This document shows positions 1 through 64,000 of a stretch of DNA of 64,000 nucleotides, one piece after another; the first letter of the stretch is position 1, and each line of letters opens with the position of its first letter. The notes below the pieces were generated by a model. That model was not told the origin of the DNA. It did not search any database and worked only from the letters and a program-made list of their open reading frames with translations. A program made the position numbers and the translations under genes. The stretch is taken from the sequence record PV252060.1; one strand, 5' to 3'. The DNA comes from Escherichia phage nithesis.

Positions 1-690
1 ATGAGTGAACTAACTAAGCAGCAGATTATTAATGCCTTACCTGCTAACTTCAAAAACAGTGTGACCCAGGAGTTGGTAGATACAATTAACAACATTACCC
101 AAGACCAACTGGTTGCTGAGTCCTTCCGTGAAAACTTTATCTCCTACTCTAGCGTAATGAAGGAGGGTAAGTTTAAGACGCAGGACTACATGAATGCAGT
201 TCAGTATGTGACTTACAAACACATGGGCTACTCAAATAAGGAAGCCTACTTCAAGACATTCCCTAATCGGCAAGCTGAACTCGTAGCACGAGGAACCAGT
301 GAGAAAGATATTAGTGCTTATGTATCTGCTTATCACAGAGGTAAGTTAGTTAACCTCATCATGGAACAAAGTTTGGTTCCAGTGTGGATTGTGAACCAGG
401 ACAATTATCAGAAGGCTATCAATGTTCAGGTTGAACTGATGACTACGGCAGCAAGTGAGAAGGTACGTTGTGATGCAGCTAACTCTATCCTTACCCACTT
501 AGCTAAACCAAAAGACCAGGTAACGAATATCAATCTGGACTTGAGAGAGAACTCTGGATTGACTGACCTCAAGGCAACACTTGCTGCATTAGCTGAACAG
601 CAAATTAATGCAATCAACAGTGGTGTACCTACCAAAGAGGTTGCTGGTTCTAAACTAGTACGTGCAGATGAGGACATTACAGATGTCTGA
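1..690 (+). CDS. putative terminase small subunit (possibly truncated at window edge)
   Basis: 229-aa ORF immediately upstream of and overlapping the terminase large subunit; assignment is by position only, no motif recognised; ATG at position 1 may not be the true start. Confidence 0.3.
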   Translation: MSELTKQQIINALPANFKNSVTQELVDTINNITQDQLVAESFRENFISYSSVMKEGKFKTQDYMNAVQYVTYKHMGYSNKEAYFKTFPNRQAELVARGTSEKDISAYVSAYHRGKLVNLIMEQSLVPVWIVNQDNYQKAINVQVELMTTAASEKVRCDAANSILTHLAKPKDQVTNINLDLRENSGLTDLKATLAALAEQQINAINSGVPTKEVAGSKLVRADEDITDV

Positions 691-2272
691 GTTAATTAAA
701 CAGGAACTAGATGAATGGCTAGACCAGGTGGATTATTCCCATCTTAATTCATCTAACTATGTTCCCAGTCAGTTTGCCCTTACCTTTGCCAACTTTATTA
801 AGTTGGTTAATGGCAAAGAAGGTGAGTCCAACAAAACACCCCCAGTTCACTTGAAGATGCTGGATAAGATGATTAGTCCGAACCAGTATGTAGTTAACCT
901 GTGCTTCCGTGGTGCAGGTAAGACTGCTGTGTTCATGGAATACTTTACTTTATTCCTGGCAGTGTTCGGGCATTTACCAAGTCTGGGTAAGGTAGAAGGA
1001 ATGATTTACGTATCTGACTCAATGGATAACGGTGCTAAGTCTGCACGTAAAAACATTGAGTTTCGTTACAAGAATAGTGAGTTCCTTCAGCAATGGATAC
1101 CTGAAGCTACCTTTACGGATAACCTACTGGAGTTCCGTAATGTAGAAGGGCATCGACTTGGTGTTAAGCTGTTTGGTGCTAAGACGGGTCTTCGTGGTAC
1201 GAAGATATATGGTAAGCGTCCAACACTCTGTGTACTGGATGACTTGATTAGTGATGGTGATGCTAACTCCAAGACTAGCATGGAAGCTATTAAGGATACC
1301 GTCTATAAAGGTGTGAACCATGCTCTTGACCCAACCCGTCGTAAAGTAATCTTCAATGGTACTCCCTTTAATAAGGAAGACATTATCATTGAAGCAGTCG
1401 AATCTGGTGCATGGGATGTCAACGTATGGCCTGTATGTGAGAAGTTCCCCTGTAGTAGGGAAGAATTTCAGGGTGCATGGGATGACCGTTTCTCTTACGA
1501 CTACATTAAAGCCCAATATGACATGGCAGTTAAGACCGGTAAGCTGGCAGGCTTCTATCAGGAACTTATGCTCCGTATTAGCTCAGAAGATGAGAGACTG
1601 GTTCAGGATAGTGAAATTAGATGGTATAGCAGACAGCAGCTATTAAGAATGAAGTCCTGCTACAACTATTACATTACAACCGACTTTGCTACTTCGGAGA
1701 AACAGACCAGTGACTACAGTGTCATATCAGTTTGGGCTTATAGTTCTAATGGAGATTGGTTCTGGGTTGATGGTGTGGCTAATCGTCAGCTTATGGATAA
1801 AAACTTTGATGACCTGTTTCGTCTGGTTCAAGAATACCAACCACAAAACGTTGGGGTCGAAATCACAGGGCAGCAAGGTGGATTCATTTCACTCCTTCAG
1901 AAAGAAATGATTAACCGTAATGTCTTCTTTAACTTTGCGTCCTCTGAGGGTGGTAAGCCAGGCATACGTCCTGTAACCTCTAAGCTGTCTCGCTTTAACC
2001 TGGTAGTTCCATGGTTCAAAGCTGGTAAGATGTACTTCCCAGAAGAGTTGAGAGATTCAACTATTATGGGACTGTTCATGGGCCAGATTAAACTAGCTAC
2101 CATTAATGGAATCAAAGGTAAGGATGACTGTATTGATACTATCTCCATGCTGGGTTATCTCAATCCTTGGAAACCACAAGCAGGTATGACTATGGTGGAT
2201 AACAAGGGTGACCCGATGTGGGATGACGAAGAAGAAGATAGTGTTAACCCACTACGTTCATACATTGTGTGA
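662..2272 (+). CDS. terL: terminase large subunit
   Basis: 536 aa; P-loop-like RGAGKTAV near N-terminus, acidic C-terminal nuclease-like region; position at head of structural module as in N4-like phages. Confidence 0.75.
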   Translation: MQMRTLQMSELIKQELDEWLDQVDYSHLNSSNYVPSQFALTFANFIKLVNGKEGESNKTPPVHLKMLDKMISPNQYVVNLCFRGAGKTAVFMEYFTLFLAVFGHLPSLGKVEGMIYVSDSMDNGAKSARKNIEFRYKNSEFLQQWIPEATFTDNLLEFRNVEGHRLGVKLFGAKTGLRGTKIYGKRPTLCVLDDLISDGDANSKTSMEAIKDTVYKGVNHALDPTRRKVIFNGTPFNKEDIIIEAVESGAWDVNVWPVCEKFPCSREEFQGAWDDRFSYDYIKAQYDMAVKTGKLAGFYQELMLRISSEDERLVQDSEIRWYSRQQLLRMKSCYNYYITTDFATSEKQTSDYSVISVWAYSSNGDWFWVDGVANRQLMDKNFDDLFRLVQEYQPQNVGVEITGQQGGFISLLQKEMINRNVFFNFASSEGGKPGIRPVTSKLSRFNLVVPWFKAGKMYFPEELRDSTIMGLFMGQIKLATINGIKGKDDCIDTISMLGYLNPWKPQAGMTMVDNKGDPMWDDEEEDSVNPLRSYIV

Positions 2273-2278
2273 GGAACC

Positions 2279-2989
2279 ATGCAAAAATTATCGGAAGTAT
2301 ATCGTGGCTTGGCATTAAGTACCTTGAAGGGTACTGGTGCAGTCACCGATGACAGATTAGGCATTGAACCAGATAGTAAGCCAGAGATATTGGCTGCTAT
2401 TAATGAAGGGTTAGTTCGACTGCATAGTCGTTTCCCCCTTAGAACTAATAGCTGCATTGTGGAGATGAAGGAAGGTCGTACTGATTATCCCCTCCAATCT
2501 CGGTATGCTTACTCCAGATTTACTAAGCCTACTCTTGAGATTCAATATCCATACATCATGGATGGGTTCATGAAACCTTTCCAGGATGATGTTATTAAAA
2601 TCTTAAATGTGTTTGATAACTCAGGGAATCGCCGTAGACTTAACGACGATTCAGATCCCCATGCAATTTTCACCCCACGGCCTGATACTATTCAGTGTAT
2701 GCGACCTCGACACTTCGAGGCACTTAACGTAACTTATCAAGCTAAGCACCCAATACTTACGGGTGATGAAGAACAGGAAGTTGACTTAGCAGATACACTA
2801 ATGACAGCACTTCATAACTGGGTGGGTTATCGTTACCACACTGGTTTGAATACTCCGGAAGCTAATGCTAAGGCAGCAGAGTATCTGCAAACGTATGAAA
2901 GCATCTGTGGTGAGGTTGTTGATTACGACCTGGCTAATGGAAGTATTTCAATTACCGAAACTAAATTTGAACAACGAGGATGGCGATGA
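2279..2989 (+). CDS. virion structural protein, function unknown
   Basis: 236-aa ORF between terminase and tail fibre genes; 10-nt overlap with the next gene suggests translational coupling. Confidence 0.4.
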   Translation: MQKLSEVYRGLALSTLKGTGAVTDDRLGIEPDSKPEILAAINEGLVRLHSRFPLRTNSCIVEMKEGRTDYPLQSRYAYSRFTKPTLEIQYPYIMDGFMKPFQDDVIKILNVFDNSGNRRRLNDDSDPHAIFTPRPDTIQCMRPRHFEALNVTYQAKHPILTGDEEQEVDLADTLMTALHNWVGYRYHTGLNTPEANAKAAEYLQTYESICGEVVDYDLANGSISITETKFEQRGWR

Positions 2990-5900
2990 ACGCACATACC
3001 CCCTTTGATGCAAAACAGGATTGGACCAATCCATACTGCCAGAACAGTTCCAATGACCCAATGGTAGATGCACTACTTGGTAATGCTTACCATGTGGTTC
3101 GAACTGTGTACTGCAATCTTGGTAACCTCAAACTTCTGTATGATTTCCTGAACCAGTATGGAATGGTACTTGGTGTACAGTCTGAGGCAGAACTTAAGGC
3201 TCTAACCACTGAAGCTAAGTATGCCCGTATCTACGGTTTCTCCCGTGCAGGTGACCGTCAGATAACTGACTACCTTTATGTGGAAGGTGACCGTACCGGT
3301 ATCATTCCAGATGACCCAAAGGCAACTGGTTCATGGATTACCGTTGCTACTTCTGGTTCCAATGATAGTGGTACTTCCTCCGGTGAAGGTGCTTATATTC
3401 CATGGGTATATGCAAACGGTTCTGCTACTGGTGGTGAAACTACAATCAACGTACCAGATGGTACGGTGGGTGTACCTTTTATTATTGTTAATGGCGACAT
3501 GCAGTATGTAGGTCGTGGTTTTGAGTTTAATATTGACAGCCTGTCTGTAACTCTGGCTCAACCTCTGGAAGAGGGTGATGAAGTAGTATTCCTGCTGACT
3601 GGGGTTCCTGCTGTGCCAGATAACCCTAACGTTAGTGATTGGGTTCAGATCAACTGGTTATATAACAATGGTGCTGCTGTAGGTGGCGAGCAGGTTATTG
3701 CTATTCCTTATACCTTCCAGTCTGTTCCTGCTGTGTATAAGAATGGGCTTCGTTTATATAAAGGATTAACCACTGAGTCTTATACTGCTGACCCCGATAA
3801 CCAACGTATACTTCTTACTGAGTCACTGGCAACCGATGACCGGTTGATTGTACAGCTTGGTGGCGAGTCATGGGTATTTGAAGCATCAGACAGTACACTT
3901 CAAGAAGTGGCTCGTGCAGCTAACGTAAAAGACTCTGAAGTAATCCTTAGTACGGACACCACTCAGGTACTTAATGGTAAGAAGGTAATTTATGATGTAG
4001 TTTCCCAACGTATATACTGGTTACCTACCCTACCTACCAATGTTTATATCATCTCTGTCTCAGACGGACAGCTAACATATTCTCCTGGAAATATTACTGT
4101 TACTCTGCTGGATTCCTACCAGCAGCAGAATGCCAGAGAACTATGGCGACGTAACCTTGCTGAGGCCGGTTTAACTCTTGTCGATGGTAGCTTTGAAGAA
4201 GGTGTCACGGCGAACAGTGCAACTGATGCTGTTTGGCATATCGCTGGTGGGCAGTGTTACACGTGGGGTGGCGAATTTCCTAAAACTGTAGTACCTGGCT
4301 CAACTCCAGCAACAACTGGTGGGATTAGTGATGATGCATGGTTAAGTGTTGGTGATGTAAGTTTAAGAAGTGACCTGGCTGATGATGACGGAGTTGATTT
4401 AGTTAACGGAGCAGTCAAGGATAAAGATTTTGAGCTTTACAAAAGGCAATCAATTGCAAAAAATAGATTTAATTTCGCTTTTGGGAATAAATACTCAAGA
4501 AGCTTTAATAATAATTTGCGCTTACAGTTGCAAACTTATGTAGAGAATGTATTTAACTTTGCACCAAAAGCGGTGTCACTTCCGAGTGGGCGGGTGGTAT
4601 GTATCTACACAGTGAAGGATGGTGCTAATATTGACCCAGGACAGGACGGCACACCTATGCACATTGATTACCTAATATCTGATGATAACGGTGTGAACTG
4701 GACCACTGGAACTGTTGTTAACAAAGGACCAGGATATGCCACTTCTGAAACGGTACTATTCCTAAATAATCTTGATGGATATTTGTATTGTTTCTTTACA
4801 TCAATGAAGGGGATTACTGGGTGGGGACATGCACAACAAGGAACTAACCCTGACACAACATCAACTATTGAATATGTCATATCAAAAGATGGTGGCAATA
4901 CATGGAGCACCCCTGTTGATATTACGCCATTGGTTAAACCATCTGGTGCTTACTTCTCATCAATTGCACCTACACAAGTCGGGTACATAAATGGCAAGCC
5001 TGCAATTCCTTATTATTATTTAACTCAACTATCTACAGGAATAGTTGAGGGGTATATCACAGTTGATGATAGCGGTAACTACACCTACGGTGAAGATGTC
5101 AGGAAAGACACCGATGTCGATACGCTAGGAACTTCTGGCGGCGAGATTGGATTTGGCAATTTCTATGATGGAACACCTTTTGCAATTGAGCGTGCTGCCG
5201 ACACAACAATCAAACCGTATAAAATCGCAATACAAAAGCTATTAATGCAAGATTCTAGTGGAAAGTGGGTTGTAAAAGGACAGTTCCCTACCACTAACTG
5301 TATGGCGTCGTTCTTACGCGTTGGCCCTGATTATGGTTTTGATAAGGATTATCTCTTTGTTATCGCACCTGTTGGTCAATCAGGTAATTATGAAGGACGT
5401 GCAAACATTAGAGTATTCGACTGCTCTGACGATTTTAGCAATCCTATTGATCGCGGCATGATAACAGACACAAATGCTTTGGAGGCAGGTTACAGTTCAA
5501 CCGTGCTTCTATCTTCTGGTTCATTTATGAGTATGTGGAACGGTAGACAGTGGACGATTAGCAATTCAATTTACACTATTAACAGGCTTGCGGGCAACGC
5601 AATTATCCCTGTCCCGTTTTGTGGCACTATTAAAATTGTTGACATTAGAAAGACTTTTGCACCCGATTTAAGAACCAACGAGCGAGTGATTGGTCTTGCT
5701 GACGGCAAAGAATATACATGGAACGGTTCATCATTTGTGCTTGGTATTTCGTCACCAACGAAAACGCTAACAACTGAAACAACTACATTAGATGCCAACT
5801 CTTGCGACGTATTTTATCTCGACGCTGGAAGTAATGGGTCAGTGATAACGTCAATCACTGGTGGATATATCGGACAAAGGATATCAATACTTCCGTTATC

Positions 5901-6072
5901 CGGCAGCACTGTTGTGACGCTTTCAAGACAAGCGTCCGGCGTCTCTGTCACCGACAGAATTATGTATAATACAGAAACCGGGAAGACAAAATACAACACA
6001 AACGGGGAGATTGTAGAGTTAATAAAAACGAACTACGGATGGTATTTAAACAAATCAGCAAATGCATCATAA
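2980..6072 (+). CDS. tail fibre/tailspike with BNR/Asp-box (sialidase-like) C-terminal domain
   Basis: 1030 aa; two Asp-box motifs S-x-D-x-G-x-T/N-W (ISDDNGVNWTTG near nt 4675-4710; ISKDGGNTWSTP near nt 4880-4915); Gly/Ser/Thr-rich N-terminal half typical of fibres; hairpin terminator follows. Confidence 0.6.
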   Translation: MAMNAHTPFDAKQDWTNPYCQNSSNDPMVDALLGNAYHVVRTVYCNLGNLKLLYDFLNQYGMVLGVQSEAELKALTTEAKYARIYGFSRAGDRQITDYLYVEGDRTGIIPDDPKATGSWITVATSGSNDSGTSSGEGAYIPWVYANGSATGGETTINVPDGTVGVPFIIVNGDMQYVGRGFEFNIDSLSVTLAQPLEEGDEVVFLLTGVPAVPDNPNVSDWVQINWLYNNGAAVGGEQVIAIPYTFQSVPAVYKNGLRLYKGLTTESYTADPDNQRILLTESLATDDRLIVQLGGESWVFEASDSTLQEVARAANVKDSEVILSTDTTQVLNGKKVIYDVVSQRIYWLPTLPTNVYIISVSDGQLTYSPGNITVTLLDSYQQQNARELWRRNLAEAGLTLVDGSFEEGVTANSATDAVWHIAGGQCYTWGGEFPKTVVPGSTPATTGGISDDAWLSVGDVSLRSDLADDDGVDLVNGAVKDKDFELYKRQSIAKNRFNFAFGNKYSRSFNNNLRLQLQTYVENVFNFAPKAVSLPSGRVVCIYTVKDGANIDPGQDGTPMHIDYLISDDNGVNWTTGTVVNKGPGYATSETVLFLNNLDGYLYCFFTSMKGITGWGHAQQGTNPDTTSTIEYVISKDGGNTWSTPVDITPLVKPSGAYFSSIAPTQVGYINGKPAIPYYYLTQLSTGIVEGYITVDDSGNYTYGEDVRKDTDVDTLGTSGGEIGFGNFYDGTPFAIERAADTTIKPYKIAIQKLLMQDSSGKWVVKGQFPTTNCMASFLRVGPDYGFDKDYLFVIAPVGQSGNYEGRANIRVFDCSDDFSNPIDRGMITDTNALEAGYSSTVLLSSGSFMSMWNGRQWTISNSIYTINRLAGNAIIPVPFCGTIKIVDIRKTFAPDLRTNERVIGLADGKEYTWNGSSFVLGISSPTKTLTTETTTLDANSCDVFYLDAGSNGSVITSITGGYIGQRISILPLSGSTVVTLSRQASGVSVTDRIMYNTETGKTKYNTNGEIVELIKTNYGWYLNKSANAS

Positions 6073-6077
6073 CAACA

Positions 6078-6100
6078 AACCCCGCTTAGGCGGGGTTTTC
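6078..6100 (+). terminator. intrinsic terminator after tailspike 1
   Basis: CCCCGC-TTAG-GCGGGG hairpin followed by TTTTC. Confidence 0.6.
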
Positions 6101-6121
6101 TAGAAAAACAATGAGGTTTAC

Positions 6122-8419
6122 ATGAACGAATTATTCTCTCAAGGTGGTAAAGGCTCTACTGGTATTCTTACCAATAAACAAGCCATTGCCCGTAAGTTTG
6201 GTGTTAAACAGAATGAAGTGGTCTACTTTGCTGTAGGTGTAGACTTAGGTGGTTACAAAGTTATTTACGATAAGACTACCCAGCGTGCTTACTCATTACC
6301 CGCACTCCCAACAGGAACTACTGCTGTAAGCCTCAATGAACATGCAATCCTGATTCATTCAGCAGGTACAGTTGATTTGGGGGAACTGGCTGCTACACGT
6401 AGAGAGTTCGTGGTCCTGTCTGACACGTTTGCTACTGGTTTGGTAGTGAATACACGAAATGAATTATTATTTCATAATGGAGTAGGTTATACCTACTTAG
6501 GTACTCTACCTGTAACAATTACCACAGGAACTAATCCTGTAGGTAACACAGATTGGAAACCACAGACTGACCTTAATTTACGGGAAGAATTAGCGGCTGA
6601 CTTCGGTTATCAGCTAGTTCCGTCTGTGGAAAAGCAACGATGGCTTTACGCCGGGGACGTGCGTGCTTTTGGGGTTGTTGGTGATGGGTCTGATGAGGCA
6701 TCTAGTTTGCAGTTAGCCATTAACTCGGGTAATGTTTTTGTTCCCCCGGGCATGACGGTTTCTCATTCACAAGTCAACATACCAAAAGGTACGATTTTTA
6801 CTTTCGGTCATGGTGCTGGGTTGACATCATTGACTGCTAATGCTCTTAATTTCGTCAGCGAGAGCCAATTCAGCTTGCTTTCCCCTGCAGCTTCTGGAGC
6901 AACGTCCATCACATTAACATCTGAGGTGACAGGAACTGGGTATACCCGGGCTTTGGTAATACGCACTGAGGACACAAGTGACGCTTGGTATATCGCCAAC
7001 GCACAGAATCCGGATGTAATCGGATACCAAGGTGAATCTTTTTTAATATCGTCCATATCAGGTGCTACTGTAAATTTAGCAACGGCTTTACCGTGGGACC
7101 TAACTACCACCAATTCGATTATTTATCTTATAAAAGGCAACGCTACTAAGTTCATCGGGGGAATCTTAAAAAATGCTGCGTCAGGGTCTAGCTACATGTA
7201 CCAATCCGTGGGGGCTTCACTTATAGAGTTCCATGGTACTGCTTTTGATTATAATGGAAACGGCGGTTCAAGGCATGATAACGCGTACGGTGTGGTTTAC
7301 CACAACACTACCCATACCGGGCGTGTCGGAAATGGTAATATATTTTTTGGTTATGGATCTACAGATTGTACTGTCACGGGTACGACCCACATTGGAGGGA
7401 CCGGTGGGGATGCGCAAATAATATCTTACGCTGGCTGCCGTAACATCCGTACATCCCTTAACATCCTAAAACCTACAGCTAACAACGGGGGTATATATTT
7501 TGGTGCAAAAAGCTTCGACTGCAACACCCATGCTGATTATATTAAAGGCGGAAAGTATGGGGTTATGGGGGCATTTGGTGCTCAGCGTATTGTTGTGGAC
7601 TCGCTGGCGGCAGACGACCAAGTATCAGGCGCTATCTTTATGGAGCAATGCCAGAACTTTACCATCACAAACCCGTCTATTAGATTCGTAAGGACTGGCG
7701 CTCAAACAACCGCTGCGATATTAATTAAGGACTGCGATTATGTGACAGTGGATGCAAATGTCCCTGTAAATACAGGGGCGAACGGGTATATAGTCAGTAT
7801 GTATAGCGCTCCTGCATACGCCCTAACAGTTAGAAAAAATATAAACATTACGGTAAAAGGTACTGGCAGTGTATACCTTACTAGCCCTATGACCAATTTC
7901 TCGATTAAAGACTGTTTAACATCCGGCGGTATGACAGTTTACTACGCCAATGGTACGTCTACTTACGGCAAGGTTACGCGTAATAGTTGCCGGTTTTTAG
8001 TAGCTCAAAGTTTCCAATATTGTGACATAGATAGTAACACCATTGTGGGGGATTCTGATTCTGAGGGTATACGCCTTGGTGGTAACTGTAGATGGAACAA
8101 CGTATATAGAAACAAGGTTAGTGGGGTTACTACGGCATTCTTCGTTAACTCAGCACCCGCAAATCTATACACGAATGCGTTTCATGATGATAACGTAATA
8201 GATTACTCAACAGTAACCACCTTCGTATCATCTCAGACTGGAACCACCACACCAGTTACTGGAGTGTTAAACCCCGCTCCAGTGAGGAATTTCTTTCTCC
8301 CGGCAACAGGTTGGCAGGATAGCCCTACGGTAAAAAGAACTGTTAGTGGCTGGAGGCATAAAGGCACTACAACAGGCACAGCGTCTGATTGGTTTACTAT
8401 CCCCTCGTCAGAAGCGTGA
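6122..8419 (+). CDS. second tailspike / tail fibre, probable beta-helix depolymerase-type protein
   Basis: 765 aa; long Gly/Thr/Asn/Ser-rich repetitive sequence consistent with a beta-helix tailspike; located in the tail module; followed by a hairpin. Confidence 0.5.
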   Translation: MNELFSQGGKGSTGILTNKQAIARKFGVKQNEVVYFAVGVDLGGYKVIYDKTTQRAYSLPALPTGTTAVSLNEHAILIHSAGTVDLGELAATRREFVVLSDTFATGLVVNTRNELLFHNGVGYTYLGTLPVTITTGTNPVGNTDWKPQTDLNLREELAADFGYQLVPSVEKQRWLYAGDVRAFGVVGDGSDEASSLQLAINSGNVFVPPGMTVSHSQVNIPKGTIFTFGHGAGLTSLTANALNFVSESQFSLLSPAASGATSITLTSEVTGTGYTRALVIRTEDTSDAWYIANAQNPDVIGYQGESFLISSISGATVNLATALPWDLTTTNSIIYLIKGNATKFIGGILKNAASGSSYMYQSVGASLIEFHGTAFDYNGNGGSRHDNAYGVVYHNTTHTGRVGNGNIFFGYGSTDCTVTGTTHIGGTGGDAQIISYAGCRNIRTSLNILKPTANNGGIYFGAKSFDCNTHADYIKGGKYGVMGAFGAQRIVVDSLAADDQVSGAIFMEQCQNFTITNPSIRFVRTGAQTTAAILIKDCDYVTVDANVPVNTGANGYIVSMYSAPAYALTVRKNINITVKGTGSVYLTSPMTNFSIKDCLTSGGMTVYYANGTSTYGKVTRNSCRFLVAQSFQYCDIDSNTIVGDSDSEGIRLGGNCRWNNVYRNKVSGVTTAFFVNSAPANLYTNAFHDDNVIDYSTVTTFVSSQTGTTTPVTGVLNPAPVRNFFLPATGWQDSPTVKRTVSGWRHKGTTTGTASDWFTIPSSEA

Positions 8420-8436
8420 CTTATAGCTGTAAAACT

Positions 8437-8460
8437 AAGGCCCCAAATGGGGCCTTTTCT
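8437..8460. terminator. bidirectional hairpin terminator between convergent genes
   Basis: AAGGCCCC-AAAT-GGGGCCTT perfect hairpin with T-rich flank, between + gene ending 8419 and - gene ending 8460. Confidence 0.6.
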
Positions 8461-9113
8461 TATATAGAATTTACTGTTTGCATTACCCTAACCGATACTG
8501 CTGTTAAGGTTATTACTTGTCCTGATATATTAAACATACCCAACTGAATACCATCTACCATGAAAGGGTCAGATGAACCAAGTGTGTAAGTAGCTAGTAC
8601 GTTATCCCTATTAGCTATGTCCGTACCCTGTACCTTAACACTAGCATCTGAACCTACTACCGTAGTTCCATTGGTTCGTCTTGTTTGTGTTCTCCATTCT
8701 CTTGCTGTACCAGCACCTCCTGCAATAGTTCCTGAGATACGAACACTGAACATTACCTGGGTATTCCTGGTTCTAGCAGGGAACTTAAGATTACCCCCTT
8801 CAATCGTTAGTGCTGCTGTACCTCCTGGTGATTTAGTTATTCCTGGTAATGAAAAGTAATTGAACCAGGTCTGGTCATTTACTGCTTGGTTACCAGTCCA
8901 TGTATACAAGTCCAGAAGGAAAGTATCTTCTAACTCTGTTGGTGGGATGGGTAGTAGTTCAGGGGGAAGCTCTGAAACGTTATTAGCAGAAACTATTCGT
9001 TCCCCATAGCTTCCCACGACCAACAAACCACCCTTCATTTTGCACACAACATCCTTACCACTTTGGAAAATATCTTTAATAGACATAGTTACCTCGTAGT
9101 TGATACCAGACAC
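8460..9113 (-). CDS. hypothetical protein on opposite strand inside the late module
   Basis: 217-aa ORF in a gap with no + strand ORF; GAGGT Shine-Dalgarno 6 nt upstream of the ATG; Gly/Thr-rich, possibly tail-associated. Confidence 0.45.
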   Translation of the reverse strand: MSGINYEVTMSIKDIFQSGKDVVCKMKGGLLVVGSYGERIVSANNVSELPPELLPIPPTELEDTFLLDLYTWTGNQAVNDQTWFNYFSLPGITKSPGGTAALTIEGGNLKFPARTRNTQVMFSVRISGTIAGGAGTAREWRTQTRRTNGTTVVGSDASVKVQGTDIANRDNVLATYTLGSSDPFMVDGIQLGMFNISGQVITLTAVSVRVMQTVNSI

Positions 9114-9210
9114 TATGTCTGGATGTACTTCATCATACTAAGTATTATCTAAGAGTCATCTTATGATACGACCCTATTGGGGTTCCTAACTTCACAACTA
9201 CGGTAATATT
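9114..9210. promoter_or_regulatory. divergent intergenic region (putative promoters for 8460-9113 and the lysis cassette)
   Basis: 97-nt AT-rich gap between divergently oriented genes; no promoter consensus verified. Confidence 0.25.
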
Positions 9211-9540
9211 ATGAATGAATCGGGTGAACTGCTTCTAGTCAGACTGGAGGAACGATTGAAGACTCTGTTTGAGAACCAGACAAGGGACAGGCAGGACCGT
9301 GAGAAACTGGAGGAAACTCTGGTAGAACTACGGGATTCAATCAATGACATAGGCAATAGACTAAAGAATGTGGAGGATAGCTTAGCTAAGAATGAACCTA
9401 CTATTGAAGAGTTCATCACCATTAAGCATAAAGTTGTTGGTGCTGGAATCTTCGGTAAGTGGGTGTGGGCTGGGGCAGGTGCAATTATTGGTGTATTGGC
9501 TGCTGCAAGACGGGAGATATTCGCATGGTTCGCAGGTTAA
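9211..9540 (+). CDS. putative holin/antiholin-like protein (coiled-coil plus C-terminal transmembrane segment)
   Basis: 109 aa; charged coiled-coil-like N-terminus, hydrophobic Gly/Ala-rich C-terminal segment IFGKWVWAGAGAIIGVLAAA; directly upstream of endolysin. Confidence 0.35.
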   Translation: MNESGELLLVRLEERLKTLFENQTRDRQDREKLEETLVELRDSINDIGNRLKNVEDSLAKNEPTIEEFITIKHKVVGAGIFGKWVWAGAGAIIGVLAAARREIFAWFAG

Positions 9541-9785
9541 AAAGAAAGGTAGAGTTAGTACCTAACTGGAAAAGATGTTGGAAGTGGGCATCCATTCAGA
9601 TTAGTACATTTGGTTTAATTCTGTTCTCTGCTGTAGATATTATCCAACCAATGCTGACTGGGTTACCCCGTCACATCCTGGAAGATATTCCCCATGGTTC
9701 CAATATTGCAATTGCACTGTTTGCCTTAAACATCATAGGCAGATTGATACGATTCCGTCCAAAGGAAGATTCACATGAAAGCTAA
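9525..9785 (+). CDS. putative holin (two predicted transmembrane helices)
   Basis: Start moved to internal ATG at 9525 overlapping the upstream stop; basic N-terminus then two hydrophobic stretches; overlaps endolysin start. Confidence 0.4.
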   Translation: MVRRLKRKVELVPNWKRCWKWASIQISTFGLILFSAVDIIQPMLTGLPRHILEDIPHGSNIAIALFALNIIGRLIRFRPKEDSHES

Positions 9786-10410
9786 ACAAAAACTTGCTGC
9801 GAAAGGTGGTGCAGTGGGAGGAGTTGTCGCTGCTATCCTGGGGGCAGTGTTCTATATGGAAGGGGGATATGTAAACAATCCTCGTGACCCAGGTGGGGAA
9901 ACTAATCATGGTATTACCCATGCAGTAGCTAAGTCTCACAAAGAAATTCTGGCCACTGAATACGGTTGGGATGGTTCTATGAAAGGTTTATCTAAAGAGA
10001 TGGCTGCTGAGATATATATTGATGACTACGTACTTAAGCCTAACTTCGTATCCTTCGCTGATATATCTCCTGCTGTAACACATAAGCTGGTAGATGCTGG
10101 TGTTAACACTGGTGTAACCCGTCCTGCTAAGTGGTTGCAGTTATCTCTTAATGAAATGTCCCGTAATGGCAAAGACTACCCTAAAATACAGGTTGATGGT
10201 AAAGTCGGTACAAGTACTGTTAATGCATATAAAGCATTACAGAAAAAACGAGGCAAAGTTGCAGCATGTCAGGTAATGATTAAGTTACTTGATGCCAAAC
10301 AACTGAACCACTACACCTCATTAAACATGCCAGACTTTACGTATGGTTGGGTAGCTAACCGAATAGGCAATGTGCCACTGGAGGCATGTAATGAAGATGC
10401 TAATCTCTAA
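9775..10410 (+). CDS. endolysin, GH108-type N-acetylmuramidase with peptidoglycan-binding domain; possible SAR N-terminus
   Basis: EGGYVNNPRDPGGETNHGIT matches the GH108 catalytic motif; N-terminal weakly hydrophobic Gly/Ala-rich stretch GGAVGGVVAAILGAVFY resembles a signal-arrest-release segment. Confidence 0.75.
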   Translation: MKAKQKLAAKGGAVGGVVAAILGAVFYMEGGYVNNPRDPGGETNHGITHAVAKSHKEILATEYGWDGSMKGLSKEMAAEIYIDDYVLKPNFVSFADISPAVTHKLVDAGVNTGVTRPAKWLQLSLNEMSRNGKDYPKIQVDGKVGTSTVNAYKALQKKRGKVAACQVMIKLLDAKQLNHYTSLNMPDFTYGWVANRIGNVPLEACNEDANL

Positions 10411-10897
10411 AGGTTGGCCTTATCTTCTGGTGGTGGTCCTAGGGACCACCATTTACTTTTGGGGCAATTCCAATGGGCAGTCTACTGTTCAAAAGAAGTG
10501 GGATGACCAAAAGGTTGAATATCAGAAGGCAATGCAAAAATTACAGGACAAATATAATGCTCTCCAAAGAAACCATAGTTATGAAGTCGGGTTACTCACT
10601 TCCCGGTTGCAGACGGCTGAGAGTAATTACGCAAGCGAGCTTGCTCGCGTTAGCAGTGATTACGACAGCCGGATGCAACAGTCTGAAAGACGAGCATCGG
10701 TATATAAACGTCAAGCCGAAGCCGGAACCTTTGAGTGCAGAAGTCTTGCAAGCCATGCAGCCAGACTCGACAACAGTCTTGAAGAAGGCAGACGTTTGGT
10801 TGAAGAACTCAGGGCAACTGTTAGACTCCGTGACAGCCAACTAATTGAGTTGGGTAAACAGATTCAGGCTGACCGTAAACTTTTTGAACAGGAATAA
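10391..10897 (+). CDS. i-spanin (Rz-like)
   Basis: N-terminal transmembrane helix ([16 protein letters not shown]) then charged coiled-coil-like periplasmic domain; directly after endolysin; start moved to internal Met. Confidence 0.55.
10581..10844 (+). CDS. o-spanin (Rz1-like lipoprotein) embedded in the i-spanin gene in another frame
   Basis: Embedded ORF with basic n-region, hydrophobic region ending in a T-A-G-C lipobox-like motif, and a proline-rich mature part (KPKPEPL). Confidence 0.5.
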   Translation: MKSGYSLPGCRRLRVITQASLLALAVITTAGCNSLKDEHRYINVKPKPEPLSAEVLQAMQPDSTTVLKKADVWLKNSGQLLDSVTAN

Positions 10898-10899
10898 CT

Positions 10900-13170
10900 A
10901 TGGAACACCAAGACACTTTTAAGCCTTTACCAGACCCAGCTCAATCAGAGAAGTTAACGGACTGGAAAAAAGAACCAAGTATCCAATTACTGAAAGGTGA
11001 TTTGGAATCAGCTAAACCTGCTCACGATGCAATCATGGCTCAGATTCGTGAGTGGAATGACCTGATGGAAGTCAAAGGCAAAGCTAAACCCCCAAAGGTT
11101 AAAGGGCGTTCTCAAGTTCAGCCTAGACTGGTTCGCCGTCAGGCTGAGTGGCGTTATGCACCACTATCTGAACCATTCCTCTCTTCTAATAAACTCTTTA
11201 AAGTAACTCCTGTTACTTTTGAAGATGAGTTAGCTGCACGACAGAATGAATTAGTTCTTAACTACCAATTCCGTACCCAGCTTAATAAAGTAAAGCTGGT
11301 GGATGATTACGTACATAGTGTCGTAGATGACGGTACTGGTATTGCACGTATTGGCTGGGAACGTAAGACTGTTAAGATTAAAACAGAAACCCCGGTCTTC
11401 CAGTTGTATCCAATTGAGAACCAAGAACAAGCAGATATTCTTCAGCAGGCTTTGCAGCTTCAGGCAGAGAATCCCCGTGAGTATGATGAAACAATGCCGG
11501 AAGATATTAAGGAAGCTGTTAACTACTTCAATGAAACTGGAGAAGCCACTTATGCAATCCAGACTGGTGTTACTGAGGTAGAGGTAGAGAAAGCATTGGT
11601 TAACAGACCTACTGTTGAAATGCTTAATCCAAATAACGTAGTTATTGACCCAAGCTGTAATGGTGATTTGGATAAAGCTTTGTATGCAGTTATCTCATTT
11701 GAGACATGCAAAGCAGACCTCATGAAGAACAAAGACCGTTATCATAATCTGGATAAGATTGACTGGGAAAGTTCCAGTCCTATGACTGACCCAGACCATG
11801 AAAGTAAAACTCCTGGTGACTTCCAGTTTAAGGATGCACTTCGTAAGAAAGTAATTGCTTATGAATACTGGGGATTTTACGACATCAACGATGATGGCTC
11901 ACTGGAACCAATTGTAGCTACCTGGATTGGTTCTACTCTTATTCGCATGGAAAAGAATCCATTCCCGGATGGTAAGTTGCCTTTGGTAGTTGTTCCTTAT
12001 ATGCCTCGTAAACGCGAACTCTACGGTGAAGCTGATGCTGAATTGTTAGGAGATAACCAAGCAATTCTTGGTGCAACTATGCGTGGGATGATTGACCTGT
12101 TAGGTCGAAGTGCAAATGGGCAACGTGGTTATCCTAAGGGGATGTTAGATACCCTAAACCGACGTCGATATGATGATGGTCAAGACTATGAGTATAACCC
12201 AATGCAGGGCAATCCTAGTCAGGCCATTATGGAACATAAGTTCCCTGAGTTACCTCAGTCGGCAATAGTAATGACTCAGATGCAGAACCAGGAAGCTGAA
12301 GCACTAACTGGTGTTAAAGCATTCTCTGGTGGTGTAACTGGTGCAGCTTACGGAGATGTGGCTGCTGGTATTCGTGGTGCACTCGATGCAGCATCCAAAC
12401 GTGAGATGGCAATCCTTCGTCGGTTAGCTAAGGGTATGGCAGACATTGGTACTAAGATTTGTGCAATGAATGCTGTGTTCTTATCTGAGAAAGAAGTAGT
12501 ACGTATTACTAATGAGCAATATGTAGAAATTAACCGTGAAGACCTTAAAGGTAATTTCGATATTGAAGTTGATATTAATACTGCTGAAATTGATAACCAG
12601 AAATCTCAAGATTTGAGCTTCATGGTTCAAACGTTAGGTAATACAGTTGACCAGACTATTACTTTATCTCTTGTAGCTAAGATTGCAGAACTCAAACGCA
12701 TGCCTGACCTTGCACATGAATTACGTACCTGGAAACCACAACCAGACCCTATGGAAGAACAGCTTAAGCAATTGGCAATTCAGAAAGCACAGCTTGAGAA
12801 TGAAGAGTTGAAAAGTAAGATTGCACTCAATAATGCTAAGGCTAAAGAGGCTATTTCTAGTGGTGATCTTAAAGACCTGGATTATCTGGAACAGGAATCT
12901 GGTACTAAACATGCTCGTGATATGGAAAAACAAAAAGCACAATCTCAAGGAAACCAGAACCTTCAGATAACTAAGGCGTTGACAACACCTACTAAAGAAG
13001 GTGAAACTACCCCCAACATATCTGCTGCTGTCGGATATAACGCTTTGACTAACGGGAACTCTTTACAGGAACGTGACTTAGCTGCACAGCAAGACCCGAC
13101 TTATTCACTTAGTTCCCAGTATTATGACCCTAGCCAAGACCCAGCATCGGCTCTTGGTATGAACTTATAA
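10900..13170 (+). CDS. portal protein
   Basis: 756 aa, size and position match N4-like portal; follows lysis genes and precedes scaffold/capsid genes. Confidence 0.65.
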
Positions 13171-13183
13171 GGCAGACCTTCAC

Positions 13184-13528
13184 ATGAGTAAAGAATCAAC
13201 AATCGCAGGACTGGAACATCGACTGGAAGTTGCTAAAGGTGCAGTTGCACATGCAGAAGATGTACGTAAACTTCTGGAGAACCCACTGTTCCGTAAAGTA
13301 ATCCTTCGTCAGTTCTGTGTAGAAGATTGTGCACGTTACGTGCAGGAGTCTGGTGACCCACTCCTTGAACCTAATAACCGTGCTGATGCATTGAACATGG
13401 CTCAGGCTGCTGGTCACTTACGTCGTTGGCTCGACCTCGCCATTCGTATGGGTGAAAACGAAGCTGACGTTATTCTTCAGGTAGAAGAAGAACTCGATGC
13501 AGTTCGTGCTGAACCTGAAGACGAATAA
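13184..13528 (+). CDS. hypothetical head-morphogenesis protein
   Basis: 114-aa ORF between portal and scaffold-like gene. Confidence 0.35.
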   Translation: MSKESTIAGLEHRLEVAKGAVAHAEDVRKLLENPLFRKVILRQFCVEDCARYVQESGDPLLEPNNRADALNMAQAAGHLRRWLDLAIRMGENEADVILQVEEELDAVRAEPEDE

Positions 13529-13547
13529 TTAACCGGAGATATTTCCT

Positions 13548-14768
13548 ATGACTACGGAAGCTGCAACCACAGCTTCCGACATTCTCGCAATGTCGGATGA
13601 TGAGATTCTGAATATGGAAGCCCCAGCAATTGTTGCTGAGGAAGAAACTTCCACTCAGAACAACCCAGAAACCAACGGCGTACAGACTCCTGATGAAGAA
13701 GTTGACACCTCTGCTGTTGAAGACCTACCAACCGAAGAAACCTCCCCCGAAACTGAACCAGTTGAAGATGATTCAGCAAATTCTTTAACTTCTGATAAAG
13801 TTGATGATAAAGTTGTTGACACAGAAGTTGATAGTAACGGCAAGCCGATTACTAAAGCTGAACCTTCTACTGCTGAACCAGGCCAGGAACAGAAAGAAGA
13901 AGGCAAACAGTCTGAAGGTCTGCCTGCTGACTTCAACTATAAGGAAGGTTATGAGAAGTTGATGGCTCCTTTTAAAGCTAACGGCAAAATGATTACTCCC
14001 CGTTCACCGGAGGAGGCCATTAGCCTGATGCAGATGGGTGCTAACTATACTCGTAAGATGCAAGAACTTCAGCCGTACCGTAAGGTAATGCTGATGCTAC
14101 AAAACAACGGTTTAATGGATGAGGAAAAACTTTCTTTCCTGATTGACCTGGATAAGAAGAATCCTGAAGCCATTAAAAAGTTGTTGAAAGACTCTGGTAC
14201 AGATCCTCTGGACTTTAATCCAGAAGAGGAGATTAACTACCAGGGTGGCAAACACCGTGTTACAGACACCGAAGCAGATTTTGCAACCGAAATTGACGAC
14301 TTAAAGTCTACTCAAGAAGGACAAGCTACATTAGGTGTTATTAGCTCGACATGGGATGCTGCCAGTAAAGATGCTCTTTATCAGAATCGTGGCTTACTCC
14401 ACACCATTCACGAACAGCGTGAGAATGGTATTTATGACACCATTGCTAACGAAGTGAATCGTCTTCAGGTGTTAGGTCAGATTCCGGTAGGTACTCCGTT
14501 TATTCAGGCTTATAACTACGTTGGTAACCTCCTTGCACAACAGGGAGCATTTAACCAAGTGGCTAAGCCTGAACCGGTACAAGCAGTTAAACCAGCAGTT
14601 CAGCCGGTAGTGCGTATAGCACAACCTAAGCAGACTCTGGCTAACAATGAGCAAGCTAAAGCAGCTTCCCTTAATCGGGCTGCTACACGTAAAGCAACAC
14701 CTATTGTAAACCCACTCGCTATGAGTGATGAAGATTTCGCTAAACTCCCAGTACCGGGTAGTCTTTAA
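13548..14768 (+). CDS. putative scaffolding protein
   Basis: 406 aa; strongly acidic low-complexity N-terminal region (E/D/T/P-rich); immediately upstream of major capsid gene. Confidence 0.4.
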   Translation: MTTEAATTASDILAMSDDEILNMEAPAIVAEEETSTQNNPETNGVQTPDEEVDTSAVEDLPTEETSPETEPVEDDSANSLTSDKVDDKVVDTEVDSNGKPITKAEPSTAEPGQEQKEEGKQSEGLPADFNYKEGYEKLMAPFKANGKMITPRSPEEAISLMQMGANYTRKMQELQPYRKVMLMLQNNGLMDEEKLSFLIDLDKKNPEAIKKLLKDSGTDPLDFNPEEEINYQGGKHRVTDTEADFATEIDDLKSTQEGQATLGVISSTWDAASKDALYQNRGLLHTIHEQRENGIYDTIANEVNRLQVLGQIPVGTPFIQAYNYVGNLLAQQGAFNQVAKPEPVQAVKPAVQPVVRIAQPKQTLANNEQAKAASLNRAATRKATPIVNPLAMSDEDFAKLPVPGSL

Positions 14769-14784
14769 ACAGGAATGAGATGAT

Positions 14785-15987
14785 ATGTTAAACTATAACG
14801 CTCCAATTGACGGTCAGAAATCTAGCATTGATGGTGCTGGTTCCGACCAGATGAATACCTATTACTGGCTGAAAAAGGCTATTATTCAGTCCCGTAAAGA
14901 CCAATATTTCATGCCTCTGGCTAACACCGTTAACATGCCGAAGAACTACGGTAAGACTGTTAAGGTGTACGAGTACGTTCCTCTGCTTGACGATAAGAAC
15001 ATTAACGATCAGGGTATTGATGCTAACGGTGCTACCATAGTTAACGGTAACCTGTACGGTTCTTCCAAAGACGTTGGTAACATCACCTCTAAACTGCCTC
15101 TGCTGTCAGAGAACGGTGGTCGTGTTAACCGTGTAGGCTTTACTCGTCTGGCTCGTGAAGGTTCTATTCATAAGTTCGGTTTCTTCTACGAATTTACTCA
15201 AGAATCTCTGGACTTTGATTCTGACGACCAACTTAAAGAACACCTGTCTCGTGAACTGATGAACGGTGCTGTACAGTTGACTGAAGCTGTTCTCCAGAAA
15301 GACCTGCTGGCTGCTGCTGGTACTGTACTGTATGCAGGTGCTGCTGTTTCTGATGCTACCATCACTGGTGAAGGTTCTACCCCGTCTGTAGTTTCTTATA
15401 AGAACCTGATGCGTCTTGACCAGATTCTTACTGAGAACCGTACTCCGACCCAGACTACTATCATCACTGGTTCTAAACTGACTGATACCAAAGTACTTGG
15501 TGGTACTCGTGTAATGTACGTTGGTTCTGAACTGGTTCCAGAACTGAAAGCGATGAAAGACCTGTTTGGTAATAAAGCATTCATCGAAGTTCAGCACTAT
15601 GCTGATGCTGGTACACTGATGAATGGTGAAATTGGTTGTATTGATAAGTTCCGTATTATCCAGGTTCCAGAGATGCTGCATTGGGCAGGTGCTGGTGCAC
15701 AGGTTACTACTAACCCGGGTTACCGTACCACTATGGTATCTGGTCAGGAGCACTACGACGTATTCCCGATGCTGGTAGTTGGTGATGATTCCTTCTCTAC
15801 CATTGGCTTCCAGACTGATGGTAAGTCTGTTAAGTTCACCATCATGACTAAGATGCCTGGTAAAGAAACTGCTGACCGTAATGACCCGTATGGTGAGACT
15901 GGCTTCAGTTCTATCAAGTGGTACTATGGTATCCTGGTTAAACGCCCAGAACGTCTGGCTCTGATTAAGACTGTTGCTCCTCTGTAA
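14785..15987 (+). CDS. major capsid protein
   Basis: 400 aa, size and position match N4-type major capsid protein; codon usage of a highly expressed gene; strong hairpin terminator directly downstream. Confidence 0.7.
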
Positions 15988-16003
15988 TAGTCCGAAATAA
16001 AAC

Positions 16004-16030
16004 AAGGGGGACATAAGTCCCCCTCTTAAT
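16004..16030 (+). terminator. intrinsic terminator after major capsid gene
   Basis: GGGGGAC-ATAA-GTCCCCC hairpin followed by TCTTAAT. Confidence 0.6.
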
Positions 16031-16054
16031 AAAACTAAATGAACTACAGGAAAT

Positions 16055-16693
16055 ATGAACATGAGCATTAACGATAAACCGACCACTGACGTAGAAGTGA
16101 ACGTACAGGGCAACGAAGATACCGTTAACGATATTGCAATGCCTAGCGAACTTGAAGTTCTTAAGCAACGAGCAACGTTGATGAATATCAAGTTCTCTAA
16201 CAACATTTCCGTTGAGAAGCTTCGTGAGAAGATTGAAGCTGCACAAGTAAAAGATGAACCAGTAGTAGAAGCTACTGTTAACCCATTGGGTGCTAATCAG
16301 GAAGCCGGTGTTAAGAAGATGACCCTGGGTCAGAAGATTCGTGCAGAACAGACTCGACTGATTCGTGTACGTATTCAGAACCTTGACCCTAAGAAGAAAG
16401 ACCTCCCGGGTGAGATTATCACCGTAGCTAACGAATACATGGGTACTGTACGTAAGTTTGTTCCGTTCGGTGAAGTAACCGACAATGGTTATCATATTCC
16501 GTACTGTATCTACGAGTTCCTTAAAGAGCGTAAGTTCATTAACATTACTACCCGTAAAGGTAAGAATGGCTTACCTGACATCCGTGCAACAGAAGCACGA
16601 GAGTTCTCCATTGAAGTACTGCCTCCGTTGACAGAAGCTGAATTAGCTCAACTGGCTCAAGCACAGATTGCTGCTGGTAGCCTTAACGATTAA
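16055..16693 (+). CDS. virion-associated protein, function unknown
   Basis: 212-aa ORF downstream of capsid gene. Confidence 0.4.
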   Translation: MNMSINDKPTTDVEVNVQGNEDTVNDIAMPSELEVLKQRATLMNIKFSNNISVEKLREKIEAAQVKDEPVVEATVNPLGANQEAGVKKMTLGQKIRAEQTRLIRVRIQNLDPKKKDLPGEIITVANEYMGTVRKFVPFGEVTDNGYHIPYCIYEFLKERKFINITTRKGKNGLPDIRATEAREFSIEVLPPLTEAELAQLAQAQIAAGSLND

Positions 16694-16763
16694 CGTATAA
16701 GCTACAGTTCAACACGGCTCACTGGGGTAACTCCGTGGGCCGTTTCTTTTTGAACCAAGAGGA

Positions 16764-17606
16764 ATGATTATGTCTTGTTCTGCTGAGGTAGAAGCTAACC
16801 GACTCCTAGAAGAGTTAACTAAGGGTGATGACTTTACCCTTCCTGATATTGATATGTCTGGCCCTGAATGGGATATCCCTGGTGGTGATGATTCTCCAAT
16901 CTTTGGTGCCATTACTAAAGTAACCAACGAATCTCTTACTACCCGTGAAGTAGGTGGCAGTGGTACGTTTGATGCATTAATGGAATCTGCACATAATCAC
17001 CTTAAAGCTGAGTTTAAGGCTAACCGTATTACAGGTGGTGAATATACCAAAGCATACATTGCTATGATGGAATCATGCATGAGTAATGCTGTTCAGTTCT
17101 TACTTGGTCGTGACCAGGCATACTGGGCTGCTGCATTGGCACAGATTCAGGCTGTTACTGCACGTGTTACACTGGCTACCTCTAAAGCACAGTTTGTACT
17201 AGCTAAGATTCAAGCAATATCTGCTAAGAGTGAATACGCTCTTACTAAGATGAAGATTGCTACTGAGTCTGAAACGTACTGTGCTGCATTGTTTAATGCC
17301 GACCAGATGTTACCTCAACAGCTTAAATTGCTTACTGAGCAGACTGAAGCACAACGTGCACAGACACTGGATACTCGTACTGATGGTGCAGTAGTTAAGG
17401 GTTCTGTAGGTAAACAGAAAGAGTTGTACTCCCAGCAGATTACTTCTTACCAACGTGATGCAGAGGTTAAAGCATCTAAGCTGTTCACTGATGCATGGAT
17501 TACACAGAAGACTATTGATGAAGGCTTGAATCCACCTAATGGTTTCACCAACGCAAGTATTGACACCATTCTGACCAAGCTGAAGTCTAACAACGGGCTG
17601 AACTAA
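16764..17606 (+). CDS. virion structural protein, function unknown
   Basis: 280-aa ORF in structural block. Confidence 0.4.
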
Positions 17607-17607
17607 T

Positions 17608-20262
17608 ATGGGTTTATTCAGTGGGAAGACCAAAGTATACGTAGCATCCTCTGTCTATAACATGGCAGGGGATATACACAAACGTCCCAACTATATGAAG
17701 ACTGTAGTCATCGGTAACATTGTTTCCAATACAGGATTCACTATGGCAGACACTATCTCTGATAGTTATCTGAATGGACCGGGTATTCGTATGCGACTGT
17801 TCTCTAGCTGGAGTAAGAACCACTATGATTCAGAAGTTGGTATGGCTGGCTCTTCATTAGGTGTACTGGCTAAGATTGACCCTACTGTTATAGAGGGTCA
17901 AATTACACCACCTGCTGGAGAGTCCGTCTATGTTCAGGCAGCAGAGATTGGTTTTGCTGACTTTGAACAATGGTGTGACCAGTATCTTTATGAGAATGCC
18001 CCAAGTCGAATCATGGAACGATTCGATATAGACATTGATGAAGATACTAATGAAATTACTATGACCTCCCTGGATGGAGGTTCTACTATTAAATTCACAC
18101 CTACTAACTTTGAACCAGGTGCTTTGTATCTCTATGCTGATTACTCGTTTTACAAGTCCCCCTCTATCAATCCACCTGTAGTAGGGCCAACTACTGTCTA
18201 TGATGATGAGGATGACTTACCCTCTACTTTGCTATGGACTACTGTATCAAGTGATACAACAGCCAATACAACTAACCTTACTAAGATTATACATACTCAT
18301 TCTGTTTACTCTGATGGTAGACCGGATGAAGATAGTACCGTCACGGAACCAAGTGTAGATAACTGGAACTCTTACGTTAAGGTCTACCGTAGAGGGTTTA
18401 CTGAGAAACCTGATGGTGTGACTGTGGTTGTATCTGACAGGGTAATGACTCATAAAAAGTTTGGTGAGGTTCAATCCAGTACCACTGTAACTACCAATGT
18501 AGTTGATATAGGTGGAGGAGTTACTCGTACTGACACAATCACTACAACCACAGAGACACTGGTTCGTAAGTATTCCTCCCAGACTACTCGTACAGATACA
18601 GAGATGACTGCTGTTGGTACACCTAAGATGCTTATCTATAAGCAGAACTCTGGTAACGTTGCACTGGATTCACTGTTTGAGACTGAGGCTACTGACAACC
18701 GATTCTACCCATTCATCCCAATCAGGAATGATAAACGATGGGTAGAGAATGACCCAATATACCCTCACTGTAAGAAAGCTCTTTATAAAGCTACAGGTGG
18801 TAAGCTCAATAATGTAGTAACTGAGCTTAAGAAGAATAAGGATATAGGAGATATCCAATACATTTATGGCACATTCGGTGTATCTCTTAATACCCCAGAA
18901 GATACTGCTAAAGAATACATCTACCGTTTCTTTCAGATGGCTACTGAAGCATTCCCACCTGACCCAACCTACCCTACATTGGAAGCAGTGATTGCAGGTT
19001 ATCAGGCAGCTAATGATGCAGTTGATGCATACGTAAAATGGTGGAACGAGGGGGTAAATCAGGTAGTTGGAACACCCCCACCACTGCCAGAATACCCTGT
19101 CATACCTAAGCGAGAGTTTAGGGTACATAGTAATAAGCAGTACAAGTATGACATGACTATTGGCTGGAATTACGTGTCTGAAACTACTCACTCAGGGCAA
19201 GCATGGTCTGGTGCTAAGCAGGGGCAACTTCGATCCAGGTATGCAGGAGATATAACCCTTACCCGTAAGAACATACGTACTGCTAGTAACTCTGGCTCAA
19301 CTAAGAAGCTGGAGGTTACTACTACATTTTACTCTATGCAGGAATACGAACTGCTTTGGCAGGATGGTAATAATACCTACCGTAAACTTAGGGTACTGGG
19401 CCTAAACCACAATAACAGGGTATATAAAAATAAGTCAGTGCATATTGATGTTGCCGGGGCAATGGGTGATGCAGAGGAGAGTGGATTTATTATTCCACTG
19501 CATACTAACATCTATCGTTCAATGTCACTGGTTCGAAGTACTCAGTTATCCACTGCCTGTTCCTACTTAGTGATGAACTCATATAAGAAGGTTAAGCAGA
19601 AGTGGTATCAAACATCTGCTTTTAAAATTGTGGTTGTTGTAGTTGCTGTCGTTGTATCCGTATTCACTATGGGTGCTGGTGGTGCAGGTATACTTGGAGC
19701 ATATGGTGCAGTTGGTGCATCACTTGGCTTTGTTGGATTAGCTGCCGTGATAGTTGGTGCTGTAGCAAACGCTATTGCTGGAATGATTCTGGTATCCATT
19801 ATTACAAAAGTATCCACTGCACTGTTCGGTGATAAACTGGGCTTTATTATTGCAGCTATTGCTTCGATGGTAGCTATGAATGTTGGTACTGCATTGTCTA
19901 CTGGTACATCTCTGTCTACCTTAGCCAGTGAGATGATGAATGCCCAAAACATCATGCAGCTTACCAGTTCAGTTGGTAATGGTATTAGCCAGTATATTAA
20001 TGCATCTACGGCTGCTACTATTCAGAAAGCAGAGAAAGTAATGCAGCAGTACAATACTGATATGATGGCAATCAATAAGCAGTATGAAGAGATGTTTGGT
20101 ACTGCTGGACAGGGCGTAATTGACCCTATGCAATTCGTGTCAATGGAGTCACTGGATTCTTTCTTATCCCGTACACTTATGACTGGTTCGGATATAGCTG
20201 ACATGTCTTTAAACATGGTTGGCAGCTTCTCTGACATGACCCTTAATACTGATCTTGTTTAA
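17608..20262 (+). CDS. large virion protein with C-terminal Gly/Ala-rich multi-transmembrane region (putative internal/ejection protein)
   Basis: 884 aa; C-terminal 150 aa contain consecutive hydrophobic segments (VVVVVAVVVSVFTMGAGGAGILGAYGAVGASLGFVGLAAVIVGAV...). Confidence 0.45.
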   Translation: MGLFSGKTKVYVASSVYNMAGDIHKRPNYMKTVVIGNIVSNTGFTMADTISDSYLNGPGIRMRLFSSWSKNHYDSEVGMAGSSLGVLAKIDPTVIEGQITPPAGESVYVQAAEIGFADFEQWCDQYLYENAPSRIMERFDIDIDEDTNEITMTSLDGGSTIKFTPTNFEPGALYLYADYSFYKSPSINPPVVGPTTVYDDEDDLPSTLLWTTVSSDTTANTTNLTKIIHTHSVYSDGRPDEDSTVTEPSVDNWNSYVKVYRRGFTEKPDGVTVVVSDRVMTHKKFGEVQSSTTVTTNVVDIGGGVTRTDTITTTTETLVRKYSSQTTRTDTEMTAVGTPKMLIYKQNSGNVALDSLFETEATDNRFYPFIPIRNDKRWVENDPIYPHCKKALYKATGGKLNNVVTELKKNKDIGDIQYIYGTFGVSLNTPEDTAKEYIYRFFQMATEAFPPDPTYPTLEAVIAGYQAANDAVDAYVKWWNEGVNQVVGTPPPLPEYPVIPKREFRVHSNKQYKYDMTIGWNYVSETTHSGQAWSGAKQGQLRSRYAGDITLTRKNIRTASNSGSTKKLEVTTTFYSMQEYELLWQDGNNTYRKLRVLGLNHNNRVYKNKSVHIDVAGAMGDAEESGFIIPLHTNIYRSMSLVRSTQLSTACSYLVMNSYKKVKQKWYQTSAFKIVVVVVAVVVSVFTMGAGGAGILGAYGAVGASLGFVGLAAVIVGAVANAIAGMILVSIITKVSTALFGDKLGFIIAAIASMVAMNVGTALSTGTSLSTLASEMMNAQNIMQLTSSVGNGISQYINASTAATIQKAEKVMQQYNTDMMAINKQYEEMFGTAGQGVIDPMQFVSMESLDSFLSRTLMTGSDIADMSLNMVGSFSDMTLNTDLV

Positions 20263-20719
20263 CAGGAGAATCCCCATGGATTTGTCATTCTTAACAGGCA
20301 ACCAAACCCCACAGCCAGCTGCTATGTCTTGGATGTCTAACAACAATCAGAACTTTAATACCCCAGCTATGAACTATAACCCAGGTGCAGCTATTGGTAT
20401 GGGTACGAATTTGGGAGCATCTTCCCCTACTACTTTCATGTCTGGTTCAGCTAATCAGTTGGGCCTGAACGTACCCACCTTCCAGTTAGGACTGGGTGCA
20501 CTTGGTTCATTAGCTAATATCTATAGTGGTTTCCAGGCCAATAAGTTAGCCAAAGACCAGTTGAACTTTGCTAAGAGTGTTACTAACACTAACCTGAATA
20601 ACCAGATTAAGTCTTATAACACTGCACTGGAAGACCGTGCTCGTAGCCGTGCTGTTGCAGAGAACCGTGACCAGTCTACTGCTGATGCTTATATTGCAGC
20701 TAATAAATTAACCCGTTAA
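20255..20719 (+). CDS. virion protein, function unknown
   Basis: 154-aa ORF overlapping the upstream stop; Asn/Gly/Ser-rich. Confidence 0.35.
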   Translation: MFNRRIPMDLSFLTGNQTPQPAAMSWMSNNNQNFNTPAMNYNPGAAIGMGTNLGASSPTTFMSGSANQLGLNVPTFQLGLGALGSLANIYSGFQANKLAKDQLNFAKSVTNTNLNNQIKSYNTALEDRARSRAVAENRDQSTADAYIAANKLTR

Positions 20720-20731
20720 TAGGAAACCATC

Positions 20732-22678
20732 ATGGCTCAAATTACATGGCGTAATGTTGATGCACCTAACTTCTCTGGAGTTGGTGACAGCATTCGCACA
20801 TTTGGCAACATGATTGGTAACGCCACCTCCGGCTTAAGTGATGCACTGGGTAATTTCCAGAACGCTGCCAAGCAGGAGGCTGGCAATGCCGTCATGATGA
20901 ATGCTATGCAGTATCAAGACCCTACTGAGTACCGTAATGCTTTAGCATCCGGTGCACTATTTCAGGGGGTTGACCCTTCATTAGTAAGTCAGCGTACCCT
21001 CCAAAATCTGGATGAACGAGCAGGTACTCTTTTGACCCAACAAGGTCAGCAGGGAATTAATGACTACAATGCTTATCGTTTTGGCCGTTTACAGGATACT
21101 GACTCTGCATTAGATAATGCATCTCCAGCTATTCGTTTACTGTCTGAGGCATATCAGTCTGGTGACCAGAACCGTGTTAATGCTGCACTGAGTCAAACCC
21201 GTGATGCACTGTCTGCACTACCTGCTGACCAACAACTGGATTTGTTGAGTCGTCTACAAGGACAAGGTGGTGCTGCTATTAATCAGGCGAGTAATCGCTT
21301 TGACCTTAATGTACGTCAACGTAATGATGCTGATTCACAAGCTGCATCCGGTATATTGACGGATATTTTCCGTAGTGCTTCTACACCTATGGATGCTCTT
21401 ACACTGGCAGAGTCTGCTATGCAGAATGCTTCCCCGGGTGTACGTGCTGCAATCATGCGAGGTGTGAACCAGAGATTCCCAGGTACTTACGCTACGTCTC
21501 CTTCTGGTTCTGCTCCTGGAACTGCTGGTACTCGTTCTGGTTCTCCTTATGATGCAACCTATACCTTTGCTGCTACTGATAAGCCTATTACTGAAATGAC
21601 ATTAGGTGAGGTTACTAATCATCAGCAAACTATGATTAATAACCCGTCACAAGGTCATTCCCCTGTGGGTGCATTCCAGATTAATAAAGCTACTCTGGAG
21701 GACTATGCTCCTAAAGTACTTGGTTCAGATTGGCGTAATCAGCAAATGACTCCTGAAGTACAGGACAAAATAGCTGAAGCAATCTTTAATGACCGCAAGG
21801 GTGGTAACCTTTCCAAGACTTGGGCTGCATTGCCTGATTTAGGTGTAGGCGGTTATAAGGATATGCCTTGGAGTGAGGCACGTCAGTTAATTGCACAAGC
21901 AGAAGTAGGTGCACCCCTTGATCAGCTACAGACCCAGCAAGTAGTCTCAAACATGGCAGGCAATACGGTTGCTGCTCGTCAGTCTGAAGATAATACTGGA
22001 ACCATTACTGCTAACTATGCTCGTGCATTACGTGACAACTCTACCATTGGTGAAGTAGCAGACCGTCTTCTTAAGGATGCTTTTAAAGGTTCTGAGAAAG
22101 GATGGATGATTGCACGACTGAATGATGTTATGCAGGAATCTGGGCAGTCTCCTGCTGTAGCTGCTGAGATTCTTAAGCAGTCTACTACCAACGTACCGGA
22201 AGGTATGATTAGTCGAGCACTTGATGCACTTAACCCATTCATCTCCAATGAGGGTGGTGGTGGTATTCGTATTGACGATACCGTTGCCAGAGAACTAGCA
22301 CGTTCAGTACGACGTGGGGAAGGTATTGAAGCTACTGCTCGTGATAATGTTCTTACTCTGGTACAGGGTAATATTGAAAATGCTCAGAACCAGGTAACAC
22401 AAGCAGAAGCCTTACTTGCTGATACCCGTCGTCGTGTAGCTGCTGGACAAAGTGGACTTGCTGCTACTATTCCTGCTCGTGAAGCTGAGTTAGTAAGAGC
22501 ACGTGCTGCACTTGATGCTGCTGTTAATACTGTGGTAGCTGACCAGGGAAATCTGGTTCCACAGAACTTCCGTTCTAATGCTTCAGTAGAACGTGAACGT
22601 AGTCGTGAAGATGAAGAACGAGCTAAACGTTATCGAAAATTAGCAGAGGGTTTACCTCCCTATATGCAACCTCGATAA
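20732..22678 (+). CDS. virion protein, function unknown
   Basis: 648-aa ORF immediately upstream of the virion RNA polymerase gene. Confidence 0.4.
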   Translation: MAQITWRNVDAPNFSGVGDSIRTFGNMIGNATSGLSDALGNFQNAAKQEAGNAVMMNAMQYQDPTEYRNALASGALFQGVDPSLVSQRTLQNLDERAGTLLTQQGQQGINDYNAYRFGRLQDTDSALDNASPAIRLLSEAYQSGDQNRVNAALSQTRDALSALPADQQLDLLSRLQGQGGAAINQASNRFDLNVRQRNDADSQAASGILTDIFRSASTPMDALTLAESAMQNASPGVRAAIMRGVNQRFPGTYATSPSGSAPGTAGTRSGSPYDATYTFAATDKPITEMTLGEVTNHQQTMINNPSQGHSPVGAFQINKATLEDYAPKVLGSDWRNQQMTPEVQDKIAEAIFNDRKGGNLSKTWAALPDLGVGGYKDMPWSEARQLIAQAEVGAPLDQLQTQQVVSNMAGNTVAARQSEDNTGTITANYARALRDNSTIGEVADRLLKDAFKGSEKGWMIARLNDVMQESGQSPAVAAEILKQSTTNVPEGMISRALDALNPFISNEGGGGIRIDDTVARELARSVRRGEGIEATARDNVLTLVQGNIENAQNQVTQAEALLADTRRRVAAGQSGLAATIPAREAELVRARAALDAAVNTVVADQGNLVPQNFRSNASVERERSREDEERAKRYRKLAEGLPPYMQPR

Positions 22679-22694
22679 AATCTTACATACTAAT

Positions 22695-22720
22695 AAAGCC
22701 CCATCCGGGGCTTTTCTCTT
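22695..22720 (+). terminator. hairpin terminator/attenuator upstream of virion RNA polymerase gene
   Basis: AAAGCCCC-ATCC-GGGGCTTT hairpin followed by TCTCTT. Confidence 0.5.
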
Positions 22721-22763
22721 ACATTCACTTACTGTACAGTGAATCTTCTTATACGATATAAGT

Positions 22764-25700
22764 TTGAACAGGAATCATGCTATGTCAACATTTGACCGTC
22801 TGGCAGGTTTCGCAGACAGCATCACTACTGCTAAGCAAGTCGATGTCTCTACTGCAACCTCTCGGAAACAAGCTGAACAAGGGCAAAACCCTTTCCAATT
22901 AACTCCTCAGAATGCCTACCAATTACAGGCAGGTCGTGCTGGTAACTTAGGTGCTGGTGCATTTGACCTAGGTTCTATTCAGGCAGATTTTACTAATGCC
23001 TCTCCTCTTGAAATCATAAACAAATATGGCAATGAGCAAGGAATGGACATTCTCAATGCCCGTGTCAATGCAGCTAATGCTGTTCGTCGTGATTTAACTA
23101 AGAGTCGTACATATGGTGAAGCACTTGGTGATACCCTCTCTGGTGTTGGTCTTGGTGTTGCTAATACCCTTGGGGGCATTGCTGCTCTTGGTACAGGTTT
23201 GGTCAATGATAATGCCGGGGCATCCATTGCTTCCGGTCTTGACTGGTTAAACAAAGGTGTACACAACCTACAGTCTGATGCATTGAATGCTCGTCGTAAT
23301 GTAGTACAGAACCAGAACGTAATATCTGCACAGGAAAATGAGAAACTCTATAAGCAAGATGTTGCTAAAGGAGAAAGTGAACTCGTTGCATCCTTATCTC
23401 GTATTGGTCGTGATGCTTATGATTCTGTTGCTAATACTTTGTCCAATGGCATGGCTGCTACAGATGGACTGGCTGAGGGTGTTGGTTCTCTGTTTACTGG
23501 TGGCCCACTTATCCGTGGTGTATCTGCGCTCGGTAAAGTAATGGTAGGTGGTGATAAAGCTGTTAAGGGTATTACCCTAGCTGCTGAGTTAGGTTCACGT
23601 CCTGCACGTACTGCATTAGCTACTGGTCATGTTGCTGCACCTGCTATAGCAATTGGTGGTATGGAAGCTGGTGGTGCATACCAACAGACTGCTAATGAAA
23701 TTATGGAAATGCCATTCAGTGAGTTGGCTGCTAAATCTCCAGTATACCAACAGCATATTAAAGATGGTTTATCTCCTGAAGAAGCACGTCGTCAGACTGC
23801 ATCTGAAACAGGTATCACTGCTGCTGGCTTAACTGCTCCGGTTGCTGCTCTTACTGGTCCACTGGTATCCAAGTTTGAACTTAATCCACTTAAAGTAGGT
23901 TCATTGGCTGGTGCTGGTTCTAACATGCTGCGTGAGACTGTAGAAGAAGGTATCCAGTCTGGTACAAGTCAGTTTGCACAGAACAAAGCAATTCAGGGTA
24001 ATGTAGATGCTAATCGTGATTTGCTTAAAGGTGTGGGTGAACAAACTGGTCTTGGTGCATTGTATGGCTTTGGTTCTGCTGGAGTTGCTCAAGCTCCTGG
24101 TGCAACTGTTAAGGCTGCTGGTGCTGCCGTTGGTCCTGCTGTACGTACTACCCTGGCTGGTGCTTCTCTGGCTGGTAAGGCATTAGTAAAAGCTGCCTCC
24201 CCTATTACTAACATTCTGGTTCAACGTGGGGAAGAAATAGCCAAACGTAATGAACAAGCATCCCCTGTATCAGATGCTACGGTTAACGCTGCTGCACAAG
24301 AAGCTACTGCTCAGGCAGAACAAGCACAAGCAATTGTTCAGGAAGCAGTAGATGCAATGGATATTTCTCCTGAAGAGAAAGCTGCTGCTACTCAGTATGC
24401 TGCTGACTTAACTCAGGCGATGAAGTTCGACCCAGTAGAACTGGAACAAGCTAGTCCTGCAATCCATGAAGCTGTTTCTGGTTCCACTAACCGTGTTGAA
24501 GCTATTCAGAAGATGGCTGACTTGGTTAATACTGCTGAAGACCCTAATGTTCAAATGGAAGCTGCAATCCAGATGTATGACAACATCATGTCTATGGATA
24601 GCTTCATTAACCGTGACCCAGGTGCATTAGCTAATCTGGAACAAGGTTCTCCTGCTGCTAATATTGTTGACCAGTTCTCTGGTCTGATGGCTAACGTTCA
24701 GAATACACCAAAGGTACTTCGTGCATTCCGTGCTATTCATTCTATGATTCAGGAACAGGCTGAAGCAGGTAAACTGAAAGCTACTGAGGAAGCCAACCAA
24801 GCTCAGGCAAACAATATTGCTATGGCTGCTGATATGTCTCCAGAAGTACTGGATGCAGATTCAGTGAACATGGTTCTGAAACATGCAAGTGAAGGTAAGA
24901 TTACACTGGGGAATCGTCAGCGTGCTGCCCTGCAATCTGCTGCTGCTCTATTGCAAGGAGCACGAGAATTTGACGCTAAAGCAGAAGAACTAGGCTTACG
25001 TCCTCAAGACATTGTTAGTAAACAGATTAAAACCGACGAATCTCGTTCTAATGAAGGCCAGTACTCTGCGTTGCAACATGCTAAACGCATTCGTTCTGCG
25101 TACAACTCTGGTAACTTCGATTTGGCTTCCGCTTATCTCGACGACTTTATGAAGTTCGCCCAGCACATGCAGAATAAGGTCGGAGCGTTGAATGAGCATC
25201 TGATTTCTGGGAATGCGGATAAGAATAAGTCTGTCCATTATCAGGCTCTTACTCCCTCCCGTGAATGGGTACGTAGTCGTACTGGCCTCGGTATCAATCC
25301 GTATGATACCAAGTCTGTTAAGTTTGCCCAGCAAGTAGGACTGGAAGCCAAGACCGTAGCTGATATTGCTAACGCACTTGCTACGGCTTACCCGGAGCTT
25401 AATGTTTCTCATGTGAAAGTTACCCCATTGGATTCACGTCTGAACAAGCCTGCTGCCCAGGTAGTTAAAGAGTTCCGTCAGGGCAATCTTGATGCTGCTC
25501 AATCCCAACAGACCAATGAACCAGTGAATCAGGTTGATGAAACTCCTGTTACGAAACAGGAACCAGTTACCCCTACTGTACAGACTAAACCCTCTGTTAG
25601 TGAAGCTGTTAAAACAGAACCTACTATTAAAGAGTCTAAACCACAGACTGTAAAAGAACCTGAGAATCAGTCTGAAAAACAGGATGTCATCGAGAAGTCT

Positions 25701-28700
25701 ACTGAATCTGAAAGGGATACTTATGTGAAAGAGAATACTATTTCACAGGAAACCCTTAATAAGTATGGCGACCGTAAAGAGAGTCCTTGGCTCTTCGCAG
25801 ATGGTACTGTTGTTGGTTCTAATGGTGACCATATCAGTCTGTCCGATGTGTTTGGGCATGATGGTTATCGCGATATGTCTATGGACACTGGTGCTGTTCG
25901 CTCTACCTTCTACAAAGGAAGTGAGCAACCATTTGTATCATTGCAACTGTTTGATAATCAGAAGCTGACTGCTGAACAATTCAATACTGTTCAATCATTC
26001 GTAGAAGCAAACAATGCACTGATTCAGATTGGTGTAGATATGTCTGGGCGTAATACCAATAACGTTGAAAAAGAAGAAGTATCACTGGCTCAACTGAAAG
26101 CAGACTATACCGTTGGTGGTAAACCTCTATCGGAAATGGAAACAGTGTTCCCTGTCTATAACAATGACAAAACACCGAACCAGTTCCTTAAAGCATTTTC
26201 TCTGCCAGAAGAACCTAAGTCCCGTACCATTGGTTCTGAGTCTCCTTTGACTGATGTTAAGAAAGCACTGTCTTCTGCTGCTCGCTTTGAAGCATTCACT
26301 CAAAAAGAAAATAACGCTCTCACAAATGATGTGATTAAGCGTTATCAGGACTTGTTTGATTTTGGTGAAACTTTGAAGACTACTCTGTCTGACCGTCTGG
26401 CTAAGTTCCTTGCTAACAAGAACGTTGGTAAACGTTTTGTAGAAGGTACTGAGGCTAACCGTTGGGTAGGTGGTAAGTTACTTAACATCGTTGAGAAAGA
26501 TGGTGATACCTTTAAGTTCAATGACCAGTTGTTAGAGACTGCTGTACTTGCTGGTCTGCAATGGCGATTAACTGCTACACAGAATGCTGCTGTTAAAGAC
26601 GTGAAAGACGTAGCTGCTATTACTGGTGTAGAAGCATCTCTGCTACCAGAAGGCATTTTGGCTGACTTCGAAAATGCTCAGACATTGGTTGAAGCTACTA
26701 ACTCACTGGCTCAAAAGATTGAATCTTATTGGGGTTTAAATCGTAATCCTAATGCACCACTGGGTTATACCAAGGGTATCCCAATGGCAATGGCTACAGA
26801 GATTCTGTCTTCTCTCATTGAAATGGGTGAAGTTAAAGAGTCCATGCTGGATGTATCTGAGATTGACCCAGAATCTAACAAGACTGTTGGTCTGTATACC
26901 ATTGAGAAGTTAGATGATAACGATGCCATTAACAAATTCCCTACTGCTATTGAAGAAGCTGTTCTCGTAGAACCAGTAGAGAAATTGTACCTGGGTGATG
27001 ATATTCCTTCCGTGGCTCAAACTCAGTTACGTAACCCGGCTGTTAAGAATACCCCGGAACAGAAAGCTGCTCTTAAAGCTGAGCAGGCTACTGAGTTCCG
27101 TGTACATATGCCGATGGTTAACTTCTACGAAGCATTAGGTCGCGACAATATTCTGGAATTGATGGGTGCTGGTGCTCTTAATCCAGAATTGTTGAATGTG
27201 AATACTGCTAAGTCTCTGGAAGGTAAAAACCTGTCAGTGTCTATGGCATATGATTCTTTGTTTGGTGTAATCAACCAGATTAAGGAACAAGAGAATGGTC
27301 TGGATACACCTATTCACTACGGTTACAACATGACCCGTGTAGGTCGTATGCAGATGCTTGGTAAGAACAACCCACAGTCCAGCAAGTTGGTTCGTGAAGC
27401 AATTCTGCCAACCTTCTCTACTATCGACTTGAGTAATGAAAACAGCCAAACGTTCTCTGATTTCCAGTTAGGTCTGGCTCAGGCATTGGGTATCAAAGTT
27501 CATAAAATGTCCCGTGAAGTTATGTCAGATGAGCTGACTAAAGCTCTGGAAGGTAAACTGAAGCCTGCTGTTGATATGATGGTTGAGTTTGATAAGTCTG
27601 GACACTTACCTACCAATGCAGTGGATATTCTGAAGACTTCTTTGGGAAGCGATAAATCATTCGTAGCTCTTATGGCTCTTATGGAATATGCCCGTTATCT
27701 GAATAGTGATGACCGTGCCAACTTTAATACCCCACTGTACGTTGAAGCCGATGGTGTAACCAATGGGCCAATCAACGCAATGGTATTAATGACTGGTGGT
27801 AAGTTCACATCAGACTGGATTAAGAATACTGCTAAGGGGGGTTTGTTCTTTGGTAAAGCTGGCAAGACTATGAACGAGCATCATTCGCATGAGGACAGTG
27901 TTGACCTGTATGAAGCATCCACTAATAATCTACAACAGGCACTGAATGAATTACGCAATACTTACCGTAACAACGTTCCTGTTATGAACCAGATGAATCA
28001 TCTCCAGAAATTAATGGATTTGTTCATTAAAGACTTCAATCTTAATGAAGATGGTACTCTGGACCTGAAACGTGGTATTGCTAAAAACCCACTGACTATT
28101 ACCATCTATGGTTCTGGTGCTCGTGGTATTGCAGGCAAGATGGTTAGTGCAATTACTGATGTCATCTATGAACGCTTTAGTGACGTTCTGCAAGCTCGTG
28201 CTGCTGACCCTAGCATTTCTCCAGCTATGGCTATGTTTGGTAAGGAGGCTGCGTCTGAGGCCGATGCTCAGGCTATGCTGGATACTTTCCTTACTTCTAT
28301 GGAAGCACTGACTGGTAATGTTCCGGTTATGCGTAAAGGGGAGTTGTCTATTCAACAAGTAGAAGGTGCTCTGACTGGTAAGTTAAATCCCCAGAAGTTT
28401 ACTGTATCTGGGAATGCTCTGAAGAACTTGCAGGAGAATATGCTCCATCTGTTCGTTGAACCAATGCGTACTGGTATCCGAAATACTGTTGGTGAGGGTT
28501 TGATGCATTCTACTGAGAATTTGCAGAAGGCTACTCAGATTCAATCTCTGGTATTGCAGGATATGTTCCAGCAAGCAGTACAGGCTAAGCTGGCAGAAAA
28601 AGAAAAAGACCCAACGTGGAAAAAGGGTGATTTCTTAACACAGAAAGAACTGAATGAAATCCAGAATAGCTTAGCTCCACTGGCTCCAATGATTGAGACT

Positions 28701-31700
28701 GGTTCACAAACTTTTTATATTGCAGGTAGTGAGAATACTGATGTTGCTAACCAGGTTCTGGCTACCAACTTGGATGACCGTATGCGTGTGCCAATGAGTA
28801 TCTATGCTCCGTCACAGGCAGGTGTTGCAGGTATTCCATTTATGACCATCGGTACAGGTGATGGCATGATGATGCAGACCCTTTCTACTATGAAAGGTGC
28901 TCCAAAGAATACCCTGAAAATCTTTGATGGTATGAACATTGGTATCAATGACATTACTGATGCAAGTCGTAAAGCTAATGAGGCTGTATATACTTCCTGG
29001 CAGGGGAACCCTATCAAGAATGTTTACGACTCCTACGCTAAGTTCATGAAGAATGTAGACTTCAGCAAACTGTCTGATGAAACCAAACAGGCTATTGCCA
29101 AGTCTGCTCTGGAATACGACCAGCGTGAGGGTGCTACTGATGACCTGTTACGTGTTGGTGCTGAACAGATTGAACGTAACCTACGTAACATTGCTCTGGG
29201 TGTAGATATTCGTCACAAGGTAATGGACCAGGTGCAGGTCACTGTTGACCAGATGGCTGCTGTTGGTGCTCCTTATGTGAACAACGGTAAAATCTCTCTG
29301 GAAGGCCTTACTGTAGACCAGCAAGTAGCTAAGCTGAACGAACTGTTTGATGCTGAATTAAACAAGCGTCGTGATGCAGTGCGTGCTACTAAAGCAGAAC
29401 CAGTAAAAGAAGTACCTGCTATGGAACAGTTTGGTCGTGTACTGAAGTCTGGTGTACGTCTGCTGTCTAATACTGCCATTGCTAAACTGGCTAAAGAGAT
29501 GTCTCCTGAACAGCAAGCAGTATTGAAAGAAATACAGAAATCCCTTGCTGCTAAAGACTATAAAGTTGTTTATGGTACACCTTCTCAACTGGATGCCTAC
29601 GCTATTGAGAAGAATATTACTCGCCCAGCACCAGAAGACATTGAAGCTGCCGAAGCAGGTAATGCATATGGCTGGACTAACTTTGAAGATAAAACCATCT
29701 ATTTAGTTACCCCTTCCTTAGAGACTCTGGTTCATGAATTGGTACATGCTTCTACTTTTGAATCTGTACTGGCTCACTATGAGGGTACTCCTAATGAAGC
29801 AGTCCAGAATATTGAAGACCTGATGAACCAGTTCCGTACTCTGGATGTTAAGGATGAATCTCCGGTAGTACGTGAAGCATATGCTGATGCACTCAATACC
29901 ATTAATGGTCACTTGTCTAATGGTTTTATTGAACCAGCAATGGCTAAAGCTGCTGCACTGAATGAGTACATGGCTTGGGGTTTAACCAACCGTGAACTGA
30001 TTGGTAAGCAGAAGAAAACTACTGCACTTAAAACTATGGTTCAGGCTGTATATGAAGCAATCAAGCGTCTGGTATTCGGACGTAAGAAAGCTCCGGCTAA
30101 TGCAGATGATATGTTCTCTGGTTTACTGTTTAACTCTGCTGTAGTAATGCGTGGACAAGCTCCTACTGCTGCTGTAGCCAAAGACACTACTCTGTTCCAT
30201 AACAAAGCATATGGTGACAATACTCGTCTGGAAGAGCTAGGGAAAACCTTCGATAAGCTGATTACTGACTACATTGGTTCAGAACCAGTACAGCAAGTAA
30301 TTCGTAAAGGTAAGTTCTCTGATGCAGTAGTGAATGCAACTAAAGTAACCCGTGATGTTCAGGCTCATGGCTTCACCATGAATATGCAGGAACAACGTCT
30401 CTTTACTAACATTGTTGCTGCACTAGCTACCGAGGCTGCTATTAATCCAGCTGCTCTGGCTCGTGCACAGGAATACTACACACACGTTACTAAGAACCTG
30501 ACCGTCGAAGCATTCATGGCTGACCCAGATAGTACTAACCCTGCTGACCGTTATTATGCACAGCAGAAGTTCGATACCATCATGGGTGCTAACAACATTG
30601 AGTTTGATGCACAGGGTCGTTCTTCCTTACTGCCTACCTTTGTAGGTCTGGCAATGGTAAGTGAGGAAGTACGTAAGGTACTGGCTGACATTCCTGTTAT
30701 GAAAGCAGATAAGAAATCTGGCAATACTGTTGATGCAATGCTGACTAACATCGGTACTGCTGCAATGGCTAGTCTGAATGCTCGTGTAGCAGGTGATACT
30801 AAAGCTACTAACGTACAGGAAGGTATGGATGCACTGGCTCAGACAATCATGCAGACCAGTCTTAATGCAGAGTCTTTCTATGATTCAGTTGCTACCCCTA
30901 CCGGTAATGCTATTGACCGTGCTAACCAGTATCTGGTGGATTCTATTGATGTACTGTCTACCCGTGCTTTGGAAGGTGCTCGTGAAGTTGCAGCTAATAC
31001 CAAGAACCCACTGGTTAAAGGTGCTGCTCATGCTGCACAACTGGTAGCTGCTATTGCTACAGAGAAGAATGGTTCAATCGTAGCCGAAGGTGTTATGACT
31101 GCAATGAACCAGGGTAAAGTATGGCAACCTTTCCATGACCTGGTTAATGACATAATCGGTCGTACTAAGAGCAATGCTTCTGTATATGACTTGATTAAGG
31201 CAGTACGTGCACAGGTACAGGCTGACCGTCAGCAGTTCCGTGAACACTTGCCTACCACTATCGCATCTAAGTTCAGCCGTAAGCTGACTAATGATGAGTG
31301 GAAAGCAATGCATACCGGTATGGGTAAAACTGACTTAGCTGTTCTGCGTGACACTATGTCTCTGGATGAAATCCGTGACCTACTGTCTGACCAGAAAATT
31401 GTTGACCGTGAGGTTAATAAACTGGAAGCAGATTTGCAGAAACAAGCAGGACGTAACTGGCCTCTGATTAATCGTAAATCTAAGCAACTGGCTCAGTACA
31501 TGATTAATGGTACTGTTGGTAATAACCTGCTGCGTAATGCTACTGCAATTTCTCGTTTGCTGGGTGAACGTAAGACTACCAGTTCTATCGTAGATGTAGC
31601 TCAACTGGATAAACTCATTACCCTGTATGCACTAGAAGCAATGAATAAGACTGACCGTGAGATGTTATCTTCACTGGCTCAGACAGAAATTGAAGGTATG

Positions 31701-33536
31701 GACTTTGCTACTTCTTATCTGGTTGGTCAGCGTAAAGATGAAATGGCTAAAGCCAAGTCTGATAGCCGTGCAACCATGAACCAGTACAAAGGATATATCC
31801 CTGGTGAGAACAAACAGGGTGTTAACCTGATTGTTGCTGAAGATAGTCAGTTTGCTGATTTGATTGAGAAATCCTATGTACGACTGGGCACTTATCATGG
31901 TAGCTCTGCTAACCGTGGTCCAGCACGTAGCTACTACTTTGCACCAGTACAGGCACAGGCTCCATTCTCACAGGGTATCCTACAGAACGTTCGTAATACT
32001 GCTAGTGGTGTAGACCTTGGCACAGGCTTTACGATGGGAACCATGGTAGCTGGTCGTATTACTGACAAGCCTTCCGTGGACCGTATTACTAAAGCACTGG
32101 CTCGTGGTGAACGTGGTAATGAACCACTGCTGCCTGTATATGATGCTAATGGTAATGTGGTTGCTTATGAGCAATCCATTGACCCTAACATGCTGAAGCA
32201 TATTGAAGGTGAGAACCATCTTGCTCGTGCAATTGGTGTATGGCGTGGTCGTCAGGTGGAAGAAGCTAAGGCTCAGCGTTTCAACGATATGCTGATTGAA
32301 AACCTGCATAGCATGTATGAGAACGACCTTAAGATGTCTGCCTCTAATAAGTCCCAGTACGTTAACCTTCTTGGTTCTAAACTGGACCCAGTGACTGCTG
32401 ATGCACTTAAGCTGATGAACAGTGAAACTCGTCAGAAAGCAGAAAGTTTGTTTGGCCCGGGTGAGCTGTGGGTGCGTCGTGACATGCTTAATGATGCTCT
32501 TGGTTATCGTGCAGCTTCTGTTGGTGATGCCTGGTCTGGTAATTCTCGATGGTCCCCAGAAACACTGGATACCTTTAAGAAAGCTATGCTGGGTGTATTC
32601 GGCAACCGTGCTTACAAGTACGTAATGGGTGGTGAGAACCTGGTTCAGAACTTAGTTAAAGAAGCTAAGACCCTGATTGTAGTTAAGTCAGTAGTCGTAC
32701 CTGCTGTTAACTTCTTGGCTAACCTTTACCAGATGGTTGCTCGTGGTGTACCTGTTAAGAACATTGCTAAGAGCATCCCACAGAAAACTGCTGAGATTAA
32801 TCAGTACCTTAAATCTCGTCTGCGTCAGGTAGATGCAGAAGCAGAATTACGTGCAGCTACTAACCCGAACCAGATTCGTAAACTTAAGGCTGAGATTCAG
32901 TCCATCTCTGATAGTCATAAGCGTTTGAGTATCTGGCCTCTGTTGGAAGCTGGTGAGTTCTCCTCAATTGCAGATGCTGGTATTGGGCGAGATGATATTC
33001 TGATTACTGAAGGTAAACTTCACGAATACATGGAAAAGCTGGCTGATAAGTTGCCTAAGTCTGTACGTAACGCAGGCCGTTATGCACTTATCACTAAGGA
33101 TACTGCTCTGTTCCAGGGTATCCAGAAGACGGTTGAGTACTCTGACTTTATCGCTAAAGCAATCATCTATGATGAACTGACTCAGCGTAAAGGTAAGACT
33201 CGTGAAGAAGCACTTGGACGTGTAACGGAAGAGTTTATTAACTATGACCGTCTGCCTGGTCGCTTCCGTGGGTATATGGAAAGTGTTGGTCTGATGTGGT
33301 TCTACAACTTTAAGATTCGTTCTGCAAAAGTTGCAGTGTCCATGATTCGTAACAACCCAGTTCATGCTGCTATGGCTATGTTGGCTCCAACTCCTACCAT
33401 GTTTGGTAACGTTGGTCTTCCTATTCAGGACAACATCTTTAGTATTGCTGCACAAGGCAACCTCGGTTACTCCTTCGGATTCGGTCAAGGCTTACGTGCC
33501 CATACTCTGAACCCTTGGCTCAACCTCACTAACTAA
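22764..33536 (+). CDS. virion-encapsidated giant RNA polymerase (N4 vRNAP-like)
   Basis: 3590 aa single ORF, the hallmark of N4-like phages; central region has T7-like polymerase motif B-like LKRGIAKNPLTITIYGSGARG near nt 28081. Confidence 0.85.
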   Translation: MNRNHAMSTFDRLAGFADSITTAKQVDVSTATSRKQAEQGQNPFQLTPQNAYQLQAGRAGNLGAGAFDLGSIQADFTNASPLEIINKYGNEQGMDILNARVNAANAVRRDLTKSRTYGEALGDTLSGVGLGVANTLGGIAALGTGLVNDNAGASIASGLDWLNKGVHNLQSDALNARRNVVQNQNVISAQENEKLYKQDVAKGESELVASLSRIGRDAYDSVANTLSNGMAATDGLAEGVGSLFTGGPLIRGVSALGKVMVGGDKAVKGITLAAELGSRPARTALATGHVAAPAIAIGGMEAGGAYQQTANEIMEMPFSELAAKSPVYQQHIKDGLSPEEARRQTASETGITAAGLTAPVAALTGPLVSKFELNPLKVGSLAGAGSNMLRETVEEGIQSGTSQFAQNKAIQGNVDANRDLLKGVGEQTGLGALYGFGSAGVAQAPGATVKAAGAAVGPAVRTTLAGASLAGKALVKAASPITNILVQRGEEIAKRNEQASPVSDATVNAAAQEATAQAEQAQAIVQEAVDAMDISPEEKAAATQYAADLTQAMKFDPVELEQASPAIHEAVSGSTNRVEAIQKMADLVNTAEDPNVQMEAAIQMYDNIMSMDSFINRDPGALANLEQGSPAANIVDQFSGLMANVQNTPKVLRAFRAIHSMIQEQAEAGKLKATEEANQAQANNIAMAADMSPEVLDADSVNMVLKHASEGKITLGNRQRAALQSAAALLQGAREFDAKAEELGLRPQDIVSKQIKTDESRSNEGQYSALQHAKRIRSAYNSGNFDLASAYLDDFMKFAQHMQNKVGALNEHLISGNADKNKSVHYQALTPSREWVRSRTGLGINPYDTKSVKFAQQVGLEAKTVADIANALATAYPELNVSHVKVTPLDSRLNKPAAQVVKEFRQGNLDAAQSQQTNEPVNQVDETPVTKQEPVTPTVQTKPSVSEAVKTEPTIKESKPQTVKEPENQSEKQDVIEKSTESERDTYVKENTISQETLNKYGDRKESPWLFADGTVVGSNGDHISLSDVFGHDGYRDMSMDTGAVRSTFYKGSEQPFVSLQLFDNQKLTAEQFNTVQSFVEANNALIQIGVDMSGRNTNNVEKEEVSLAQLKADYTVGGKPLSEMETVFPVYNNDKTPNQFLKAFSLPEEPKSRTIGSESPLTDVKKALSSAARFEAFTQKENNALTNDVIKRYQDLFDFGETLKTTLSDRLAKFLANKNVGKRFVEGTEANRWVGGKLLNIVEKDGDTFKFNDQLLETAVLAGLQWRLTATQNAAVKDVKDVAAITGVEASLLPEGILADFENAQTLVEATNSLAQKIESYWGLNRNPNAPLGYTKGIPMAMATEILSSLIEMGEVKESMLDVSEIDPESNKTVGLYTIEKLDDNDAINKFPTAIEEAVLVEPVEKLYLGDDIPSVAQTQLRNPAVKNTPEQKAALKAEQATEFRVHMPMVNFYEALGRDNILELMGAGALNPELLNVNTAKSLEGKNLSVSMAYDSLFGVINQIKEQENGLDTPIHYGYNMTRVGRMQMLGKNNPQSSKLVREAILPTFSTIDLSNENSQTFSDFQLGLAQALGIKVHKMSREVMSDELTKALEGKLKPAVDMMVEFDKSGHLPTNAVDILKTSLGSDKSFVALMALMEYARYLNSDDRANFNTPLYVEADGVTNGPINAMVLMTGGKFTSDWIKNTAKGGLFFGKAGKTMNEHHSHEDSVDLYEASTNNLQQALNELRNTYRNNVPVMNQMNHLQKLMDLFIKDFNLNEDGTLDLKRGIAKNPLTITIYGSGARGIAGKMVSAITDVIYERFSDVLQARAADPSISPAMAMFGKEAASEADAQAMLDTFLTSMEALTGNVPVMRKGELSIQQVEGALTGKLNPQKFTVSGNALKNLQENMLHLFVEPMRTGIRNTVGEGLMHSTENLQKATQIQSLVLQDMFQQAVQAKLAEKEKDPTWKKGDFLTQKELNEIQNSLAPLAPMIETGSQTFYIAGSENTDVANQVLATNLDDRMRVPMSIYAPSQAGVAGIPFMTIGTGDGMMMQTLSTMKGAPKNTLKIFDGMNIGINDITDASRKANEAVYTSWQGNPIKNVYDSYAKFMKNVDFSKLSDETKQAIAKSALEYDQREGATDDLLRVGAEQIERNLRNIALGVDIRHKVMDQVQVTVDQMAAVGAPYVNNGKISLEGLTVDQQVAKLNELFDAELNKRRDAVRATKAEPVKEVPAMEQFGRVLKSGVRLLSNTAIAKLAKEMSPEQQAVLKEIQKSLAAKDYKVVYGTPSQLDAYAIEKNITRPAPEDIEAAEAGNAYGWTNFEDKTIYLVTPSLETLVHELVHASTFESVLAHYEGTPNEAVQNIEDLMNQFRTLDVKDESPVVREAYADALNTINGHLSNGFIEPAMAKAAALNEYMAWGLTNRELIGKQKKTTALKTMVQAVYEAIKRLVFGRKKAPANADDMFSGLLFNSAVVMRGQAPTAAVAKDTTLFHNKAYGDNTRLEELGKTFDKLITDYIGSEPVQQVIRKGKFSDAVVNATKVTRDVQAHGFTMNMQEQRLFTNIVAALATEAAINPAALARAQEYYTHVTKNLTVEAFMADPDSTNPADRYYAQQKFDTIMGANNIEFDAQGRSSLLPTFVGLAMVSEEVRKVLADIPVMKADKKSGNTVDAMLTNIGTAAMASLNARVAGDTKATNVQEGMDALAQTIMQTSLNAESFYDSVATPTGNAIDRANQYLVDSIDVLSTRALEGAREVAANTKNPLVKGAAHAAQLVAAIATEKNGSIVAEGVMTAMNQGKVWQPFHDLVNDIIGRTKSNASVYDLIKAVRAQVQADRQQFREHLPTTIASKFSRKLTNDEWKAMHTGMGKTDLAVLRDTMSLDEIRDLLSDQKIVDREVNKLEADLQKQAGRNWPLINRKSKQLAQYMINGTVGNNLLRNATAISRLLGERKTTSSIVDVAQLDKLITLYALEAMNKTDREMLSSLAQTEIEGMDFATSYLVGQRKDEMAKAKSDSRATMNQYKGYIPGENKQGVNLIVAEDSQFADLIEKSYVRLGTYHGSSANRGPARSYYFAPVQAQAPFSQGILQNVRNTASGVDLGTGFTMGTMVAGRITDKPSVDRITKALARGERGNEPLLPVYDANGNVVAYEQSIDPNMLKHIEGENHLARAIGVWRGRQVEEAKAQRFNDMLIENLHSMYENDLKMSASNKSQYVNLLGSKLDPVTADALKLMNSETRQKAESLFGPGELWVRRDMLNDALGYRAASVGDAWSGNSRWSPETLDTFKKAMLGVFGNRAYKYVMGGENLVQNLVKEAKTLIVVKSVVVPAVNFLANLYQMVARGVPVKNIAKSIPQKTAEINQYLKSRLRQVDAEAELRAATNPNQIRKLKAEIQSISDSHKRLSIWPLLEAGEFSSIADAGIGRDDILITEGKLHEYMEKLADKLPKSVRNAGRYALITKDTALFQGIQKTVEYSDFIAKAIIYDELTQRKGKTREEALGRVTEEFINYDRLPGRFRGYMESVGLMWFYNFKIRSAKVAVSMIRNNPVHAAMAMLAPTPTMFGNVGLPIQDNIFSIAAQGNLGYSFGFGQGLRAHTLNPWLNLTN

Positions 33537-33541
33537 ATGAA

Positions 33542-33570
33542 AAAGCCCCTCTAATGAGGGGCTTTACTTT
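33542..33570. terminator. bidirectional terminator at convergence of late (+) and middle (-) transcription
   Basis: AAAGCCCCTC-TAAT-GAGGGGCTTT perfect 10-bp hairpin between + gene ending 33536 and - gene ending 33569. Confidence 0.65.
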
Positions 33571-33775
33571 AGAATCGAGAAATTCTCAATTCAAGTACAC
33601 GGGCATATGCAGACATAGTATCTAATTGCGTGCGTAGTAATGCCTGGTCAAACTGGTCCAGTTTGGTAAATGTTTCATTTGTATTGATAAACACTGATAG
33701 ATCATGAATTTTTTGATTCAGTGAACCCAATTCATCTAATACACGAAGTTGATGTGCTGCAAAAGATTTAGTCAT
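33569..33775 (-). CDS. small hypothetical protein
   Basis: ORF-track ORF; start probably at internal Met; overlaps next gene. Confidence 0.3.
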   Translation of the reverse strand: MTKSFAAHQLRVLDELGSLNQKIHDLSVFINTNETFTKLDQFDQALLRTQLDTMSAYARVLELRISRF

Positions 33776-34001
33776 GTGTCCCCCACATTTTAGGCTTACG
33801 CCCTTCACTTGGAAATTTACCAGTCTCTTTAATCTTCCGTAGTGTTTCCTCTGATGGGAACCACAGGAATGTGAAGTAAAGTTTCTTAGCTACGTAACGA
33901 GTTACGCCCAGTTTCTCTGCGATTTCATCAAATGAATATGTACGAACGGTATTGTTGAGAATGGCTTCACGAACAACAGAGGTAATAGATACTTGTGTCA
34001 T
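33768..34001 (-). CDS. small putative DNA-binding (helix-turn-helix-like) protein
   Basis: 77 aa; segment FDEIAEKLGVTRYVAKKLY resembles an HTH motif. Confidence 0.35.
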   Translation of the reverse strand: MTQVSITSVVREAILNNTVRTYSFDEIAEKLGVTRYVAKKLYFTFLWFPSEETLRKIKETGKFPSEGRKPKMWGTHD

Positions 34002-34124
34002 GCTATTTTCCTATAAATGATAAAGCCCTCACTAGGAGGGCTTTTATTTTACTGGCTTCTAGAGCCTTACTACTTTGTCGGGTAGTTCAGTACCTTTCGG
34101 TAAAAACTACCTTACACCTTTGAA

Positions 34125-34505
34125 TCAGATTGTACAACCACCACCGTCACAGGTGTTGTTTTCTGCAAATGAAGCCAGAGCCTTAGCAGTCTCTTCTTTC
34201 TCGTGCAGTGCCTGACGTAGCAGGTAACCTTCTAATTCCCAAATCTTATTGAATGCATTTTCATATGCATACTGACGACCCTTCTGTTCATCATAGATAG
34301 CAGGGTCTACGCAAGCAGATACACCTTCAATTTTGAATCCATTTTCCAGGATGATAATGCAATGGGTTGTCAGACCCAGATTAGCCAAATCATCTGCTGG
34401 AAGTGCAGAAGGATCAACGAATGCAGACTTCACTGCGTCAGCACCATTGAAAAAGTAAATGCTCTTAATCTTAGCTTCGATTGCTTCTTTACTTACTGTT
34501 GCCAT
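34125..34505 (-). CDS. conserved phage protein (N4 gp49-like family, tentative)
   Basis: About 126 aa; recalled similarity in character to the Phage_gp49_66 family and matching position; start moved to internal ATG with AGG upstream. Confidence 0.35.
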   Translation of the reverse strand: MATVSKEAIEAKIKSIYFFNGADAVKSAFVDPSALPADDLANLGLTTHCIIILENGFKIEGVSACVDPAIYDEQKGRQYAYENAFNKIWELEGYLLRQALHEKEETAKALASFAENNTCDGGGCTI

Positions 34506-34565
34506 TATTAACCTCATAGAGTGGTTTGAATTTGTACTTAAACATGATTGTGCTTATTAATACTC

Positions 34566-34595
34566 AAATAAAAAAGTCCCTCCGAAGAGGGACTT
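34566..34595 (-). terminator. intrinsic terminator downstream of tRNA-like cluster
   Basis: On the minus strand: AAGTCCCTC-TTCG-GAGGGACTT hairpin followed by TTTTTATTT. Confidence 0.6.
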
Positions 34596-34717
34596 AGTAG
34601 CTTTAACTTAGCTAACGAGGCTAGGTCTCTTAGTATATATTAGTAGAGTGCCGGACTGTCTCACCGGCATTGTCTTTAGAGTGCAATGCAATCAGGACTA
34701 TGTTCTCTATTAAAAAG

Positions 34718-34791
34718 TACCCACTACTGGATTTGAACCAGTGACCTTCCGATTATTAGTCGGTTGCTTTCCCCGTCTAAGCTAAGTGGGC
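34718..34791 (-). tRNA. tRNA gene, anticodon uncertain (apparent AAU with mismatched anticodon stem)
   Basis: Minus-strand cloverleaf: acceptor GCCCACT/AGTGGGT, D-arm GCTT..AAGC, T-arm ACTGG-TTCAAAT-CCAGT; anticodon arm ACCGA-CUAAUAA-UCGGA has an A-A mismatch; no encoded CCA. Confidence 0.55.
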
Positions 34792-34796
34792 ATAAA

Positions 34797-34872
34797 TGGT
34801 TACCCGGACAGGATTCGAACCTGCGTCCTAGTTGGTTTACTAGTGGGGCTTTACCACTAAGCCTACCGGGTA
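34797..34872 (-). tRNA. tRNA-like gene with non-canonical 6-nt (or 8-nt) anticodon loop
   Basis: Acceptor TACCCGG/CCGGGTA, D-arm GGCT..AGCC, T-arm GCAGG-TTCGAAT-CCTGT, encoded CCA; the only good anticodon stem (CTAGT/ACTAG) leaves a 6-nt loop AAACCA. Confidence 0.5.
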
Positions 34873-35315
34873 TTAATGAGTGAGTCATGCCAGACTTTAA
34901 CTGGCTCCTTCTTCGCAATCCTTACATACCCCTACATAATTATTGCGTTAAGCTTTTTTGTTTAAGTTTAAATGAAGGCGTTCTTGCTGACTCATAATAG
35001 AGTGGGCGTTTGACGAATGACTAGTTCGTTACTACCCGTTTGCCATAAGTACCTGGCGACTTTGGTTTGAGGTGGGAGTCCGAGTCCTGTACAGCCTTAC
35101 CGTTCACACATTGGCAGCGTATCTAGAATAGCACTTCCGGCAACTGGATTTAACTGTTACACCCCAAATCTGGTAGGGGCGTCCAGAGGTCTCATCTGGT
35201 ACTTACGCCGTCGTATGGTTACGCCTTACCCCCATAATTCTTATAATTCAGAGTAGCACTGCTCCATGTTTGGCCTTTGAACTCCGGGATGGATTAGTGC
35301 AATGCTACTTTGAAT

Positions 35316-35439
35316 TGGTTACCAGTGAAGGATTCGAACCTCCGGTTGGAGTCTATAGCTTACCGCAGCAGCCCTCCAATCTAGCGGTGTCACACTTAGT
35401 CCAAACTTGAACATGTCAAGCCATCTCGTGCAACTGGTA
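35316..35439 (-). tRNA. tRNA-like element with elongated body (124 nt; insertion-containing or degenerate tRNA)
   Basis: Canonical 3-prime module (GGAGG-TTCGAAT-CCTTC, acceptor ACTGGTA, A, CCA) but the only complementary 5-prime acceptor strand (TACCAGT) lies about 120 nt upstream; internal hairpins present. Confidence 0.3.
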
Positions 35440-35441
35440 AT

Positions 35442-35507
35442 TGGTTCCGGCGTCTGGACTCGAACCAGAACACTCATGCCGTGCACGACACTAGTACCTA
35501 CACCGGA
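35442..35507 (-). tRNA. short tRNA-like element (66 nt, apparently lacking a normal D-arm)
   Basis: Acceptor TCCGGTG/CGCCGGA with one G-U pair, T-arm TCTGG-TTCGAGT-CCAGA, encoded CCA; only 31 nt between acceptor and T-stem. Confidence 0.3.
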
Positions 35508-36507
35508 ATTAATTGCCAGGGATTCCACCTGGCTCCATCTGTTTTTATAGTCACTCAGATATCGTCTGGACTTGTTGTGGTGGCCGGTACTGATCTCCGA
35601 CATAAGGCGCTTATTCGGCGGCGTCGAGCTTGCTTATTCGCTTGAGCCATCCTCGTGAGTCAGCCACGTCCCACTGCGCATCAGCCTGCGCATTCACCAC
35701 AACGGAAAGAGCACTTAACAGAAGATAGGTCTGATTGCCTCGGATGATTTCTCAGTAGCCTAAATGCTCTTACCTGTTGTGTGCCCATTATTAATCACAG
35801 CGGGCCACTGCGCCGAATTTGCTTACAAGGAGTCGGAAGACCTTGCTGACTTACAGGCTATTACGCCGCCATCAGAATAACATCATCGTTTGCATTTATG
35901 TTATTGGTTCGTTTCTAAAAAAACCGCATAATCGCTACGAAAACTATCGGGGAGTGCACTGAGGGTTAGCTAGACCTCCACAAACTGGGATATCCCTATG
36001 TTTGGTTAGATGGGCTTACCTGTATTAGCGCACTAACACAGTCTTAATCACCACTCTCGCACGATACAATGCACTCTCCGATAGTTCATAATAGGAGGGA
36101 GGAGACGAATCCCCCCTTTATACCCTATATTGCATGTAAGATCTAACAGTTCGATGTTGTAGACGGATAGGCTTATACTTACCGGCATTAAACTCCCGCC
36201 CCCTTAGTGGGCTGGGTTAATTAGTATGCTCAACATGAGCGGTTAGTTGATAAGGTATCTGAAGCCTTATCCAAAAGATACTAACCTTTGGGATATAGCC
36301 TAAGATTCAGAAATGGCCCCTATAGGAGAGGCCATTGATTAACCCTAATGTTGCTTTACATTTTCTGAGATAACCCATTCTTAAAATAGTCTGTCTGACG
36401 GATGGGGGGCCACCCCTAGCGTCAGTGCCATACGGCAAAGATTAAGTTAAGAAAGGTTATGATAGGAGTTCCTATCTCAAAGGATTCTAACAGAACCCTT
36501 CACGATA

Positions 36508-36678
36508 TTAACTACTCTTTTTTAATGCTTCTACTTCACCCTCTTTATACCAAGCATATGGTACTAAGATTTTGCAGCCTTCTGATTCAATGTGAAATGC
36601 TTTCTTTCCTTCAACAGGTTCTCCACCCATGAAAGAACTAACCTTTCCATTGAGCCAGTGAATAGTAAATTTGTTCAT
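36508..36678 (-). CDS. small hypothetical protein
   Basis: 56-aa version of the ORF-track ORF starting at an internal ATG preceded by GAGG. Confidence 0.3.
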   Translation of the reverse strand: MNKFTIHWLNGKVSSFMGGEPVEGKKAFHIESEGCKILVPYAWYKEGEVEALKKSS

Positions 36679-36909
36679 ATTAGCCTCAGTTGAACCAATG
36701 CACAGGGGAGAGTATTCCTGCACACTGGTTCTGTTGTTGTTACTCTGGCGGCTTGTCACCACCGTGTTTACCACTGCATTTCCACAGGATAATGACAGTG
36801 ATGATAAAAGCTATGTATGGAGCCGACACGTCTATAATCCTGACCAGTAGTAGCATCAGGACTATAAACACTACCACACCTAGCAGCAGCTTCTGAGCCA
36901 CCTACCAGA

Positions 36910-37389
36910 TTAACTACGTTTAAGGCCAGCGAACAGTGAAGGCTTAGTAGCAGGTTTCTCTGCTGGTTCTTCAGCCTTAGTCTCTTCCTGCACAACTTCT
37001 TCTTGTGCTTCTGGTTCAGCTACTGCTTCTTCTTCAGGTTCCGGCGTAGAACTCTCGTTCTGACCACCAACTGAGGTCGGGGCATCTACTTTCGGTCCCA
37101 GAGGTGCTCCCTCCTTTACAGATTCGGTAACAACTTGCTCACCAACCTCAGGTTCTGGAGTTGAGTCAACAGGACGATGTTTGGCTTCTTGTGGATTCTT
37201 ACGAGAACGACGAGTTTTTTTCTCTACTCCCACGGGTGGAGTATCTTCGTGAACCTCTTCGTTGATACCAACGGAGGCTGTGCCATCTGCATTGATGACA
37301 ATACTAATGTCACCAGCAAGATTGATTTGATCATCGACATATGCCTGTACAGCAGCTTCTACTTCGGACTGGTTCAAAATGATTTGCAT
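36910..37389 (-). CDS. acidic, Pro/Glu-rich low-complexity protein of unknown function
   Basis: 159 aa; folded-looking N-terminal 45 aa then long acidic repetitive region (PEPEVGEQ, EPEEEAVAEPEAQEEVVQEETKAEEPAEKP). Confidence 0.4.
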   Translation of the reverse strand: MQIILNQSEVEAAVQAYVDDQINLAGDISIVINADGTASVGINEEVHEDTPPVGVEKKTRRSRKNPQEAKHRPVDSTPEPEVGEQVVTESVKEGAPLGPKVDAPTSVGGQNESSTPEPEEEAVAEPEAQEEVVQEETKAEEPAEKPATKPSLFAGLKRS

Positions 37390-37390
37390 A

Positions 37391-37945
37391 TTACGCCTTT
37401 ATTAATTTAATGAGGTTCTGGAAAGCTGGGAGATTTACACCAGCATGGATTGCACCGATTGCATCTGCTAAGTGCTCATTCTTATTCAGAAGTTTGCCTT
37501 TCTTATCAGTGAGCCAGTTGGCTTCAGGATAAATGGCATGAGCAGCACGAATCATCGTGTCCTTAGATGCTGTTTTATCACCGACCAGTGCAAGTTTGTT
37601 TTCAATTGGGGATACTTCAAAGATTGGACAACCCAATGCACGAAATGCACCAATTAATCCTACGCATACTCCATAGGATTTCATACCGTTAGCAGACTGA
37701 GAGCCTACTGGTACTTCTACGAATACTGCTTTAGCAGATCGTAACCATTCCTCACAACCAAGAAACAAATCGTGAGCGGCTTGTATATCTTTGGAGTTGG
37801 TTCGAACTTGTTTGTTGTGGTCAACTTCAGTTTGAACCAGTTTAAGTTCGACCTGCTCGAAAACGCCGGACTCAATGTCCAGCATCCCACGAGCTAAACC
37901 CCAATTGCGGAGACTAATGTCTGCACCGACAATTGGGATTTTCAT
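37391..37945 (-). CDS. RuvC-like Holliday junction resolvase (tentative)
   Basis: 184 aa; N-terminal IVGADISLRNWGLA, later FVEVPVG and HLADAIGAIHAG, consistent with RNase H-fold resolvase acidic residues. Confidence 0.45.
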   Translation of the reverse strand: MKIPIVGADISLRNWGLARGMLDIESGVFEQVELKLVQTEVDHNKQVRTNSKDIQAAHDLFLGCEEWLRSAKAVFVEVPVGSQSANGMKSYGVCVGLIGAFRALGCPIFEVSPIENKLALVGDKTASKDTMIRAAHAIYPEANWLTDKKGKLLNKNEHLADAIGAIHAGVNLPAFQNLIKLIKA

Positions 37946-38748
37946 TAACGTTTACCGAACAGTGATTTACCACCAGCAGGAGTAGTACCCGTGCCAGCAC
38001 CTGCACCTGGTTTAGGAGGCAAGCCACCTTTACCATTACCACCAGCAGAACTCTTAGTTTTGTCACGAGTTTTGCCTTTGTTCTTTTCCAGCCATGCTGC
38101 ATAGAATACAGCCAGTTCTGGGGTCAGTTCTTTCTCAGCCTTCTCTGCTTCCTGAGCCTCGACGACTGTGACCAGCAGTTCCGGGTGAAACACCTTCTGA
38201 ATCTCATTTACTTCACGAGTTTCACCGGAGTCAACGTAACCGTTGTCACCTTTAACCTGCTTGGATTCCAGAACTTTTTCCAGAGCGAAGGTAACAGTCT
38301 GACCTACCAGGTCAACTGGAACCATGACAGACTTATTAACTTCTGCTTTAGCATCGAAGTCATAGACTTTGACAATCTTCTCTTCGAAATCAGCTTCAGG
38401 CAGTTCAGTACCGGTAGCCATCAGCATCATGTCGTTAATGACGGTATAGCCAGGCAAGAAGTATTCTTTACCGTTCTTCTCGTAAGTCGGTTTATTACCT
38501 TTAGCATTACCAGAAGTGAAGTACACCTGAGCACGGAACTCACCGGCAGGTACGCCATCAGAGTTTTTCAGGTCTTCAACGATTAACTGCATCCAGTCTG
38601 CACCAGAGTCAGCTTTACCTACGTAAGCTACTTTTACAGTACCAGTGTAGATATCGGATTCTTTTGCACCGAAGCCACCACCACCCAGGGAGTCTTTTAC
38701 AGCTTCAACGTTTTTGGTTTTTTCTTTCAGATTACTGAACAATGACAT
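37945..38748 (-). CDS. single-stranded DNA-binding protein (N4 gp45-like)
   Basis: 267 aa with Gly-rich flexible C-terminal tail; size and position at the end of the replication block match the N4 SSB arrangement. Confidence 0.5.
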   Translation of the reverse strand: MSLFSNLKEKTKNVEAVKDSLGGGGFGAKESDIYTGTVKVAYVGKADSGADWMQLIVEDLKNSDGVPAGEFRAQVYFTSGNAKGNKPTYEKNGKEYFLPGYTVINDMMLMATGTELPEADFEEKIVKVYDFDAKAEVNKSVMVPVDLVGQTVTFALEKVLESKQVKGDNGYVDSGETREVNEIQKVFHPELLVTVVEAQEAEKAEKELTPELAVFYAAWLEKNKGKTRDKTKSSAGGNGKGGLPPKPGAGAGTGTTPAGGKSLFGKR

Positions 38749-38787
38749 ATGATTTTCCTAATAAGTGATTAACAACCAGGCAAACGC

Positions 38788-39540
38788 TTAAGCGTAATAT
38801 TCAGCCAGATGGTCTAAGAGTTTCTGGGCATCATTATCAATGTAAGTCTCGGACTTATCGAACATACCCATTGGGGAACGAAGTCGTTTACCAACAGACT
38901 TCTTGGTTGGACGGGTCTGGAATACGTGCTTATACCCTAAGTCACGTTCTTCTTCCGTAATTTCTAACATCTTGTTCCCATACTTCTCCAGTTCTTTGAT
39001 GTCTACACGTTCTGCGTAAACCACTGTAGAGAAGTAGGCTTCAAGCCCGTTATTCTTAAGAGAGCCTTTCACTGGGATGAACGTTTTCATCACACCGGCA
39101 GCTTCATCAAGTTCGTCTTTAGCATGAGCAGTAATAATTACTGGCTTACCAAACTTAACGACTTTTTGTTGCAGCAGTATCTTAAAGAACTGTGCAAAAT
39201 CTCCCCATGCTTTCTGCGTGTTTGCAGATGGCAGAACATACTGGGATTCCAGCATATCCATCATGAAGGTTGCTGAGTCAATGATGATGCCATCAACATC
39301 GTCTGCCATTTCTCCACCAGGAGATGCAACATCAAATGCTTCCCAGATTTGATAAGGGTCTTCAATGTTGTAGGTATTGAACTTATTACGGAAAGGCAGA
39401 CGTTTACCTGCTTCAGTATTCAGATAGAGCCAGCGTTCCTGGTTCCTGATGTTACGTAGTGATGCTGATTTACCACTTGCTGAGAAACCTGCAATCAGGA
39501 TTAGCTGAGTGTTCATATCATTGGGAATTACTTCGGACAT
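38788..39540 (-). CDS. P-loop ATPase (Sak4/RecA-like, N4 gp44-like)
   Basis: 250 aa; Walker A GFSASGKS near N-terminus, Walker B-like hydrophobic stretch ending in D (GIIIDSA). Confidence 0.5.
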   Translation of the reverse strand: MSEVIPNDMNTQLILIAGFSASGKSASLRNIRNQERWLYLNTEAGKRLPFRNKFNTYNIEDPYQIWEAFDVASPGGEMADDVDGIIIDSATFMMDMLESQYVLPSANTQKAWGDFAQFFKILLQQKVVKFGKPVIITAHAKDELDEAAGVMKTFIPVKGSLKNNGLEAYFSTVVYAERVDIKELEKYGNKMLEITEEERDLGYKHVFQTRPTKKSVGKRLRSPMGMFDKSETYIDNDAQKLLDHLAEYYA

Positions 39541-39596
39541 TATTTTTCCTCATTTAATTTAGGAGTCCTTCAAACCAAAGAAAGACTCCTGTTTGC

Positions 39597-41750
39597 TTAC
39601 TTGCCAGCGAAGCGTTTAGCCACGGTGACCATTACGGTTGCATTCAATTCATCATCTGGTAATGGATTAGCCAGCTTCTTATTGAATGAGTGGACGGCTT
39701 GCTGTACTTGGGCAAAATCCCAACCACTGTCAACCAATGCCAGTGCGTACTTAATCATTTGATTATTACGATTACCGGTAGCAATACGACTAGCGAACCA
39801 ACGCTCCAGATTATCCAACGACTGTACTTCCTTCATCTGGTTCTGGAACTGCTCGTTCTTACTAGTACGAGGAATAAAGTCACGCACGTCCAACAGATTT
39901 GCTTCAAGATTGTAATGATAGGAACCAGTCTCACAGGACATCCATTTCTTGGCTCGCTGGTTAGCAGATTCATCCGTTTCGAACGGTAGCCAAGACATAA
40001 CGTTATTCATGAACTCTTTGTACTCCTCGGTATCGAGGTGTAACTCATAGTTCATTGGAATAATCAATCGGAATCGGTTCTCTTCATCGGAATGACGCTT
40101 AGTGGTATAGGTCATGAACTTATATTCCTTCATTAGTTCATGGCACGTATGCAGTGGTACTCCACCATCACAGTCAATAACAATCATGTTAAATCCTGGA
40201 ATAACGTTCTCTTCAGAACGATGCCCATTCTTCATGTGATGGTTTACCCAGTGCATACCTGGAGCTTGGGTTAATACATGCAACTGATCGAACGGTACAC
40301 GCTCACCAATGTAGTCATAAGCAAAGCTATCACTATATGCCACTATCATCTCATTGATGTCAGTCTCTTTCAGAGTCTCACCACGGAAGAACTCAATACC
40401 TTCATTGAAGGTTTTCTTAATGATGATGTGCTGTTTGTAGCCCCATGCTGTAGCAAGAGTCATCATCTCATTACGGGCTGCATTGCCACTCTTATAGAAA
40501 GGCAATGACTCCAGTAAGTCAGCATGTGTCACTTCTTTACCTACAGAGGCAATGTACTTAGCCAGCTTCACATAGGCTTTCTCACGATTGAGAATACCCT
40601 GGAATGCTGCCCCGGATTCCTCTACAAGCAGAATTGCTTGTTTGAGGTGAGACATCTCAATGAATGAACTCTGGTCAATAAACGCCAGTGCTCCAGCCAG
40701 TTTAAGTGCTTTGAAGTAACGGTGGGAGATTTCAGCTTTACGAATTTCTTCGTGGTCAGCCATAGCTTCTGCTTGTTTCTCACAATCAATCTTGTAAGTA
40801 ATCAGAGCAATTCCCACAGCATCTTCCACAACCATCTTAAAGCCGAACAAGTTTGGATCAGCCAGACTATGGAAGTGGTTAGCCCATTTGCCAAGAGACT
40901 GTACGTTATCCTGCTTAATCAGGTTACGGTAGATTTCTTCTGGAGACATTGTTGCATGTGCTCGTTTGTCTAAATGCCCAATAGCAAACAGACAACGACG
41001 TGCATACCCTGTATCAAGGAAGTCATAGAACTGGTCTTCGGTCTGACCACCATCTAATAGCTTACTTGGTGTACCAAATAGCAACAGGTTAGCTGGAGTT
41101 TTACCATCCAGTTCTTCACCACGAACACTTTCAGCAGTGTTCTTGGTTAGCTTCTGCTTAACCTTACCCTGGTCATATAACTCCAGGAACAGGGTTAATA
41201 CATCAGTGTTAGCCAACAGGTTTGAACCAATCTCATCAATCTGAAGGTTGATTGAACCACACCCAGCCATTAACAGTTTATGTCGTAGCTGTTTAACTGC
41301 TGGTGGAGTACCAGAGTCAAACGTAAACGGATATGCTCCAGCACGTTTATATTCTGCTTCAACTTTATCAAACTCATCATTCTGGTCTGTACCTTGTCGA
41401 GCAGCACGTTCGTTAGCAATCTTCCATAAACGGTCATTTGCAATGACGGGCATGGTGTCTTCCATAAAGCGTTTACGGAAGCCAGTCATGAACCCGTCTT
41501 CAATAATATTTACCGAGTGACCTTTACCGAAGCCAGACGTTGCTAATGCCATAGCGTAAATGTTGACTGGTAAGTCACCACGGTCTTTAGTGACAATGGT
41601 TGCACCCATGCAGGATGCCATTTTAGCCAGGAAGTAGGCTACTTCGACACGGAAGAATCCTCTGTCGTTGTTTTGTGTCTTGTTACACAGCACGTCTACA
41701 ATTTCTTCAATTGCAGGGTGGTGAGTGACTCCGGTCAGGTCAATACTCAT
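39597..41750 (-). CDS. putative DNA primase (N4 gp43-like)
   Basis: About 717 aa; position between nuclease and ATPase genes matches N4-like replication module order; glycine-rich loop TSGFGKGHS; start moved to internal Met to abut upstream gene. Confidence 0.45.
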   Translation of the reverse strand: MSIDLTGVTHHPAIEEIVDVLCNKTQNNDRGFFRVEVAYFLAKMASCMGATIVTKDRGDLPVNIYAMALATSGFGKGHSVNIIEDGFMTGFRKRFMEDTMPVIANDRLWKIANERAARQGTDQNDEFDKVEAEYKRAGAYPFTFDSGTPPAVKQLRHKLLMAGCGSINLQIDEIGSNLLANTDVLTLFLELYDQGKVKQKLTKNTAESVRGEELDGKTPANLLLFGTPSKLLDGGQTEDQFYDFLDTGYARRCLFAIGHLDKRAHATMSPEEIYRNLIKQDNVQSLGKWANHFHSLADPNLFGFKMVVEDAVGIALITYKIDCEKQAEAMADHEEIRKAEISHRYFKALKLAGALAFIDQSSFIEMSHLKQAILLVEESGAAFQGILNREKAYVKLAKYIASVGKEVTHADLLESLPFYKSGNAARNEMMTLATAWGYKQHIIIKKTFNEGIEFFRGETLKETDINEMIVAYSDSFAYDYIGERVPFDQLHVLTQAPGMHWVNHHMKNGHRSEENVIPGFNMIVIDCDGGVPLHTCHELMKEYKFMTYTTKRHSDEENRFRLIIPMNYELHLDTEEYKEFMNNVMSWLPFETDESANQRAKKWMSCETGSYHYNLEANLLDVRDFIPRTSKNEQFQNQMKEVQSLDNLERWFASRIATGNRNNQMIKYALALVDSGWDFAQVQQAVHSFNKKLANPLPDDELNATVMVTVAKRFAGK

Positions 41751-42727
41751 GATGGAAAATATCTCTCTCTTTGTTTGCAAATGGACGCGACAGGGCAGTA
41801 TAGACAACGCTTAACCTGCCCCTCCACGACCTTGATAGCACCCTTGCCACCTTTTTCAGCCATGAAGATACGAGCAGATGCCATATCGTCAAAGTTTTTG
41901 GTACTTCTGGCTCCAGGTACATCTACCTTAGAAGCATCAGAGAAGTATTTGAACTGTGGCTCTGTTCGCCACAACTCTTCATCAGTACATTCAGGAATTT
42001 CCTCTTCAGGAGCATTCCAGTACTTCTCAATAAGGTGAATCTTCTCTTCTACCCAACGTTCAGTCTTCTCGACAGATAGCAACGGAATATCCTTATGCAT
42101 AATACGATTAGCAGGATAGTTCGGATTGCTATTAGCCATATGCTTCATGAAGTCAGTGAAGATGTAGTTAATACGAATTACATCCTCGGTAATGATGTCG
42201 TTGTGAATCCAACGGTACAAGCTGCCTTGCATCTTGTGTTCATCATCACGGGAACCAGCAACCCAGGAATAGGTTGAGGTAGACTTAAAGTCCTGCAACA
42301 GACCTTCTGTTACGATGTCGAACTTACCACCAATAGTCCAACCCTTAACTACCCTGGTTCCACGCTGTTCAATGTAGATTGGGATAAGGTCAGGGTTAGC
42401 ATCAAAGTCTGCTTTGGTTGGGTTAATGACTACTGCATCAATTACTCGCTGAGGATAACCCAGTTTCTTCAATGCAGTTTTATGACCCAGCTTCCAGGCT
42501 TTCTCAATAGAATCATGTAAACCAGTACCCATTGATGTGGAGACGAAATCCATAACATCAATTGACTGGTCACTAAGATCTACACGATGTTTCATGACGA
42601 TTTGCTTAATAGGCTTAAGCAATGTAGTAACAGACAAATACTTAGGATTGTCTACGTAATCATACTCGTCATGTAATAGCCATACAGCCAGGGCCAGTGA
42701 GACATCATGGTTGTTGGTTATCTTCAT
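41747..42727 (-). CDS. PD-(D/E)XK-family exonuclease with C-terminal Cys cluster (Cas4/RecB-like)
   Basis: 326 aa; C-terminal CTDEEL...CLYCPVASIC cysteine cluster typical of Fe-S-containing RecB/Cas4-type nucleases; in replication module. Confidence 0.45.
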   Translation of the reverse strand: MKITNNHDVSLALAVWLLHDEYDYVDNPKYLSVTTLLKPIKQIVMKHRVDLSDQSIDVMDFVSTSMGTGLHDSIEKAWKLGHKTALKKLGYPQRVIDAVVINPTKADFDANPDLIPIYIEQRGTRVVKGWTIGGKFDIVTEGLLQDFKSTSTYSWVAGSRDDEHKMQGSLYRWIHNDIITEDVIRINYIFTDFMKHMANSNPNYPANRIMHKDIPLLSVEKTERWVEEKIHLIEKYWNAPEEEIPECTDEELWRTEPQFKYFSDASKVDVPGARSTKNFDDMASARIFMAEKGGKGAIKVVEGQVKRCLYCPVASICKQRERYFPS

Positions 42728-43194
42728 CAGTAGGTAATCCTGTATTTATGCACCTGGTTCCAGCGAATACCCTCTACCTCATCGAAGTTATAGCTGACTA
42801 TATTATCTAGCTCACCTTTGTACGCTACCTCAATGAACTGAAAGTTTGTTGTTATATAAGGCTTCCCATTTCCTGGGTAATGCCAGCATCTCCCAATAGC
42901 AGTGGTATCTGTGGCAGGAAATTCATCTACTAACTTCTCCTTAGTAAGAATACGATTAGCGTAATGAACTAGCTTTTCAGCGTCATATACTGAAGTGTTT
43001 CCTGGTTTACCATTACCCATACGGGCAGCAGCATTTCGCCATAGAGCTTTAAAGGCACAACCTTCATCGAAGGTCATGCCCAGTGCTTGGATAATATCCT
43101 CACACTCCGCTTGATATGGCTCTTGCTCTTTCCGTTGAGGGTGCTTAACCAGTACTACATACCAGTTATTCAATCCACCGGAGAGCTTAGCCAT
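42727..43194 (-). CDS. hypothetical protein
   Basis: 155-aa ORF, start/stop coupled to neighbours. Confidence 0.35.
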   Translation of the reverse strand: MAKLSGGLNNWYVVLVKHPQRKEQEPYQAECEDIIQALGMTFDEGCAFKALWRNAAARMGNGKPGNTSVYDAEKLVHYANRILTKEKLVDEFPATDTTAIGRCWHYPGNGKPYITTNFQFIEVAYKGELDNIVSYNFDEVEGIRWNQVHKYRITY

Positions 43195-43499
43195 TACTTC
43201 TCCTTAGGAATCATGTTTGCCTGGAACTCTGGTTCAGACATCAGACCCAGGTTGCTAAGAGACAGGTAAACAATGTCTTTCAAGTCAACTGAGGTATCGA
43301 AGCGTTGGTCCAGACTAATTTTCAGGGAGTGATTGGCACGGGCCAAATCTTTATAGGTCACATAAGGTTCATCAGTGAGCAACATTGTGTTCATGGTAAG
43401 CAGGGAACCATCATCCACTTTAGGAAGCTGGAAGACTACCTGTGCTGCTACCATCCAATGATATTTTCTGACTACGGTTTCTTTAGTACTTTTGGTCAT
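43194..43499 (-). CDS. hypothetical protein
   Basis: 101-aa ORF overlapping neighbours by 1-4 nt. Confidence 0.35.
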   Translation of the reverse strand: MTKSTKETVVRKYHWMVAAQVVFQLPKVDDGSLLTMNTMLLTDEPYVTYKDLARANHSLKISLDQRFDTSVDLKDIVYLSLSNLGLMSEPEFQANMIPKEK

Positions 43500-46075
43500 G
43501 CGAATGCCTTTTGAATTATTTGATGAACTTCTTCTGGGGTAGCGTGATTTGGAATTTCAATCTCGTTAGCCCACGTTGGGTAGAACAAGGATAGTTCCCC
43601 ACCCAAACCAACCTCTGGGTGAGCAATATCAGGATGGTCTTGCCAGTTAACGGCCTCAACCAGATGCTTGTTCGTGAACTGCAAGGTATCCATGTTGTCA
43701 CGAATCATGAAGTACTGAGCATCATGAATGTGAATACTAGGACGTATATCTAACCTGAACTCACTGGCTCTGACTTTACGCATAAATTCTGAACCAGCAC
43801 GGTTATTTAGTAGACACCAGCTTTGCCCTAAAGCATTACCAGCAGTTCTACCTTCTGCTTCTGCTTCATACGGAGTCTTACATGTCCCACGTAAAACCTG
43901 AGCCAGTAAAGGAGTACGCACTCTCAAACCGAATGCGGCAGTAACATAACCAGTTTTGGCAGCCTCGTCTAGTTTAGCCTGAACCCACTGGTCGCTAACT
44001 ACATAGAGATCGTGATAACGTTTCTCTGTAGTCTTAGCCTTCTCTTCAGAGAAGCCACAGTTTTTCATTAAGCCCATATAAGTACCACCATAGGTAAGCA
44101 AGAAGGTTGGAGCCTTCGAGTCACTACGCAATGATTTGTACTTATGCTGAATGGAGTTAATGGATTCTACAGTATCTACTATGTCTGGCATCTGCTCACC
44201 AAAGTAAGCATATGCACGGAGACTGTGACCATCATAGCCATCGGTATACACCTTGAGCTTCTGTGGGTCTTTAGTAGTCAGTGCAGATATTCTGTCTTCC
44301 AGCGAGGCGAAATCCAAGCCGCAAAATATCCAGCCTGGAGGAGCTTCGAAGCATTTCTTAATCTTCTTGGCATATTTAGAGCCGGATGGAATTGTTTGTA
44401 GATTTGGCTCTGAAGCCGATAACCTACCGGAGACTGTGCCTCCCAGATTGAGGTTACCGAACAGGTAGTGCCAGCCGTCCGGTCCCGGTTGGGCATTCCG
44501 GAAAGCTGGTATAAAGCTAGTGATAATCTTATCCACGAGCTTATAGTCGATAAGTGCATTGAGCAGTTCCTTAACATCTTCACTCTGCGTATGTGTACGC
44601 AGTGCTTTAATAGTGTCACCGTCAGTAGCAGGTTGCTTGCTCTTGGTAAGACCAAGAACCGGTAAGCCAATATAATCAAATAACAGTTTTTGTAATTGTG
44701 GACCGGAGTTAGGATTAAACTCGATGTCACAATCAGCAAGTGTTACTTGTTTCTTCTTCAGCTTAGCATTCTTATCGTCTACCCATTCCTGACGGAGCAT
44801 CAGGGTGAAGTTCTTCATGAGCTTAGACTCACGAATAGTTTTCAGAGCCTGGTTCCTGTCAGTTTCCATCTCCTTAGCTACCTGGTTAACGGTATCCATA
44901 TTCATGGGCATACCGGTTAACTGCATCTGGATGATGTCTTCACAAGCTGGTTTAAAGATGTTGTTGTAAACATCTAGTTGGTCATCTGCAATGAGAGTAT
45001 CCCAGTGCTTCTCATAGGTGTACCAGGTACACAAACCATCAATGAGGTTGTAGCGTAACAGTTGCTCATTAGGTATAAGACGGATGTCTTTAATATCATC
45101 CTGAGCATAGTTACCAGCATACTCCTGAGCCTGGTCTTTCAGACTAAGATGATTACCAGCACAACTATTAGTAGCCAGGTAGGTTATTAACTTAGTACAG
45201 TCCCAGTTGCGTAGCATGATCTCCATGCCATGCAGTAAGCCTTCCGTATCAATCAGGTTATCCATGAATAACTGATAGATAAGCACATACACGTCATAGC
45301 TAATGTTGTGATACATCTGCCGTTGGGTGTACTTAATGAAGAACTCACGTAGAAGATTTCGAACAATATCATTTCTGTTAATACGACCGTAGGGTGCTTC
45401 AGTAGCCCCAGGAATTGGCTCGTAGTCCACATTAAAGGCTATGCCTTGCGTCTTACTCCAACAGAATGTAATTGTTCCTATACCGGCGTTATAGTGCTTT
45501 AAACCGAATGCTTCGATGTCTATAGCCAGTGGCTTATTCATCTCAAGCAGTTGGTCTAACCAGGCTTTAATCTTCTCTGGAGTATCCGGGTAGGCTTCAA
45601 ACTCAATGATTCCCTGACCTGGTTCAGCATATTGCCCACGTATGTGGTTAAGTAATGCATCCATACCCTGAGCAATCTTGGACTTCACTACAGGTGGGTC
45701 ATAAAATACCTGCCTGTAGCTAGGTGCATAGATAACCTTCTGCTTACCCCATACTGAGTCACAAACATAGCCGAGGTTGGCCTCTGCTTTAGCCTCTTTA
45801 GTCAGTATTTTGAAGTAATCGGAATCGGTACAGATAATGTACTGAGTCTCTGCATCATCCAGTACTTGTTGTAGTTCCTGCTGTATGAACTCCTTAATCT
45901 CCCTTGCGGGAGTCTTCTTCTTGCCAGGGGCAGAATGAAGTTCAATGAAGATGAAATCTTCCATGCTTAGGTCATTAGGCAGCAGGTAGGTTTTAATCAT
46001 CTCCTCCCTTCGGATTTGATGACCGAGGATAGCAATAGGATACTTACCCGTATCTTGAGAGGTGATGTAACGCAT
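43496..46075 (-). CDS. family A DNA polymerase with 3-prime-5-prime exonuclease domain
   Basis: 859 aa; motif A-like LDFASLEDRI, motif B-like RSDSKAPTFLLTYGGTY, motif C-like IHIHDAQYF. Confidence 0.8.
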   Translation of the reverse strand: MRYITSQDTGKYPIAILGHQIRREEMIKTYLLPNDLSMEDFIFIELHSAPGKKKTPAREIKEFIQQELQQVLDDAETQYIICTDSDYFKILTKEAKAEANLGYVCDSVWGKQKVIYAPSYRQVFYDPPVVKSKIAQGMDALLNHIRGQYAEPGQGIIEFEAYPDTPEKIKAWLDQLLEMNKPLAIDIEAFGLKHYNAGIGTITFCWSKTQGIAFNVDYEPIPGATEAPYGRINRNDIVRNLLREFFIKYTQRQMYHNISYDVYVLIYQLFMDNLIDTEGLLHGMEIMLRNWDCTKLITYLATNSCAGNHLSLKDQAQEYAGNYAQDDIKDIRLIPNEQLLRYNLIDGLCTWYTYEKHWDTLIADDQLDVYNNIFKPACEDIIQMQLTGMPMNMDTVNQVAKEMETDRNQALKTIRESKLMKNFTLMLRQEWVDDKNAKLKKKQVTLADCDIEFNPNSGPQLQKLLFDYIGLPVLGLTKSKQPATDGDTIKALRTHTQSEDVKELLNALIDYKLVDKIITSFIPAFRNAQPGPDGWHYLFGNLNLGGTVSGRLSASEPNLQTIPSGSKYAKKIKKCFEAPPGWIFCGLDFASLEDRISALTTKDPQKLKVYTDGYDGHSLRAYAYFGEQMPDIVDTVESINSIQHKYKSLRSDSKAPTFLLTYGGTYMGLMKNCGFSEEKAKTTEKRYHDLYVVSDQWVQAKLDEAAKTGYVTAAFGLRVRTPLLAQVLRGTCKTPYEAEAEGRTAGNALGQSWCLLNNRAGSEFMRKVRASEFRLDIRPSIHIHDAQYFMIRDNMDTLQFTNKHLVEAVNWQDHPDIAHPEVGLGGELSLFYPTWANEIEIPNHATPEEVHQIIQKAFA

Positions 46076-46084
46076 AGCTTTACC

Positions 46085-46615
46085 TTAGAAAATCAGATGG
46101 GAAGCTGCATAGTACTCAATAGAAGGCAGAATCTTCTCATACTGTTTGATTGCCATAGCATCACCAGCAAGTGTCCAGGCTGCTTCACGAGTACGTGGCA
46201 GTTCCTTGTACTTGCCAGTCTGGTCCTGGGCTACCAGGCATTCAGGCAAAGCATCACGTACATCCTGATAAGACATACAACCACGAACCAGACGATATAC
46301 AGTCTGGTTCACAAGGTGTACTTCCATAATCAGACGACTGGAGGCTTTCAGATACTTGTCCATTGCAGGCCATAGTTCTGGATTAAGTGTTAATCGTTCA
46401 CCGTAGGTTGGAGGTCTGGCAGCATTAGAACGCTGATAGAACTCTCCCTGATAAAGGAATCCAGCCGATACATCAATACCATTGATACGGTCATTCTTAT
46501 CAATGATACCGTTTAACACACTATCAAGACGAACCAGTTCTGCTAAGAACAGGTGTTTGACTATCTCACTGCTATTGGCAACTTGACTAATAGTCGCTGA
46601 ACCAATCTGAGGCAT
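46085..46615 (-). CDS. hypothetical protein
   Basis: 176-aa ORF between helicase and polymerase genes. Confidence 0.35.
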   Translation of the reverse strand: MPQIGSATISQVANSSEIVKHLFLAELVRLDSVLNGIIDKNDRINGIDVSAGFLYQGEFYQRSNAARPPTYGERLTLNPELWPAMDKYLKASSRLIMEVHLVNQTVYRLVRGCMSYQDVRDALPECLVAQDQTGKYKELPRTREAAWTLAGDAMAIKQYEKILPSIEYYAASHLIF

Positions 46616-46625
46616 ATACCCTCCC

Positions 46626-47936
46626 TTAGAAAGTTAGACCACCATACTTACTGGCAAGATTTCCATAGAACACTACTCGCTTACGGGCACGAGACACAGC
46701 GACGTAAAGCAGACGAGCAACCATATCAGGTTGGCGACAGCTTGAGAGGTCATCTGCATCAATGAAGATTGTGTCGTAAGTAGAGCCTTGTGATTTATGG
46801 ACAGTACATGCATGAGTAGCACGTAAGTCTGGAATGGTTTCTTTAAGACGAAAGTAAGGTTCCCAGTTCTTCTCTTTACCTAGCCACTTAACCAAACGGT
46901 TGAAGTATTCCGGGTCAGTAGGTACTGGAACTTCGCTTACAATACCACCATAACCAAGGTCCAGAGTACTATCACGAACTTCCAGTTCCAGATCACCTGT
47001 AACCTTAATCATGCGAGTACTGCTATCCTGGTCGATGAGTTTTACGTCTTGCTCGATAGACAGACGGTCATCCACCCCCAAGCGAACAGCAGAGTTAGAT
47101 ACTAGCTGTTCACCAATGGAGTACTCGCCCACGTAGCCATTAGCTTCACGAATGTAGTTATTGTAATTAATAACCTGGTCATTTGTGTAAGCAACAATAC
47201 GGCTATTGGTAGGCTGAGTGAAGTGACTGAGAACCAGTTTCTCCATCTCTTCTCCCTGTACCCAGTCAATAATGCCTGGAATACATTTAATGGGCAGGAA
47301 TCCTGTCTTACCTTCTACCGTATCACGCAATTGCTGGTGCAATGCTTTGAGTTCCGGTGCATCGGTACGCATCTGTTCAGTCAGATAGTGTGTTGGGATA
47401 TTACCTGCATATACAGGAGACTTATTCTCTTTAACAGGTAGAAGCTGAGAAGCATCTCCTACGAATACCAGTTTGCACTGGTGAGTACCTTCACGAGCAT
47501 ACTTAAGTAACTGACGGTCAATCATGGATGCTTCGTCTACGAAGATGATTTTGTTCTTCTTAATATTGAATGATTTAGAAGGTACGACATTAGCCTCACC
47601 AGTCTTAAAGTCATTCTTAACAATCAATCCCTGGAAGGAATGATAGGTAGATGTTGGACGTCCAGTAGCCTGAGCCAGAACTTCAGCAGCTTTGTTCGTG
47701 GTCGCAGTCATAACAACTTCGTTATACAGGGGCTTGGTTCCCATCAGGGAGCAAGTTTCCATATATGCAGGCATAGTGTCATCAATGAGGTGCGACATCA
47801 GGAATGTCTTGCCAGTTCCCCCTGGGCCACTAATATTGAATTCGGTAGCATTAGGGTCGAGCAGGAAGTCGAAGAACTCCTTCGCAACCGCTTCTTGCCC
47901 CTTGTTCAGCGGGGCTTTGGTAGGTTTGGAAAACAT
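46626..47936 (-). CDS. SF1 DNA helicase (Dda/RecD-like)
   Basis: 436 aa; Walker A GPGGTGKT, Walker B FVDEASMI, C-terminal CTVHKSQGSTYDTIFI motif typical of RecD/Dda helicases. Confidence 0.7.
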   Translation of the reverse strand: MFSKPTKAPLNKGQEAVAKEFFDFLLDPNATEFNISGPGGTGKTFLMSHLIDDTMPAYMETCSLMGTKPLYNEVVMTATTNKAAEVLAQATGRPTSTYHSFQGLIVKNDFKTGEANVVPSKSFNIKKNKIIFVDEASMIDRQLLKYAREGTHQCKLVFVGDASQLLPVKENKSPVYAGNIPTHYLTEQMRTDAPELKALHQQLRDTVEGKTGFLPIKCIPGIIDWVQGEEMEKLVLSHFTQPTNSRIVAYTNDQVINYNNYIREANGYVGEYSIGEQLVSNSAVRLGVDDRLSIEQDVKLIDQDSSTRMIKVTGDLELEVRDSTLDLGYGGIVSEVPVPTDPEYFNRLVKWLGKEKNWEPYFRLKETIPDLRATHACTVHKSQGSTYDTIFIDADDLSSCRQPDMVARLLYVAVSRARKRVVFYGNLASKYGGLTF

Positions 47937-47969
47937 TAAAATCTCCAGTAAAAAACCCTCCGTAGAGGG

Positions 47970-48437
47970 TTAGATGTAAGGGGTTAAATCCGGGGGAGTG
48001 TAGTCTTTCCCTTTCATAACTTTCTTATTCTCGTTGAAGACAGGTTCTCCATCTTCAAACTTAGAATAGTTTGAGCGATTGACTTCAGCCAATGCTCCAG
48101 GGACATTCATCCCAAGGAAAGTACCGACGCCAGTTGCTGTAACAATCTGGTCTGCCAGTGAATCCAGCAAAGCTAAGCGATTGTTATTAGCTGGGAAGAT
48201 AGCCATGTGGTTTGTTTTCATCAGCAGAGATAATTTACCCAAAGCAGCCTGTGCATCGGCTAACACTTGCATACTATCCTCACTGGATGGGGTTAACTCA
48301 TCTAACATTTCACATACTTCTTCCAGATGGCAACCAATCTGGGTACTAATGTTCTTACTTGTCGGATTTGGTACTGCTTTCCGGAACCAGGCTTCCGTAT
48401 TTACCAGCGTACAAACGGATGAACTTGTCATGCTCAC
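47970..48437 (-). CDS. MazG-like nucleotide pyrophosphohydrolase (tentative)
   Basis: 155 aa; acidic helix motif HLEEVCEMLDEL and later LLDSLADQIV resemble the EExxE/D metal-binding helices of all-alpha NTP pyrophosphatases. Confidence 0.3.
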   Translation of the reverse strand: MSMTSSSVCTLVNTEAWFRKAVPNPTSKNISTQIGCHLEEVCEMLDELTPSSEDSMQVLADAQAALGKLSLLMKTNHMAIFPANNNRLALLDSLADQIVTATGVGTFLGMNVPGALAEVNRSNYSKFEDGEPVFNENKKVMKGKDYTPPDLTPYI

Positions 48438-48750
48438 TCTCTTGGTTAAGGTGGCGATTGTTATATGCCTCCAGAATCAAGTCTCTTACATATGAGCGAA
48501 TCTCATAAGCAGGACCAACTTGTTCTGACAGCCAATCAGCCACATGGGTTGGTAAAGGACGTAATACGTTTTCCATGAACGTCCGACGTGTGTCGGCTGG
48601 TTCAATGTTTAGAGAACGCAATCGCAAAGTAACCGTAGTGGGGTGAACCCCCAACGTCTTAGCGATAGTTGCGAGGGACATACCAACAGCATTCATACGA
48701 ATGATGTCTTCATCAGTTGCTTTGCGATTACTTCTGAATACTTTAGACAT
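48355..48750 (-). CDS. putative HTH DNA-binding protein
   Basis: 131 aa; MSLATIAKTLGVHPTTVTLRL resembles a helix-turn-helix; its end overlaps the start of the gene at 47970-48437. Confidence 0.35.
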   Translation of the reverse strand: MSKVFRSNRKATDEDIIRMNAVGMSLATIAKTLGVHPTTVTLRLRSLNIEPADTRRTFMENVLRPLPTHVADWLSEQVGPAYEIRSYVRDLILEAYNNRHLNQESEHDKFIRLYAGKYGSLVPESSTKSDK

Positions 48751-48812
48751 AGCTTATTTCCTCTTCAAAGATAGCCTCACTTTATTATAAGTGAGGCTAT
48801 TTGAACAGGCTA

Positions 48813-50858
48813 TTACTTAGCAGCTTTGACCAGCTTGGTAGCTAACTTAGCTTCTTCTTCAGTCAGACCCATTGCAGTGAATGACTTCTTAGCATGACGC
48901 TTATAGTCTTGCAGAGCATGACCTTTCTGATAGTCGGAGTACGTCGTATCGTTAAGGATGCTACGTAGATTATCAGCATATTTACCAGATGGAGCTACTT
49001 TAGTGGCAGTAGCTGGTCGGTAAACCTTAGCTTTCTTCACTGATTTAGTTTTTGGTGCAGGAATGCGAGTACTACGGATAGTAGCAATAGCGTCTACTAC
49101 ATCGCTACCTACTTCGAATGCACCCCAAGGCTTACGAGCTTTACTACGCAGTTCTACCAGAAGATCAGCAGCAGCTAACTTATCTTCTGGTGTTGTTGCA
49201 TGAAGGAACTCTTTAACCAGTTCCTGAATCTGTTCTTTCACAGTAGGAGCCTTCTTATTAACAGGTTTAAGGTCAGTAGCCTTCACTGGTTCAGCAGCTA
49301 CAGCTTCATTCAGTGACTCTTCCATGTTCAGTGCTTCTTTACTAGCAACTGTACGGAATTGTTCTACAGAACCAGATGTGAGATTGGTGTATTTGAGGTT
49401 AGTACCATAATGACCACCAACCATAATAAGTGTGGTAGGTGAACTATGGTTCCCAACGATGGCATCATTAAGCAGCTTCTTACCTACTTCTGTTTTAGAC
49501 AGGTAGATACCATTGTTAACGTTATTACGCTCTTCTTCCGGTAACTCAGCAATAATATGATATGCAGATACACGCATCTTATTAGTGTTGTACTGAGGAA
49601 CAGCAAATACATCTTCCGGTGCTACTTTACCGAGAATAGTTACGTTACCACCGAAGCTACGGATATAGCTCATGGATGCTACATGCAGACCATTTGAGCA
49701 GTCCTGACGACGGTCAGGGTCTACCAGGTCTTCACGTACCTGCACTTTACAGCCTACCCATTGACGAATATTACCTGAGTGACAGTCAACGAATACACGC
49801 TTACCACCATTTACCTCTTTATACTTCAGACGCTTCAGGAACAGGATTGAACCATCATCAGCAATAGGCAGTTCAGCAGTTTCCATGAATTTCATCAGGT
49901 CTTCCACTGAGTGCAGACGGTCTTTAATAACCGGAGCCAGACGCTCAAGGAACTTAGTAAAACCCTTGTAGTCTTTCAGCTTGGCAGACTGACGTAAGTG
50001 ACGATGCAGGTTCTCAACTCCAGGGATAACCCCATTGTTGGTAACAGCAACAACCACTTCATCTTCCTTCATTTCGGTGTGGAAGTTAGCGTCATCGGTA
50101 CTAATAGCACCTAATGCAGCTAACTTCTCGGAGGCAGCAGCCAGTTTGTCCTGGTTCGTAACTTTAACCACTTCCACATGAGGAGGTGGCACTTCCCCCC
50201 TGTTAGTAAATACAACGTATACGCCTTTGATGTGCTGAGCTTGTTTAGCAAACTCATTCATCTCATCATCGGATACTGCACGAACTGCAACAGGCCATTC
50301 TTGTTTGAGCATGGTGTTGGTATGTTCATGACCCCAACACAGTACGTCGTTAATAAAACGAACCAGTGCAGGATGGTTATGGTCCTTATCCCAGCCAGTA
50401 ACCCACATCAGATTGTCACGTCTGTCGTAGAAACCGTCAGATACTGTTACTTCCGGTTCATTAGCCTGTACAGCCAGGAAGGTATCCATGGCTTTAGACA
50501 CTAGTGTCTTAGTAGGATTGCCTAACTTGATATCTGAGACGATATGTGCAGGTGGAACACCTGTACCATCCTGGAAGAACTCTTTCAGTTTAGCTTTAGC
50601 TACCTTGAAAAAACGGACGAATCCGTTAGTGTTCTTCTCTGCTTCCAGATATTCAGTACGCAGGTTTACTTCTGGTGCGATGTTTACTTCTATCTGGTCT
50701 TTGGTAGTTCCCAGACCTTTGGTTTGTGCTTCAGATACAATGCGAGCAACCCGTGGGTCGCTCTGAGGATATACAACCGTGGAGCCATCAGGCTTCCACA
50801 GTGTAAGGTTACGACTGTCAACTGCCAGTGCGATGATAGAAATCAGTTCGATTTTCAT
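48813..50858 (-). CDS. rIIB-like protein (tentative)
   Basis: 681 aa directly downstream of an rIIA-like gene; Lys-rich C-terminus; assignment by synteny and size only. Confidence 0.35.
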   Translation of the reverse strand: MKIELISIIALAVDSRNLTLWKPDGSTVVYPQSDPRVARIVSEAQTKGLGTTKDQIEVNIAPEVNLRTEYLEAEKNTNGFVRFFKVAKAKLKEFFQDGTGVPPAHIVSDIKLGNPTKTLVSKAMDTFLAVQANEPEVTVSDGFYDRRDNLMWVTGWDKDHNHPALVRFINDVLCWGHEHTNTMLKQEWPVAVRAVSDDEMNEFAKQAQHIKGVYVVFTNRGEVPPPHVEVVKVTNQDKLAAASEKLAALGAISTDDANFHTEMKEDEVVVAVTNNGVIPGVENLHRHLRQSAKLKDYKGFTKFLERLAPVIKDRLHSVEDLMKFMETAELPIADDGSILFLKRLKYKEVNGGKRVFVDCHSGNIRQWVGCKVQVREDLVDPDRRQDCSNGLHVASMSYIRSFGGNVTILGKVAPEDVFAVPQYNTNKMRVSAYHIIAELPEEERNNVNNGIYLSKTEVGKKLLNDAIVGNHSSPTTLIMVGGHYGTNLKYTNLTSGSVEQFRTVASKEALNMEESLNEAVAAEPVKATDLKPVNKKAPTVKEQIQELVKEFLHATTPEDKLAAADLLVELRSKARKPWGAFEVGSDVVDAIATIRSTRIPAPKTKSVKKAKVYRPATATKVAPSGKYADNLRSILNDTTYSDYQKGHALQDYKRHAKKSFTAMGLTEEEAKLATKLVKAAK

Positions 50859-50862
50859 CAGA

Positions 50863-53430
50863 TTAGTTACCTTTCAGTTTATTTAGACGATTACGGTAGA
50901 GGGACTTAAACCCAGGAATATCCTCTGGATTCTTCTTGAGATGTTTAACCAAACTACCTAAGTCCAGTGTCTGTAGAATGTCATTTTTATTCCAGCTATA
51001 ACTGAATAATTCTTTGTAACCGTTAAGTATTTTAAAGTACTTATGGTTACGGGGATTAACCATCTTTGCATACGGCTCTAAGTCATTCACTGACTTAATA
51101 CAACCCATTTCAACAAGTTTTTCTTTGTTGTCGTGTGGCCGATTTCGTAGAAAGTCATACGCCCATTCATATTCTGGTTTAAAAATCAGATTCTGTAATG
51201 GTTTGAATGTTAGACCCAGTATGTCGAGGATTTCCCAATATTCCCTGTCATCCAGTCCCACGTATTCAAGAATACCAATACGGTGTTCAGTAACATATTT
51301 CTTGAAGCCTTTACTGGTAATAACTGACATCAATTCACTAAAGCGAACATCATCAATGTGGATAGCACCACGTCGTTTAGCCTTGTTAGCTTCGATTTGA
51401 TTGCGACAGACAACTGTCTCTGCTTTCATCTCATCGGACAATTCATACCATTTCCACATGGTTCCTATTTGAGCAGTTACAGGACTACCAGAACCAACCT
51501 GATTGGCTAGCACGTAGTACTTAGGTTGCTCCACTTCGACGAAACCGTACTTCTTATGGCGACTTGAGTCAGCAAAACCCTTGTCAATGAATGGTTTAGA
51601 TACCAAATCACCGCTCTTATCCCGTACAGGGGTAGTACCAAGAACTGCATTCAATGAAATCAGAGCATTGGTTTTACCCCCTGCTTTGGTTTTATTGGCA
51701 GCTATTGTCTTAGCACGTTTCTCAGCAGCTAACTTAGCCTGCTCTCTACGGAAGTTAGTCGGTTTGTCCCACTCATTATATTGAGTAAGGTCAATTACTC
51801 TATAACCCATAGCAGTGAACTTAGCTACAGCTTCCTCTGCTGCACCCTTCTTAGGACCAACAACGTGAACAAAAGCTGTACGCTCCAGGTCACCTCGGTT
51901 GTACTCAGGGAAGTATGAGAAAGAGTCTGCACAATCAGATAAACGTCGGGTAACTACAACGTTCTTGGTAGTGAATATGCCAATACTCTGATGAGAGTTA
52001 TGGAATATCCTAAAGTAGTCAGCGAGTTTACCCTTCTCCAAGTCAACACTGTTACCCTGGTTCACTATGTAACCAGACCACTTAATACCAGTAGCTTTTA
52101 AAGCAGCAAGCTGAGGTAAGTGCAGATGTCGATAAACTAATTCATGGAATTGGGAGTGTGTACCTTCTTCACGAGTATCCTTAAGAGCACGCATAGCCTT
52201 ACCATAAAGTTTCTTAAGACCTGCATATTCAGGACGAGCTAACAATGCTTTATTGGATAAATTACGCCAATGCTTGATGTGATGCTTACGTTGCTTAGCC
52301 CATAAACTAGAGGACATATAACGTTGAACGATTCTGTCTGTAACAGCAAGCATAAAAGAAGGATAGGTCCAGAAGCAAGTAGAGGATTTAGAGGCGTATT
52401 CTTCAATCTGCTTAATAGCTTCAGGAATCTTAGCCTTAATCTCTTTCTCCATACGGTCTACTAAATCTACACATAGAGTAGTAATACCATCGTCGGTTAA
52501 CTTCTGGTTAGACAGCGTTTCTCGACTAGGAGCAATAGCCAGAGTATCCGGTGCAGCCTGAACTACTAAATTAGATGCTCCAATAATATTCATGAAGTTG
52601 AGGATAAGACCTACAGCCTCTTCACTAGCCGGGCTGGATACAATTGGGTACATTACGTTACCGTAACGAACGAATATGTTGCTGTTACCCATATAGCCTT
52701 TATACCAGCTATCAGACATATCATATGAACCAGGTTCAAATGACATGCCTAATGTATTCAGTAGAGTGTAGTCACCCTGCTGAATGCTATTACCTGCTTC
52801 TGTTTTAACAAGTTTAGGGATACTAAGCTTAGCTTTAATCTCACCATTGAACACGATTGATGTGATGTAATGCACGAAGGTATTTACGTCATGTTTACCC
52901 AACTGGAATTTAACTTCCAGTCCAGATTCCTCAGTGGGAATATTAGTAACAATAGGAACAATACCAGGCTTACCATCATTCTCAATCGCAGCTTTAGCTA
53001 CGTTATATACCGACATCTTCCCTTGGTTCCATGAAGTAACCTGGAAGCTATCTGTATAAGCGAATGGGGATTTACATCCCAGACCAAAGCCACCAGTAAC
53101 ACTACTGTTGGACTTTTTAGTAGATGTACCATAGACACCATAAATGGAACCAATGAGTTCATCTGGGATACCGTTACCGTAGTCACGAAAGGTAATAAAG
53201 TTGTTTGTATCAATAGTGATACGAATAGGGGTATCAGTCTTACCTGCTTCAATATGAGCATCCCAACTGTTACAGATAGTCTCACGGACTACTGCCAGAG
53301 TAGGATTGTTATACAAGGAAGTACTTAATACATGGAAGAATGCCGGGTCATCAGAGATGCCAAAGGCAATTGTTTCTTTGCCACCCAGTGTCGCTGAGGT
53401 AGCTATTTCATTGGTATCTGCAACTAACAT
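50863..53430 (-). CDS. rIIA-like protein with N-terminal GHKL/histidine-kinase-like ATPase domain
   Basis: 855 aa; N-box-like RETICNSWDAH, G1-box-like RDYGNGIP, G2-like GTSTKK...GGFGLG. Confidence 0.5.
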   Translation of the reverse strand: MLVADTNEIATSATLGGKETIAFGISDDPAFFHVLSTSLYNNPTLAVVRETICNSWDAHIEAGKTDTPIRITIDTNNFITFRDYGNGIPDELIGSIYGVYGTSTKKSNSSVTGGFGLGCKSPFAYTDSFQVTSWNQGKMSVYNVAKAAIENDGKPGIVPIVTNIPTEESGLEVKFQLGKHDVNTFVHYITSIVFNGEIKAKLSIPKLVKTEAGNSIQQGDYTLLNTLGMSFEPGSYDMSDSWYKGYMGNSNIFVRYGNVMYPIVSSPASEEAVGLILNFMNIIGASNLVVQAAPDTLAIAPSRETLSNQKLTDDGITTLCVDLVDRMEKEIKAKIPEAIKQIEEYASKSSTCFWTYPSFMLAVTDRIVQRYMSSSLWAKQRKHHIKHWRNLSNKALLARPEYAGLKKLYGKAMRALKDTREEGTHSQFHELVYRHLHLPQLAALKATGIKWSGYIVNQGNSVDLEKGKLADYFRIFHNSHQSIGIFTTKNVVVTRRLSDCADSFSYFPEYNRGDLERTAFVHVVGPKKGAAEEAVAKFTAMGYRVIDLTQYNEWDKPTNFRREQAKLAAEKRAKTIAANKTKAGGKTNALISLNAVLGTTPVRDKSGDLVSKPFIDKGFADSSRHKKYGFVEVEQPKYYVLANQVGSGSPVTAQIGTMWKWYELSDEMKAETVVCRNQIEANKAKRRGAIHIDDVRFSELMSVITSKGFKKYVTEHRIGILEYVGLDDREYWEILDILGLTFKPLQNLIFKPEYEWAYDFLRNRPHDNKEKLVEMGCIKSVNDLEPYAKMVNPRNHKYFKILNGYKELFSYSWNKNDILQTLDLGSLVKHLKKNPEDIPGFKSLYRNRLNKLKGN

Positions 53431-53457
53431 TTATTTACTCTCCAGATTAAATGTTGC

Positions 53458-53706
53458 TTACATTAGAACTTGTTTACACTTATCAAAAATAGCTTTACGA
53501 AGTTCAGCTTCTTCCCGTGGTTCATCATTAGGATGGTGACCCACTGGACTGTTTTGAAAAGCATTCATTAGGAATAAGACCTGATACTCGGTTAAGCCAT
53601 TAATCTGAATGCTATACGTTTTCTCTGAGGTGATATTTACATTAGCCATTACGTTTACCTGCCATTGCTTGTAATACAAACACAGCCATATCTGATGCCA
53701 TGTCAT
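53458..53706 (-). CDS. small hypothetical protein
   Basis: 82-aa ORF in a run of tightly packed small minus-strand ORFs. Confidence 0.3.
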   Translation of the reverse strand: MTWHQIWLCLYYKQWQVNVMANVNITSEKTYSIQINGLTEYQVLFLMNAFQNSPVGHHPNDEPREEAELRKAIFDKCKQVLM

Positions 53707-54016
53707 CCGTTATATCGTTGACCGTTCCATATGGTAATGGGCCATTCTCTTCCCAGTTATCTAATGTGTTTTGTACTTCAGCTAAACCAGCCTGAATCAT
53801 TTCCCTATTTGGCTCCAGCCATAATTTACGTTCCTCTGCTAATGCAGCAATACACACACAAAGGGAGGCTATATTAGCTGGACAAGCAGCAATATCACCC
53901 GTAACAGCAATCTCACTAAGTGGGACAGCCTTACCGGTTTTACTATGAATTACTTCAGGGTTAATCATGAATTTGCTCCAGGTTATGGGCAGGAATAGGG
54001 AAGCATGGATAGTCAC
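53642..54016 (-). CDS. small hypothetical protein
   Basis: ORF-track ORF; true start probably at an internal Met. Confidence 0.3.
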   Translation of the reverse strand: MTIHASLFLPITWSKFMINPEVIHSKTGKAVPLSEIAVTGDIAACPANIASLCVCIAALAEERKLWLEPNREMIQAGLAEVQNTLDNWEENGPLPYGTVNDITDDMASDMAVFVLQAMAGKRNG

Positions 54017-54173
54017 CGGTAGGGTCCAGTGTTACTGATACATGCAGTGTATTGGTCATTTGGGTTAGCATCTGAGCAGCATTGAAATCATCCTGGATAC
54101 AGGCATATACAATGTCACCCTTCTCACCCTCACACATTATTGGGGTGTCTTTAATGCGGTATTTAGCAGGCAT
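53961..54173 (-). CDS. small hypothetical protein
   Basis: 70-aa ORF. Confidence 0.3.
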   Translation of the reverse strand: MPAKYRIKDTPIMCEGEKGDIVYACIQDDFNAAQMLTQMTNTLHVSVTLDPTGDYPCFPIPAHNLEQIHD

Positions 54174-54202
54174 ATGCCCTCCTGAAAGAGTTAATTGAAA
54201 CC

Positions 54203-54227
54203 AAAAAAAGACCTCCCGGAGGAGGTC
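54203..54227 (-). terminator. intrinsic terminator (minus strand)
   Basis: GACCTCC-CGGA-GGAGGTC hairpin followed on the minus strand by T7. Confidence 0.6.
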
Positions 54228-54233
54228 TTAGGT

Positions 54234-54470
54234 TTACTTACGATTTCCACCAAAGAAGCGTATCACACGTTCCTTTGCTTCATCCTGCTCTTTAATAGCT
54301 ACATAGTCTCGTGCATAGTAATAAGCACACCATAAGCCAATACTACATGCAGAGAAGCGAGCCACTACGAAGAACATCTCTTCTAGGCTCTGAGCATTAT
54401 GTAATGAAAATACAAATTCCAGAACCAGGATGATACTTACAATCATTGCCTGGATAGCTAGTTTTTTCAT
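54234..54470 (-). CDS. small membrane protein
   Basis: 78 aa with two hydrophobic segments. Confidence 0.35.
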   Translation of the reverse strand: MKKLAIQAMIVSIILVLEFVFSLHNAQSLEEMFFVVARFSACSIGLWCAYYYARDYVAIKEQDEAKERVIRFFGGNRK

Positions 54471-55411
54471 TCAGTAATAGTCTCACCTGGGATTAATTTA
54501 CGGAACTGGATAAAGTGGAGTAAGTTGCCTGAGTACAGATTTCCTTCTTTATCCATGGATGTAACACCTTGTTCCCAAGTAACTGAGTTCATGTTATTCA
54601 CATACTTCTCACTAAGGTTCATAGGAGTAGCCTGATGTTCTGTTGGAGAAGCATGAATAGGTTGGTCTTCCACTAACTTAGCAAATAAGCTAAGGTCTTC
54701 TTCGATAGTAGATGGGCGTCCCTCAAAATTGTTATAGGAAGCACGGGCACAGCGTGCAGCACTTACTTTAAGAAGTAGTCCATGCACTTCTGCATCACTT
54801 GGTTCATCGCGTGTAATTCGATTACGTTTGCAGAAATTGTAAGCCCCAACACGGTCAATATGAGCAATATATGGCAAATGCCATTGCCCATACGATAATG
54901 TCCTTGGTGTACTTTCTTCGTGTGCCTTACGCATGGCCTGAGCCAGTAAACGGATTTCCGGCTGGGCATCCTCATGGTCACGTAAACCATAGAAATTAGC
55001 CCAGCTAGTTGAAGTTACTACTACACGGATATGTGTGAAGGGTTCCAGAATACGGTTAACAATCTGCTTGTGTACTTGCCCACGACGCAGCTGTTCTGCA
55101 TACACAGCAGCAGCAGATGCAGCGTTATCCCAGATAAACTTAGCATCCTCAATCTCCATAGGAGTGAGTTCTTCCTCTGCTTGCATGCCTTTCTGGTTCT
55201 TGCCCCAGTGACTTGGCATCACTGGTTCATTACGAACCTGTTCGATAAGTTTAGAGGTAGGAATAGCACGACTACTTGAAGCATTACGGTTGAATACACG
55301 GTGAGTCATAAACTCACTGTGAATGAATCGGGGATAAACCAATTCAAAGGTTGTGATACGAGTTCCTGTTTCTGGATGAACGGAATCTGCAATTACTGAT
55401 GCCTTAATCAT
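54467..55411 (-). CDS. thyX: flavin-dependent thymidylate synthase (ThyX)
   Basis: 314 aa; HRVFNRNASSSR matches the ThyX signature (R)HR-x7-S-x-R apart from the first Arg. Confidence 0.55.
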   Translation of the reverse strand: MIKASVIADSVHPETGTRITTFELVYPRFIHSEFMTHRVFNRNASSSRAIPTSKLIEQVRNEPVMPSHWGKNQKGMQAEEELTPMEIEDAKFIWDNAASAAAVYAEQLRRGQVHKQIVNRILEPFTHIRVVVTSTSWANFYGLRDHEDAQPEIRLLAQAMRKAHEESTPRTLSYGQWHLPYIAHIDRVGAYNFCKRNRITRDEPSDAEVHGLLLKVSAARCARASYNNFEGRPSTIEEDLSLFAKLVEDQPIHASPTEHQATPMNLSEKYVNNMNSVTWEQGVTSMDKEGNLYSGNLLHFIQFRKLIPGETITE

Positions 55412-55854
55412 TAGAATGACCTTAGATAGTTGGTGATACCACTTCTCGTTTCTGTGATTCTCTTAACCTGAACATATACCAGCTTAAACTCACTACGAGG
55501 TAGTTCCTGTAATACTGCCACACCTTCAGTAAGAGCCACAGAACACGCTATGGCGGTTTCTTCTTTAAAGGAGTACAAGTCTTCATACATGAGGGCTTCA
55601 TACTCTTTACGGAGCATACAGAGAGCATTTCTTGCCTTATCACTTACTTCTTGTGAACCAGCAGTCATAGCTAAGCTGTATATGATAAAGACTTGTTCAA
55701 AAACAAAGTCCAGTAATCTATCAGGGTTGTTAGTCCCCATAAATAATTTTGTTATGCAGGAACGAGCTTTACGGTTGAGTTCATACTCATCCTCTATGCC
55801 TTTATTATAAAGAACAGGATTTCGTTCCCTTTTTCTTAGAAATGGGATACGCAT
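55411..55854 (-). CDS. hypothetical protein
   Basis: 147-aa ORF, stop/start overlap with neighbours. Confidence 0.35.
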   Translation of the reverse strand: MRIPFLRKRERNPVLYNKGIEDEYELNRKARSCITKLFMGTNNPDRLLDFVFEQVFIIYSLAMTAGSQEVSDKARNALCMLRKEYEALMYEDLYSFKEETAIACSVALTEGVAVLQELPRSEFKLVYVQVKRITETRSGITNYLRSF

Positions 55855-56237
55855 TAGTATTTACTACCTCTTCTATACCAGGGGTAGTGATGGGTAGTGC
55901 TCTTACCTTTGAACACATCCTTGGTACGGGGATTCTTTTGTATTTGGGCCAGATAAAGATGCATTTCGTCATAACATGGACTAAGCCAGAACTTATCTAT
56001 GATTCGGTCTACCTTAGATTTCAGATGTGGTTCTGGGGGAATGTATGGATGAAAAGATCTGCTAGTAGTCCATCCTTTTTGAACAAGAACCTGCATTGCT
56101 GCATAAACATCAGGACCAATTCCATTATCTTCTACTAGGTCATGGATAGTTTTACCCAAAGTGAGCATTGCAGTTTGTTCTAGTTTACTTAAGTCCAGCC
56201 CATACAAGATAGACTTACCATTTCGTCTGTTTGTCAT
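55854..56237 (-). CDS. hypothetical protein
   Basis: 127-aa ORF. Confidence 0.35.
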   Translation of the reverse strand: MTNRRNGKSILYGLDLSKLEQTAMLTLGKTIHDLVEDNGIGPDVYAAMQVLVQKGWTTSRSFHPYIPPEPHLKSKVDRIIDKFWLSPCYDEMHLYLAQIQKNPRTKDVFKGKSTTHHYPWYRRGSKY

Positions 56238-56252
56238 AAGAGTACCTGTAAA

Positions 56253-56280
56253 TAAAAAAGCCCACTGGTTAGGTGGGCTT
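56253..56280 (-). terminator. intrinsic terminator (minus strand)
   Basis: GCCCAC-loop-GTGGGC hairpin followed on the minus strand by a T-run. Confidence 0.5.
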
Positions 56281-56354
56281 GGGTTAGGAGATGGATAAGC
56301 AATGAGCTGGAAGCAACTTCCACAAGCACCACTATGTAATGATGCTTAGATTAG

Positions 56355-56651
56355 TTACTCTGCTTTACTGCTCGTTTGAGACACGTTGTATTGGTTACCA
56401 CTACCAACGTTAACGATTGTAGTCTGAGACTGTCCTTTATTAGACAGTGACCAAATCAGTGCTACTACCCAGAATACTAGTGACCAGCCTAATACGATAT
56501 TAAGCACACCAATGCCCCACTTAGAGGCATGGCCTCGTGCAAAAGCAATGATAGTAGGGATAAGGTATACAGCTAATATGAATAAGAAAACAAGGATTGC
56601 TGCTAAAGATTCCATGATGGTTCCTATGTGGGGTTGAGTTAGTTTCTTCAC
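56355..56651 (-). CDS. superinfection-immunity-like small membrane protein
   Basis: 98 aa; two transmembrane segments and IIAFARGHASKWGIGVLNIVLGWSLVFWVVALIWS pattern resembling the phage Imm family. Confidence 0.45.
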   Translation of the reverse strand: MKKLTQPHIGTIMESLAAILVFLFILAVYLIPTIIAFARGHASKWGIGVLNIVLGWSLVFWVVALIWSLSNKGQSQTTIVNVGSGNQYNVSQTSSKAE

Positions 56652-56688
56652 AAATAGCCCAACTATGTTGGGCTATTTAGGCAGCTAC

Positions 56689-56898
56689 TTACTCAGCATC
56701 TTTGCTTGTAGGAGCAAGAGCTTTTTTCAAGTAATTACGTACTGAACGATAAGTTTCTTTGGTTTCCATAGCACCATCATTTACGAATGTGATGCGTGCA
56801 CAATCAGACAGTGGAACAGATTCCACTGCAATCACGTTTGCAGCATTAATGGTTACACGTACATTTGAGGTTGCATTAGTTACTTGAAATACTGACAT
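56689..56898 (-). CDS. small hypothetical protein
   Basis: 69-aa ORF. Confidence 0.3.
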   Translation of the reverse strand: MSVFQVTNATSNVRVTINAANVIAVESVPLSDCARITFVNDGAMETKETYRSVRNYLKKALAPTSKDAE

Positions 56899-56907
56899 GT
56901 TGTTTCC

Positions 56908-57414
56908 TTATTTACTGCTTCTTGCAGCTACTGGTTTGTTTTCCTGATTCTGATACTTGCCATTGTAATTAGCAGGTTCTTGAACCAGATGAAATAATAC
57001 TTGAGCTATCCCAGCACCAGCCGGGATATGCAATTTCTTGCGACCATTATAGACCAGTTCAAGAGTCAAATACCCTTTCCATCCCGGTTCTATTACGGTA
57101 TTGAACACAGATAATGCACGTCTTGCCCACGTAGACTTATCGTGAACGATGGCTACGCAGGATGGTGACATGTTGAACTTCTCAATTGCTGAAGCCAATG
57201 TGAACTTACCGAGATGGCGTGATACTTGATCTCCATCAACGACCTTCACCATTGGAATCAACCCAAATAAGCGATAAAAGGTGATATCTTGTTTGATACG
57301 AATATCGTAACCAGCTTCACCTAATCCATAGCTTACACCGTGTTCGGATACCTTATGGTCTGGAACATCCAGCAATTGGGATGAACGATAGAGAGAATTA
57401 CCATTAACAACCAT
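56908..57414 (-). CDS. dcd: dCTP deaminase / dUTPase-superfamily protein
   Basis: 168 aa; GYDIRI, NTVIEPGWKGYLTLEL and GAGIAQ resemble conserved dCTP deaminase/dUTPase motifs. Confidence 0.55.
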   Translation of the reverse strand: MVVNGNSLYRSSQLLDVPDHKVSEHGVSYGLGEAGYDIRIKQDITFYRLFGLIPMVKVVDGDQVSRHLGKFTLASAIEKFNMSPSCVAIVHDKSTWARRALSVFNTVIEPGWKGYLTLELVYNGRKKLHIPAGAGIAQVLFHLVQEPANYNGKYQNQENKPVAARSSK

Positions 57415-58589
57415 TATTTCATTCCTTTAGGGATATGAACTACCTCCCCAAAAGGTACGGTAGCATTGGGATTATTCAGAACACACCAGATGATTGGAAT
57501 ATCAAATGGCAATTCTTCCATAGGGCGAACATACATATCAGAGAATATGATTGCAGCGGTTGGCTTATTCTTAATAATCCACTCGCGTACTGGTTCAAGG
57601 TTTGTACCACCACGACCGGTAATCTTAATCTCTTCAAAAGTATCTTCTTCAGTGATGTCTATTTCTTCCTGGATAATATCGTCGAAGGTAATTAGGGACA
57701 TCTTCTTAGGATTGAACTGGCTCTTAACGTAAGCAACCTCTGAGTTAAAACGCAGAGAGTCAGCACTACTAATAGAACCAGATACATCCTCAAAGTAGGC
57801 TAAGTGACGTAGACGTCCTTCATCATCTTCCAAGGAAGGTAGATAAATATCTGTGTAACGACGGTTAGGTCTGGCCCACGTATAGTGAGTGTCATCAATG
57901 TCGGTAAAGAAGTTCATGAGAACTTCCTGCCATGGAACCACTGGTTTAAGGAATTGGGTAATAACCTCTTCCATACGTCCAGCACCTTTACCGGGCATCT
58001 GTCCACCGGCCATTTTCTGGCTTTGCATTGAACGTACTACGTTGTTGACGACAGCACCCTGGGACTGCCCCGAAGTGGGGGATTTCATGTCGCCAGCAAG
58101 ACCTGCTCCAGCACCCCCTGACGGCTTCTGCCTTTTCTGGGGGTTCTTCATCAGGTCATCGTAGATGTCTTCTTCGACCCATCCCTTATATTTATGGTCT
58201 TTGCAAATACCTTCATTGATACCAGTGAACTTGTAACCATCTTCTTCTAACTGAAGGTTAATGAAGTGGTCACATGCCTGGTTCCAGATTTCCGGGTCAC
58301 GGCTTCCACGACGAATGTCATGTAGATATGCCACATGCCAGAGTTCGTGCATTAATACTGTTTCTCTTGCATCTGGACACATCCAGATAAAGAAATCAGG
58401 ATTGAAATGGAGTTCTATCCCATCAGTACATGCAGTGGGACAATCCTCACGTTTCCATGAGAATTTAAGACTACAAAGTAATGAACCAAAGAACGCAGCA
58501 GACTTGCCTAGGAAAGCCTGAGCCTGAATACGGTCATACTCACGCATGAGTTGTTCATCACTAAGTGTGTGCTGAGGAAATTGGTTCAT
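57414..58589 (-). CDS. VWA-domain protein with N-terminal HExxH metallopeptidase-like domain (DUF2201-like)
   Basis: HELWH zinc-binding-type motif in N-terminal half; MIDAS-like DVSGSIS motif in C-terminal half; adjacent to AAA+ ATPase gene; start moved to internal Met. Confidence 0.5.
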   Translation of the reverse strand: MNQFPQHTLSDEQLMREYDRIQAQAFLGKSAAFFGSLLCSLKFSWKREDCPTACTDGIELHFNPDFFIWMCPDARETVLMHELWHVAYLHDIRRGSRDPEIWNQACDHFINLQLEEDGYKFTGINEGICKDHKYKGWVEEDIYDDLMKNPQKRQKPSGGAGAGLAGDMKSPTSGQSQGAVVNNVVRSMQSQKMAGGQMPGKGAGRMEEVITQFLKPVVPWQEVLMNFFTDIDDTHYTWARPNRRYTDIYLPSLEDDEGRLRHLAYFEDVSGSISSADSLRFNSEVAYVKSQFNPKKMSLITFDDIIQEEIDITEEDTFEEIKITGRGGTNLEPVREWIIKNKPTAAIIFSDMYVRPMEELPFDIPIIWCVLNNPNATVPFGEVVHIPKGMK

Positions 58590-58593
58590 TGTT

Positions 58594-59646
58594 TTATCCG
58601 TGAATGTAGCGAGAGATATTAGCAGCAGCCTTACGCCATTCAGGAGTAGCCTGAAGATCTGGTAATGCATTGCCTACTGTACGGAAGTACAGAATCTTAT
58701 GGGTGAACGTTCTAAAACGTTCAATGTACTGAAGAACATCAACAAAGTTCTCTTCAGTAGTCTTGTTAGCCAAATGGTTAACAGTAGCCCAACACAGGTT
58801 GTTATCATCAGGTAGTGCACAGCCCAGAGGGTCTTTGACTACCTTCTCAATCGTAATTATACGATTGTATACCTGAGTAAACTGAACAAATTCTGTAGCC
58901 TTACCAGCAGTAACGTGTCCTGCATAGTAGATAGAATCTTCATCAGGAAGAGCACCTTCTGGTAAGTTCTTGAGGTCTTTGTTAACAAAGTCCCAGGTAC
59001 GAGGGCAACAGAACGTTTTGTTCTTATGTGCTGGGTCGAAGTCATGCAGATAACCAGGGTTAGCATGTAAGAATGCAACCAGACGTTCATCCCATTGCTG
59101 AGGAATCATTACGTCTTCAACAAAGATGTCGAAGTTAAGTTCCATTTCAAAGTGAACCACACGAGACTGCATTGCAGTACCTAATGGGTTAACAATGGCA
59201 CGGTCAGTAGCTTTATTACCTGCACAGACAATCATCACATTAGGATGAAGTTTTTTCTGACCAGTCATACGGTCTAGAATCAGTTTATATGCAGCAGCTA
59301 CTACTTCTTTCTTAGCTGAGTTGAACTCATCAAGGAATAAGAGCCAGCCATTATACCCTTCTGGTAATTCATCTCCCTCAATTGGGAATAAGTCAGCGAA
59401 TGGAATAAACTCTGCACGGTCACCATTACGGAATGGTAAACCAGACAGGTCTTCCGGGGCAGAAGTAGACAGACGATGGTCTATCAGTTTCATACCAAAT
59501 TCTTCTGCAATAGAACGAATGATTGCAGATTTACCCATACCAGGTGATGAAGTCAGGAACGGTACGTTACCTGCTTTCAAAGCACGGATAATAAAGTTAC
59601 GAGCTTGACGTGAATTACATACGGTCAAGGAGTCGATGCTTGTCAT
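58594..59646 (-). CDS. AAA+ ATPase (MoxR/AAA_5-like)
   Basis: 350 aa; Walker A SPGMGKSAI, Walker B LFLDEFN, sensor-like VCAGNKATD. Confidence 0.6.
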   Translation of the reverse strand: MTSIDSLTVCNSRQARNFIIRALKAGNVPFLTSSPGMGKSAIIRSIAEEFGMKLIDHRLSTSAPEDLSGLPFRNGDRAEFIPFADLFPIEGDELPEGYNGWLLFLDEFNSAKKEVVAAAYKLILDRMTGQKKLHPNVMIVCAGNKATDRAIVNPLGTAMQSRVVHFEMELNFDIFVEDVMIPQQWDERLVAFLHANPGYLHDFDPAHKNKTFCCPRTWDFVNKDLKNLPEGALPDEDSIYYAGHVTAGKATEFVQFTQVYNRIITIEKVVKDPLGCALPDDNNLCWATVNHLANKTTEENFVDVLQYIERFRTFTHKILYFRTVGNALPDLQATPEWRKAAANISRYIHG

Positions 59647-59680
59647 TTACTTACTCTCCTAAAGCTAATGGAATTACTGA

Positions 59681-60010
59681 TTAAGATTTGGTGCAGGGAT
59701 ATGCCTTGTGTACTGAGTACACAACAATTTGAGATGTATTCTTCATCTTGAGGATTGCAGAATCATAAATAACTACTTTGGCAATCTTAGGCAGAATGAC
59801 AGAATACTTAATACCTTCAGGAACACAGTTATTTGTACTCTCGATGTAAGAGATCATACTGCCCATGAAGAATCCTTGTCCGAACGCATCACGAGTGTCA
59901 TCCAGATAGGCCTGAGCACCTTCCAGAATTGGTTCTGGTTCAATTGCTTGTGCATTTGGAACCAAAGCTATCAGTGCAGCTACTGCAATACCTTTAAGTA
60001 AAGTTTTCAT
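59681..60010 (-). CDS. small secreted/periplasmic protein
   Basis: 109 aa with classical signal peptide MKTLLKGIAVAALIALVPNAQA. Confidence 0.4.
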   Translation of the reverse strand: MKTLLKGIAVAALIALVPNAQAIEPEPILEGAQAYLDDTRDAFGQGFFMGSMISYIESTNNCVPEGIKYSVILPKIAKVVIYDSAILKMKNTSQIVVYSVHKAYPCTKS

Positions 60011-60196
60011 TTAGTTACCTTTCATTTCATTGAGTTTAAGTACACCGATAGGGGTTAATGACCACCCAAGACCAGTATTGAACTGCACTAAGCCCAGTTT
60101 CTTAAGAGACTGTGCGGTTTTGTTATTACGGTTGCTGGTGGCAGAACCACCTTGAACCATACGAAGGAAAATAATCTGAGACTGGGTTAATTTCAC
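60011..60196 (-). CDS. small hypothetical protein
   Basis: 61-aa basic ORF abutting neighbours. Confidence 0.3.
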   Translation of the reverse strand: MKLTQSQIIFLRMVQGGSATSNRNNKTAQSLKKLGLVQFNTGLGWSLTPIGVLKLNEMKGN

Positions 60197-60453
60197 TCTT
60201 CTTCCTCTTCTTCGGGTAATACGGATAGATCAACCCCTAAATGTTTTAGGCGTTTCTCTAAGTCATCTATCTTCTTTTGATAAAATGCTACTAATTTAGG
60301 GTATATGCTTGCACGAGCTTGTATTCCTAAATCCGTATCACAGAAGGTTACTTTAATCATGTGAGGAGCTTTCTTCAGACTAGCCAATTGCTGCCGGTTG
60401 TCGTTGTACTCTTCATACAATTTTTCAACTAAACGTAGGTTGTGAATATTCAT
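60193..60453 (-). CDS. small hypothetical protein
   Basis: 86 aa, charged, coiled-coil-like. Confidence 0.3.
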   Translation of the reverse strand: MNIHNLRLVEKLYEEYNDNRQQLASLKKAPHMIKVTFCDTDLGIQARASIYPKLVAFYQKKIDDLEKRLKHLGVDLSVLPEEEEEE

Positions 60454-60671
60454 TTCTTCTCCGGTATGAACTGCATTATACAGTTTTGATTACGAGGGAT
60501 ATTCAATTCACATTCATACTTGAGGGTTTGTGTTACAGAGTTTGGGGTAGAACCAAAGTAGGTATTAGAAATAGCTACAAATCCTGCACCTATTAGACCA
60601 CCTAGCAAGAATGAGAAAAATGCAATCTCTTTATACATTTCCTGGCTCCAGATGTAGAAAACCCCAGTCAA
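60450..60671 (-). CDS. small membrane protein
   Basis: One predicted transmembrane helix (FFSFLLGGLIGAGFVAI). Confidence 0.3.
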   Translation of the reverse strand: MTGVFYIWSQEMYKEIAFFSFLLGGLIGAGFVAISNTYFGSTPNSVTQTLKYECELNIPRNQNCIMQFIPEKK

Positions 60672-60699
60672 TGCTGGGGTTTATCTATCAGTTTATGCT

Positions 60700-60960
60700 T
60701 TATAGGCCATGTGGTCGGCATAGACTACCCGAACCAAACGAACGGTGTCCAAGTCGGCCCAGGATTAGATTGCTTACTTCAGCAGCAGCACGGCTGAATG
60801 CTTTAAAGTCAAAGACTACGACACCAAAGAGTGGGGCTGCAATAGCAGCTACCATGATTGGCGTCAGGTCAACCAGTGACATACCCAAGATTAAGTGAGC
60901 AGCGTAGGCAATAATACCCATTCCAAAACCACAACCATATCCAATAGCAATTTTACGCAT
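60700..60960 (-). CDS. small membrane protein
   Basis: 86 aa, two hydrophobic segments. Confidence 0.3.
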   Translation of the reverse strand: MRKIAIGYGCGFGMGIIAYAAHLILGMSLVDLTPIMVAAIAAPLFGVVVFDFKAFSRAAAEVSNLILGRLGHRSFGSGSLCRPHGL

Positions 60961-61017
60961 AGTTACCTTCTTAGTTAGTAAGTTAATTAGTATTCATATA
61001 ACAGACAAACAATAGTC

Positions 61018-61044
61018 AAAAAAAAAAAAAAAAAAAAAAAAAAA
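61018..61044. repeat. 27-nt A/T homopolymer
   Basis: Uninterrupted run of 27 A on + strand (poly-T on minus strand) immediately next to the hairpin at 61045-61067. Confidence 0.9.
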
Positions 61045-61067
61045 GACCTCCCTTCAATATGGAGGTC
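61018..61067 (-). terminator. intrinsic terminator with unusually long T-tract
   Basis: GACCTCC-9 nt loop-GGAGGTC hairpin followed on the minus strand by T27; downstream of the gene ending at 61118. Confidence 0.6.
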
Positions 61068-61117
61068 AAACTTGAGGGTTTCATTTCAGGGTTTATAACC
61101 CCAAACAAAGAATACCC

Positions 61118-61951
61118 TTATTCTGCAACAGTAACAGGGATGGTTACATCGACAGTACCGTTGGTAACTACTACAGAAGTAGCATCACCAGCAGCTACTG
61201 GTTTAACTGTCAGGACATTGCCAGAAATGGTAGCTGTAGCACGTCCAGATTCTGGAGCAGTCTTGATAGACAAAGTACCGGAAGAGGAACCAACAGGCAT
61301 AGCAACAATTGTTACAGTCTTGCCAGCAACAGTATCGGCAGCAACAGACAGAGCCAGTGAATCAGGAGTAGCTACCAGAGAGCTTGCTTCGTAGTAGCCT
61401 ACAGCCAGCAGTGACTCATCTTCTACAGTGGTTACATTAGCATCTGTAACAATCACTTTATAAGTACCAGCAGAAGCAGCTGTTACGTCATTAAGGGTCA
61501 ATGTTGCAGTAGCAGCAGATGGGTTAGTACTGGAACTAATATCAGCGAATGCTGCACCAGCAGTATTTGCTTTGAATTGCCATTTATAAGTAAATGGTGC
61601 TTTACCACCTGCTACATCAACATGCCAGTTAATATCTTCACCTTCAATAGTGGAGACTACACGAGGCAGTTTGGTAGCAATGGTCAGTCGTGGAGTAGCT
61701 TTCATATCAATAGAGATAGACTGCATATCCACGATGTTGTTAGGCCAGAAGCCTTCTTCAGCAGGGTTTTTAGCAGAGCGTTTATATAGCAGATCACGAA
61801 CACTATGAAAGATAACTAAGCTATCTGGGTAAGTGGCATCTGGGTGTACAAAAGTACCTACTTCTACGGAACCACCTGGGATAGAACCACTGGCATCCAG
61901 TACAGTTGCAACATTAGTGGTTTTGTTAAAACCTACTTTCAAAGTTGGCAT
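61118..61951 (-). CDS. Ig-like (Big-type) domain protein
   Basis: About 278 aa from internal ATG with GAGGAA Shine-Dalgarno; Thr/Val/Ala-rich beta-strand-like repeats (TYKVIVTDANVTTVED, TVTIVAMPVGSSSGTLSI) typical of bacterial Ig-like domains. Confidence 0.4.
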   Translation of the reverse strand: MPTLKVGFNKTTNVATVLDASGSIPGGSVEVGTFVHPDATYPDSLVIFHSVRDLLYKRSAKNPAEEGFWPNNIVDMQSISIDMKATPRLTIATKLPRVVSTIEGEDINWHVDVAGGKAPFTYKWQFKANTAGAAFADISSSTNPSAATATLTLNDVTAASAGTYKVIVTDANVTTVEDESLLAVGYYEASSLVATPDSLALSVAADTVAGKTVTIVAMPVGSSSGTLSIKTAPESGRATATISGNVLTVKPVAAGDATSVVVTNGTVDVTIPVTVAE

Positions 61952-62025
61952 ATCAATTTCCTCATAAGTAAATAGCAGGATTAGTATACATGACATGTAA
62001 AAAAATAAACCCTCCGTTAAGAGGG

Positions 62026-62241
62026 TTAGTTGTTTACACAGTAGATAGCAAAAGCTATCCATCCTGCCATTACAAAGCAGCCAAGTGAGTATGCTCCATA
62101 GTAGCAGTAAGCAAACTTAGACTTGTGGGCATGAACTATTGTAGACAGAACCAGTACAGATAAAACTATCAGTATTAGCTGAAAGATTACTTCAAAAGGG
62201 ATTAGCATAGTTTTTACCTCCAAGCAAAAAATAGGCCTCAC
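62026..62241 (-). CDS. small membrane protein
   Basis: 71 aa, two hydrophobic segments; start likely internal. Confidence 0.3.
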   Translation of the reverse strand: MRPIFCLEVKTMLIPFEVIFQLILIVLSVLVLSTIVHAHKSKFAYCYYGAYSLGCFVMAGWIAFAIYCVNN

Positions 62242-62265
62242 TCCCGAAGGAATGAGGCTAGTTTA

Positions 62266-63483
62266 TTAACTTAATGCATAGTCAGTTTCAAGAATGTCCT
62301 GCCAGAGGCTGTCATCCAGCTTACCAGCAGAGAACTCTTGTCCTAGTACCTGTGACAGAATGAAGCCTAGCAGGTCACTCTTAGCAATGTCAGACAGAAT
62401 CTGATTGTACTGACGACGCAAGTCGTTGCCATAGTTAGGATGACAACGGAAGCAGTCATGTACAGTCATTACAGGGAAAGGTTTCTTAGGCATAGTATTG
62501 AGCATAGCTAAGATTACATCTGTATCTACCAATGCAATGGTTTCTGAGTCCAGATAATCAAGGATACGCGTAGACAGGAAGCCTGATTTCTCATAACTAG
62601 ACCACAGTGTATTAACCATTCCATAGTTATCATCAGAACCCACCATATAATCGCCAGTTCCTTCACAGAGGGATTTAATATAGTTCACCTGGTTCATGTC
62701 GAAGTTACAACGACGCAGCATCTCACGTACCACCATCCCATCAATAGAGTGAGTGATGTTAGCAGAGAGCATACGAGTCTTCTCTTCAGTACCCTGAACC
62801 ATACGAGTGATGTCGAATGGTTTACCTAAGAAGTTAACGGTCTGTACTTCTGGAACCATGACCTTAATGACAGCATGGAAGTTGTCAGGCAGTATCCATA
62901 CATAACGGTTGGCATCCGGGTTACCACATTGTAATAAGAACTTGTTAAGTGCCCAAGGACCACTAGCAACAGTTTCCATTACATTCTCAAAAGTCTTGAG
63001 ACGAATACCTTCACCGAATACTTCTTTAGGCTTAGCTTCTGAGCCGTAGAATGCAGTCATAACTGCCTGCTTAGTGTCACTACGTTTAATACGAGATGCT
63101 TCACCAAGGATGTCCAGCATCTTGTGATAGATAACTGTATAAGCATCACGACGTAATGGCTTACCATTCTCTCCCATGTAGTTAACTACGTTACACAGTT
63201 CAGCAGCAGAGCGGTCACCAGTTAGGCAGGCCAGTAACTGCAAGCCGGATGATGTAGCATCCAGAGCTACGGCATAACCGATAGGCTTACCTGCTTTCAT
63301 ATCTTTCCATGCGTTTACACCAGCAAAGAACAGAGCAGAATCTTCAGCTTCATCTACCAGATTAAGCAGGTTAGCTTCGTTTTCATCGAACCAGGCAATA
63401 CGCTCATCCCATGTCTTCTTATCTAAGCCATAGTTATTAGCGATATCTACTTTCAGGTATTCACGAGCGGTTAACAGTTGCAT
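62266..63483 (-). CDS. T7-like RNA polymerase, large (catalytic) subunit of split RNAP II (N4 gp16-like)
   Basis: 405 aa; VALDATSSGLQ matches T7 RNAP motif A (DGSCSGIQ), TVHDCF matches motif C (HDSFG); N-terminus aligns with the T7 RNAP region before motif A. Confidence 0.7.
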   Translation of the reverse strand: MQLLTAREYLKVDIANNYGLDKKTWDERIAWFDENEANLLNLVDEAEDSALFFAGVNAWKDMKAGKPIGYAVALDATSSGLQLLACLTGDRSAAELCNVVNYMGENGKPLRRDAYTVIYHKMLDILGEASRIKRSDTKQAVMTAFYGSEAKPKEVFGEGIRLKTFENVMETVASGPWALNKFLLQCGNPDANRYVWILPDNFHAVIKVMVPEVQTVNFLGKPFDITRMVQGTEEKTRMLSANITHSIDGMVVREMLRRCNFDMNQVNYIKSLCEGTGDYMVGSDDNYGMVNTLWSSYEKSGFLSTRILDYLDSETIALVDTDVILAMLNTMPKKPFPVMTVHDCFRCHPNYGNDLRRQYNQILSDIAKSDLLGFILSQVLGQEFSAGKLDDSLWQDILETDYALS

Positions 63484-63690
63484 TTTATGTTCCTTTTGCT
63501 TCTTGGCTCCCCACTATGGAGAGCCTGCTTATTGGATGATTAGGCAGTTACTACGTCAGCAGTTAGTTTATAAATAATGGTTTTACTTTCAGGGTTTTGA
63601 AGCTTGTAAAGCTTCTCAAAGTATAAGCACTTCACATATGTACCTGAGTAAACACATTCTTCATTAACCCATAGCTCATAAGAGCCAATG

Positions 63691-64000
63691 TTAGTCTTCA
63701 TTTACTAACTCCTTATCAGCGAATTCCAGTACAGCTTTGTTGTAGCTGGTTCCCTGAAAATTTATGTGGTAGCCACAGGCATATGTACGCCCACGTTTGT
63801 CGTATTTGTGAGCCAGGGAGAAGTTATTGCCTTCTTTGGTCACTAACTCCATTACTTCTTTAGCTGTACGGCTGTATTTCTCAAAGGCTTTAACACGTTT
63901 CTCATAGTCCTGACGGGTTTCCCCCTCTTTGGGTTTATCCATATTAGGACGTGAGTCTTTTACATAGTTAGCAACGTCCCAGTTAATGCAGAGACGTTGA
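63691..64000 (-). CDS. T7-like RNA polymerase N-terminal (small) subunit of split RNAP II (N4 gp15-like), 5-prime truncated by window
   Basis: KYDKRGRTYACGYHINFQG aligns with T7 RNAP NMDWRGRVYAVSMFNPQG; reading frame stays open to the window edge. Confidence 0.55.
   Translation of the reverse strand, partial: QRLCINWDVANYVKDSRPNMDKPKEGETRQDYEKRVKAFEKYSRTAKEVMELVTKEGNNFSLAHKYDKRGRTYACGYHINFQGTSYNKAVLEFADKELVNED

Follow-up and report, generated by a model that had tools for sequence, protein, structure and literature searches.

In phage 21 (S21/R21) and phage P1 (Lyz), a Sec-exported, tethered endolysin is freed once the membrane potential collapses through the action of small-hole holins. Phage N4 encodes lysis in the gene set gp63-gp62-gp61-gp60/gp60a, whose functions are known mainly from a preprint (Awuah et al., bioRxiv 10.1101/2025.11.12.688109) that cites an earlier study of N4 lysis (Stojkovic & Rothman-Denes 2007, J Mol Biol 366:406). 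According to the preprint, gp63 is a pinholin that complements S21 but not S105, is lethal when expressed, and is the site to which rapid-lysis mutations map, while gp62 is a dispensable holin that triggers late and makes large holes. The endolysin gp61 is of the signal-arrest-release (SAR) type; it works with the pinholin, mutants with charges in its SAR domain lyse rapidly, and its release is depolarisation-dependent and stochastic. In the same work gp63 and gp61 could each substitute for the phage 21 counterpart, and the gp60/gp60a pair complemented lambda Rz/Rz1 (bioRxiv 10.1101/2025.11.12.688109). N-acetylmuramidase activity of gp61 was reported in the 2007 study, as cited in the preprint.

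Lysis genes are also annotated in the Gamaleyavirus phages St11Ph5 (gp63-gp60.1), Bp4 (orf15-18), EC1-UPM, ECBP1, and G7C; the St11Ph5 record annotates all five genes of the set, and the records of other relatives annotate four. SpaninDB already listed the embedded spanin pair in 2018, within its 'N4' family and with the lipobox TTAG/C (Kongari et al. 2018, PMC6139136).

Layout and relatives of the cassette

The window, by which we mean the whole stretch of 64,000 nucleotides that was analysed (Escherichia phage nithesis, sequence record PV252060.1), has a nucleotide identity of ~96% to Bp4, PD38, and St11Ph5 and of ~95-96% across the annotated Gamaleyavirus phages. Judging from its sequence, we assign it to Gamaleyavirus, N4-like podophages of E. 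coli in the Schitoviridae. Five genes, one of them wholly nested in another, occupy 1,687 bp of the + strand (9211-10897), with an SU10/N4-type portal gene and a vRNAP ORF of 3,590 aa as neighbours. Their predicted products are as follows.

9211-9540, + strand: gp63-like pinholin gene (109 aa; phrog_5211, orthology to N4 gp63)
9525-9785, + strand: gp62-like holin gene (86 aa with two transmembrane domains, TMDs; PF25612, phrog_1356)
9775-10410, + strand: SAR-type GH108 N-acetylmuramidase endolysin gene (211 aa; PF05838 and PF09374, orthology to N4 gp61)
10391-10897, + strand: i-spanin gene (168 aa; phrog_6197, orthology to N4 gp60)
10581-10844, + strand: embedded o-spanin gene (87 aa; +1 frame of the i-spanin gene, 10391-10897)

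The preliminary description had placed a lysis cassette at exactly these coordinates, which run from the ATG of the first gene (9211) to the end of the i-spanin stop codon (10897). Successive genes overlap by 16, 11, and 20 nt; the 16-nt overlap joins the two small membrane-protein genes that had been said to precede the endolysin, and TMDs were found in their products, as that description implied.

Gene order, overlaps, and portal-adjacent position are identical to those of the N4 cassette, and the five orthologous proteins of N4 and the window are 57-70% identical. Likeness to N4 extends to the SAR segment, the EGGY motif, the gp63 TMD with its 'LIN domain', and a mature o-spanin of 56 aa. 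Gene structure, domains, and orthology were thus observed directly, and we consider it highly probable that 9211-10897 is a Gamaleyavirus multigene lysis cassette whose genes correspond one by one, as orthologues, to N4 gp63-gp62-gp61-gp60/gp60a. Gamaleyavirus relatives differ from the window cassette by point substitutions only. The cassette is already known from the annotation of near-identical phages and from experiments on N4, and the present locus is one more near-identical copy of genes that are annotated in dozens of Gamaleyavirus genomes and catalogued in SpaninDB.

A sigma-70 promoter scan of 8300-11200 returned no + strand site. The sequence TATAAT at 10551-10556, spotted by eye, was dropped as a promoter because it is not kept in N4. 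An Rfam search of the window found two tRNAs outside the cassette and nothing within it.

Holins and endolysin

The product of the first gene matches phrog_5211 (E = 3e-50) and is 69% identical to N4 gp63. A charged, coiled-coil helical N-terminal domain is followed by a Gly/Ala-rich C-terminal TMD (aa 75-99); this plan, in which a large cytoplasmic coiled coil precedes a single C-terminal TMD, differs from that of the pinholin S21, which has two TMDs. Residues 63-74 form a conserved segment, PTIEEFITIKHK, which corresponds to the N4 'LIN domain'. Four of the five 'LIN-domain' positions of N4 gp63 are identical in the window protein, and N4 S62 is replaced by Asn. The juxtamembrane stretch PTIEEFITIKHKVVGAG-FGKWVWAGAG is conserved, and the motif PTIEEFITIKHKV-GAG--GKW-W is kept in seven diverse Schitoviridae. 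We therefore read the first gene as encoding a predicted C-terminally anchored (tail-anchored) pinholin orthologue and not a generic holin. Its regulatory role may differ from that in N4, because G7C, a phage of the N4-like group, lacks the lysis inhibition that is present in N4 (bioRxiv 10.1101/2025.11.12.688109). An internal alternative start at TTG codon 16, behind GGAGG, was also considered; the alternative start Met17 of N4 gp63 aligns with this TTG codon and stands behind an identical GGAGG. The internal start stays speculative, since the codon varies among lineages and is TTT, CTG, or CTT in others.

The gp62-like gene has a GGGAG Shine-Dalgarno sequence 8 nt upstream of its ATG. Its product shows two hydropathy peaks, taken as two TMDs, is 67% identical to N4 gp62, and matches both PF25612 (DUF7940; E = 1.2e-13, 51.8 bits against a cut-off of 27) and phrog_1356, 'holin' (E = 3.7e-30). 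A longer form from GTG 9459 (108 aa, compared with 109 aa for the N4 form) was not supported as conserved: the 22-codon extension is open in six of nine lineages and closed in Moo19, Ebordelon, and Fifi450. The upstream start codons fall within the region that codes for the GKWVWA motif of gp63, which may explain their persistence.

Judged against the Pfam gathering scores, the endolysin matches both PF05838 (GH108; aa 24-113, 71.0 bits against a cut-off of 21.2, E = 1.2e-19) and PF09374 (PG_binding_3; aa 117-196, 31.8 bits against a cut-off of 24.6), which upholds the GH108 assignment made in the preliminary description. The same two-domain architecture is seen in the solved GH108/PG_binding_3 structures 6v3z (Sen1395) and 6v40 and in Salmonella TtsA-type enzymes, and the motif EGGYVN-P-D-GG-T--GIT is common to 6v3z/6v40 and the window endolysin. 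The alignment with these PDB entries starts at about residue 19-23, at the catalytic domain, and is therefore uninformative on the Lys-rich, Gly/Ala-rich segment that precedes it. While the window cassette would have its functional logic in common with the phage 21/P1 paradigm, the endolysin folds are unrelated, a GH108 muramidase here and T4-lysozyme-like GH24 in phage 21 and P1.

The endolysin N-terminus reads MKAKQKLAAK-GGAVGGVVAAILGAVFYM-EGGY. A basic n-region with four Lys (aa 2-10) leads into the putative SAR segment (aa 11-28, nt 9805-9858), an 18-aa uncharged run that includes five Gly and consists of 50% Gly/Ala, compared with 17% in the i-spanin TMD. This hydrophobic run ends in F-Y-M directly before E29, a pattern kept in ten relatives, and the EGGY motif begins right behind the run in all ten. 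The Kyte-Doolittle (KD) peak is 1.78 (19-aa sliding window, aa 7-25) and the mean KD of the SAR segment is 1.87 in the window endolysin versus 2.48 in N4, values by which simple hydropathy does not distinguish a SAR helix from a stable anchor or from ordinary TMDs. Identity to N4 gp61 is 70% over 199 aa (E = 9e-111); E29 aligns with E26 of gp61 and with 6v3z, and G15 aligns with N4 G12, a mutation site. From its role in the literature, the Glu of EGGY is presumed to be the catalytic residue of GH108, and its position abutting the SAR helix makes it likely that the tethered endolysin is inactive. The features of the segment, together with gp61 orthology, argue that the window endolysin is of the SAR type, and the SAR-like N-terminus of the preliminary description holds up in the Lys-flanked, Gly/Ala-rich run that is kept in the ten relatives.

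Two other readings of this N-terminus were weighed against the SAR type. If it were a cleavable Sec signal peptide, the product would be a soluble periplasmic enzyme like Lys44 of Oenococcus phage fOg44, and its basic n-region and the 18 uncharged residues behind it do fit the general shape of a signal peptide. However, the F-Y-M before E29 offers signal peptidase I no small -3/-1 pair, EGGY with its presumed catalytic Glu directly abuts the run in ten of ten relatives, and N4 gp61 behaves as a membrane-tethered protein whose SAR charge mutants lyse early, so that we regard cleavage as very unlikely. We assign the same low likelihood to a permanent type II signal anchor from which the muramidase would act while tethered, with no release. 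Its SAR-typical composition of five Gly and half Gly/Ala, far from the 17% of the i-spanin TMD, the likely inactivity of a tethered endolysin whose presumed catalytic Glu adjoins the helix, and the depolarisation-dependent, stochastic release seen in N4 all speak against a permanent anchor, even though an 18-aa uncharged run can span the membrane and its mean KD is similar to those of the other TMDs of the cassette. The pinholin reading of the first gene faces a competitor of a different kind, a label: the GenBank records of Bp4, Moo19, Frozen, Ebordelon, and Fifi450 call its orthologue a 'tail length tape-measure protein', which would make it a virion component outside the lysis system. We give this reading practically no credence, as 109 aa is far below the size of a tape-measure protein, the C-terminal TMD is conserved, a Pfam search of the protein gave no tape-measure match, and the N4 orthologue gp63 is lethal when expressed, can stand in for the S21 pinholin, and is a target of rapid-lysis mutations. 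The first gene is mislabelled as a tape measure in many records, where gp63-type pinholin would be the proper name.

The nested spanin genes

The i-spanin gene has a GGAGG Shine-Dalgarno sequence 6 nt upstream, and its product combines an N-terminal TMD (aa 8-25) with a helical periplasmic domain. It matches phrog_6197, 'Rz-like spanin' (E = 2.8e-77), and is 57% identical to N4 gp60. The orthologues from EC1-UPM, 168 aa long, and ECBP1 are entered in SpaninDB under the 'N4' family as embedded i-spanins with two coiled-coil segments (PMC6139136). The single Cys of the i-spanin, Cys116, is the only periplasmic Cys of the window pair, the o-spanin having none besides its lipobox Cys; for the EC1-UPM pair SpaninDB gives Cys counts of 1 and 0 (PMC6139136). 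A homodimer disulfide would call for one or more periplasmic Cys close to the i/o interface, and Cys116 could supply it. Both the i-spanin and the 56-aa mature o-spanin are near-identical to those of the Gamaleyavirus relatives, in which the signal peptide also ends in ...AVITTAG/C.

The o-spanin gene lies entirely inside the i-spanin gene and is read in its +1 frame, the Rz/Rz1-type arrangement recognised in the preliminary description; it is shared with lambda, although the window spanins have no sequence similarity to Rz and Rz1. Lambda Rz1 has 40 aa, about 25% Pro, and Cys29, and in this the mature o-spanin of the window is unlike it, with 56 aa, 7% Pro, and no periplasmic Cys. The earlier wording 'proline-rich' was an overstatement, since only 4 of the 56 mature residues are Pro, with a local KPKPEP motif. 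The start of the gene is ambiguous between ATG 10557 (95 aa) and ATG 10581 (87 aa), neither with a strong Shine-Dalgarno sequence. The short MKSLLILLL... start of N4 is absent from the window, and the signal peptide of its o-spanin is therefore 31 aa or longer.

That signal peptide ends in ...AVITTAG/C, with the lipobox T-A-G-C at nt 10665-10676, Cys32 as the predicted lipidation site, and a mature part of 56 aa. The +2 residue is Asn, and not Asp, as sorting to the outer membrane requires under the established rule of the Lol pathway. Because of the Thr at -3, the lipobox departs from the consensus [LVI][ASTVI][GAS]C; it fits a broader PROSITE-style lipoprotein pattern, with the Cys at position 32. 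This threonine had been flagged as non-consensus and had left the o-spanin call in doubt. The doubt is resolved by the relatives: TAGC, which takes the place of the IVGC of N4, is kept in 12 related loci, the lipobox Cys is invariant, and SpaninDB gives the near-identical EC1-UPM o-spanin a signal peptide identical to that of the window (PMC6139136). TAGC is, on this comparative evidence, a stable variant of the clade and shows that a functioning spanin family can tolerate Thr at -3 and pass it on stably.

Conservation of the nested ORF and dual-coding constraint on it were observed directly. The ORF is present in 11 of 11 GenBank relatives, always in the +1 frame, and in 77 of 80 IMG/VR loci, again in the +1 frame and with an invariant Cys, down to 28% i-spanin identity. 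In the mature o-spanin, 19 of 56 columns are invariant among 11 phages of several genera; the window protein is 60% identical to N4 gp60a, and its orthologue in St11Ph5 is annotated as gp60.1. Third-position change in the i-spanin gene relative to N4 is 0.14 within the o-spanin overlap, 0.65 before it, and 0.33 after it; relative to Moo19 it is 0.12 within the overlap and 0.48 and 0.47 outside. Neither Pfam nor PHROG yielded a match for the o-spanin, which is no counter-evidence because a profile for the nested ORF does not exist.

The alternative is that the +1-frame ORF arose by chance and is unexpressed, with the outer membrane disrupted by the i-spanin alone or by another factor. Besides the missing database match, the weak ribosome-binding site and the off-consensus lipobox could be read that way, and open +1 frames of at least 87 codons occurred in 12% of synonymous recodings. 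Frames of at least 133 codons arose in 63 of 5000 recodings, which points to more than chance. What chance does not explain is the retention of frame and lipobox Cys in 77 of 80 loci, the 19 invariant mature positions, and the dual-coding signature at third positions of the host frame. A lysogen defective in lambda Rz/Rz1 also regained outer-membrane disruption when supplied with N4 gp60 and gp60a together. Conservation across relatives is decisive here; we hold a chance ORF to be extremely improbable, and take the nested o-spanin ORF, from these comparisons of coding sequence, to be real and under selection. As the embedded o-spanin is absent from most records, its identification is a gain in annotation.

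From N4 orthology and the SAR paradigm of phage 21 and P1 we infer how the endolysin is exported and released from the membrane, that the o-spanin is lipidated, when each step takes place, and how the two holins rank. The GH108 muramidase would be exported by Sec and then held, inactive, at the inner membrane by its weakly hydrophobic, Gly/Ala-rich SAR helix, which ends directly at EGGY, the site of the presumed catalytic Glu. Meanwhile the tail-anchored gp63-like pinholin would accumulate, trigger, and depolarise the membrane, upon which the SAR helix would leave the membrane and the endolysin would be freed and activated all round the cell. The two-TMD gp62-like holin may act later as an accessory hole former. 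The i-spanin, with its inner-membrane anchor and coiled coils, and the o-spanin, an outer-membrane lipoprotein, would span the periplasm, and once the murein is gone the pair would fuse or disrupt the outer membrane.

A hairpin within the i-spanin gene

One further feature lies 19 nt beyond the endolysin stop codon, within the part of the i-spanin gene that codes for the TMD.

10429-10453, + strand: mRNA hairpin with an 11-bp stem and a 3-nt loop, followed by a U-rich tract (terminator-like)

It is the top-ranked terminator-like site in positions 1-20000 of the window, with a stability of -26.2 kcal/mol (z = -4.85), and its G.U pairs are compatible with the sense strand alone. The hairpin sits on the same set of codons in N4 and in phages of Gamaleyavirus, Moovirus, and the Jgk1 and L021 types. 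In the alignment 98% of cells are paired, 5 of the 11 pairs show compensatory changes, and the observed score was reached by none of 500 shuffles. Synonymous recodings reached the stability of the hairpin 0-2 times per 150-300 in six coliphage-type (Enquatrovirinae-like) lineages, and this support is weaker or absent in lineages that are more distant.

The hairpin is absent from Rfam, from the features of the N4 record, and from the N4 lysis preprint, and neither a literature search on late terminators of N4 nor the LUZ7 ONT-cappable-seq paper yielded anything on lysis-gene terminators; it is possibly the only new item of the cassette. As a selected mRNA element it would be either an intrinsic terminator/attenuator or a hairpin that stabilises a 3' end. 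We lean slightly towards selection on the structure, and offer its action as a terminator or attenuator only as a tentative, less probable proposal. If that proposal is true, the hairpin would uncouple the holin-endolysin message from expression of the spanins and portal and would help to set the stoichiometry or timing of lysis proteins in Enquatrovirinae, a small new layer of control on N4-like lysis genes, whose lysis timing is unusual and actively studied. Programmed frameshifting at the hairpin was considered and rejected, as the site lacks a slippery heptamer and in N4 the +1 frame opens only from codon 52 on. The i-spanin of the window has Thr at residue 19 where its near-identical relatives have Ala, a substitution through which U-A replaces a U.G pair in the hairpin.

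Cassette layout and relatives

The lysis cassette occupies window 9211-10897 on the + strand, where five genes lie within 1,687 bp and consecutive genes overlap by 16, 11 and 20 nt. Both the observation and the interpretation in the preliminary description proved correct overall, and re-deriving the gene boundaries returned exactly the interval it had given.

Genes of the lysis cassette
9211-9540, +, gp63-like gene: 109 aa; highly charged helical N-terminal part and a single C-terminal Gly/Ala-rich transmembrane domain (TMD; VVGAGIFGKWVWAGAGAIIGVLAAA)
9525-9785, +, gp62-like gene: 86 aa; two hydrophobic segments
9775-10410, +, endolysin gene: 211 aa; N-terminus MKAKQKLAAK-GGAVGGVVAAILGAVFYM-EGGYVNNPRDPGGETNHGIT
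10391-10897, +, i-spanin gene: 168 aa; TMD at the N-terminus, then a long helical region
10581 or 10557 to 10844, +, o-spanin ORF: 87 or 95 aa; +1 frame of the i-spanin gene; signal peptide up to the lipobox Cys, which begins the 56-aa mature part

Over its full length the cassette is 95-96% identical to Escherichia phages Bp4, PD38, St11Ph5, EC1-UPM, ECBP1 and others (megablast; 57 of 87 matching records span at least 80% of the query), which belong to Schitoviridae, Enquatrovirinae, genus Gamaleyavirus. Its proteins are collinear with gp63, gp62, gp61, gp60 and gp60a of phage N4 (69, 67, 70, 57 and 60% identity, respectively), the last being unannotated. The gene that follows encodes an SU10/N4-type portal (E = 2e-150). 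Elsewhere in the window are a 3,590-aa ORF typical of the N4 virion RNA polymerase and two adjoining tRNA genes (34717-34872, -), one a tRNA-Ile with anticodon AAT and the other with a weak Rfam score (40.7 bits) and no anticodon assigned by ARAGORN. All five cassette genes are annotated in the St11Ph5 record, where the nested one is gp60.1, and four in that of Bp4; two GenBank records name the endolysin orthologue 'SAR endolysin N-acetylmuramidase'. The cassette has been annotated and catalogued before and, via N4, has an experimental explanation; the only item in it that might be new is a hairpin at 10429-10453.

The GH108 assignment of the endolysin was borne out by a PF05838 match at 71 bits (Pfam gathering cut-off, 21.2), and PG_binding_3 (PF09374) also scored above its Pfam gathering score. 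The two small overlapping genes noted ahead of the endolysin (9211-9540 and 9525-9785, 16-nt overlap) do encode TMD-bearing proteins: the gp62-like protein matches PF25612/DUF7940 and PHROG 1356 'holin', and the gp63-like protein matches PHROG 5211, a family of unknown function. The i-spanin matches PHROG 6197 'Rz-like spanin' (E = 2.8e-77), and the nested o-spanin ORF had no match in Pfam or PHROG.

Between the tail-spike genes and the cassette lies a 217-aa gene (8460-9113, -) of phrog_17779, unknown function, with no Pfam match. Its counterpart in Bp4 is orf14 and St11Ph5 instead has a + strand tail-fibre gene, gp63.1, so the module adjoining the lysis genes is variable. On this predicted gene layout the cassette transcript must start within the 97-nt gap 9114-9210.

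Predicted endolysin export and holin functions

By analogy with N4, phages 21 and P1, and lambda, we infer how export, release, lipidation and timing would proceed. The muramidase would be exported and kept inactive at the inner membrane via its SAR helix; triggering of the gp63-like pinholin would depolarise the membrane and release the muramidase, with the gp62-like holin as a later, accessory hole former; and after murein degradation the i-spanin/o-spanin complex would disrupt the outer membrane. A bioRxiv preprint from the Ramsey laboratory (2025, 10.1101/2025.11.12.688109) reports that the cloned N4 cassette is enough for rapid lysis, that gp62 is a late-triggering, non-essential holin, and that gp60/gp60a complement lambda Rz/Rz1. 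According to the same preprint, N4 gp61, whose nature as a membrane-associated N-acetylmuramidase was shown in 2007, complements whether its partner is a large-hole holin or a pinholin, and alone causes slow cell rounding; rapid-lysis mutants arise from single charge changes within its Gly/Ala-rich N-terminal segment.

The endolysin N-terminus, described earlier as SAR-like, carries four Lys in residues 2-10 followed by an uncharged run of 18 residues (50% Gly/Ala, mean Kyte-Doolittle 1.87), directly at the end of which begins the EGGY motif with the presumed catalytic Glu. The segment retains the pattern GG-VGGV-AAI--AVF--EGGY, its G15 aligns with N4 gp61 G12, and the layout is common to 10 relatives among Escherichia, Shigella, Achromobacter, Erwinia, Stenotrophomonas and Pseudomonas phages. 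Lysines ahead of an uncharged run might also be read as a cleavable signal peptide, an unlikely alternative given the lack of small residues at -3/-1 before E29, or as a permanent anchor, which is likewise unlikely; the i-spanin TMD, for contrast, is only 17% Gly/Ala. Orthology to N4 gp61, and not hydropathy alone, makes it highly probable that the protein is a SAR endolysin.

In complementation, N4 gp63 can replace the phage 21 pinholin but fails to replace lambda S105, and its rapid-lysis mutations cluster in a 'LIN domain' immediately ahead of the C-terminal TMD (10.1101/2025.11.12.688109). Four of the five LIN positions are identical in the window (T64, I69, T70, I71), whereas N4 S62 is Asn; G7C, named in that preprint as a phage of the N4-like group, is reported there to lack the lysis inhibition of N4, yet the gp63 segment is conserved in the window. 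Many GenBank/RefSeq records, including the related loci L002, L004, L007, L009 and L010, label orthologues of 9211-9540 'tail length tape-measure protein'. Despite its spread, that function is unlikely for a 109-aa gp63-type membrane protein, and the label almost certainly reflects an annotation error for the pinholin that was copied between records.

Codon 16 of the gp63-like gene is a TTG (9256-9258) that aligns with Met17, the reported alternative start of N4 gp63, and stands behind the same GGAGGAA (GGAGG at 9246-9250; 5-nt spacing), which makes a pinholin with two starts conceivable. This start is not conserved, since the codon is TTT in Moo19 and CTG or CTT in other lineages. The gp62-like frame stays open, with GTG starts, for 22 more codons upstream (9459-9524, +), in agreement with the long form of 109 aa that N4 gp62 is described to have. 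Six of nine lineages share the open extension (it is closed in Moo19, Ebordelon and Fifi450), which, because it overlaps conserved gp63 TMD codons, may be incidental.

The nested o-spanin

Chance alone is a weak argument for the nested ORF: among synonymous recodings the +1 frame was open for at least 133 codons in 1.3% and for at least 87 codons in 12%. What decides in favour of the out-of-frame lipoprotein-like ORF of the preliminary description is conservation. A lipoprotein-type ORF lies in the +1 frame in 11 GenBank phages of at least seven genera, with an invariant Cys, 19 of 56 mature columns invariant and the core NVKP...L...MQP-ST..L....W.....LLDSV. Among 80 IMG/VR loci gathered with an i-spanin profile (i-spanin identity 28-98%), 77 have a lipoprotein-type ORF of this kind, always in the +1 frame (59 embedded, 18 extending beyond the i-spanin stop).

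Third-codon-position differences in the i-spanin frame before, inside and after the overlap
versus N4: 0.65 before, 0.14 inside, 0.33 after
versus Moo19: 0.48 before, 0.12 inside, 0.47 after
versus Frozen: 0.71 before, 0.25 inside, 0.67 after

The sharp drop within the mature o-spanin overlap is the pattern expected of dual coding and makes a spurious ORF unlikely. Judged by this signature the nested frame is under selection, which is established for the window along with the gene structure, domains and orthology of the cassette. The start is placed at 10557 in St11Ph5 and at 10581 in SpaninDB, with an identical mature product.

The lipobox, T-A-G-C, does have Thr at -3, as first noted, and falls outside the consensus [LVI][ASTVI][GAS]C (Kongari et al. 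2018). Among the 77 loci, 53 have Leu at position -3, 13 have Thr, six Ile and three Ser; TAGC itself occurs in 12, every one within the Gamaleyavirus-like clade (i-spanin identity 78-98%). T-A-G-C does fit a wider PROSITE-style pattern, the Cys being position 32 given a start at 10581. Other deviant lipoboxes are documented, one of them, AWAC, verified, and the SpaninDB supplement lists embedded pairs for EC1-UPM, ECBP1, G7C, PhAPEC5 and PhAPEC7 (Kongari et al. 2018). Its EC1-UPM row places both spanins in the 'N4' family and gives the same signal peptide as in the window, lipobox TTAG, a 56-aa mature part, and a periplasmic Cys count of one for the i-spanin and zero for the o-spanin. The recurrence of TAGC in 12 loci and this shared signal peptide uphold the o-spanin call. 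Asn at +2 makes the predicted o-spanin compatible with outer-membrane sorting; 'proline-rich' was overstated, with four Pro in 56 mature residues.

A conserved hairpin in the i-spanin gene

10429-10453 (flanks 10417-10465), +, mRNA hairpin: GGTGGTGGTCC-TAG-GGACCACCATT then TACTTTTGG

The hairpin falls within the stretch of the i-spanin gene that codes for the TMD, 19 nt past the endolysin stop, and is the best-ranked terminator-like site across window 1-20000 (-26.2 kcal/mol, z = -4.85 on folding). Bp4, St11Ph5, Moo19, Jgk1, N4 (as GGGUAGCUC-UGG-GAGCUACCC then UUUUUCUUCUU) and the related loci L019 and L021 also have a hairpin at these codons; it thereby spans the Gamaleyavirus, Moovirus, Jgk1-type, L021-type and N4 lineages, with compensatory substitutions in its pairs. 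In an alignment of nine sequences 98% of cells are paired, against 38-63% in slid controls, five of 11 pairs are changed on both sides, and the covariation score was reached by 0 of 500 shuffles; the shuffle figures are not probabilities because the aligned sequences are related. When the six coliphage-type lineages (window, N4, Moo19, Jgk1, L019, L021) were recoded synonymously, retaining the same protein, the observed stability was reached in 0-1 of 300 or 0-2 of 150 recodings. The G.U and U.G pairs are compatible with the sense strand alone, which marks the hairpin as an mRNA feature.

In lineages further removed, a significant hairpin sits at another place within the first ~120 nt or is missing: L024 has a weak and displaced one, Ebordelon a weak one and Fifi450 none. 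At the homologous position of the i-spanin gene the IMG/VR loci L024-L027 (~56% i-spanin identity) lack the hairpin, which is therefore not universal in close relatives; they keep the embedded o-spanin, with lipobox LLGC or LVGC. The hairpin has no match in Rfam, is no feature of the N4 record and is unmentioned in the N4 lysis preprint (10.1101/2025.11.12.688109). Our best guess is a putative terminator/attenuator, or a 3'-stabilising hairpin behind the holin-endolysin genes. Canonical GC-rich stem-loops with T tracts at window 6077-6098, 8437-8456 and 16004-16025, in short gaps behind long ORFs ending at 6072, 8419 and 15987, probably act as intrinsic terminators in the late region and offer a useful comparison for this intragenic hairpin.

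Follow-up and report, generated by a model that had tools for sequence, protein, structure and literature searches.

A tRNA-Ile and three conserved, probably non-decoding tRNA-like RNAs in an RNA island of N4-like enterobacterial phages

The window analyzed here, a 64,000-nt stretch of Escherichia phage nithesis (PV252060.1), carries an array of four tRNA-shaped elements, E1 to E4, on the minus strand (34718–35507). E1 has the features of a genuine tRNA-Ile, whereas E2, E3, and E4 are very probably structured, functional RNAs that, with high likelihood, do not decode. A literature search for N4-like tRNA-like RNAs, decoys, expanded loops, and tmRNA-like elements returned only genome announcements and no description of E2–E4. 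The whole explanation, in which a working tRNA-Ile stands beside processed, non-decoding tRNA mimics in an N4-like island, is one on which our confidence is evenly balanced; its parts are graded separately below.

The array forms the 3' end of an early/middle-strand gene block and is ended by an intrinsic terminator; the virion RNA polymerase gene is convergent with it, and three small ORFs lie between. E1–E4 are the distal part of an island of tRNAs and ncRNAs between the gp47 and gp48 homologues of N4-like enterobacterial phages (Enquatrovirinae), and the ORF-free tract of approximately 2 kb around the array holds further conserved RNA modules. The T-arm motif GGTTCRANTCC has four exact matches in the 64 kb. 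They all lie between 34729 and 35466 on the minus strand; shuffles lead to an expectation of 0.17, and none of 100 shuffles contained four matches. A custom scan that combined a T arm, the 3' acceptor strand, and its 5' partner returned exactly four elements, each with 7/7 acceptor and 5/5 T-stem pairs, with lengths of 74 nt (E1), 73 nt plus CCA (E2), 121 nt plus CCA (E3), and 63 nt plus CCA (E4). The scan thus recovered the four minus-strand elements with a T-arm signature and a paired acceptor stem that had been pointed out in the first-pass annotation. Each of the four combines a discriminator base with a 7-bp acceptor stem and a 5-bp T stem that closes a UUCRANU loop; only E1 also has a 5-bp anticodon stem bearing a 7-nt loop with U33 (CUAAUAA). 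ARAGORN named E1 tRNA-Ile(aat), gave E2 the label 'tRNA-???', and missed E3 and E4; it found no tmRNA in the window. Against the gathering threshold of RF00005 (29 bits), E1 scored 64.8 and E2 40.7 bits, and E3 and E4 had no match at E ≤ 10. An Rfam search of 34400–36300 at E ≤ 10 gave no match to Bacterial Y RNA (YrlA) or other tRNA-like families. The first-pass annotation had stated that none of the four folds as a textbook tRNA, which is correct for E2–E4 but not for E1, given its Rfam score and 7-nt loop. Its descriptions of the single elements agreed with our results, namely an AAU anticodon with an A–A mismatch in the anticodon stem of E1 (A27–A43 in ARAGORN and Rfam), a 6- or 8-nt anticodon loop in E2, an acceptor stem in E3 that closes only over 124 nt, and a 66-nt E4 with no D arm.

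Table 1. Coordinates of E1–E4 and neighboring features in the window
Feature	Position	Strand	Basis
Intrinsic terminator of the tRNA/ncRNA unit	34574..34595	minus	9-bp G+C-rich stem, then UUUUUAUUU
E1, tRNA-Ile, anticodon AAU (A34)	34718..34791	minus	ARAGORN tRNA-Ile(aat); RF00005 64.8 bits
E2, tRNA-like RNA, 76 nt	34797..34872	minus	ARAGORN 'tRNA-???'; RF00005 40.7 bits, anticodon arm unaligned
Hairpin upstream of E2, GGAGCCAG-UUAAAGU-CUGGC	34889..34908	minus	Paralogous to hairpin upstream of E4
Long imperfect hairpin directly after E3 CCA, AUUCAAAGUAGC...GCUACUCUGAAU	35245..35315	minus	Read from sequence
E3, tRNA-like RNA, 124 nt	35316..35439	minus	Covariation in ten variants; covariance model R2
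E4, D-arm-less tRNA-like RNA, 66 nt	35442..35507	minus	Covariation in eleven variants; model R1
65-nt leader directly 5' of E4, with hairpin GGAGCCAGG-UGGAAUC-CCUGGC at 35515–35536	35508..35572	minus	Conservation

E1 has A73 in addition to its 7-nt loop, its A27–A43 mismatch is conserved, and its CCA is not encoded. Across seven variants, the acceptor stem covaries between G1·U72/C2–G71 and G1–C72/U2–A71. The isoleucine identity set of E. coli comprises A73, C4–G69, U12–A23, C29–G41, and A35–U36–A37–A38, and every one of these positions is matched by E1 in the cmscan alignment; position 34 is A, not G or lysidine. Judged by these features, E1 is a genuine tRNA-Ile(AAU), and it would supply a Watson–Crick reader of AUU, the preferred Ile codon of the phage (ATT accounts for 60% of Ile codons in the long ORFs of the window). 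Other A34 tRNAs are present in relatives.

E2 has ordinary acceptor, D, and T arms and an encoded ACCA, and the cmscan alignment passes over 18 nt of it. The stem CUAGU/ACUAG closes a loop of 6 nt (AAACCA), or of 8 nt (UAAACCAA) if the U–A pair opens. Among nine variants, the acceptor and T helices were 100% paired, with five compensatory pairs, and the D stem was only 83% paired. The anticodon arm was judged by eye only, as MAFFT gave no register across subgroups: the homologues in SABI, SonariX, 05F01, and L026 have 9-nt loops, and those of the KP8 group have a 7-bp stem and a 4-nt loop. When E2 was examined as a possible expanded-loop tRNA, the loops (6/8, 9, or 4 nt by subgroup) were unrelated in sequence, and no conserved 8- or 9-nt loop was found.

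In E3, the 7-bp acceptor stem is followed by a D-like stem (GCAC/GUGU) with a hairpin inserted in its loop, and a 12-nt linker replaces the anticodon arm; on the 3' side, a 6-bp arm encloses a D-arm-like hairpin, followed by the T arm and A73-CCA. Ten variants were 99.7% paired, with five compensatory pairs (three of them in the acceptor stem; slid controls, 0), and approximately 90 internal positions are invariant. The covariance model scored true E3 members at 153–157 bits; next came the tRNA-Ser of phage N4 at 30.3 bits, to which the 3' part of E3 is almost identical. E3 reads as a remodeled class II tRNA without an anticodon arm. The hairpin that follows it has a weak, sub-threshold match to mir-228 in Rfam, and counterpart AAUUC...GAAUU hairpins lie after E4 in KP8, IME11, and N4.

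E4 consists of an acceptor stem, the invariant connector UAGGUAC, a 5-bp stem closing a GUGCAC loop (6 nt here), the T arm UCUGG-UUCGAGU-CCAGA, and A73-CCA. Its eleven variants were 98.4% paired, with five compensatory pairs (slid controls, ≤47%); the acceptor stem showed no double-sided change, and 5/7 of its pairs were invariant. With the covariance model, true members scored 84–97 bits and tRNAs at most 25 bits. A few relatives carry E4 as 'tRNA-Undet' or 'tRNA-OTHER', and the phage N4 copy is unannotated. The loop is 6 nt in the window, N4, SPSP, and L023 and 7 nt in IME11, KP8, and 05F01, and each form shows its own later compensatory stem changes; position 37 is C, not a purine, and the Bas96 loop is GUGCCC. 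Between the window and 05F01, which are approximately 75% identical in E4, the connector, loop, and T loop are the same, and all five stem pairs differ. Compared to phage N4, E4 was 100% identical over 82 nt, where the flanking genes are 67–78% identical, and the leader and E4 together were 97% identical over 135 nt. Across nineteen variants, the leader was nearly invariant with a sharp 5' boundary; the 05F01 copy of E4 has no leader. We considered the leader or the GGAGCCAG hairpin as a general phage promoter and rejected this, since the motif is limited to the regions upstream of E4 and E2; these are the only two occurrences of GGAGCCAG-N(5–11)-CTGGC in the window (0.02 expected). A good match to a sigma-70 promoter was likewise not found. 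A kissing-loop or genome-wide target role for GUGCAC was neither supported nor refuted: GTGCAC shows no enrichment across the genome (13 copies, 16.9 expected), and Bas96 carries the variant loop. The near-invariance of GUGCAC and the conserved leader could reflect RNA–RNA pairing or a sequence-specific factor unrelated to tRNA mimicry.

Comparison of the relatives gave compensatory pairs in E2, E3, and E4; the covariation backs the acceptor and T helices for E2 as well as E3, and for E4 it backs the T stem. Counting the acceptor and T helices of E2 and every helix tested in E3 and E4, each family had five double-sided pairs with 96–99.7% paired, compared to ≤57% paired and ≤1 double-sided pair in slid controls; each alignment holds only 9–11 distinct sequences, and because these share ancestry and have recombined, the shuffle statistics should not be read as probabilities. 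Several stems contain G·U pairs (U6·G67 in E4; G9·U48, G19·U35, and G98·U112 in E3), which on the other strand are C·A mismatches; therefore, the constraint acts on the minus-strand RNA. Covariation, cross-genus conservation, the lack of an Rfam family, and the lack of a description in the literature searched support one of the readings proposed in the first-pass annotation, an unrecognized structured RNA family, in the case of E3 and E4; in the case of E2, they support an aberrant tRNA family.

E4 is conserved better than the adjacent protein genes, and part of the extreme identity between N4 and the window could come from recent lateral transfer rather than constraint. The array is shared with bona fide tRNAs in N4, KP8, BaqKoxi, SABI, and 05F01, and its modules are exchanged as cassettes: E1 and E2 are missing from St11Ph5; a 112-nt double-T-arm cassette lies just downstream of E3 in St11Ph5 and at the same position in 24-32N, which has no E3; KP8 has the modules in the opposite order; the myovirus 05F01 has acquired E4 and E2 by lateral transfer; and allelic forms of E4 are shuffled among close relatives (N4 type in the window, IME11 type in PE007). 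This mosaicism looks like the accessory behavior typical of host-interaction loci. E2–E4 are restricted to phages. A search of 185,579 bacterial and archaeal genomes did not return E4, and BLAST at E ≤ 1 matched neither E3 nor E4 in any of 5,426 E. coli genomes; on the latter ground, sequence mimicry of a particular host tRNA was rejected.

Another member of the same island, block Z, lies 350 nt upstream of the tRNA-like elements. It carries a tmRNA-like tag template (ANDDVILMAA), is unannotated in 397 phage genomes, and occurs in N4-like, T1-like, Vi01-like, and P1-like phages. A search for a matching 5' acceptor strand, with which Z would be a complete tmRNA, found none. A split tmRNA composed of Z and either E3 or E4 was also rejected: neither element has G3·U70, and both close on themselves. 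Moreover, N4 has E4 without Z, and in the 2.5-kb Z locus of Bas79, ARAGORN called no tRNA and the custom scan found no T arm within −400 to +900 nt. The terminal ...GGCCACCA (35590–35578) was considered as a free CCA end and rejected, since the predicted fold pairs it within the closing helix GUGGUG/CCACCAC of module W. At the distal end of the island, N4 has an equivalent terminator before gp48.

E2–E4 appear to derive from tRNAs, of which they keep the 7-bp acceptor stem, the canonical T arm, A73, and the encoded CCA; each ends in ACCA followed by an A/U-rich sequence, and their T loops, UUCGAAU and UUCGAGU, are canonical. We propose that a shared minus-strand transcript running to the terminator (34595–34574) would carry E1–E4, that RNase P would cleave at every 5' end, and that RNase E and exonucleases would trim the A/U-rich stretch past each CCA, yielding stable RNAs of 76, 124, and 66 nt. 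Such tRNA-type processing of E2–E4 is probable. As tRNA mimics, the products may then tie up or redirect a protein that recognizes the tRNA body; candidate partners are a host defense enzyme or toxin that targets tRNAs and a factor of translation or processing, and specificity would come from UAGGUAC and GUGCAC in E4 and from the invariant junctions in E3. This mimic or decoy role is put forward as a tentative possibility, and a stoichiometric decoy would not obviously be effective against a catalytic nuclease. More speculatively, the island could be a toolkit of translation-apparatus mimics swapped among unrelated enterobacterial phages (E2, E3, E4, and Z as a tmRNA mimic without a tRNA-like domain), whose RNAs would counteract, or be of use to the phage through, host systems by which tRNAs and stalled ribosomes are attacked or monitored. 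We consider this extension doubtful; if true, the RNAs would be RNA-based counter-defense effectors. In a narrower variant, the 7-nt-loop E4 would be the first functional D-arm-less tRNA outside organelles.

The tRNA-like folds might instead be processing or stability modules that only recruit RNase P and RNase E to cut the transcript and its tRNAs, or guard 3' ends, the released RNAs being functionless. Of the features in common, the acceptor stem and T arm, which together make up the minimal substrate of RNase P, are preserved best, a repeat family (D1) recovers the four 3' halves, and the array holds real tRNAs and other RNA modules that need separation. However, RNase P has no need of UAGGUAC, the GUGCAC loop, or the roughly 90 invariant positions of E3, E4 is conserved above the adjacent protein genes, and the E4 of 05F01 lies 6 nt after a tRNA-Tyr, where no extra punctuation is required. 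The first-pass annotation had listed both decoys and processing signals; of these, we favor mimicry because internal loops and connectors that are dispensable for RNase P are nearly invariant, and processing as the sole function seems unlikely. Specialized tRNAs had been another suggestion of the first-pass annotation, and as decoding tRNAs, they are disfavored. E2 would then be a frameshift or doublet/quadruplet reader, E4 a D-arm-less tRNA with U33 and GCA (GUGCACA in the 7-nt form), and E3 a charged class II derivative. In E4 of the IME11, KP8, and 05F01 type, a 5-bp stem does close a 7-nt loop carrying U33, the E2 loop of SABI and 05F01 includes CUUAAGA, similar to the anticodon loop of a Leu(UAA) tRNA, E2–E4 all have A73-CCA and canonical T loops, and the A34 tRNAs of relatives suggest that the cluster experiments with anticodons. 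Decoding is nevertheless improbable because neither E2 nor E4 keeps one loop length across its family (E4, 6 or 7 nt; E2, 6/8, 9, or 4 nt); in addition, E3 has no anticodon arm, and position 37 of E4 is not a purine. The determinant of E. coli CysRS is U73, which is present in the true tRNA-Cys(ACA) of ECBP1, whereas E4 has A73.

The elements could also be decaying tRNA pseudogenes, conserved only through recent recombination among co-infecting coliphages. The high mosaicism of the region, the shuffled E4 alleles, and the similarity of the 3' part of E3 to the N4 tRNA-Ser would fit, but neutral decay would break helices, and here 15 pairs are changed on both sides across the E2 acceptor and T helices and the E3 and E4 helices, with 96–99.7% of cells paired. 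The divergence between the E4 of the window and that of 05F01, which spared the connector, loop, and T loop and changed five stem pairs, points the same way. Degenerate remnants, which the first-pass annotation had allowed for, are thus very improbable, and none of E1–E4 is decaying debris. Finally, the conserved sequences might act as DNA, for example as hot spots of recombination, palindromes bound by proteins, or signals for packaging or an origin; as DNA, GTGCAC is palindromic, and the modules act as recombination cassettes. Yet the G·U pairs of the stems are mismatched on the complementary strand, the T-loop consensus and terminal CCA are RNA-specific, and GTGCAC is not enriched, which leaves this explanation barely credible.

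The usual explanation for phage tRNA clusters is codon supply; a more recent one is that they replace tRNAs cut by host defenses. Here, three conserved cluster members apparently cannot decode, yet they surpass neighboring protein genes in conservation. The presence of E4 in N4 offers an experimentally tractable model-phage system, and 'tRNA-Undet' and 'tRNA-OTHER' calls in phage annotation can conceal real RNA families.

Among known systems, the canonical tRNA family includes E1 as a full member and E2 above the threshold, and E3 and E4 do not match it. D-arm-less tRNAs occur in mitochondria, e.g., metazoan mt-tRNA-Ser(AGY), and share with E4 a connector of approximately 9 nt that replaces the D arm before an anticodon-like stem-loop and a length of approximately 63 nt before CCA; E4 differs in being a phage RNA in a bacterial host, in its 6-nt loop in the window and N4, and in C at position 37. 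The tRNA-like domain of tmRNA is, like E2–E4, a tRNA-shaped module without a decoding anticodon, but E2–E4 have C3–G70 (U3–A70 in some E3 copies) rather than the alanine determinant G3·U70, and they close on themselves. Some phage tRNAs evade the anticodon nucleases of the host through changes in their anticodon loops, e.g., the T5 tRNA-Lys against PARIS (PMC11455837). These are also tRNA-cluster genes with odd anticodon loops, and their tie to host tRNA defense is the basis of the decoy reading; in contrast to E2–E4, which cannot plausibly decode, they are decoding-competent, have 7-nt loops, and replace cleaved host tRNAs. By analogy, the closest known counterparts of E2–E4 are RNAC (species 1, 139 nt) and RNAD (species 2, 119 nt) of phage T4, the biological role of which is still unknown (PMC3014915, PMC9697503). 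Both are small noncoding RNAs inside a phage tRNA cluster, on the tRNA strand, with sizes near that of E3, and RNAC ends in a tRNA-type T arm (CCGGG-UUCGAAU-CCCGG). Homology was rejected, as the E4 and E3 covariance models scored at most 11.8 bits on the T4 locus, over the T arm only, and E2–E4 differ in their full 7-bp acceptor stems and encoded ACCA. Taken together, E2–E4 and the unexplained T4 RNAs may belong to a class of tRNA-shaped effector RNAs that recurs among phages.

The window derives from a Gamaleyavirus, a G7C/ECBP1-type N4-like coliphage (best matches PE007, ECBP1, and Bp4), with a virion RNA polymerase encoded by a 3590-aa open reading frame (ORF) at 22764–33536. The 64 kb contain four exact copies of the T-arm motif GGTTCRANTCC against 0.17 expected, and every copy is on the minus strand within 34729–35466. 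Exactly four elements (E1 to E4) have 7/7 acceptor and 5/5 T-stem pairs in a custom scan that looked for a UUCRANU-type loop on a 5-bp T stem and for a 3′ acceptor strand with its 5′ complement at most 220 nt away. They lie on the early/middle-gene strand in a ~2-kb ORF-free tract between the N4 gp47 and gp48 homologues. The tract constitutes the subfamily's tRNA cluster and is closed by an intrinsic terminator just before the gp48-like ORF. The cluster order is Asn-Ser-Thr-(E4)-Pro in N4 and SPSP, and Asn-'???'-Pro-Gln-'Leu'...E3...E4 in KP8; the KP8 paper found six tRNA genes, identified four, and says nothing further. Just downstream of the tract, a 130-aa ORF (34125–34517, minus strand) is part of the N4 gp48/gp49 neighbourhood; its homologue in phage 24-32N (L014:1226–1618) is annotated 'anti-CRISPR protein', a putative label that hints at an accessory or counter-defence region.

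RNA features and terminator of the ORF-free tract
Feature	Position	Strand	Basis or description
E1	34791..34718	minus	custom T-arm/acceptor scan
E2	34872..34797	minus	custom T-arm/acceptor scan
E3	35439..35316	minus	custom T-arm/acceptor scan
E4	35507..35442	minus	custom T-arm/acceptor scan
Z	~35948–35778	minus	sub-threshold Rfam tmRNA match, 29.4 bits, E ~6e-4
W	35573–35715	minus	143-nt noncoding; 97% identical to T1-like Bas79; partial matches in P1
X	35066–35168; 94-nt core 35166–35073	minus	core 97.9% identical to N4
Y	34645–34712; conserved module 34704–34653	minus	between E1 and terminator; covarying hairpin
Intrinsic terminator	34595–34574	minus	closes tract just before gp48-like ORF

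In ARAGORN, the call for E1 is tRNA-Ile(aat) and that for E2 'tRNA-???'; their Rfam scores were 64.8 and 40.7 bits, with the anticodon arm of E2 left unaligned, and neither E3 nor E4 had an Rfam match even at E ≤ 10. The first-pass annotation had described four aberrant tRNA-like elements, and single-sequence folds reproduced these structures in every detail, with one correction: its claim that none folds as a textbook tRNA fails for E1, which departs from one only by an A27-A43 mismatch. Across seven variants, the E1 anticodon arm is unchanged, and two acceptor states, G1.U72/C2-G71 and G1-C72/U2-A71, are connected by covariation through wobble intermediates. Read from the Rfam alignment, E1 carries A73, C4-G69, U12-A23, C29-G41, and the A35-U36-A37-A38 loop positions, which we take to be the E. 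coli isoleucine identity set. Since no CCA is encoded, it would have to come from the host CCA-adding enzyme. E1 is an ordinary, slightly unusual phage tRNA. In the long ORFs of the phage, ATT supplies 60% of Ile and TGT 63% of Cys codons, and an A34 tRNA forms Watson-Crick pairs with the preferred U-ending codon; such tRNAs (AAU in E1; Cys-ACA in ECBP1, PBM-3, and the UE phages) appear to be a recurrent trait of this lineage. Relatives also have tRNA-Cys(ACA), the second A34 tRNA, with U73, and tRNA-Ala(CGC) (L002:2696–2776 and 3065–3138 in ECBP1; L003:2916–2995 in PBM-3), both missing from the window.

E4 was compared in eleven distinct variants from isolates, IMG/VR, and metagenomes. After its 7-bp acceptor stem comes UAGGUAC, a connector that never varies and in which GG could, in our reading, take the place of G18-G19 at the elbow; next is a 5-bp stem that covaries at all positions (GUGUC/GGCAU, GUGUU/GACAU, GCGUC/GGCGU, GCGUU/AACGU, and ACCCU/AGGGU). 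The loop is GUGCAC (6 nt) in the window and N4 and GUGCACA (7 nt) in IME11, KP8, and 05F01; 5–7 unpaired nt, a T arm with two covarying pairs, and A73-CCA complete the element. In this explicit structure, 98.4% of cells are paired with five double-sided pair changes, against ≤47% and ≤1 in slid controls; position 6:67, U.G in nine variants, is C.A in the two of 05F01 type. A scan fixing only the connector and T loop found no true copy without GUGCAC, the sole exception being Bas96 (GUGCCC). The element is 100% identical over 82 nt to an unannotated copy in N4, and a few records list it as 'tRNA-Undet' or 'tRNA-OTHER'. It occurs in ~70 Enquatrovirus, Gamaleyavirus, and Kaypoctavirus isolate genomes and has no match in 185,579 bacterial and archaeal genomes. 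The myovirus 05F01 carries it as well, in a copy 98.6% identical to the one in Klebsiella phage cp20 (73.7 kb), which points to lateral transfer into 05F01.

The 124-nt E3, represented by ten variants from Gamaleyavirus and KP8-like phages, is closed by a 7-bp acceptor with covariation at three neighbouring pairs (UACCAGU/ACUGGUA, UAUCAGU/ACUGAUA, and UACUGGU/ACCAGUA); one further pair covaries in the hairpin and one in the T stem. In total, 99.7% of cells are paired, with five compensatory pairs against none in slid controls. Some 90 of the 124 positions never vary, including helices 9–12/45–48 and 61–66/89–94, so that covariation speaks neither for nor against these two. An E3 covariance model scored true copies at 153–157 bits, followed by class II tRNA-Ser genes (30.3 bits for that of N4) and the E2 family (~27 bits). 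E3 and N4 tRNA-Ser have in common GUUGnnnGAGA after the acceptor and CCGrAGGUUCGAAUCCUUCAC...ACCA; because of these blocks, E3 would most simply be a remodelled Ser-type tRNA, with a hairpin inserted in the D loop, a 12-nt linker for the anticodon arm, and a variable arm rebuilt around a D-arm-like hairpin.

The nine E2 variants fall into three subgroups. The Gamaleyavirus form (76 nt) has the loop UAAACCAA or UAAACUAA, which shrinks to 6 nt should its closing U-A pair form; the SABI/SonariX/L026/05F01 form (78 nt) has a CCCAG/CUGGG or CCCAA/UUGGG stem and a 9-nt loop, RACUUAAGA; and the KP8/BaqKoxi form has a 7-bp stem with a GGCA tetraloop. Throughout, pairing is 100% in the acceptor and T helices, with five compensatory pairs, and only 83% in the D stem. 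Other odd elements were seen in related clusters. One 'tRNA-???', in KP8 (L007:1414–1488), has an anticodon loop of 4/5 nt; another, in an unrelated IMG/VR contig (L037:5576–5648), has one of 6 nt, and tRNA-like genes with non-7-nt loops may be common across phage tRNA clusters. N4 has a tRNA-like element at the apex of a long AAUUC...GAAUU hairpin (L006:2597–2672) and 05F01 a ~50-nt mini element with an acceptor stem and T arm (L013:1446–1500), neither a normal tRNA call. A 112-nt tRNA-like cassette (L014:2514–2628; L015:2603–2717) combines two T-arm-like hairpins (AGGG-UUCGAUU-CCCU and GAUGG-UUCGAUU-CCAUC) with a hairpin that contains GUGCAC. In St11Ph5 this cassette is found immediately downstream of E3, and in 24-32N, which has no E3, it takes that position.

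Conservation between genera in the tract is limited to discrete modules, among them four further RNAs (Z, W, X, and Y). The Rfam match of Z spans exactly the pre-resume motif and tag. In Z, the pre-resume motif CAUAAAU precedes the tag frame (35861–35896), GCA AAC GAU GAU GUU AUU CUG AUG GCG GCG UAA UAG, which encodes ANDDVILMAA and two stops without a start codon. Variants are ANDDVVLMAA (in three synonymous spellings), ANEEAYLMVA, ANNETYLMVA, ANDDLMMVAA in P1, ANDSEVLMAA in PhaxI, and ANDNVFLAVA in Sf17, showing constraint at the amino-acid level. The hairpin after the tag covaries, and a sigma-70-like promoter of its own is predicted in Bas79 and Sf17. Z is unannotated in 397 phage records from many families (N4-, T1-, Vi01-, and Felix-O1-like phages and P1/P7), occurs, chiefly on plasmids, in 670 of 5,426 E. 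coli genomes, and had no description in the literature searched. Z itself was found to have neither an acceptor stem nor a T arm; it is a putative tmRNA mimic. W has a predicted multi-hairpin fold closed by GUGGUG/CCACCAC, with a U.G to C-G change in one hairpin. X, with no ORF or Rfam match, has a covarying closing stem (GGGGUG/CACCUC, GAGAUG/CAUCUC, and GUGGGAUG/CAUCCCAC in N4). The Y hairpin, GCCGG-UGAGACAGU-CCGGC, covaries with AUUGG/CCAAU in N4; its loop and inner sequence are conserved, and other relatives also show changes on both hairpin sides and in the outer flanks. E2–E4 thus belong to a wider group of exchangeable RNA modules, and one or more of the others, such as the tmRNA-like Z (albeit without a tRNA-like domain), also appears to imitate a component of the translation apparatus.

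The leader (the 65 nt directly 5′ of E4) and E4 are 97% identical between the window and N4, against 67–78% for flanking coding DNA. Recombination certainly contributes to this similarity, as allelic E4 forms are shuffled among close relatives. Transfer alone accounts neither for the compensatory pattern nor for the connector, loop, and T loop kept between copies only ~75% identical overall. Constraint acts on the minus-strand RNA, since the G.U pairs would be C.A on the other strand. Taken together, these results show that E1–E4 comprise one real tRNA and three conserved, phage-restricted, tRNA-derived structured RNAs whose anticodon regions are incompatible with decoding.

What E2–E4 do we infer from sequence, in shallow alignments of 9–11 distinct sequences each. 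RNase P requires only the acceptor/T-arm coaxial stack and elbow, and in E. coli, RNase E and exonucleases usually mature 3′ ends where an encoded CCA precedes A/U-rich sequence. As E2, E3, and E4 all keep these features, they would be cut by RNase P at the 5′ end and by RNase E and exonucleases at the 3′ end, and should mature to stable CCA-ended RNAs. These features would also suit pure processing signals, an unlikely reading given that internal motifs without use in processing are nearly invariant. That the elements decode as tRNAs is more doubtful still, with E2 loops of 4, 6/8, and 9 nt, no anticodon arm in E3, and 6-nt- and 7-nt-loop forms of E4 that both persist, each still evolving by compensation; pseudogenes are the least probable of these readings. 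Tentatively, we favor a role in which the matured RNAs would bind a tRNA-recognising protein as tRNA mimics, a possibility suggested by the near-invariant motifs dispensable for processing and by the mosaic, laterally exchanged accessory locus.

None of E2, E3, and E4 qualifies as the tRNA-like domain of a tmRNA, and the likeness of E4 to D-arm-less mitochondrial tRNAs is confined to layout. The closest analogues of E2–E4 are RNAC and RNAD of T4, whose roles are unexplained to date; they are stable RNAs in the T4 tRNA cluster, with a 3′ T arm in RNAC, and covariance models detect no homology between them and E3 or E4.

What the first reader, a model, noticed from the sequence alone, without database searches (positions are those of the whole stretch)
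34873..36507. About 1.6 kb ORF-poor, structure-rich region flanking the tRNA-like cluster
Apart from the tRNA-like elements at 35316-35507, the region has no ORF with plausible coding signal; the two ORF-track ORFs at 34724-34918 and 35319-35603 overlap tRNA-like elements on the same strand. It contains several GC-rich inverted repeats, for example CTGACG-GATGGGGGGCCACCCCTA-GCGTCAG near 36398-36428 and a G/C-tract region near 36090-36220. A non-coding stretch this long is unusual in a compact phage genome and could hold ncRNAs, a replication origin or regulatory structures.
Basis: partly seen in the sequence, partly recalled or inferred. Interest (0 to 1): 0.55.

Follow-up and report, generated by a model that had tools for sequence, protein, structure and literature searches.

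The report
Phage non-coding RNA island with tmRNA-like tag
The "empty" 1.6 kb of this N4-like coliphage is a chain of structured RNA genes read from the minus strand, including a tmRNA-like RNA that encodes a degradation-type tag (ANDDVILMAA) but has no recognisable tRNA part, and its pieces recur unannotated in many unrelated phages and prophages.

Summary
Window 34873-36507 has no credible protein gene and does contain the tRNA-like elements and hairpins described. The phage is a Gamaleyavirus (G7C/Bp4-like, N4 family).

The region is not an origin or a simple regulatory spacer. It is a mosaic island of non-coding RNA modules, all in the minus-strand sense:
- Module B, a roughly 200-nt conserved RNA shared with Kuraviruses.
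- A tmRNA-derived "tag RNA": PK1, resume codon GCA, a 10-codon tag ANDDVILMAA, the stop codon in a hairpin, then two pseudoknots. No tRNA-like domain was found.
- A roughly 124-nt tRNA-shaped four-way junction with complementary hairpin loops. Its exact 25-mer occurs in at least 120 viral contigs and 50 bacterial species.
- Two non-canonical tRNA-like RNAs ending in CCA.
- Three roughly 20-bp "GCAUU/AGUGC" helices between modules.
- Two tRNAs and a terminator.

The tag frame shows a coding signature and a conserved stop across 24 distinct tag sequences from four phage families, and the surrounding helices covary. None of these modules reaches threshold in Rfam 15, and ARAGORN at default settings calls neither the tag RNA nor the two tRNA-likes. 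E. coli RefSeq records list no feature under 24 of the 25 matches shown.

The mechanism is inferred: a processed RNA precursor whose products act on host translation and ribosome rescue. I class it as a new variant of a known kind (tmRNA), accompanied by apparently undescribed motifs.

The parts
36301..36507 (-). 5' leader of the island. It holds a sigma-70-like site (TTAATA-16-TAGAAT, 36511-36484), the hairpin CUGACG...CGUCAG (36425-36395) and the hairpin AUGGCCUCUCC..GGGGCCAU (about 36336-36311).
   Evidence: The segment is conserved at about 85-93% in all 10 Gamaleyavirus loci. Its function was not resolved.
36095..36300 (-). Module B: a conserved structured RNA of about 200 nt, ending in a GC-rich UUCG-capped hairpin followed by CCUAUUAU (terminator-like).
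   Evidence: Present in 10/10 Gamaleyavirus loci and in Kuravirus NC-B and Suseptimavirus EK010. Folding z = -2.9. Frame-breaking indels sit beside kept nucleotide blocks. No Rfam hit.
35941..36087 (-). Long helix 1: a 20-bp stem AACUAUCGGAGAGUGCAUU / AGUGCACUCCCCGAUAGUU with a variable tip. It sequesters the 5' end of the tag RNA.
   Evidence: I1: 20-nt arms, 90% complementary. The U.G wobble in GCAUU/AGUGC fits the minus-strand RNA only. The tips differ between relatives.
35894..35948 (-). Tag RNA 5' part: GAUAGUUUUCGU followed by a PK1-like pseudoknot that ends 6 nt before the resume codon (..CAUAAAU|GCA).
   Evidence: Alignment A2. Helix 1 is 91% paired. The second stem is CUUUG/CAAAG in prophage types and UUAUG/CAUAA in Gamaleyaviruses, which I read from the sequences. 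Promoter-like sites sit directly upstream in two other phage lineages.
35861..35893 (-). Tag reading frame: GCA AAC GAU GAU GUU AUU CUG AUG GCG GCG UAA = ANDDVILMAA*, with resume codon GCA at 35893-35891 and stop UAA at 35863-35861.
   Evidence: Rfam sub-threshold hits to tmRNA_permuted (29.4 bits, E=0.0014) and beta_tmRNA. Across 24 distinct tag sequences the frame is always 10 codons; codon-position entropy is 0.57/0.40/0.96; the stop is UAA, UAG or UGA at the same place.
35775..35875 (-). Hairpin holding the stop codon (CUGA..UCAG), H-type pseudoknot PK2 (CAAGG/CCUUG with CCGA/UCGG) and pseudoknot PK3 (GGCCCGCUGUGAUUAAUAAUGGGCACAC).
   Evidence: helices 3, 5 and 6 are 99%, 98% and 88% paired, with changes on both sides in 1, 3 and 4 pairs. 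Overall there are 96 double-change cells against 29 in shuffles (0/500). PK3 is read from the sequence only.
35704..35774 (-). Long helix 2: ACAGGUAAGAGCAUU [variable tip] AGUGCUCUUUCCGUU.
   Evidence: In other loci the tip is variable and sometimes carries a T-arm-like GGGUUCGAnUCCC.
35577..35700 (-). Four-way-junction 'core' motif with a tRNA-like layout. P1 is GUGGUG/CACCAC. P2 is a GCGC stem with loop AGGCUGAU. Then comes a variable arm. P4 is GYCGG/CCGGC with loop AGAUCAGYA. Loop 1 (GCUGAU) is complementary to loop 2 (AUCAGY).
   Evidence: The exact 25-mer is in at least 120 IMG/VR contigs and 50 species genomes. On 167 unique copies, P1, P2 and P4 are paired in 155-167 and the loops are complementary in 146-167. 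The changes seen are compensatory or G.U. No Rfam hit.
35508..35570 (-). Small conserved module AUAUCUGAGUGACUAUAAAAACAGAUGG AGCCAGGUGGAAUCCCUGGCA (two hairpins).
   Evidence: Found in 9/10 Gamaleyavirus loci and 8 unrelated loci. In L021 it sits upstream of a long helix.
35442..35507 (-). D-armless tRNA-like RNA, 66 nt: a 7-8 bp acceptor stem, one long central arm with loop GUGCAC(A), a T arm (CUGG UUCGAGU CCAG) and an encoded ACCA end.
   Evidence: the consensus fold has 22 pairs, 2 of them with compensatory changes. It is missed by ARAGORN in default mode and by the Rfam tRNA model. It is Gamaleyavirus-specific within my locus set.
35316..35439 (-). Oversized (124 nt) tRNA-like RNA with an acceptor stem, a T arm (GGAGG UUCGAAU CCUUC), an ACCA end and about 75 nt of extra internal helices.
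   Evidence: pair 3:70 changes C-G to U-A, and one T-stem pair changes A-U to G-C. It is not called as a tRNA.
35245..35316 (-). Long helix 3: AAUUCAAAGUAGCAUUGC...GCAGUGCUACUCUGAAUU.
34873..35244 (-). A further conserved non-coding stretch. It includes module C (about 35058-35177), which is shared with N4-type phages and some roughly 150-kb myoviruses.
   Evidence: query 144-263 at 80-98% in other phage groups. Folding z = -1.69. Not analysed further.
34717..34872 (-). Two tRNA genes that close the island: tRNA-Ile(AAU) at 34717-34791, and a tRNA with an abnormal 8-nt anticodon loop at 34797-34872. An intrinsic terminator follows at 34595-34574.

Best explanation
Window 34873-36507 is a non-coding RNA gene island. 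It is transcribed leftward (minus strand) between a middle-region gene (36508-36774) and a tRNA pair plus terminator (34872-34574).

It is built from separable, horizontally exchanged structured-RNA modules. The centrepiece is a tmRNA-derived 'tag RNA'. It keeps the messenger half of tmRNA: pseudoknot PK1, resume codon GCA, a 10-codon tag ANDDVILMAA, the stop codon in a hairpin, and pseudoknots PK2 and PK3. It has no recognisable tRNA-like domain of its own. Around it lie a tRNA-shaped four-way junction with complementary (probably kissing) loops, two non-canonical CCA-ending tRNA-like RNAs, a roughly 200-nt module shared with Kuraviruses, and three roughly 20-bp GCAUU/AGUGC helices that separate the modules.

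Shown:
- the absence of conserved coding;
- the strand;
- homology of the tag region to tmRNA;
- the coding signature of the tag frame;
- covariation of the flanking helices;
- the wide distribution of the modules.

Inferred:
- The island is made as one precursor. It is cut at tRNA(-like) structures by RNase P and 3' processing, and at the long helices by an RNase III-type activity.
- The tag RNA then acts in ribosome rescue. Most likely it is the coding piece of a split tmRNA whose acceptor function comes in trans, from a neighbouring CCA-ending tRNA-like RNA or from the host system, so that stalled-ribosome products receive a phage-specified degradation tag. Alternatively it is a decoy for SmpB or the ribosome. 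I give roughly 0.35 to the tagging mechanism specifically.
For: Identity and context:
- The closest records are Gamaleyaviruses, at 89-95% identity over about 80% of the query.
- All flanking genes, tRNAs and the terminator are on the minus strand.

Tag RNA:
- Rfam gives sub-threshold tmRNA hits exactly on the tag.
- The same RNA occurs in T1-like phage 6947, in HK620 and in the Ackermannvirus Magnus, with tags ANDDVVLMAA and ANEEMYLAVA.
- I collected 44 unique tag-RNA copies in all. Six of them are genuine permuted tmRNAs. The other 38 make up the family without a tRNA-like domain and give 24 distinct tag sequences.
- Those 24 are always 10 codons, with third-position entropy highest (0.96 against 0.57 and 0.40) and stop codons UAA, UAG or UGA at one position.
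- The stop hairpin and PK2 covary: 96 double-change cells against 29 in shuffles, 0/500, with the slid controls far lower.

Evidence that it is a discrete RNA:
- In HK620 it lies between the annotated pR'/qut and the late terminator tQ.
- Strong sigma-70-like sites lie 40-60 nt before the resume codon in two other lineages.

Comparison with genuine tmRNAs:
- Genuine permuted phage tmRNAs with similar tags (ANDNAFLMAA and others) are called by ARAGORN and Rfam at over 120 bits.
- The copies without a tRNA-like domain are not called.

Core motif.

Module B is conserved with Kuraviruses despite frame-breaking indels.

Long helices occur three times, only here, and only make sense on the minus strand.

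tRNA-likes have CCA ends and compensatory changes.

Literature:
- The tmRNA database requires a tRNA domain with CCA and lists only 79 phage tmRNAs.
- No paper in the library holds these tag peptides.
Against: - No tRNA-like domain with a G3.U70 pair and a free CCA could be linked to the tag RNA. Canonical trans-translation therefore cannot be assumed.
- The HK620 transcript has no CCA-ending tRNA-like element at all.
- Part of the tag conservation could be RNA-structural, because the 3' half of the tag pairs in the stop hairpin.
- The core and tag copies were ascertained with exact anchors. Conservation is therefore overestimated and true covariation in the core is sparse.
- The loop-loop pairing rests on complementarity of two nearly invariant loops, not on covariation.
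- The folding energy of the tag region is not unusual (z = -0.26).
- No expression or processing data exist for this phage.
- The RNase III role of the long helices is pure inference.
Confidence: 0.6

Rival explanations
1. It is a complete, functional two-piece (permuted) or otherwise rearranged tmRNA. Its tRNA-like domain is present but too divergent for ARAGORN or Rfam to recognise. Candidates are the four-way-junction core, a long helix with a T-arm-like tip, or a neighbouring CCA-ending tRNA-like RNA.
For: - With the threshold lowered to 70%, ARAGORN proposes a permuted pseudo-tmRNA at 36182-35770 with the right tag.
- The core has a tRNA layout: acceptor-like P1 continuous with T-like P4, and two nucleotides before the D-like P2.
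- Some long-helix tips carry GGGUUCGAnUCCC.
- GUUUUCGU at the 5' end resembles the GGUUUCGAC D-loop analogue of permuted tmRNAs.
Against: - The ARAGORN 'T arm' is a UUCG/CUCG tetraloop hairpin with no CCA after it, and the same relaxed run gave 24 mostly absurd calls.
- The 3' strand of the core varies to CGCCGC, CACUAC and CAUCCA. Those variants keep the pairing but lose the CCA.
- No acceptor stem in the region has a G3.U70 pair.
- Promoter-like sites leave only a few nucleotides before GUUUUCG in two lineages.
Confidence: 0.15
2. It is a graveyard of decaying tRNA and tmRNA gene fragments picked up by recombination. Most of it is without function, and it persists because the spacer is tolerated.
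For: - The region is strongly mosaic among close relatives, with modules swapped or deleted.
- The tRNA-likes are non-canonical.
- One tRNA has an aberrant anticodon loop.
- GenBank records label some of these elements pseudo-tRNAs.
Against: - The tag frame, its stop codon and the flanking helices are maintained across Schitoviridae, Drexlerviridae, Ackermannviridae and P22-like phages, with a coding signature and compensatory changes.
- An exact 25-mer of the core is kept in four proteobacterial classes.
- All 10 Gamaleyaviruses examined keep a tag RNA.
Confidence: 0.1
3. The structures are cis-acting signals only: terminators, promoters, and processing or stability elements for the neighbouring genes and tRNAs. 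They are not RNA genes in their own right.
For: - Promoter-like and terminator-like sites are present.
- The module B hairpin looks like a terminator.
- The long helices look like processing sites.
- Core copies often sit in short intergenic gaps after terminase genes or before lysis genes.
Against: - 1.6 kb is far more than such signals need.
- The tag frame behaves like a decoded sequence.
- The same modules occur with their own promoter and terminator in other phages.
Confidence: 0.08
4. The region is a replication origin, or it holds small protein genes.
For: - The stretch is long, unannotated and raised in G+C.
- ORF 36048-36188 matches phrog_37481.
- Several GenBank records annotate short hypothetical ORFs here.
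Against: - There are no iterons or tandem repeats, and no skew switch in the region.
- The annotated ORFs differ in strand and position between records.
- The phrog_37481 frame is broken in Kuraviruses while the nucleotide blocks persist.
- The other ORFs scanned had no hit, apart from one weak match (E=0.0024) for 35819-35962.
Confidence: 0.04

Closest known systems
tmRNA (SsrA), especially the permuted two-piece form (Rfam RF04321 and RF01850), including phage-encoded copies
   Same: - A resume codon GCA preceded by ..AUAAAU.
- A 10-codon tag of the type A-N-D/E-x-x-hydrophobic-L-A/M-A/V-A.
- The stop codon lies in a hairpin.
- One pseudoknot lies just upstream and more lie downstream.
- The tag region is close to those of genuine permuted phage tmRNAs (UGAUGGCnGCGUAA).
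   Different: - No tRNA-like domain: no acceptor stem with G3.U70, no T arm followed by a free ACCA, and no GGGGCUG 5' strand.
- It scores 29 bits against a gathering score of 47, while true copies score above 120.
- Its neighbours in the RNA are long helices and a closed tRNA-shaped junction.
CDS-less (tRNA-domain-only) tmRNA of mycobacteriophage DS6A, as cited in PMC11915505
   Same: It is a phage-borne partial tmRNA. It is reported to interfere with host tmRNA when expressed in E. coli, which sets a precedent for half-tmRNAs in phages.
   Different: It is the opposite half: DS6A keeps the tRNA domain and lacks the tag, whereas this RNA keeps the tag and lacks the tRNA domain.
Large phage-associated RNAs that lie next to, or contain, tRNAs (GOLLD, ROOL). 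This comparison is from my own knowledge of Weinberg et al. 2009 and 2017.
   Same: Long structured non-coding RNAs in phages and prophages, next to tRNA genes, with variable arms that can hold a whole tRNA. One core copy, L106, holds a tRNA in its variable arm.
   Different: There was no Rfam match to these or any other family. The sequence motifs are different, and the host range is Proteobacteria rather than mainly Firmicutes.
tRNA, and tRNA-like structures such as viral 3' TLS elements or bacterial Y-RNA-like YrlA
   Same: - The two elements at 35316-35507 have acceptor stems, T arms with UUCGA loops and encoded CCA ends.
- The core junction has the helix order and stacking of a cloverleaf.
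   Different: - One element lacks a D arm; the other is 124 nt long.
- Neither passes the tRNA models.
- The core has a closed acceptor end, no CCA, and a 9-nt 'T loop' that base-pairs with the 'D loop'.

Membership tests
tmRNA (standard or permuted) | A tRNA-like domain: an acceptor stem with a G3.U70 pair, a T arm, and a 3' ACCA end that can be charged with alanine | tested here: not met
   - ARAGORN in default mode finds no tmRNA in the window or in 15 related loci.
- Rfam finds no tmRNA at the gathering score in the window or in L163, L201, L203 and L156.
- The relaxed ARAGORN call uses a UUCG hairpin with no CCA after it.
- The CCA-ending tRNA-likes nearby have C3-G70.
tmRNA (standard or permuted) | A tag reading frame that starts at a resume codon with no start codon or Shine-Dalgarno site, encodes a C-terminal degradation-type tag, and ends in a stop codon | tested here: met
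   GCA AAC ... GCG UAA encodes ANDDVILMAA*. The 24 distinct tag sequences all have 10 codons, show a third-position excess of variation, and carry the stop (UAA, UAG or UGA) at the same position. Rfam aligns this stretch to the tag of tmRNA_permuted.
tmRNA (standard or permuted) | A pseudoknot (PK1) just upstream of the resume codon, and further pseudoknots downstream | tested here: met
   PK2 stems are 98% and 88% paired, with 3 and 4 pairs changed on both sides. The stop hairpin is 99% paired. PK1 stem 1 is 91% paired. PK1 stem 2 is supported only by my reading of two sequence types, because the alignment register differs.
tmRNA (standard or permuted) | It works with SmpB and is alanylated, and the tag is added to stalled nascent chains | not testable with these tools
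   This needs biochemistry or proteomics.
tRNA | A cloverleaf with D, anticodon and T arms that scores above the thresholds of tRNA models | tested here: not met
   This row concerns 35442-35507 and 35316-35439. There is no hit from the Rfam tRNA model at E<=5 and none from ARAGORN in default mode. The consensus folds show an acceptor stem, a T arm and CCA, but either no D arm or about 75 extra nucleotides. The two genes at 34717-34872 do pass, at 64.8 and 40.7 bits.
Any Rfam 15 family | A score at or above the family's gathering threshold | tested here: not met
   Only the two tRNAs pass in the whole window. Nothing between 34873 and 36507 passes, even with permissive filters.
Replication origin | Iterons or repeated initiator-binding sites, an AT-rich unwinding region, and a skew switch | tested here: not met
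   There are no direct-repeat arrays apart from the tRNA 3' ends, and no tandem repeats. G+C is raised rather than lowered, and there is no skew switch in the region.

The most novel reading that the evidence does not exclude
Many phages of Enterobacterales carry a previously undescribed, horizontally mobile RNA toolkit. The groups seen here are N4-like, T1-like, Vi01-like and P22-like phages, with Module B shared with Kuraviruses.

Its key part is a 'half tmRNA': messenger module only, with no tRNA domain. It would be decoded on rescued ribosomes through an acceptor supplied in trans, or by a new entry route. In that way the phage would rewrite the tag put on stalled host or phage proteins.

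It is accompanied by a new tRNA-shaped kissing-loop RNA motif. That motif is so constrained that a 25-mer is identical across four proteobacterial classes, which suggests that it docks on a universal component of the translation or tRNA-processing machinery.
Probability: 0.3. Interest if true: 0.9.

Novelty: new variant of a known kind. Interest (0 to 1): 0.78.

Why it matters
tmRNA is defined by the union of a tRNA part and an mRNA part. A conserved, apparently decoded messenger part without the tRNA part, spread over at least four phage families and about a tenth of complete E. coli genomes, would either reveal a split or borrowed mode of trans-translation or a phage strategy to interfere with ribosome rescue. 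Either would be new biology.

The tag RNA can be tested directly: tags differ between phages, so they can be looked for by mass spectrometry.

The accompanying four-way-junction motif and module B are strongly conserved RNAs that reach no Rfam threshold, and most sampled public records list nothing there. They would improve phage genome annotation. Short ORFs are currently called here on either strand, and at least one of them (phrog_37481) looks spurious.

The finding also shows that the 'non-coding gaps' near tRNA genes in lytic phages can be RNA gene arrays.

Tried and rejected
- **Rfam.** I scanned the whole window at gathering thresholds and the region at E<=5. Only the two tRNAs passed. 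The sub-threshold tmRNA hits gave the lead.
- **ARAGORN variants.** I tried intron mode, mitochondrial mode and lowered thresholds. The relaxed 'permuted tmRNA' call was rejected because its T arm is a UUCG tetraloop hairpin without a CCA, and the same run gave 24 mostly meaningless calls.
- **Search for a tRNA-like domain by eye.** I looked for a G3.U70 acceptor plus CCA in the core, in the long helices and upstream of the tag. I found none. The idea that GGCCACCA is a 3' end was dropped because variants lose the CCA while keeping the pairing.
- **Hammerhead, purine-riboswitch-like or integron attC-like readings of the core.** I considered these from memory and dropped them. The core lacks the hammerhead core sequence and gives no Rfam hit; its junction strands are not conserved; and the arrangement of the repeats is inverted relative to attC.
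- **Origin of replication.** Repeat, tandem-repeat and skew analyses were all negative.
- **Protein coding.** A PHROGs scan gave one hit, which I explain as a gene-call artefact.
- **Literature.** Nine searches (N4-like with tmRNA, Gamaleyavirus with non-coding, tmRNA-like phage, phage-encoded tmRNA, HK620 with tmRNA, structured phage RNAs, permuted phage tmRNA, and the tag peptides) found no description of these RNAs. The supplements of the tmRNA database paper that are held as text list no phage entries.
- **Folding energy.** The z-scores were uninformative for the pseudoknotted tag region.
- **Not done.** I did not build a covariance model.
Full report
**What the window is.** The 3590-aa ORF at 22764-33536 (+) is the size of an N4-type virion RNA polymerase. 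The region around the finding matches Gamaleyavirus phages (PE007, ECBP1, Bp4, St11Ph5, PhAPEC5 and others) at 89-95% identity over about 80% of its length. Everything around the finding runs on the minus strand:
- the gene at 36508-36774;
- tRNA-Ile(AAU) at 34717-34791, and an odd tRNA at 34797-34872;
- an intrinsic terminator at 34595-34574;
- the N4 gp48-like gene at 34125-34517.

**Checking the observation.**
- The region has no ORF longer than 94 aa, and that ORF overlies the tRNA-like elements.
- Of eight ORFs of 43-94 aa scanned against PHROGs, only 36048-36188 hit well, matching phrog_37481 of unknown function. From the conserved ATG this frame stays open for 35-62 codons in Gamaleyaviruses, with varying ends. 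It is cut to 21 codons in Kuravirus homologues, which keep the same nucleotide blocks in another frame. The conservation is therefore at the RNA level.
- GenBank records call short 'hypothetical' ORFs here on either strand and at inconsistent places.
- The tRNA-like elements are real. Four tRNA-type 3' ends form one repeat family.
- Folding-energy z-scores are modest: -0.26, -2.9 and -1.69. 'Structure-rich' rests on comparative evidence.
- G+C is 48-51% at 35000-36000, against about 40-44% in the flanks.

**The tmRNA-like tag RNA.** A permissive Rfam scan gave sub-threshold hits to tmRNA_permuted (29.4 bits) and beta_tmRNA at 35812-35948 on the minus strand. The sequence there is AUAAAU GCA AAC GAU GAU GUU AUU CUG AUG GCG GCG UAA, which encodes ANDDVILMAA*. 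From memory, the E. coli SsrA tag is ANDENYALAA.

Searching the non-coding part against phage records gave an unexpected result: 634 records matched pieces of it, nearly all unannotated there. They included T1-like siphophages, HK620, Vi01-like Ackermannviridae, Felix-O1-like phages and others. Aligning the window with phage 6947, HK620 and Magnus showed the same RNA with tags ANDDVVLMAA and ANEEMYLAVA.

In all I collected 44 unique tag-RNA copies, of which six are genuine permuted tmRNAs. The other 38 form the family without a tRNA-like domain. All ten Gamaleyavirus relatives examined belong to it and carry either ANDDV[VI]LMAA or ANEEAYLMVA. Across the 24 distinct tag sequences:
- the frame is always 10 codons;
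- the mean entropy at codon positions 1, 2 and 3 is 0.57, 0.40 and 0.96;
- codon 10 is GCC, GCG or GCU;
- the stop codon is UAA, UAG or UGA at the same place, while the nucleotides just after it vary freely.

This is the signature of a decoded frame.

The surrounding RNA has the anatomy of the tmRNA messenger half. A PK1-like pseudoknot ends 6 nt before the resume codon. The stop codon sits in a hairpin (CUGA/UCAG or CUGG/CCAG). An H-type pseudoknot follows (CAAGG/CCUUG with CCGA/UCGG), and then a second one. On the 38-sequence alignment the named structure is 83.9% paired. It has 96 cells changed on both sides, against 29 in shuffles (0 of 500 shuffles reach the observed value). Sliding the partners drops pairing to 37-47%.

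**No tRNA-like domain.** Genuine permuted phage tmRNAs with similar tags (ANDNAFLMAA, ANDERFLMAA, ANDESAYLMAA) are present in viral contigs. ARAGORN and Rfam call them cleanly at 122-130 bits. The copies like ours are called by neither tool.

I looked for an acceptor stem with G3.U70, a T arm and a free CCA upstream, downstream and within the RNA, and found none. ARAGORN at a 70% threshold does propose a permuted pseudo-tmRNA at 36182-35770. Its 'T arm', however, is a UUCG/CUCG tetraloop hairpin that is not followed by CCA, and the same run gives 24 mostly meaningless calls.

Three contexts indicate that the RNA starts at GAUAGUUUUCG, just before PK1:
- phage 6947 has TTGACA-17-TAGATT ending about 58 nt before the resume codon;
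- viral contig L201 has TTGACA-17-TATAGT ending about 42 nt before it;
- in HK620 the whole element lies between the annotated pR'/qut and the late terminator tQ, so it is part of the short late leader RNA.

The current tmRNA database required all entries to have the CCA positions. It knows the opposite truncation, the tRNA-domain-only RNA of phage DS6A. I found no paper containing these tags.

**The four-way-junction core.** Downstream of the pseudoknots and a long helix lies GUGGUG AAU GCGC-AGGCUGAU-GCGC [variable arm] GYCGG-AGAUCAGYA-CCGGC CACCAC, at window 35700-35577.
It also occurs in 50 species-representative genomes. These include Enterobacterales, Aeromonas, Betaproteobacteria (Janthinobacterium, Massilia, Undibacterium), an alphaproteobacterium (Martelella) and a Geobacteraceae MAG. 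Pieces of the tag/core RNA (query 35560-35960) match 552 of 5426 complete E. coli genomes, with no feature under 24 of the 25 matches listed.
- Pairing: on 167 unique copies, P1 is paired in 161-165, P2 in 161-167 and P4 in 155-161.
- Variants keep the pairing. Examples are CGCCAC, CACUAC and CGCCGC by G.U pairs, UUGGAUG/CAUCCAA, GCGU/ACGU, GCGA/UCGC, GCGG/CCGC, GCAGG/CCUGC and GCCGAC/GUCGGC. The G.U pairs fit only the tag-sense RNA.
- Loops: the two loops are complementary (GCUGAU with AUCAGC) in 146-167 of 167 copies. This suggests a kissing interaction, though both loops are nearly invariant, so the inference is from complementarity and not from covariation.
- Variable arm: the core spans 62-228 nt from GUGGUG to CACCAC depending on the variable arm, which is absent in a minimal copy (L298) and contains a whole tRNA in another (L106).
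- Layout: it is that of a tRNA (acceptor-like P1 continuous with T-like P4, two nucleotides, D-like P2), but the 'acceptor' end is closed and the CCA is not conserved.
- Only about one in eight core copies has a tag RNA upstream, so the core is an independent module.

**Mosaic structure.** Among Gamaleyaviruses the blocks 34880-35572, 35857-35963 (the tag) and 36088-36800 are shared at 85-97%. The segment 35573-35857 (PK2, PK3, long helix and core) is present only in 24-32N, and in part in ShWW44 and PD205. The other relatives carry two different pseudoknots followed by a tRNA-like element. ShWW44 has P1 capped by a short loop in place of the core.

Three helices of the type ..GCAUU[tip]AGUGC.. 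lie on the minus strand, at 36087-35941 (20 bp), 35774-35704 and 35316-35245. They occur only in this region of the 64-kb window, apart from one weak 5-bp match at 20784-20895. Their length and their position between modules suggest processing sites of the RNase III type, which is an inference.

**Other modules.**
- Module B (36300-36095) is conserved in all Gamaleyaviruses and in Kuravirus NC-B and Suseptimavirus EK010, with changed stems. It ends in a GC-rich UUCG hairpin.
- The 66-nt RNA at 35507-35442 folds as a D-armless tRNA-like: acceptor stem, one long arm with loop GUGCAC(A), T arm and ACCA. It has two compensatory pairs.
- The 124-nt RNA at 35439-35316 has an acceptor stem, a T arm and ACCA, with compensatory changes at 3:70 and in the T stem.
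- The stretch 35244-34873 contains a roughly 120-nt block shared with N4-type phages and some 150-kb myoviruses. I did not analyse it further.

**Origin and regulation.** There are no iterons or tandem repeats, and the GC-skew sign change lies at about 33.3-33.5 kb, where gene orientation flips, not in the region. The origin reading is not supported. Promoter-like and terminator-like sites exist, but they cannot account for 1.6 kb of conserved, modular RNA.

**Interpretation.**
- Shown: a minus-strand array of conserved structured RNAs with no conserved coding. One of them is homologous to the messenger half of tmRNA, and its tag frame is under coding-type constraint.
- Inferred: the array is made as a precursor and cut at tRNA(-like) structures and at the long helices. 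The tag RNA then acts in ribosome rescue, either as the coding piece of a split tmRNA with an acceptor supplied in trans or as a decoy. The core docks on a conserved component of the translation or tRNA-processing machinery.
- Likelihoods: about 0.6 for the overall statement, about 0.35 for actual tagging, 0.15 for a hidden complete tmRNA and 0.1 for non-functional remnants.

**Novelty.** The tag RNA is a new variant of tmRNA, messenger module only. The core motif and module B reach no threshold in Rfam 15 and were not found in the searched literature. Because my sets were gathered with exact anchors, a proper covariance-model survey and wet-lab end mapping are needed before naming families.

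Noticed in passing
window 34797-34872 (-): This tRNA has an abnormal anticodon loop. ARAGORN reports 'tRNA-???' with anticodon (ac), or a 4-base anticodon (aacc) in mitochondrial mode. The arm reads CUAG-UAAACCAA-CUAG, an 8-nt loop, which could mark a frameshift-suppressor or quadruplet-decoding tRNA, or a pseudogene. Rfam's tRNA model scores it at only 40.7 bits.
   Followed up: partly
window 34717-34791 (-); also L001 1324-1400: This is a tRNA-Ile with the unusual anticodon AAU. The same kind of tRNA follows the tag RNA in the unrelated T1-like phage 6947, so it may travel with the RNA island.
   Followed up: partly
L002 (HK620, NC_002730 15560-16267): In HK620 the tag RNA, a long helix and the core fill the roughly 650-nt late leader between pR'/qut and the terminator tQ. 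This is the counterpart of lambda 6S RNA, so the RNA may also be made in lysogens.
   Followed up: partly
L345-L394 (genome-contig scan): The exact 25-mer GTGGTGAATGCGCAGGCTGATGCGC occurs in 50 species-representative genomes. They span Gamma-, Beta- and Alphaproteobacteria and a Geobacteraceae MAG. That is extreme conservation for a phage-borne non-coding element.
   Followed up: no
L106 about 1800 (+); L004, L007, L023 and L156 long-helix tips: One core copy holds a complete tRNA inside its variable arm. Several long-helix tips carry T-arm-like GGGUUCGAnUCCC sequences, so tRNA pieces are nested within these RNAs.
   Followed up: no
L134, L158, L218, L130, L174, L168, L161, L199, L136 (IMG/VR contigs): These viral contigs carry genuine permuted (two-piece) tmRNA genes, with tags such as ANDERFLMAA, ANDNAFLMAA and ANESVYRLAA. 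They are probably the evolutionary source of the tag RNAs that lack a tRNA-like domain.
   Followed up: partly
window 36048-36188 (-) and homologues: PHROG family phrog_37481 (unknown function) appears to be built from gene calls laid over module B and its UUCG hairpin. It is likely a spurious protein family.
   Followed up: yes
window 35058-35177 (-): A roughly 120-nt block is shared at 80-98% with Enquatrovirus-type N4 phages and with about 150-kb myoviruses of Klebsiella, Enterobacter and Pectobacterium. It looks like another mobile RNA module of unknown nature.
   Followed up: no
window 34125-34517 (-) and homologues in L338 and L342: The N4 gp48-like gene next to the island is annotated 'anti-CRISPR protein' in two recent GenBank records (24-32N and Mimir124). 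Here it matches only PHROGs of unknown function (phrog_322).
   Followed up: no
L343 (Kuravirus NC-B) about 1120-1200 (-): After module B, NC-B also has a GCAUU/AGUGC-type long helix followed by CCCGAUAGUUUUUAUUUGG. This is the start of a tag RNA that then diverges, and may be a truncated copy.
   Followed up: no
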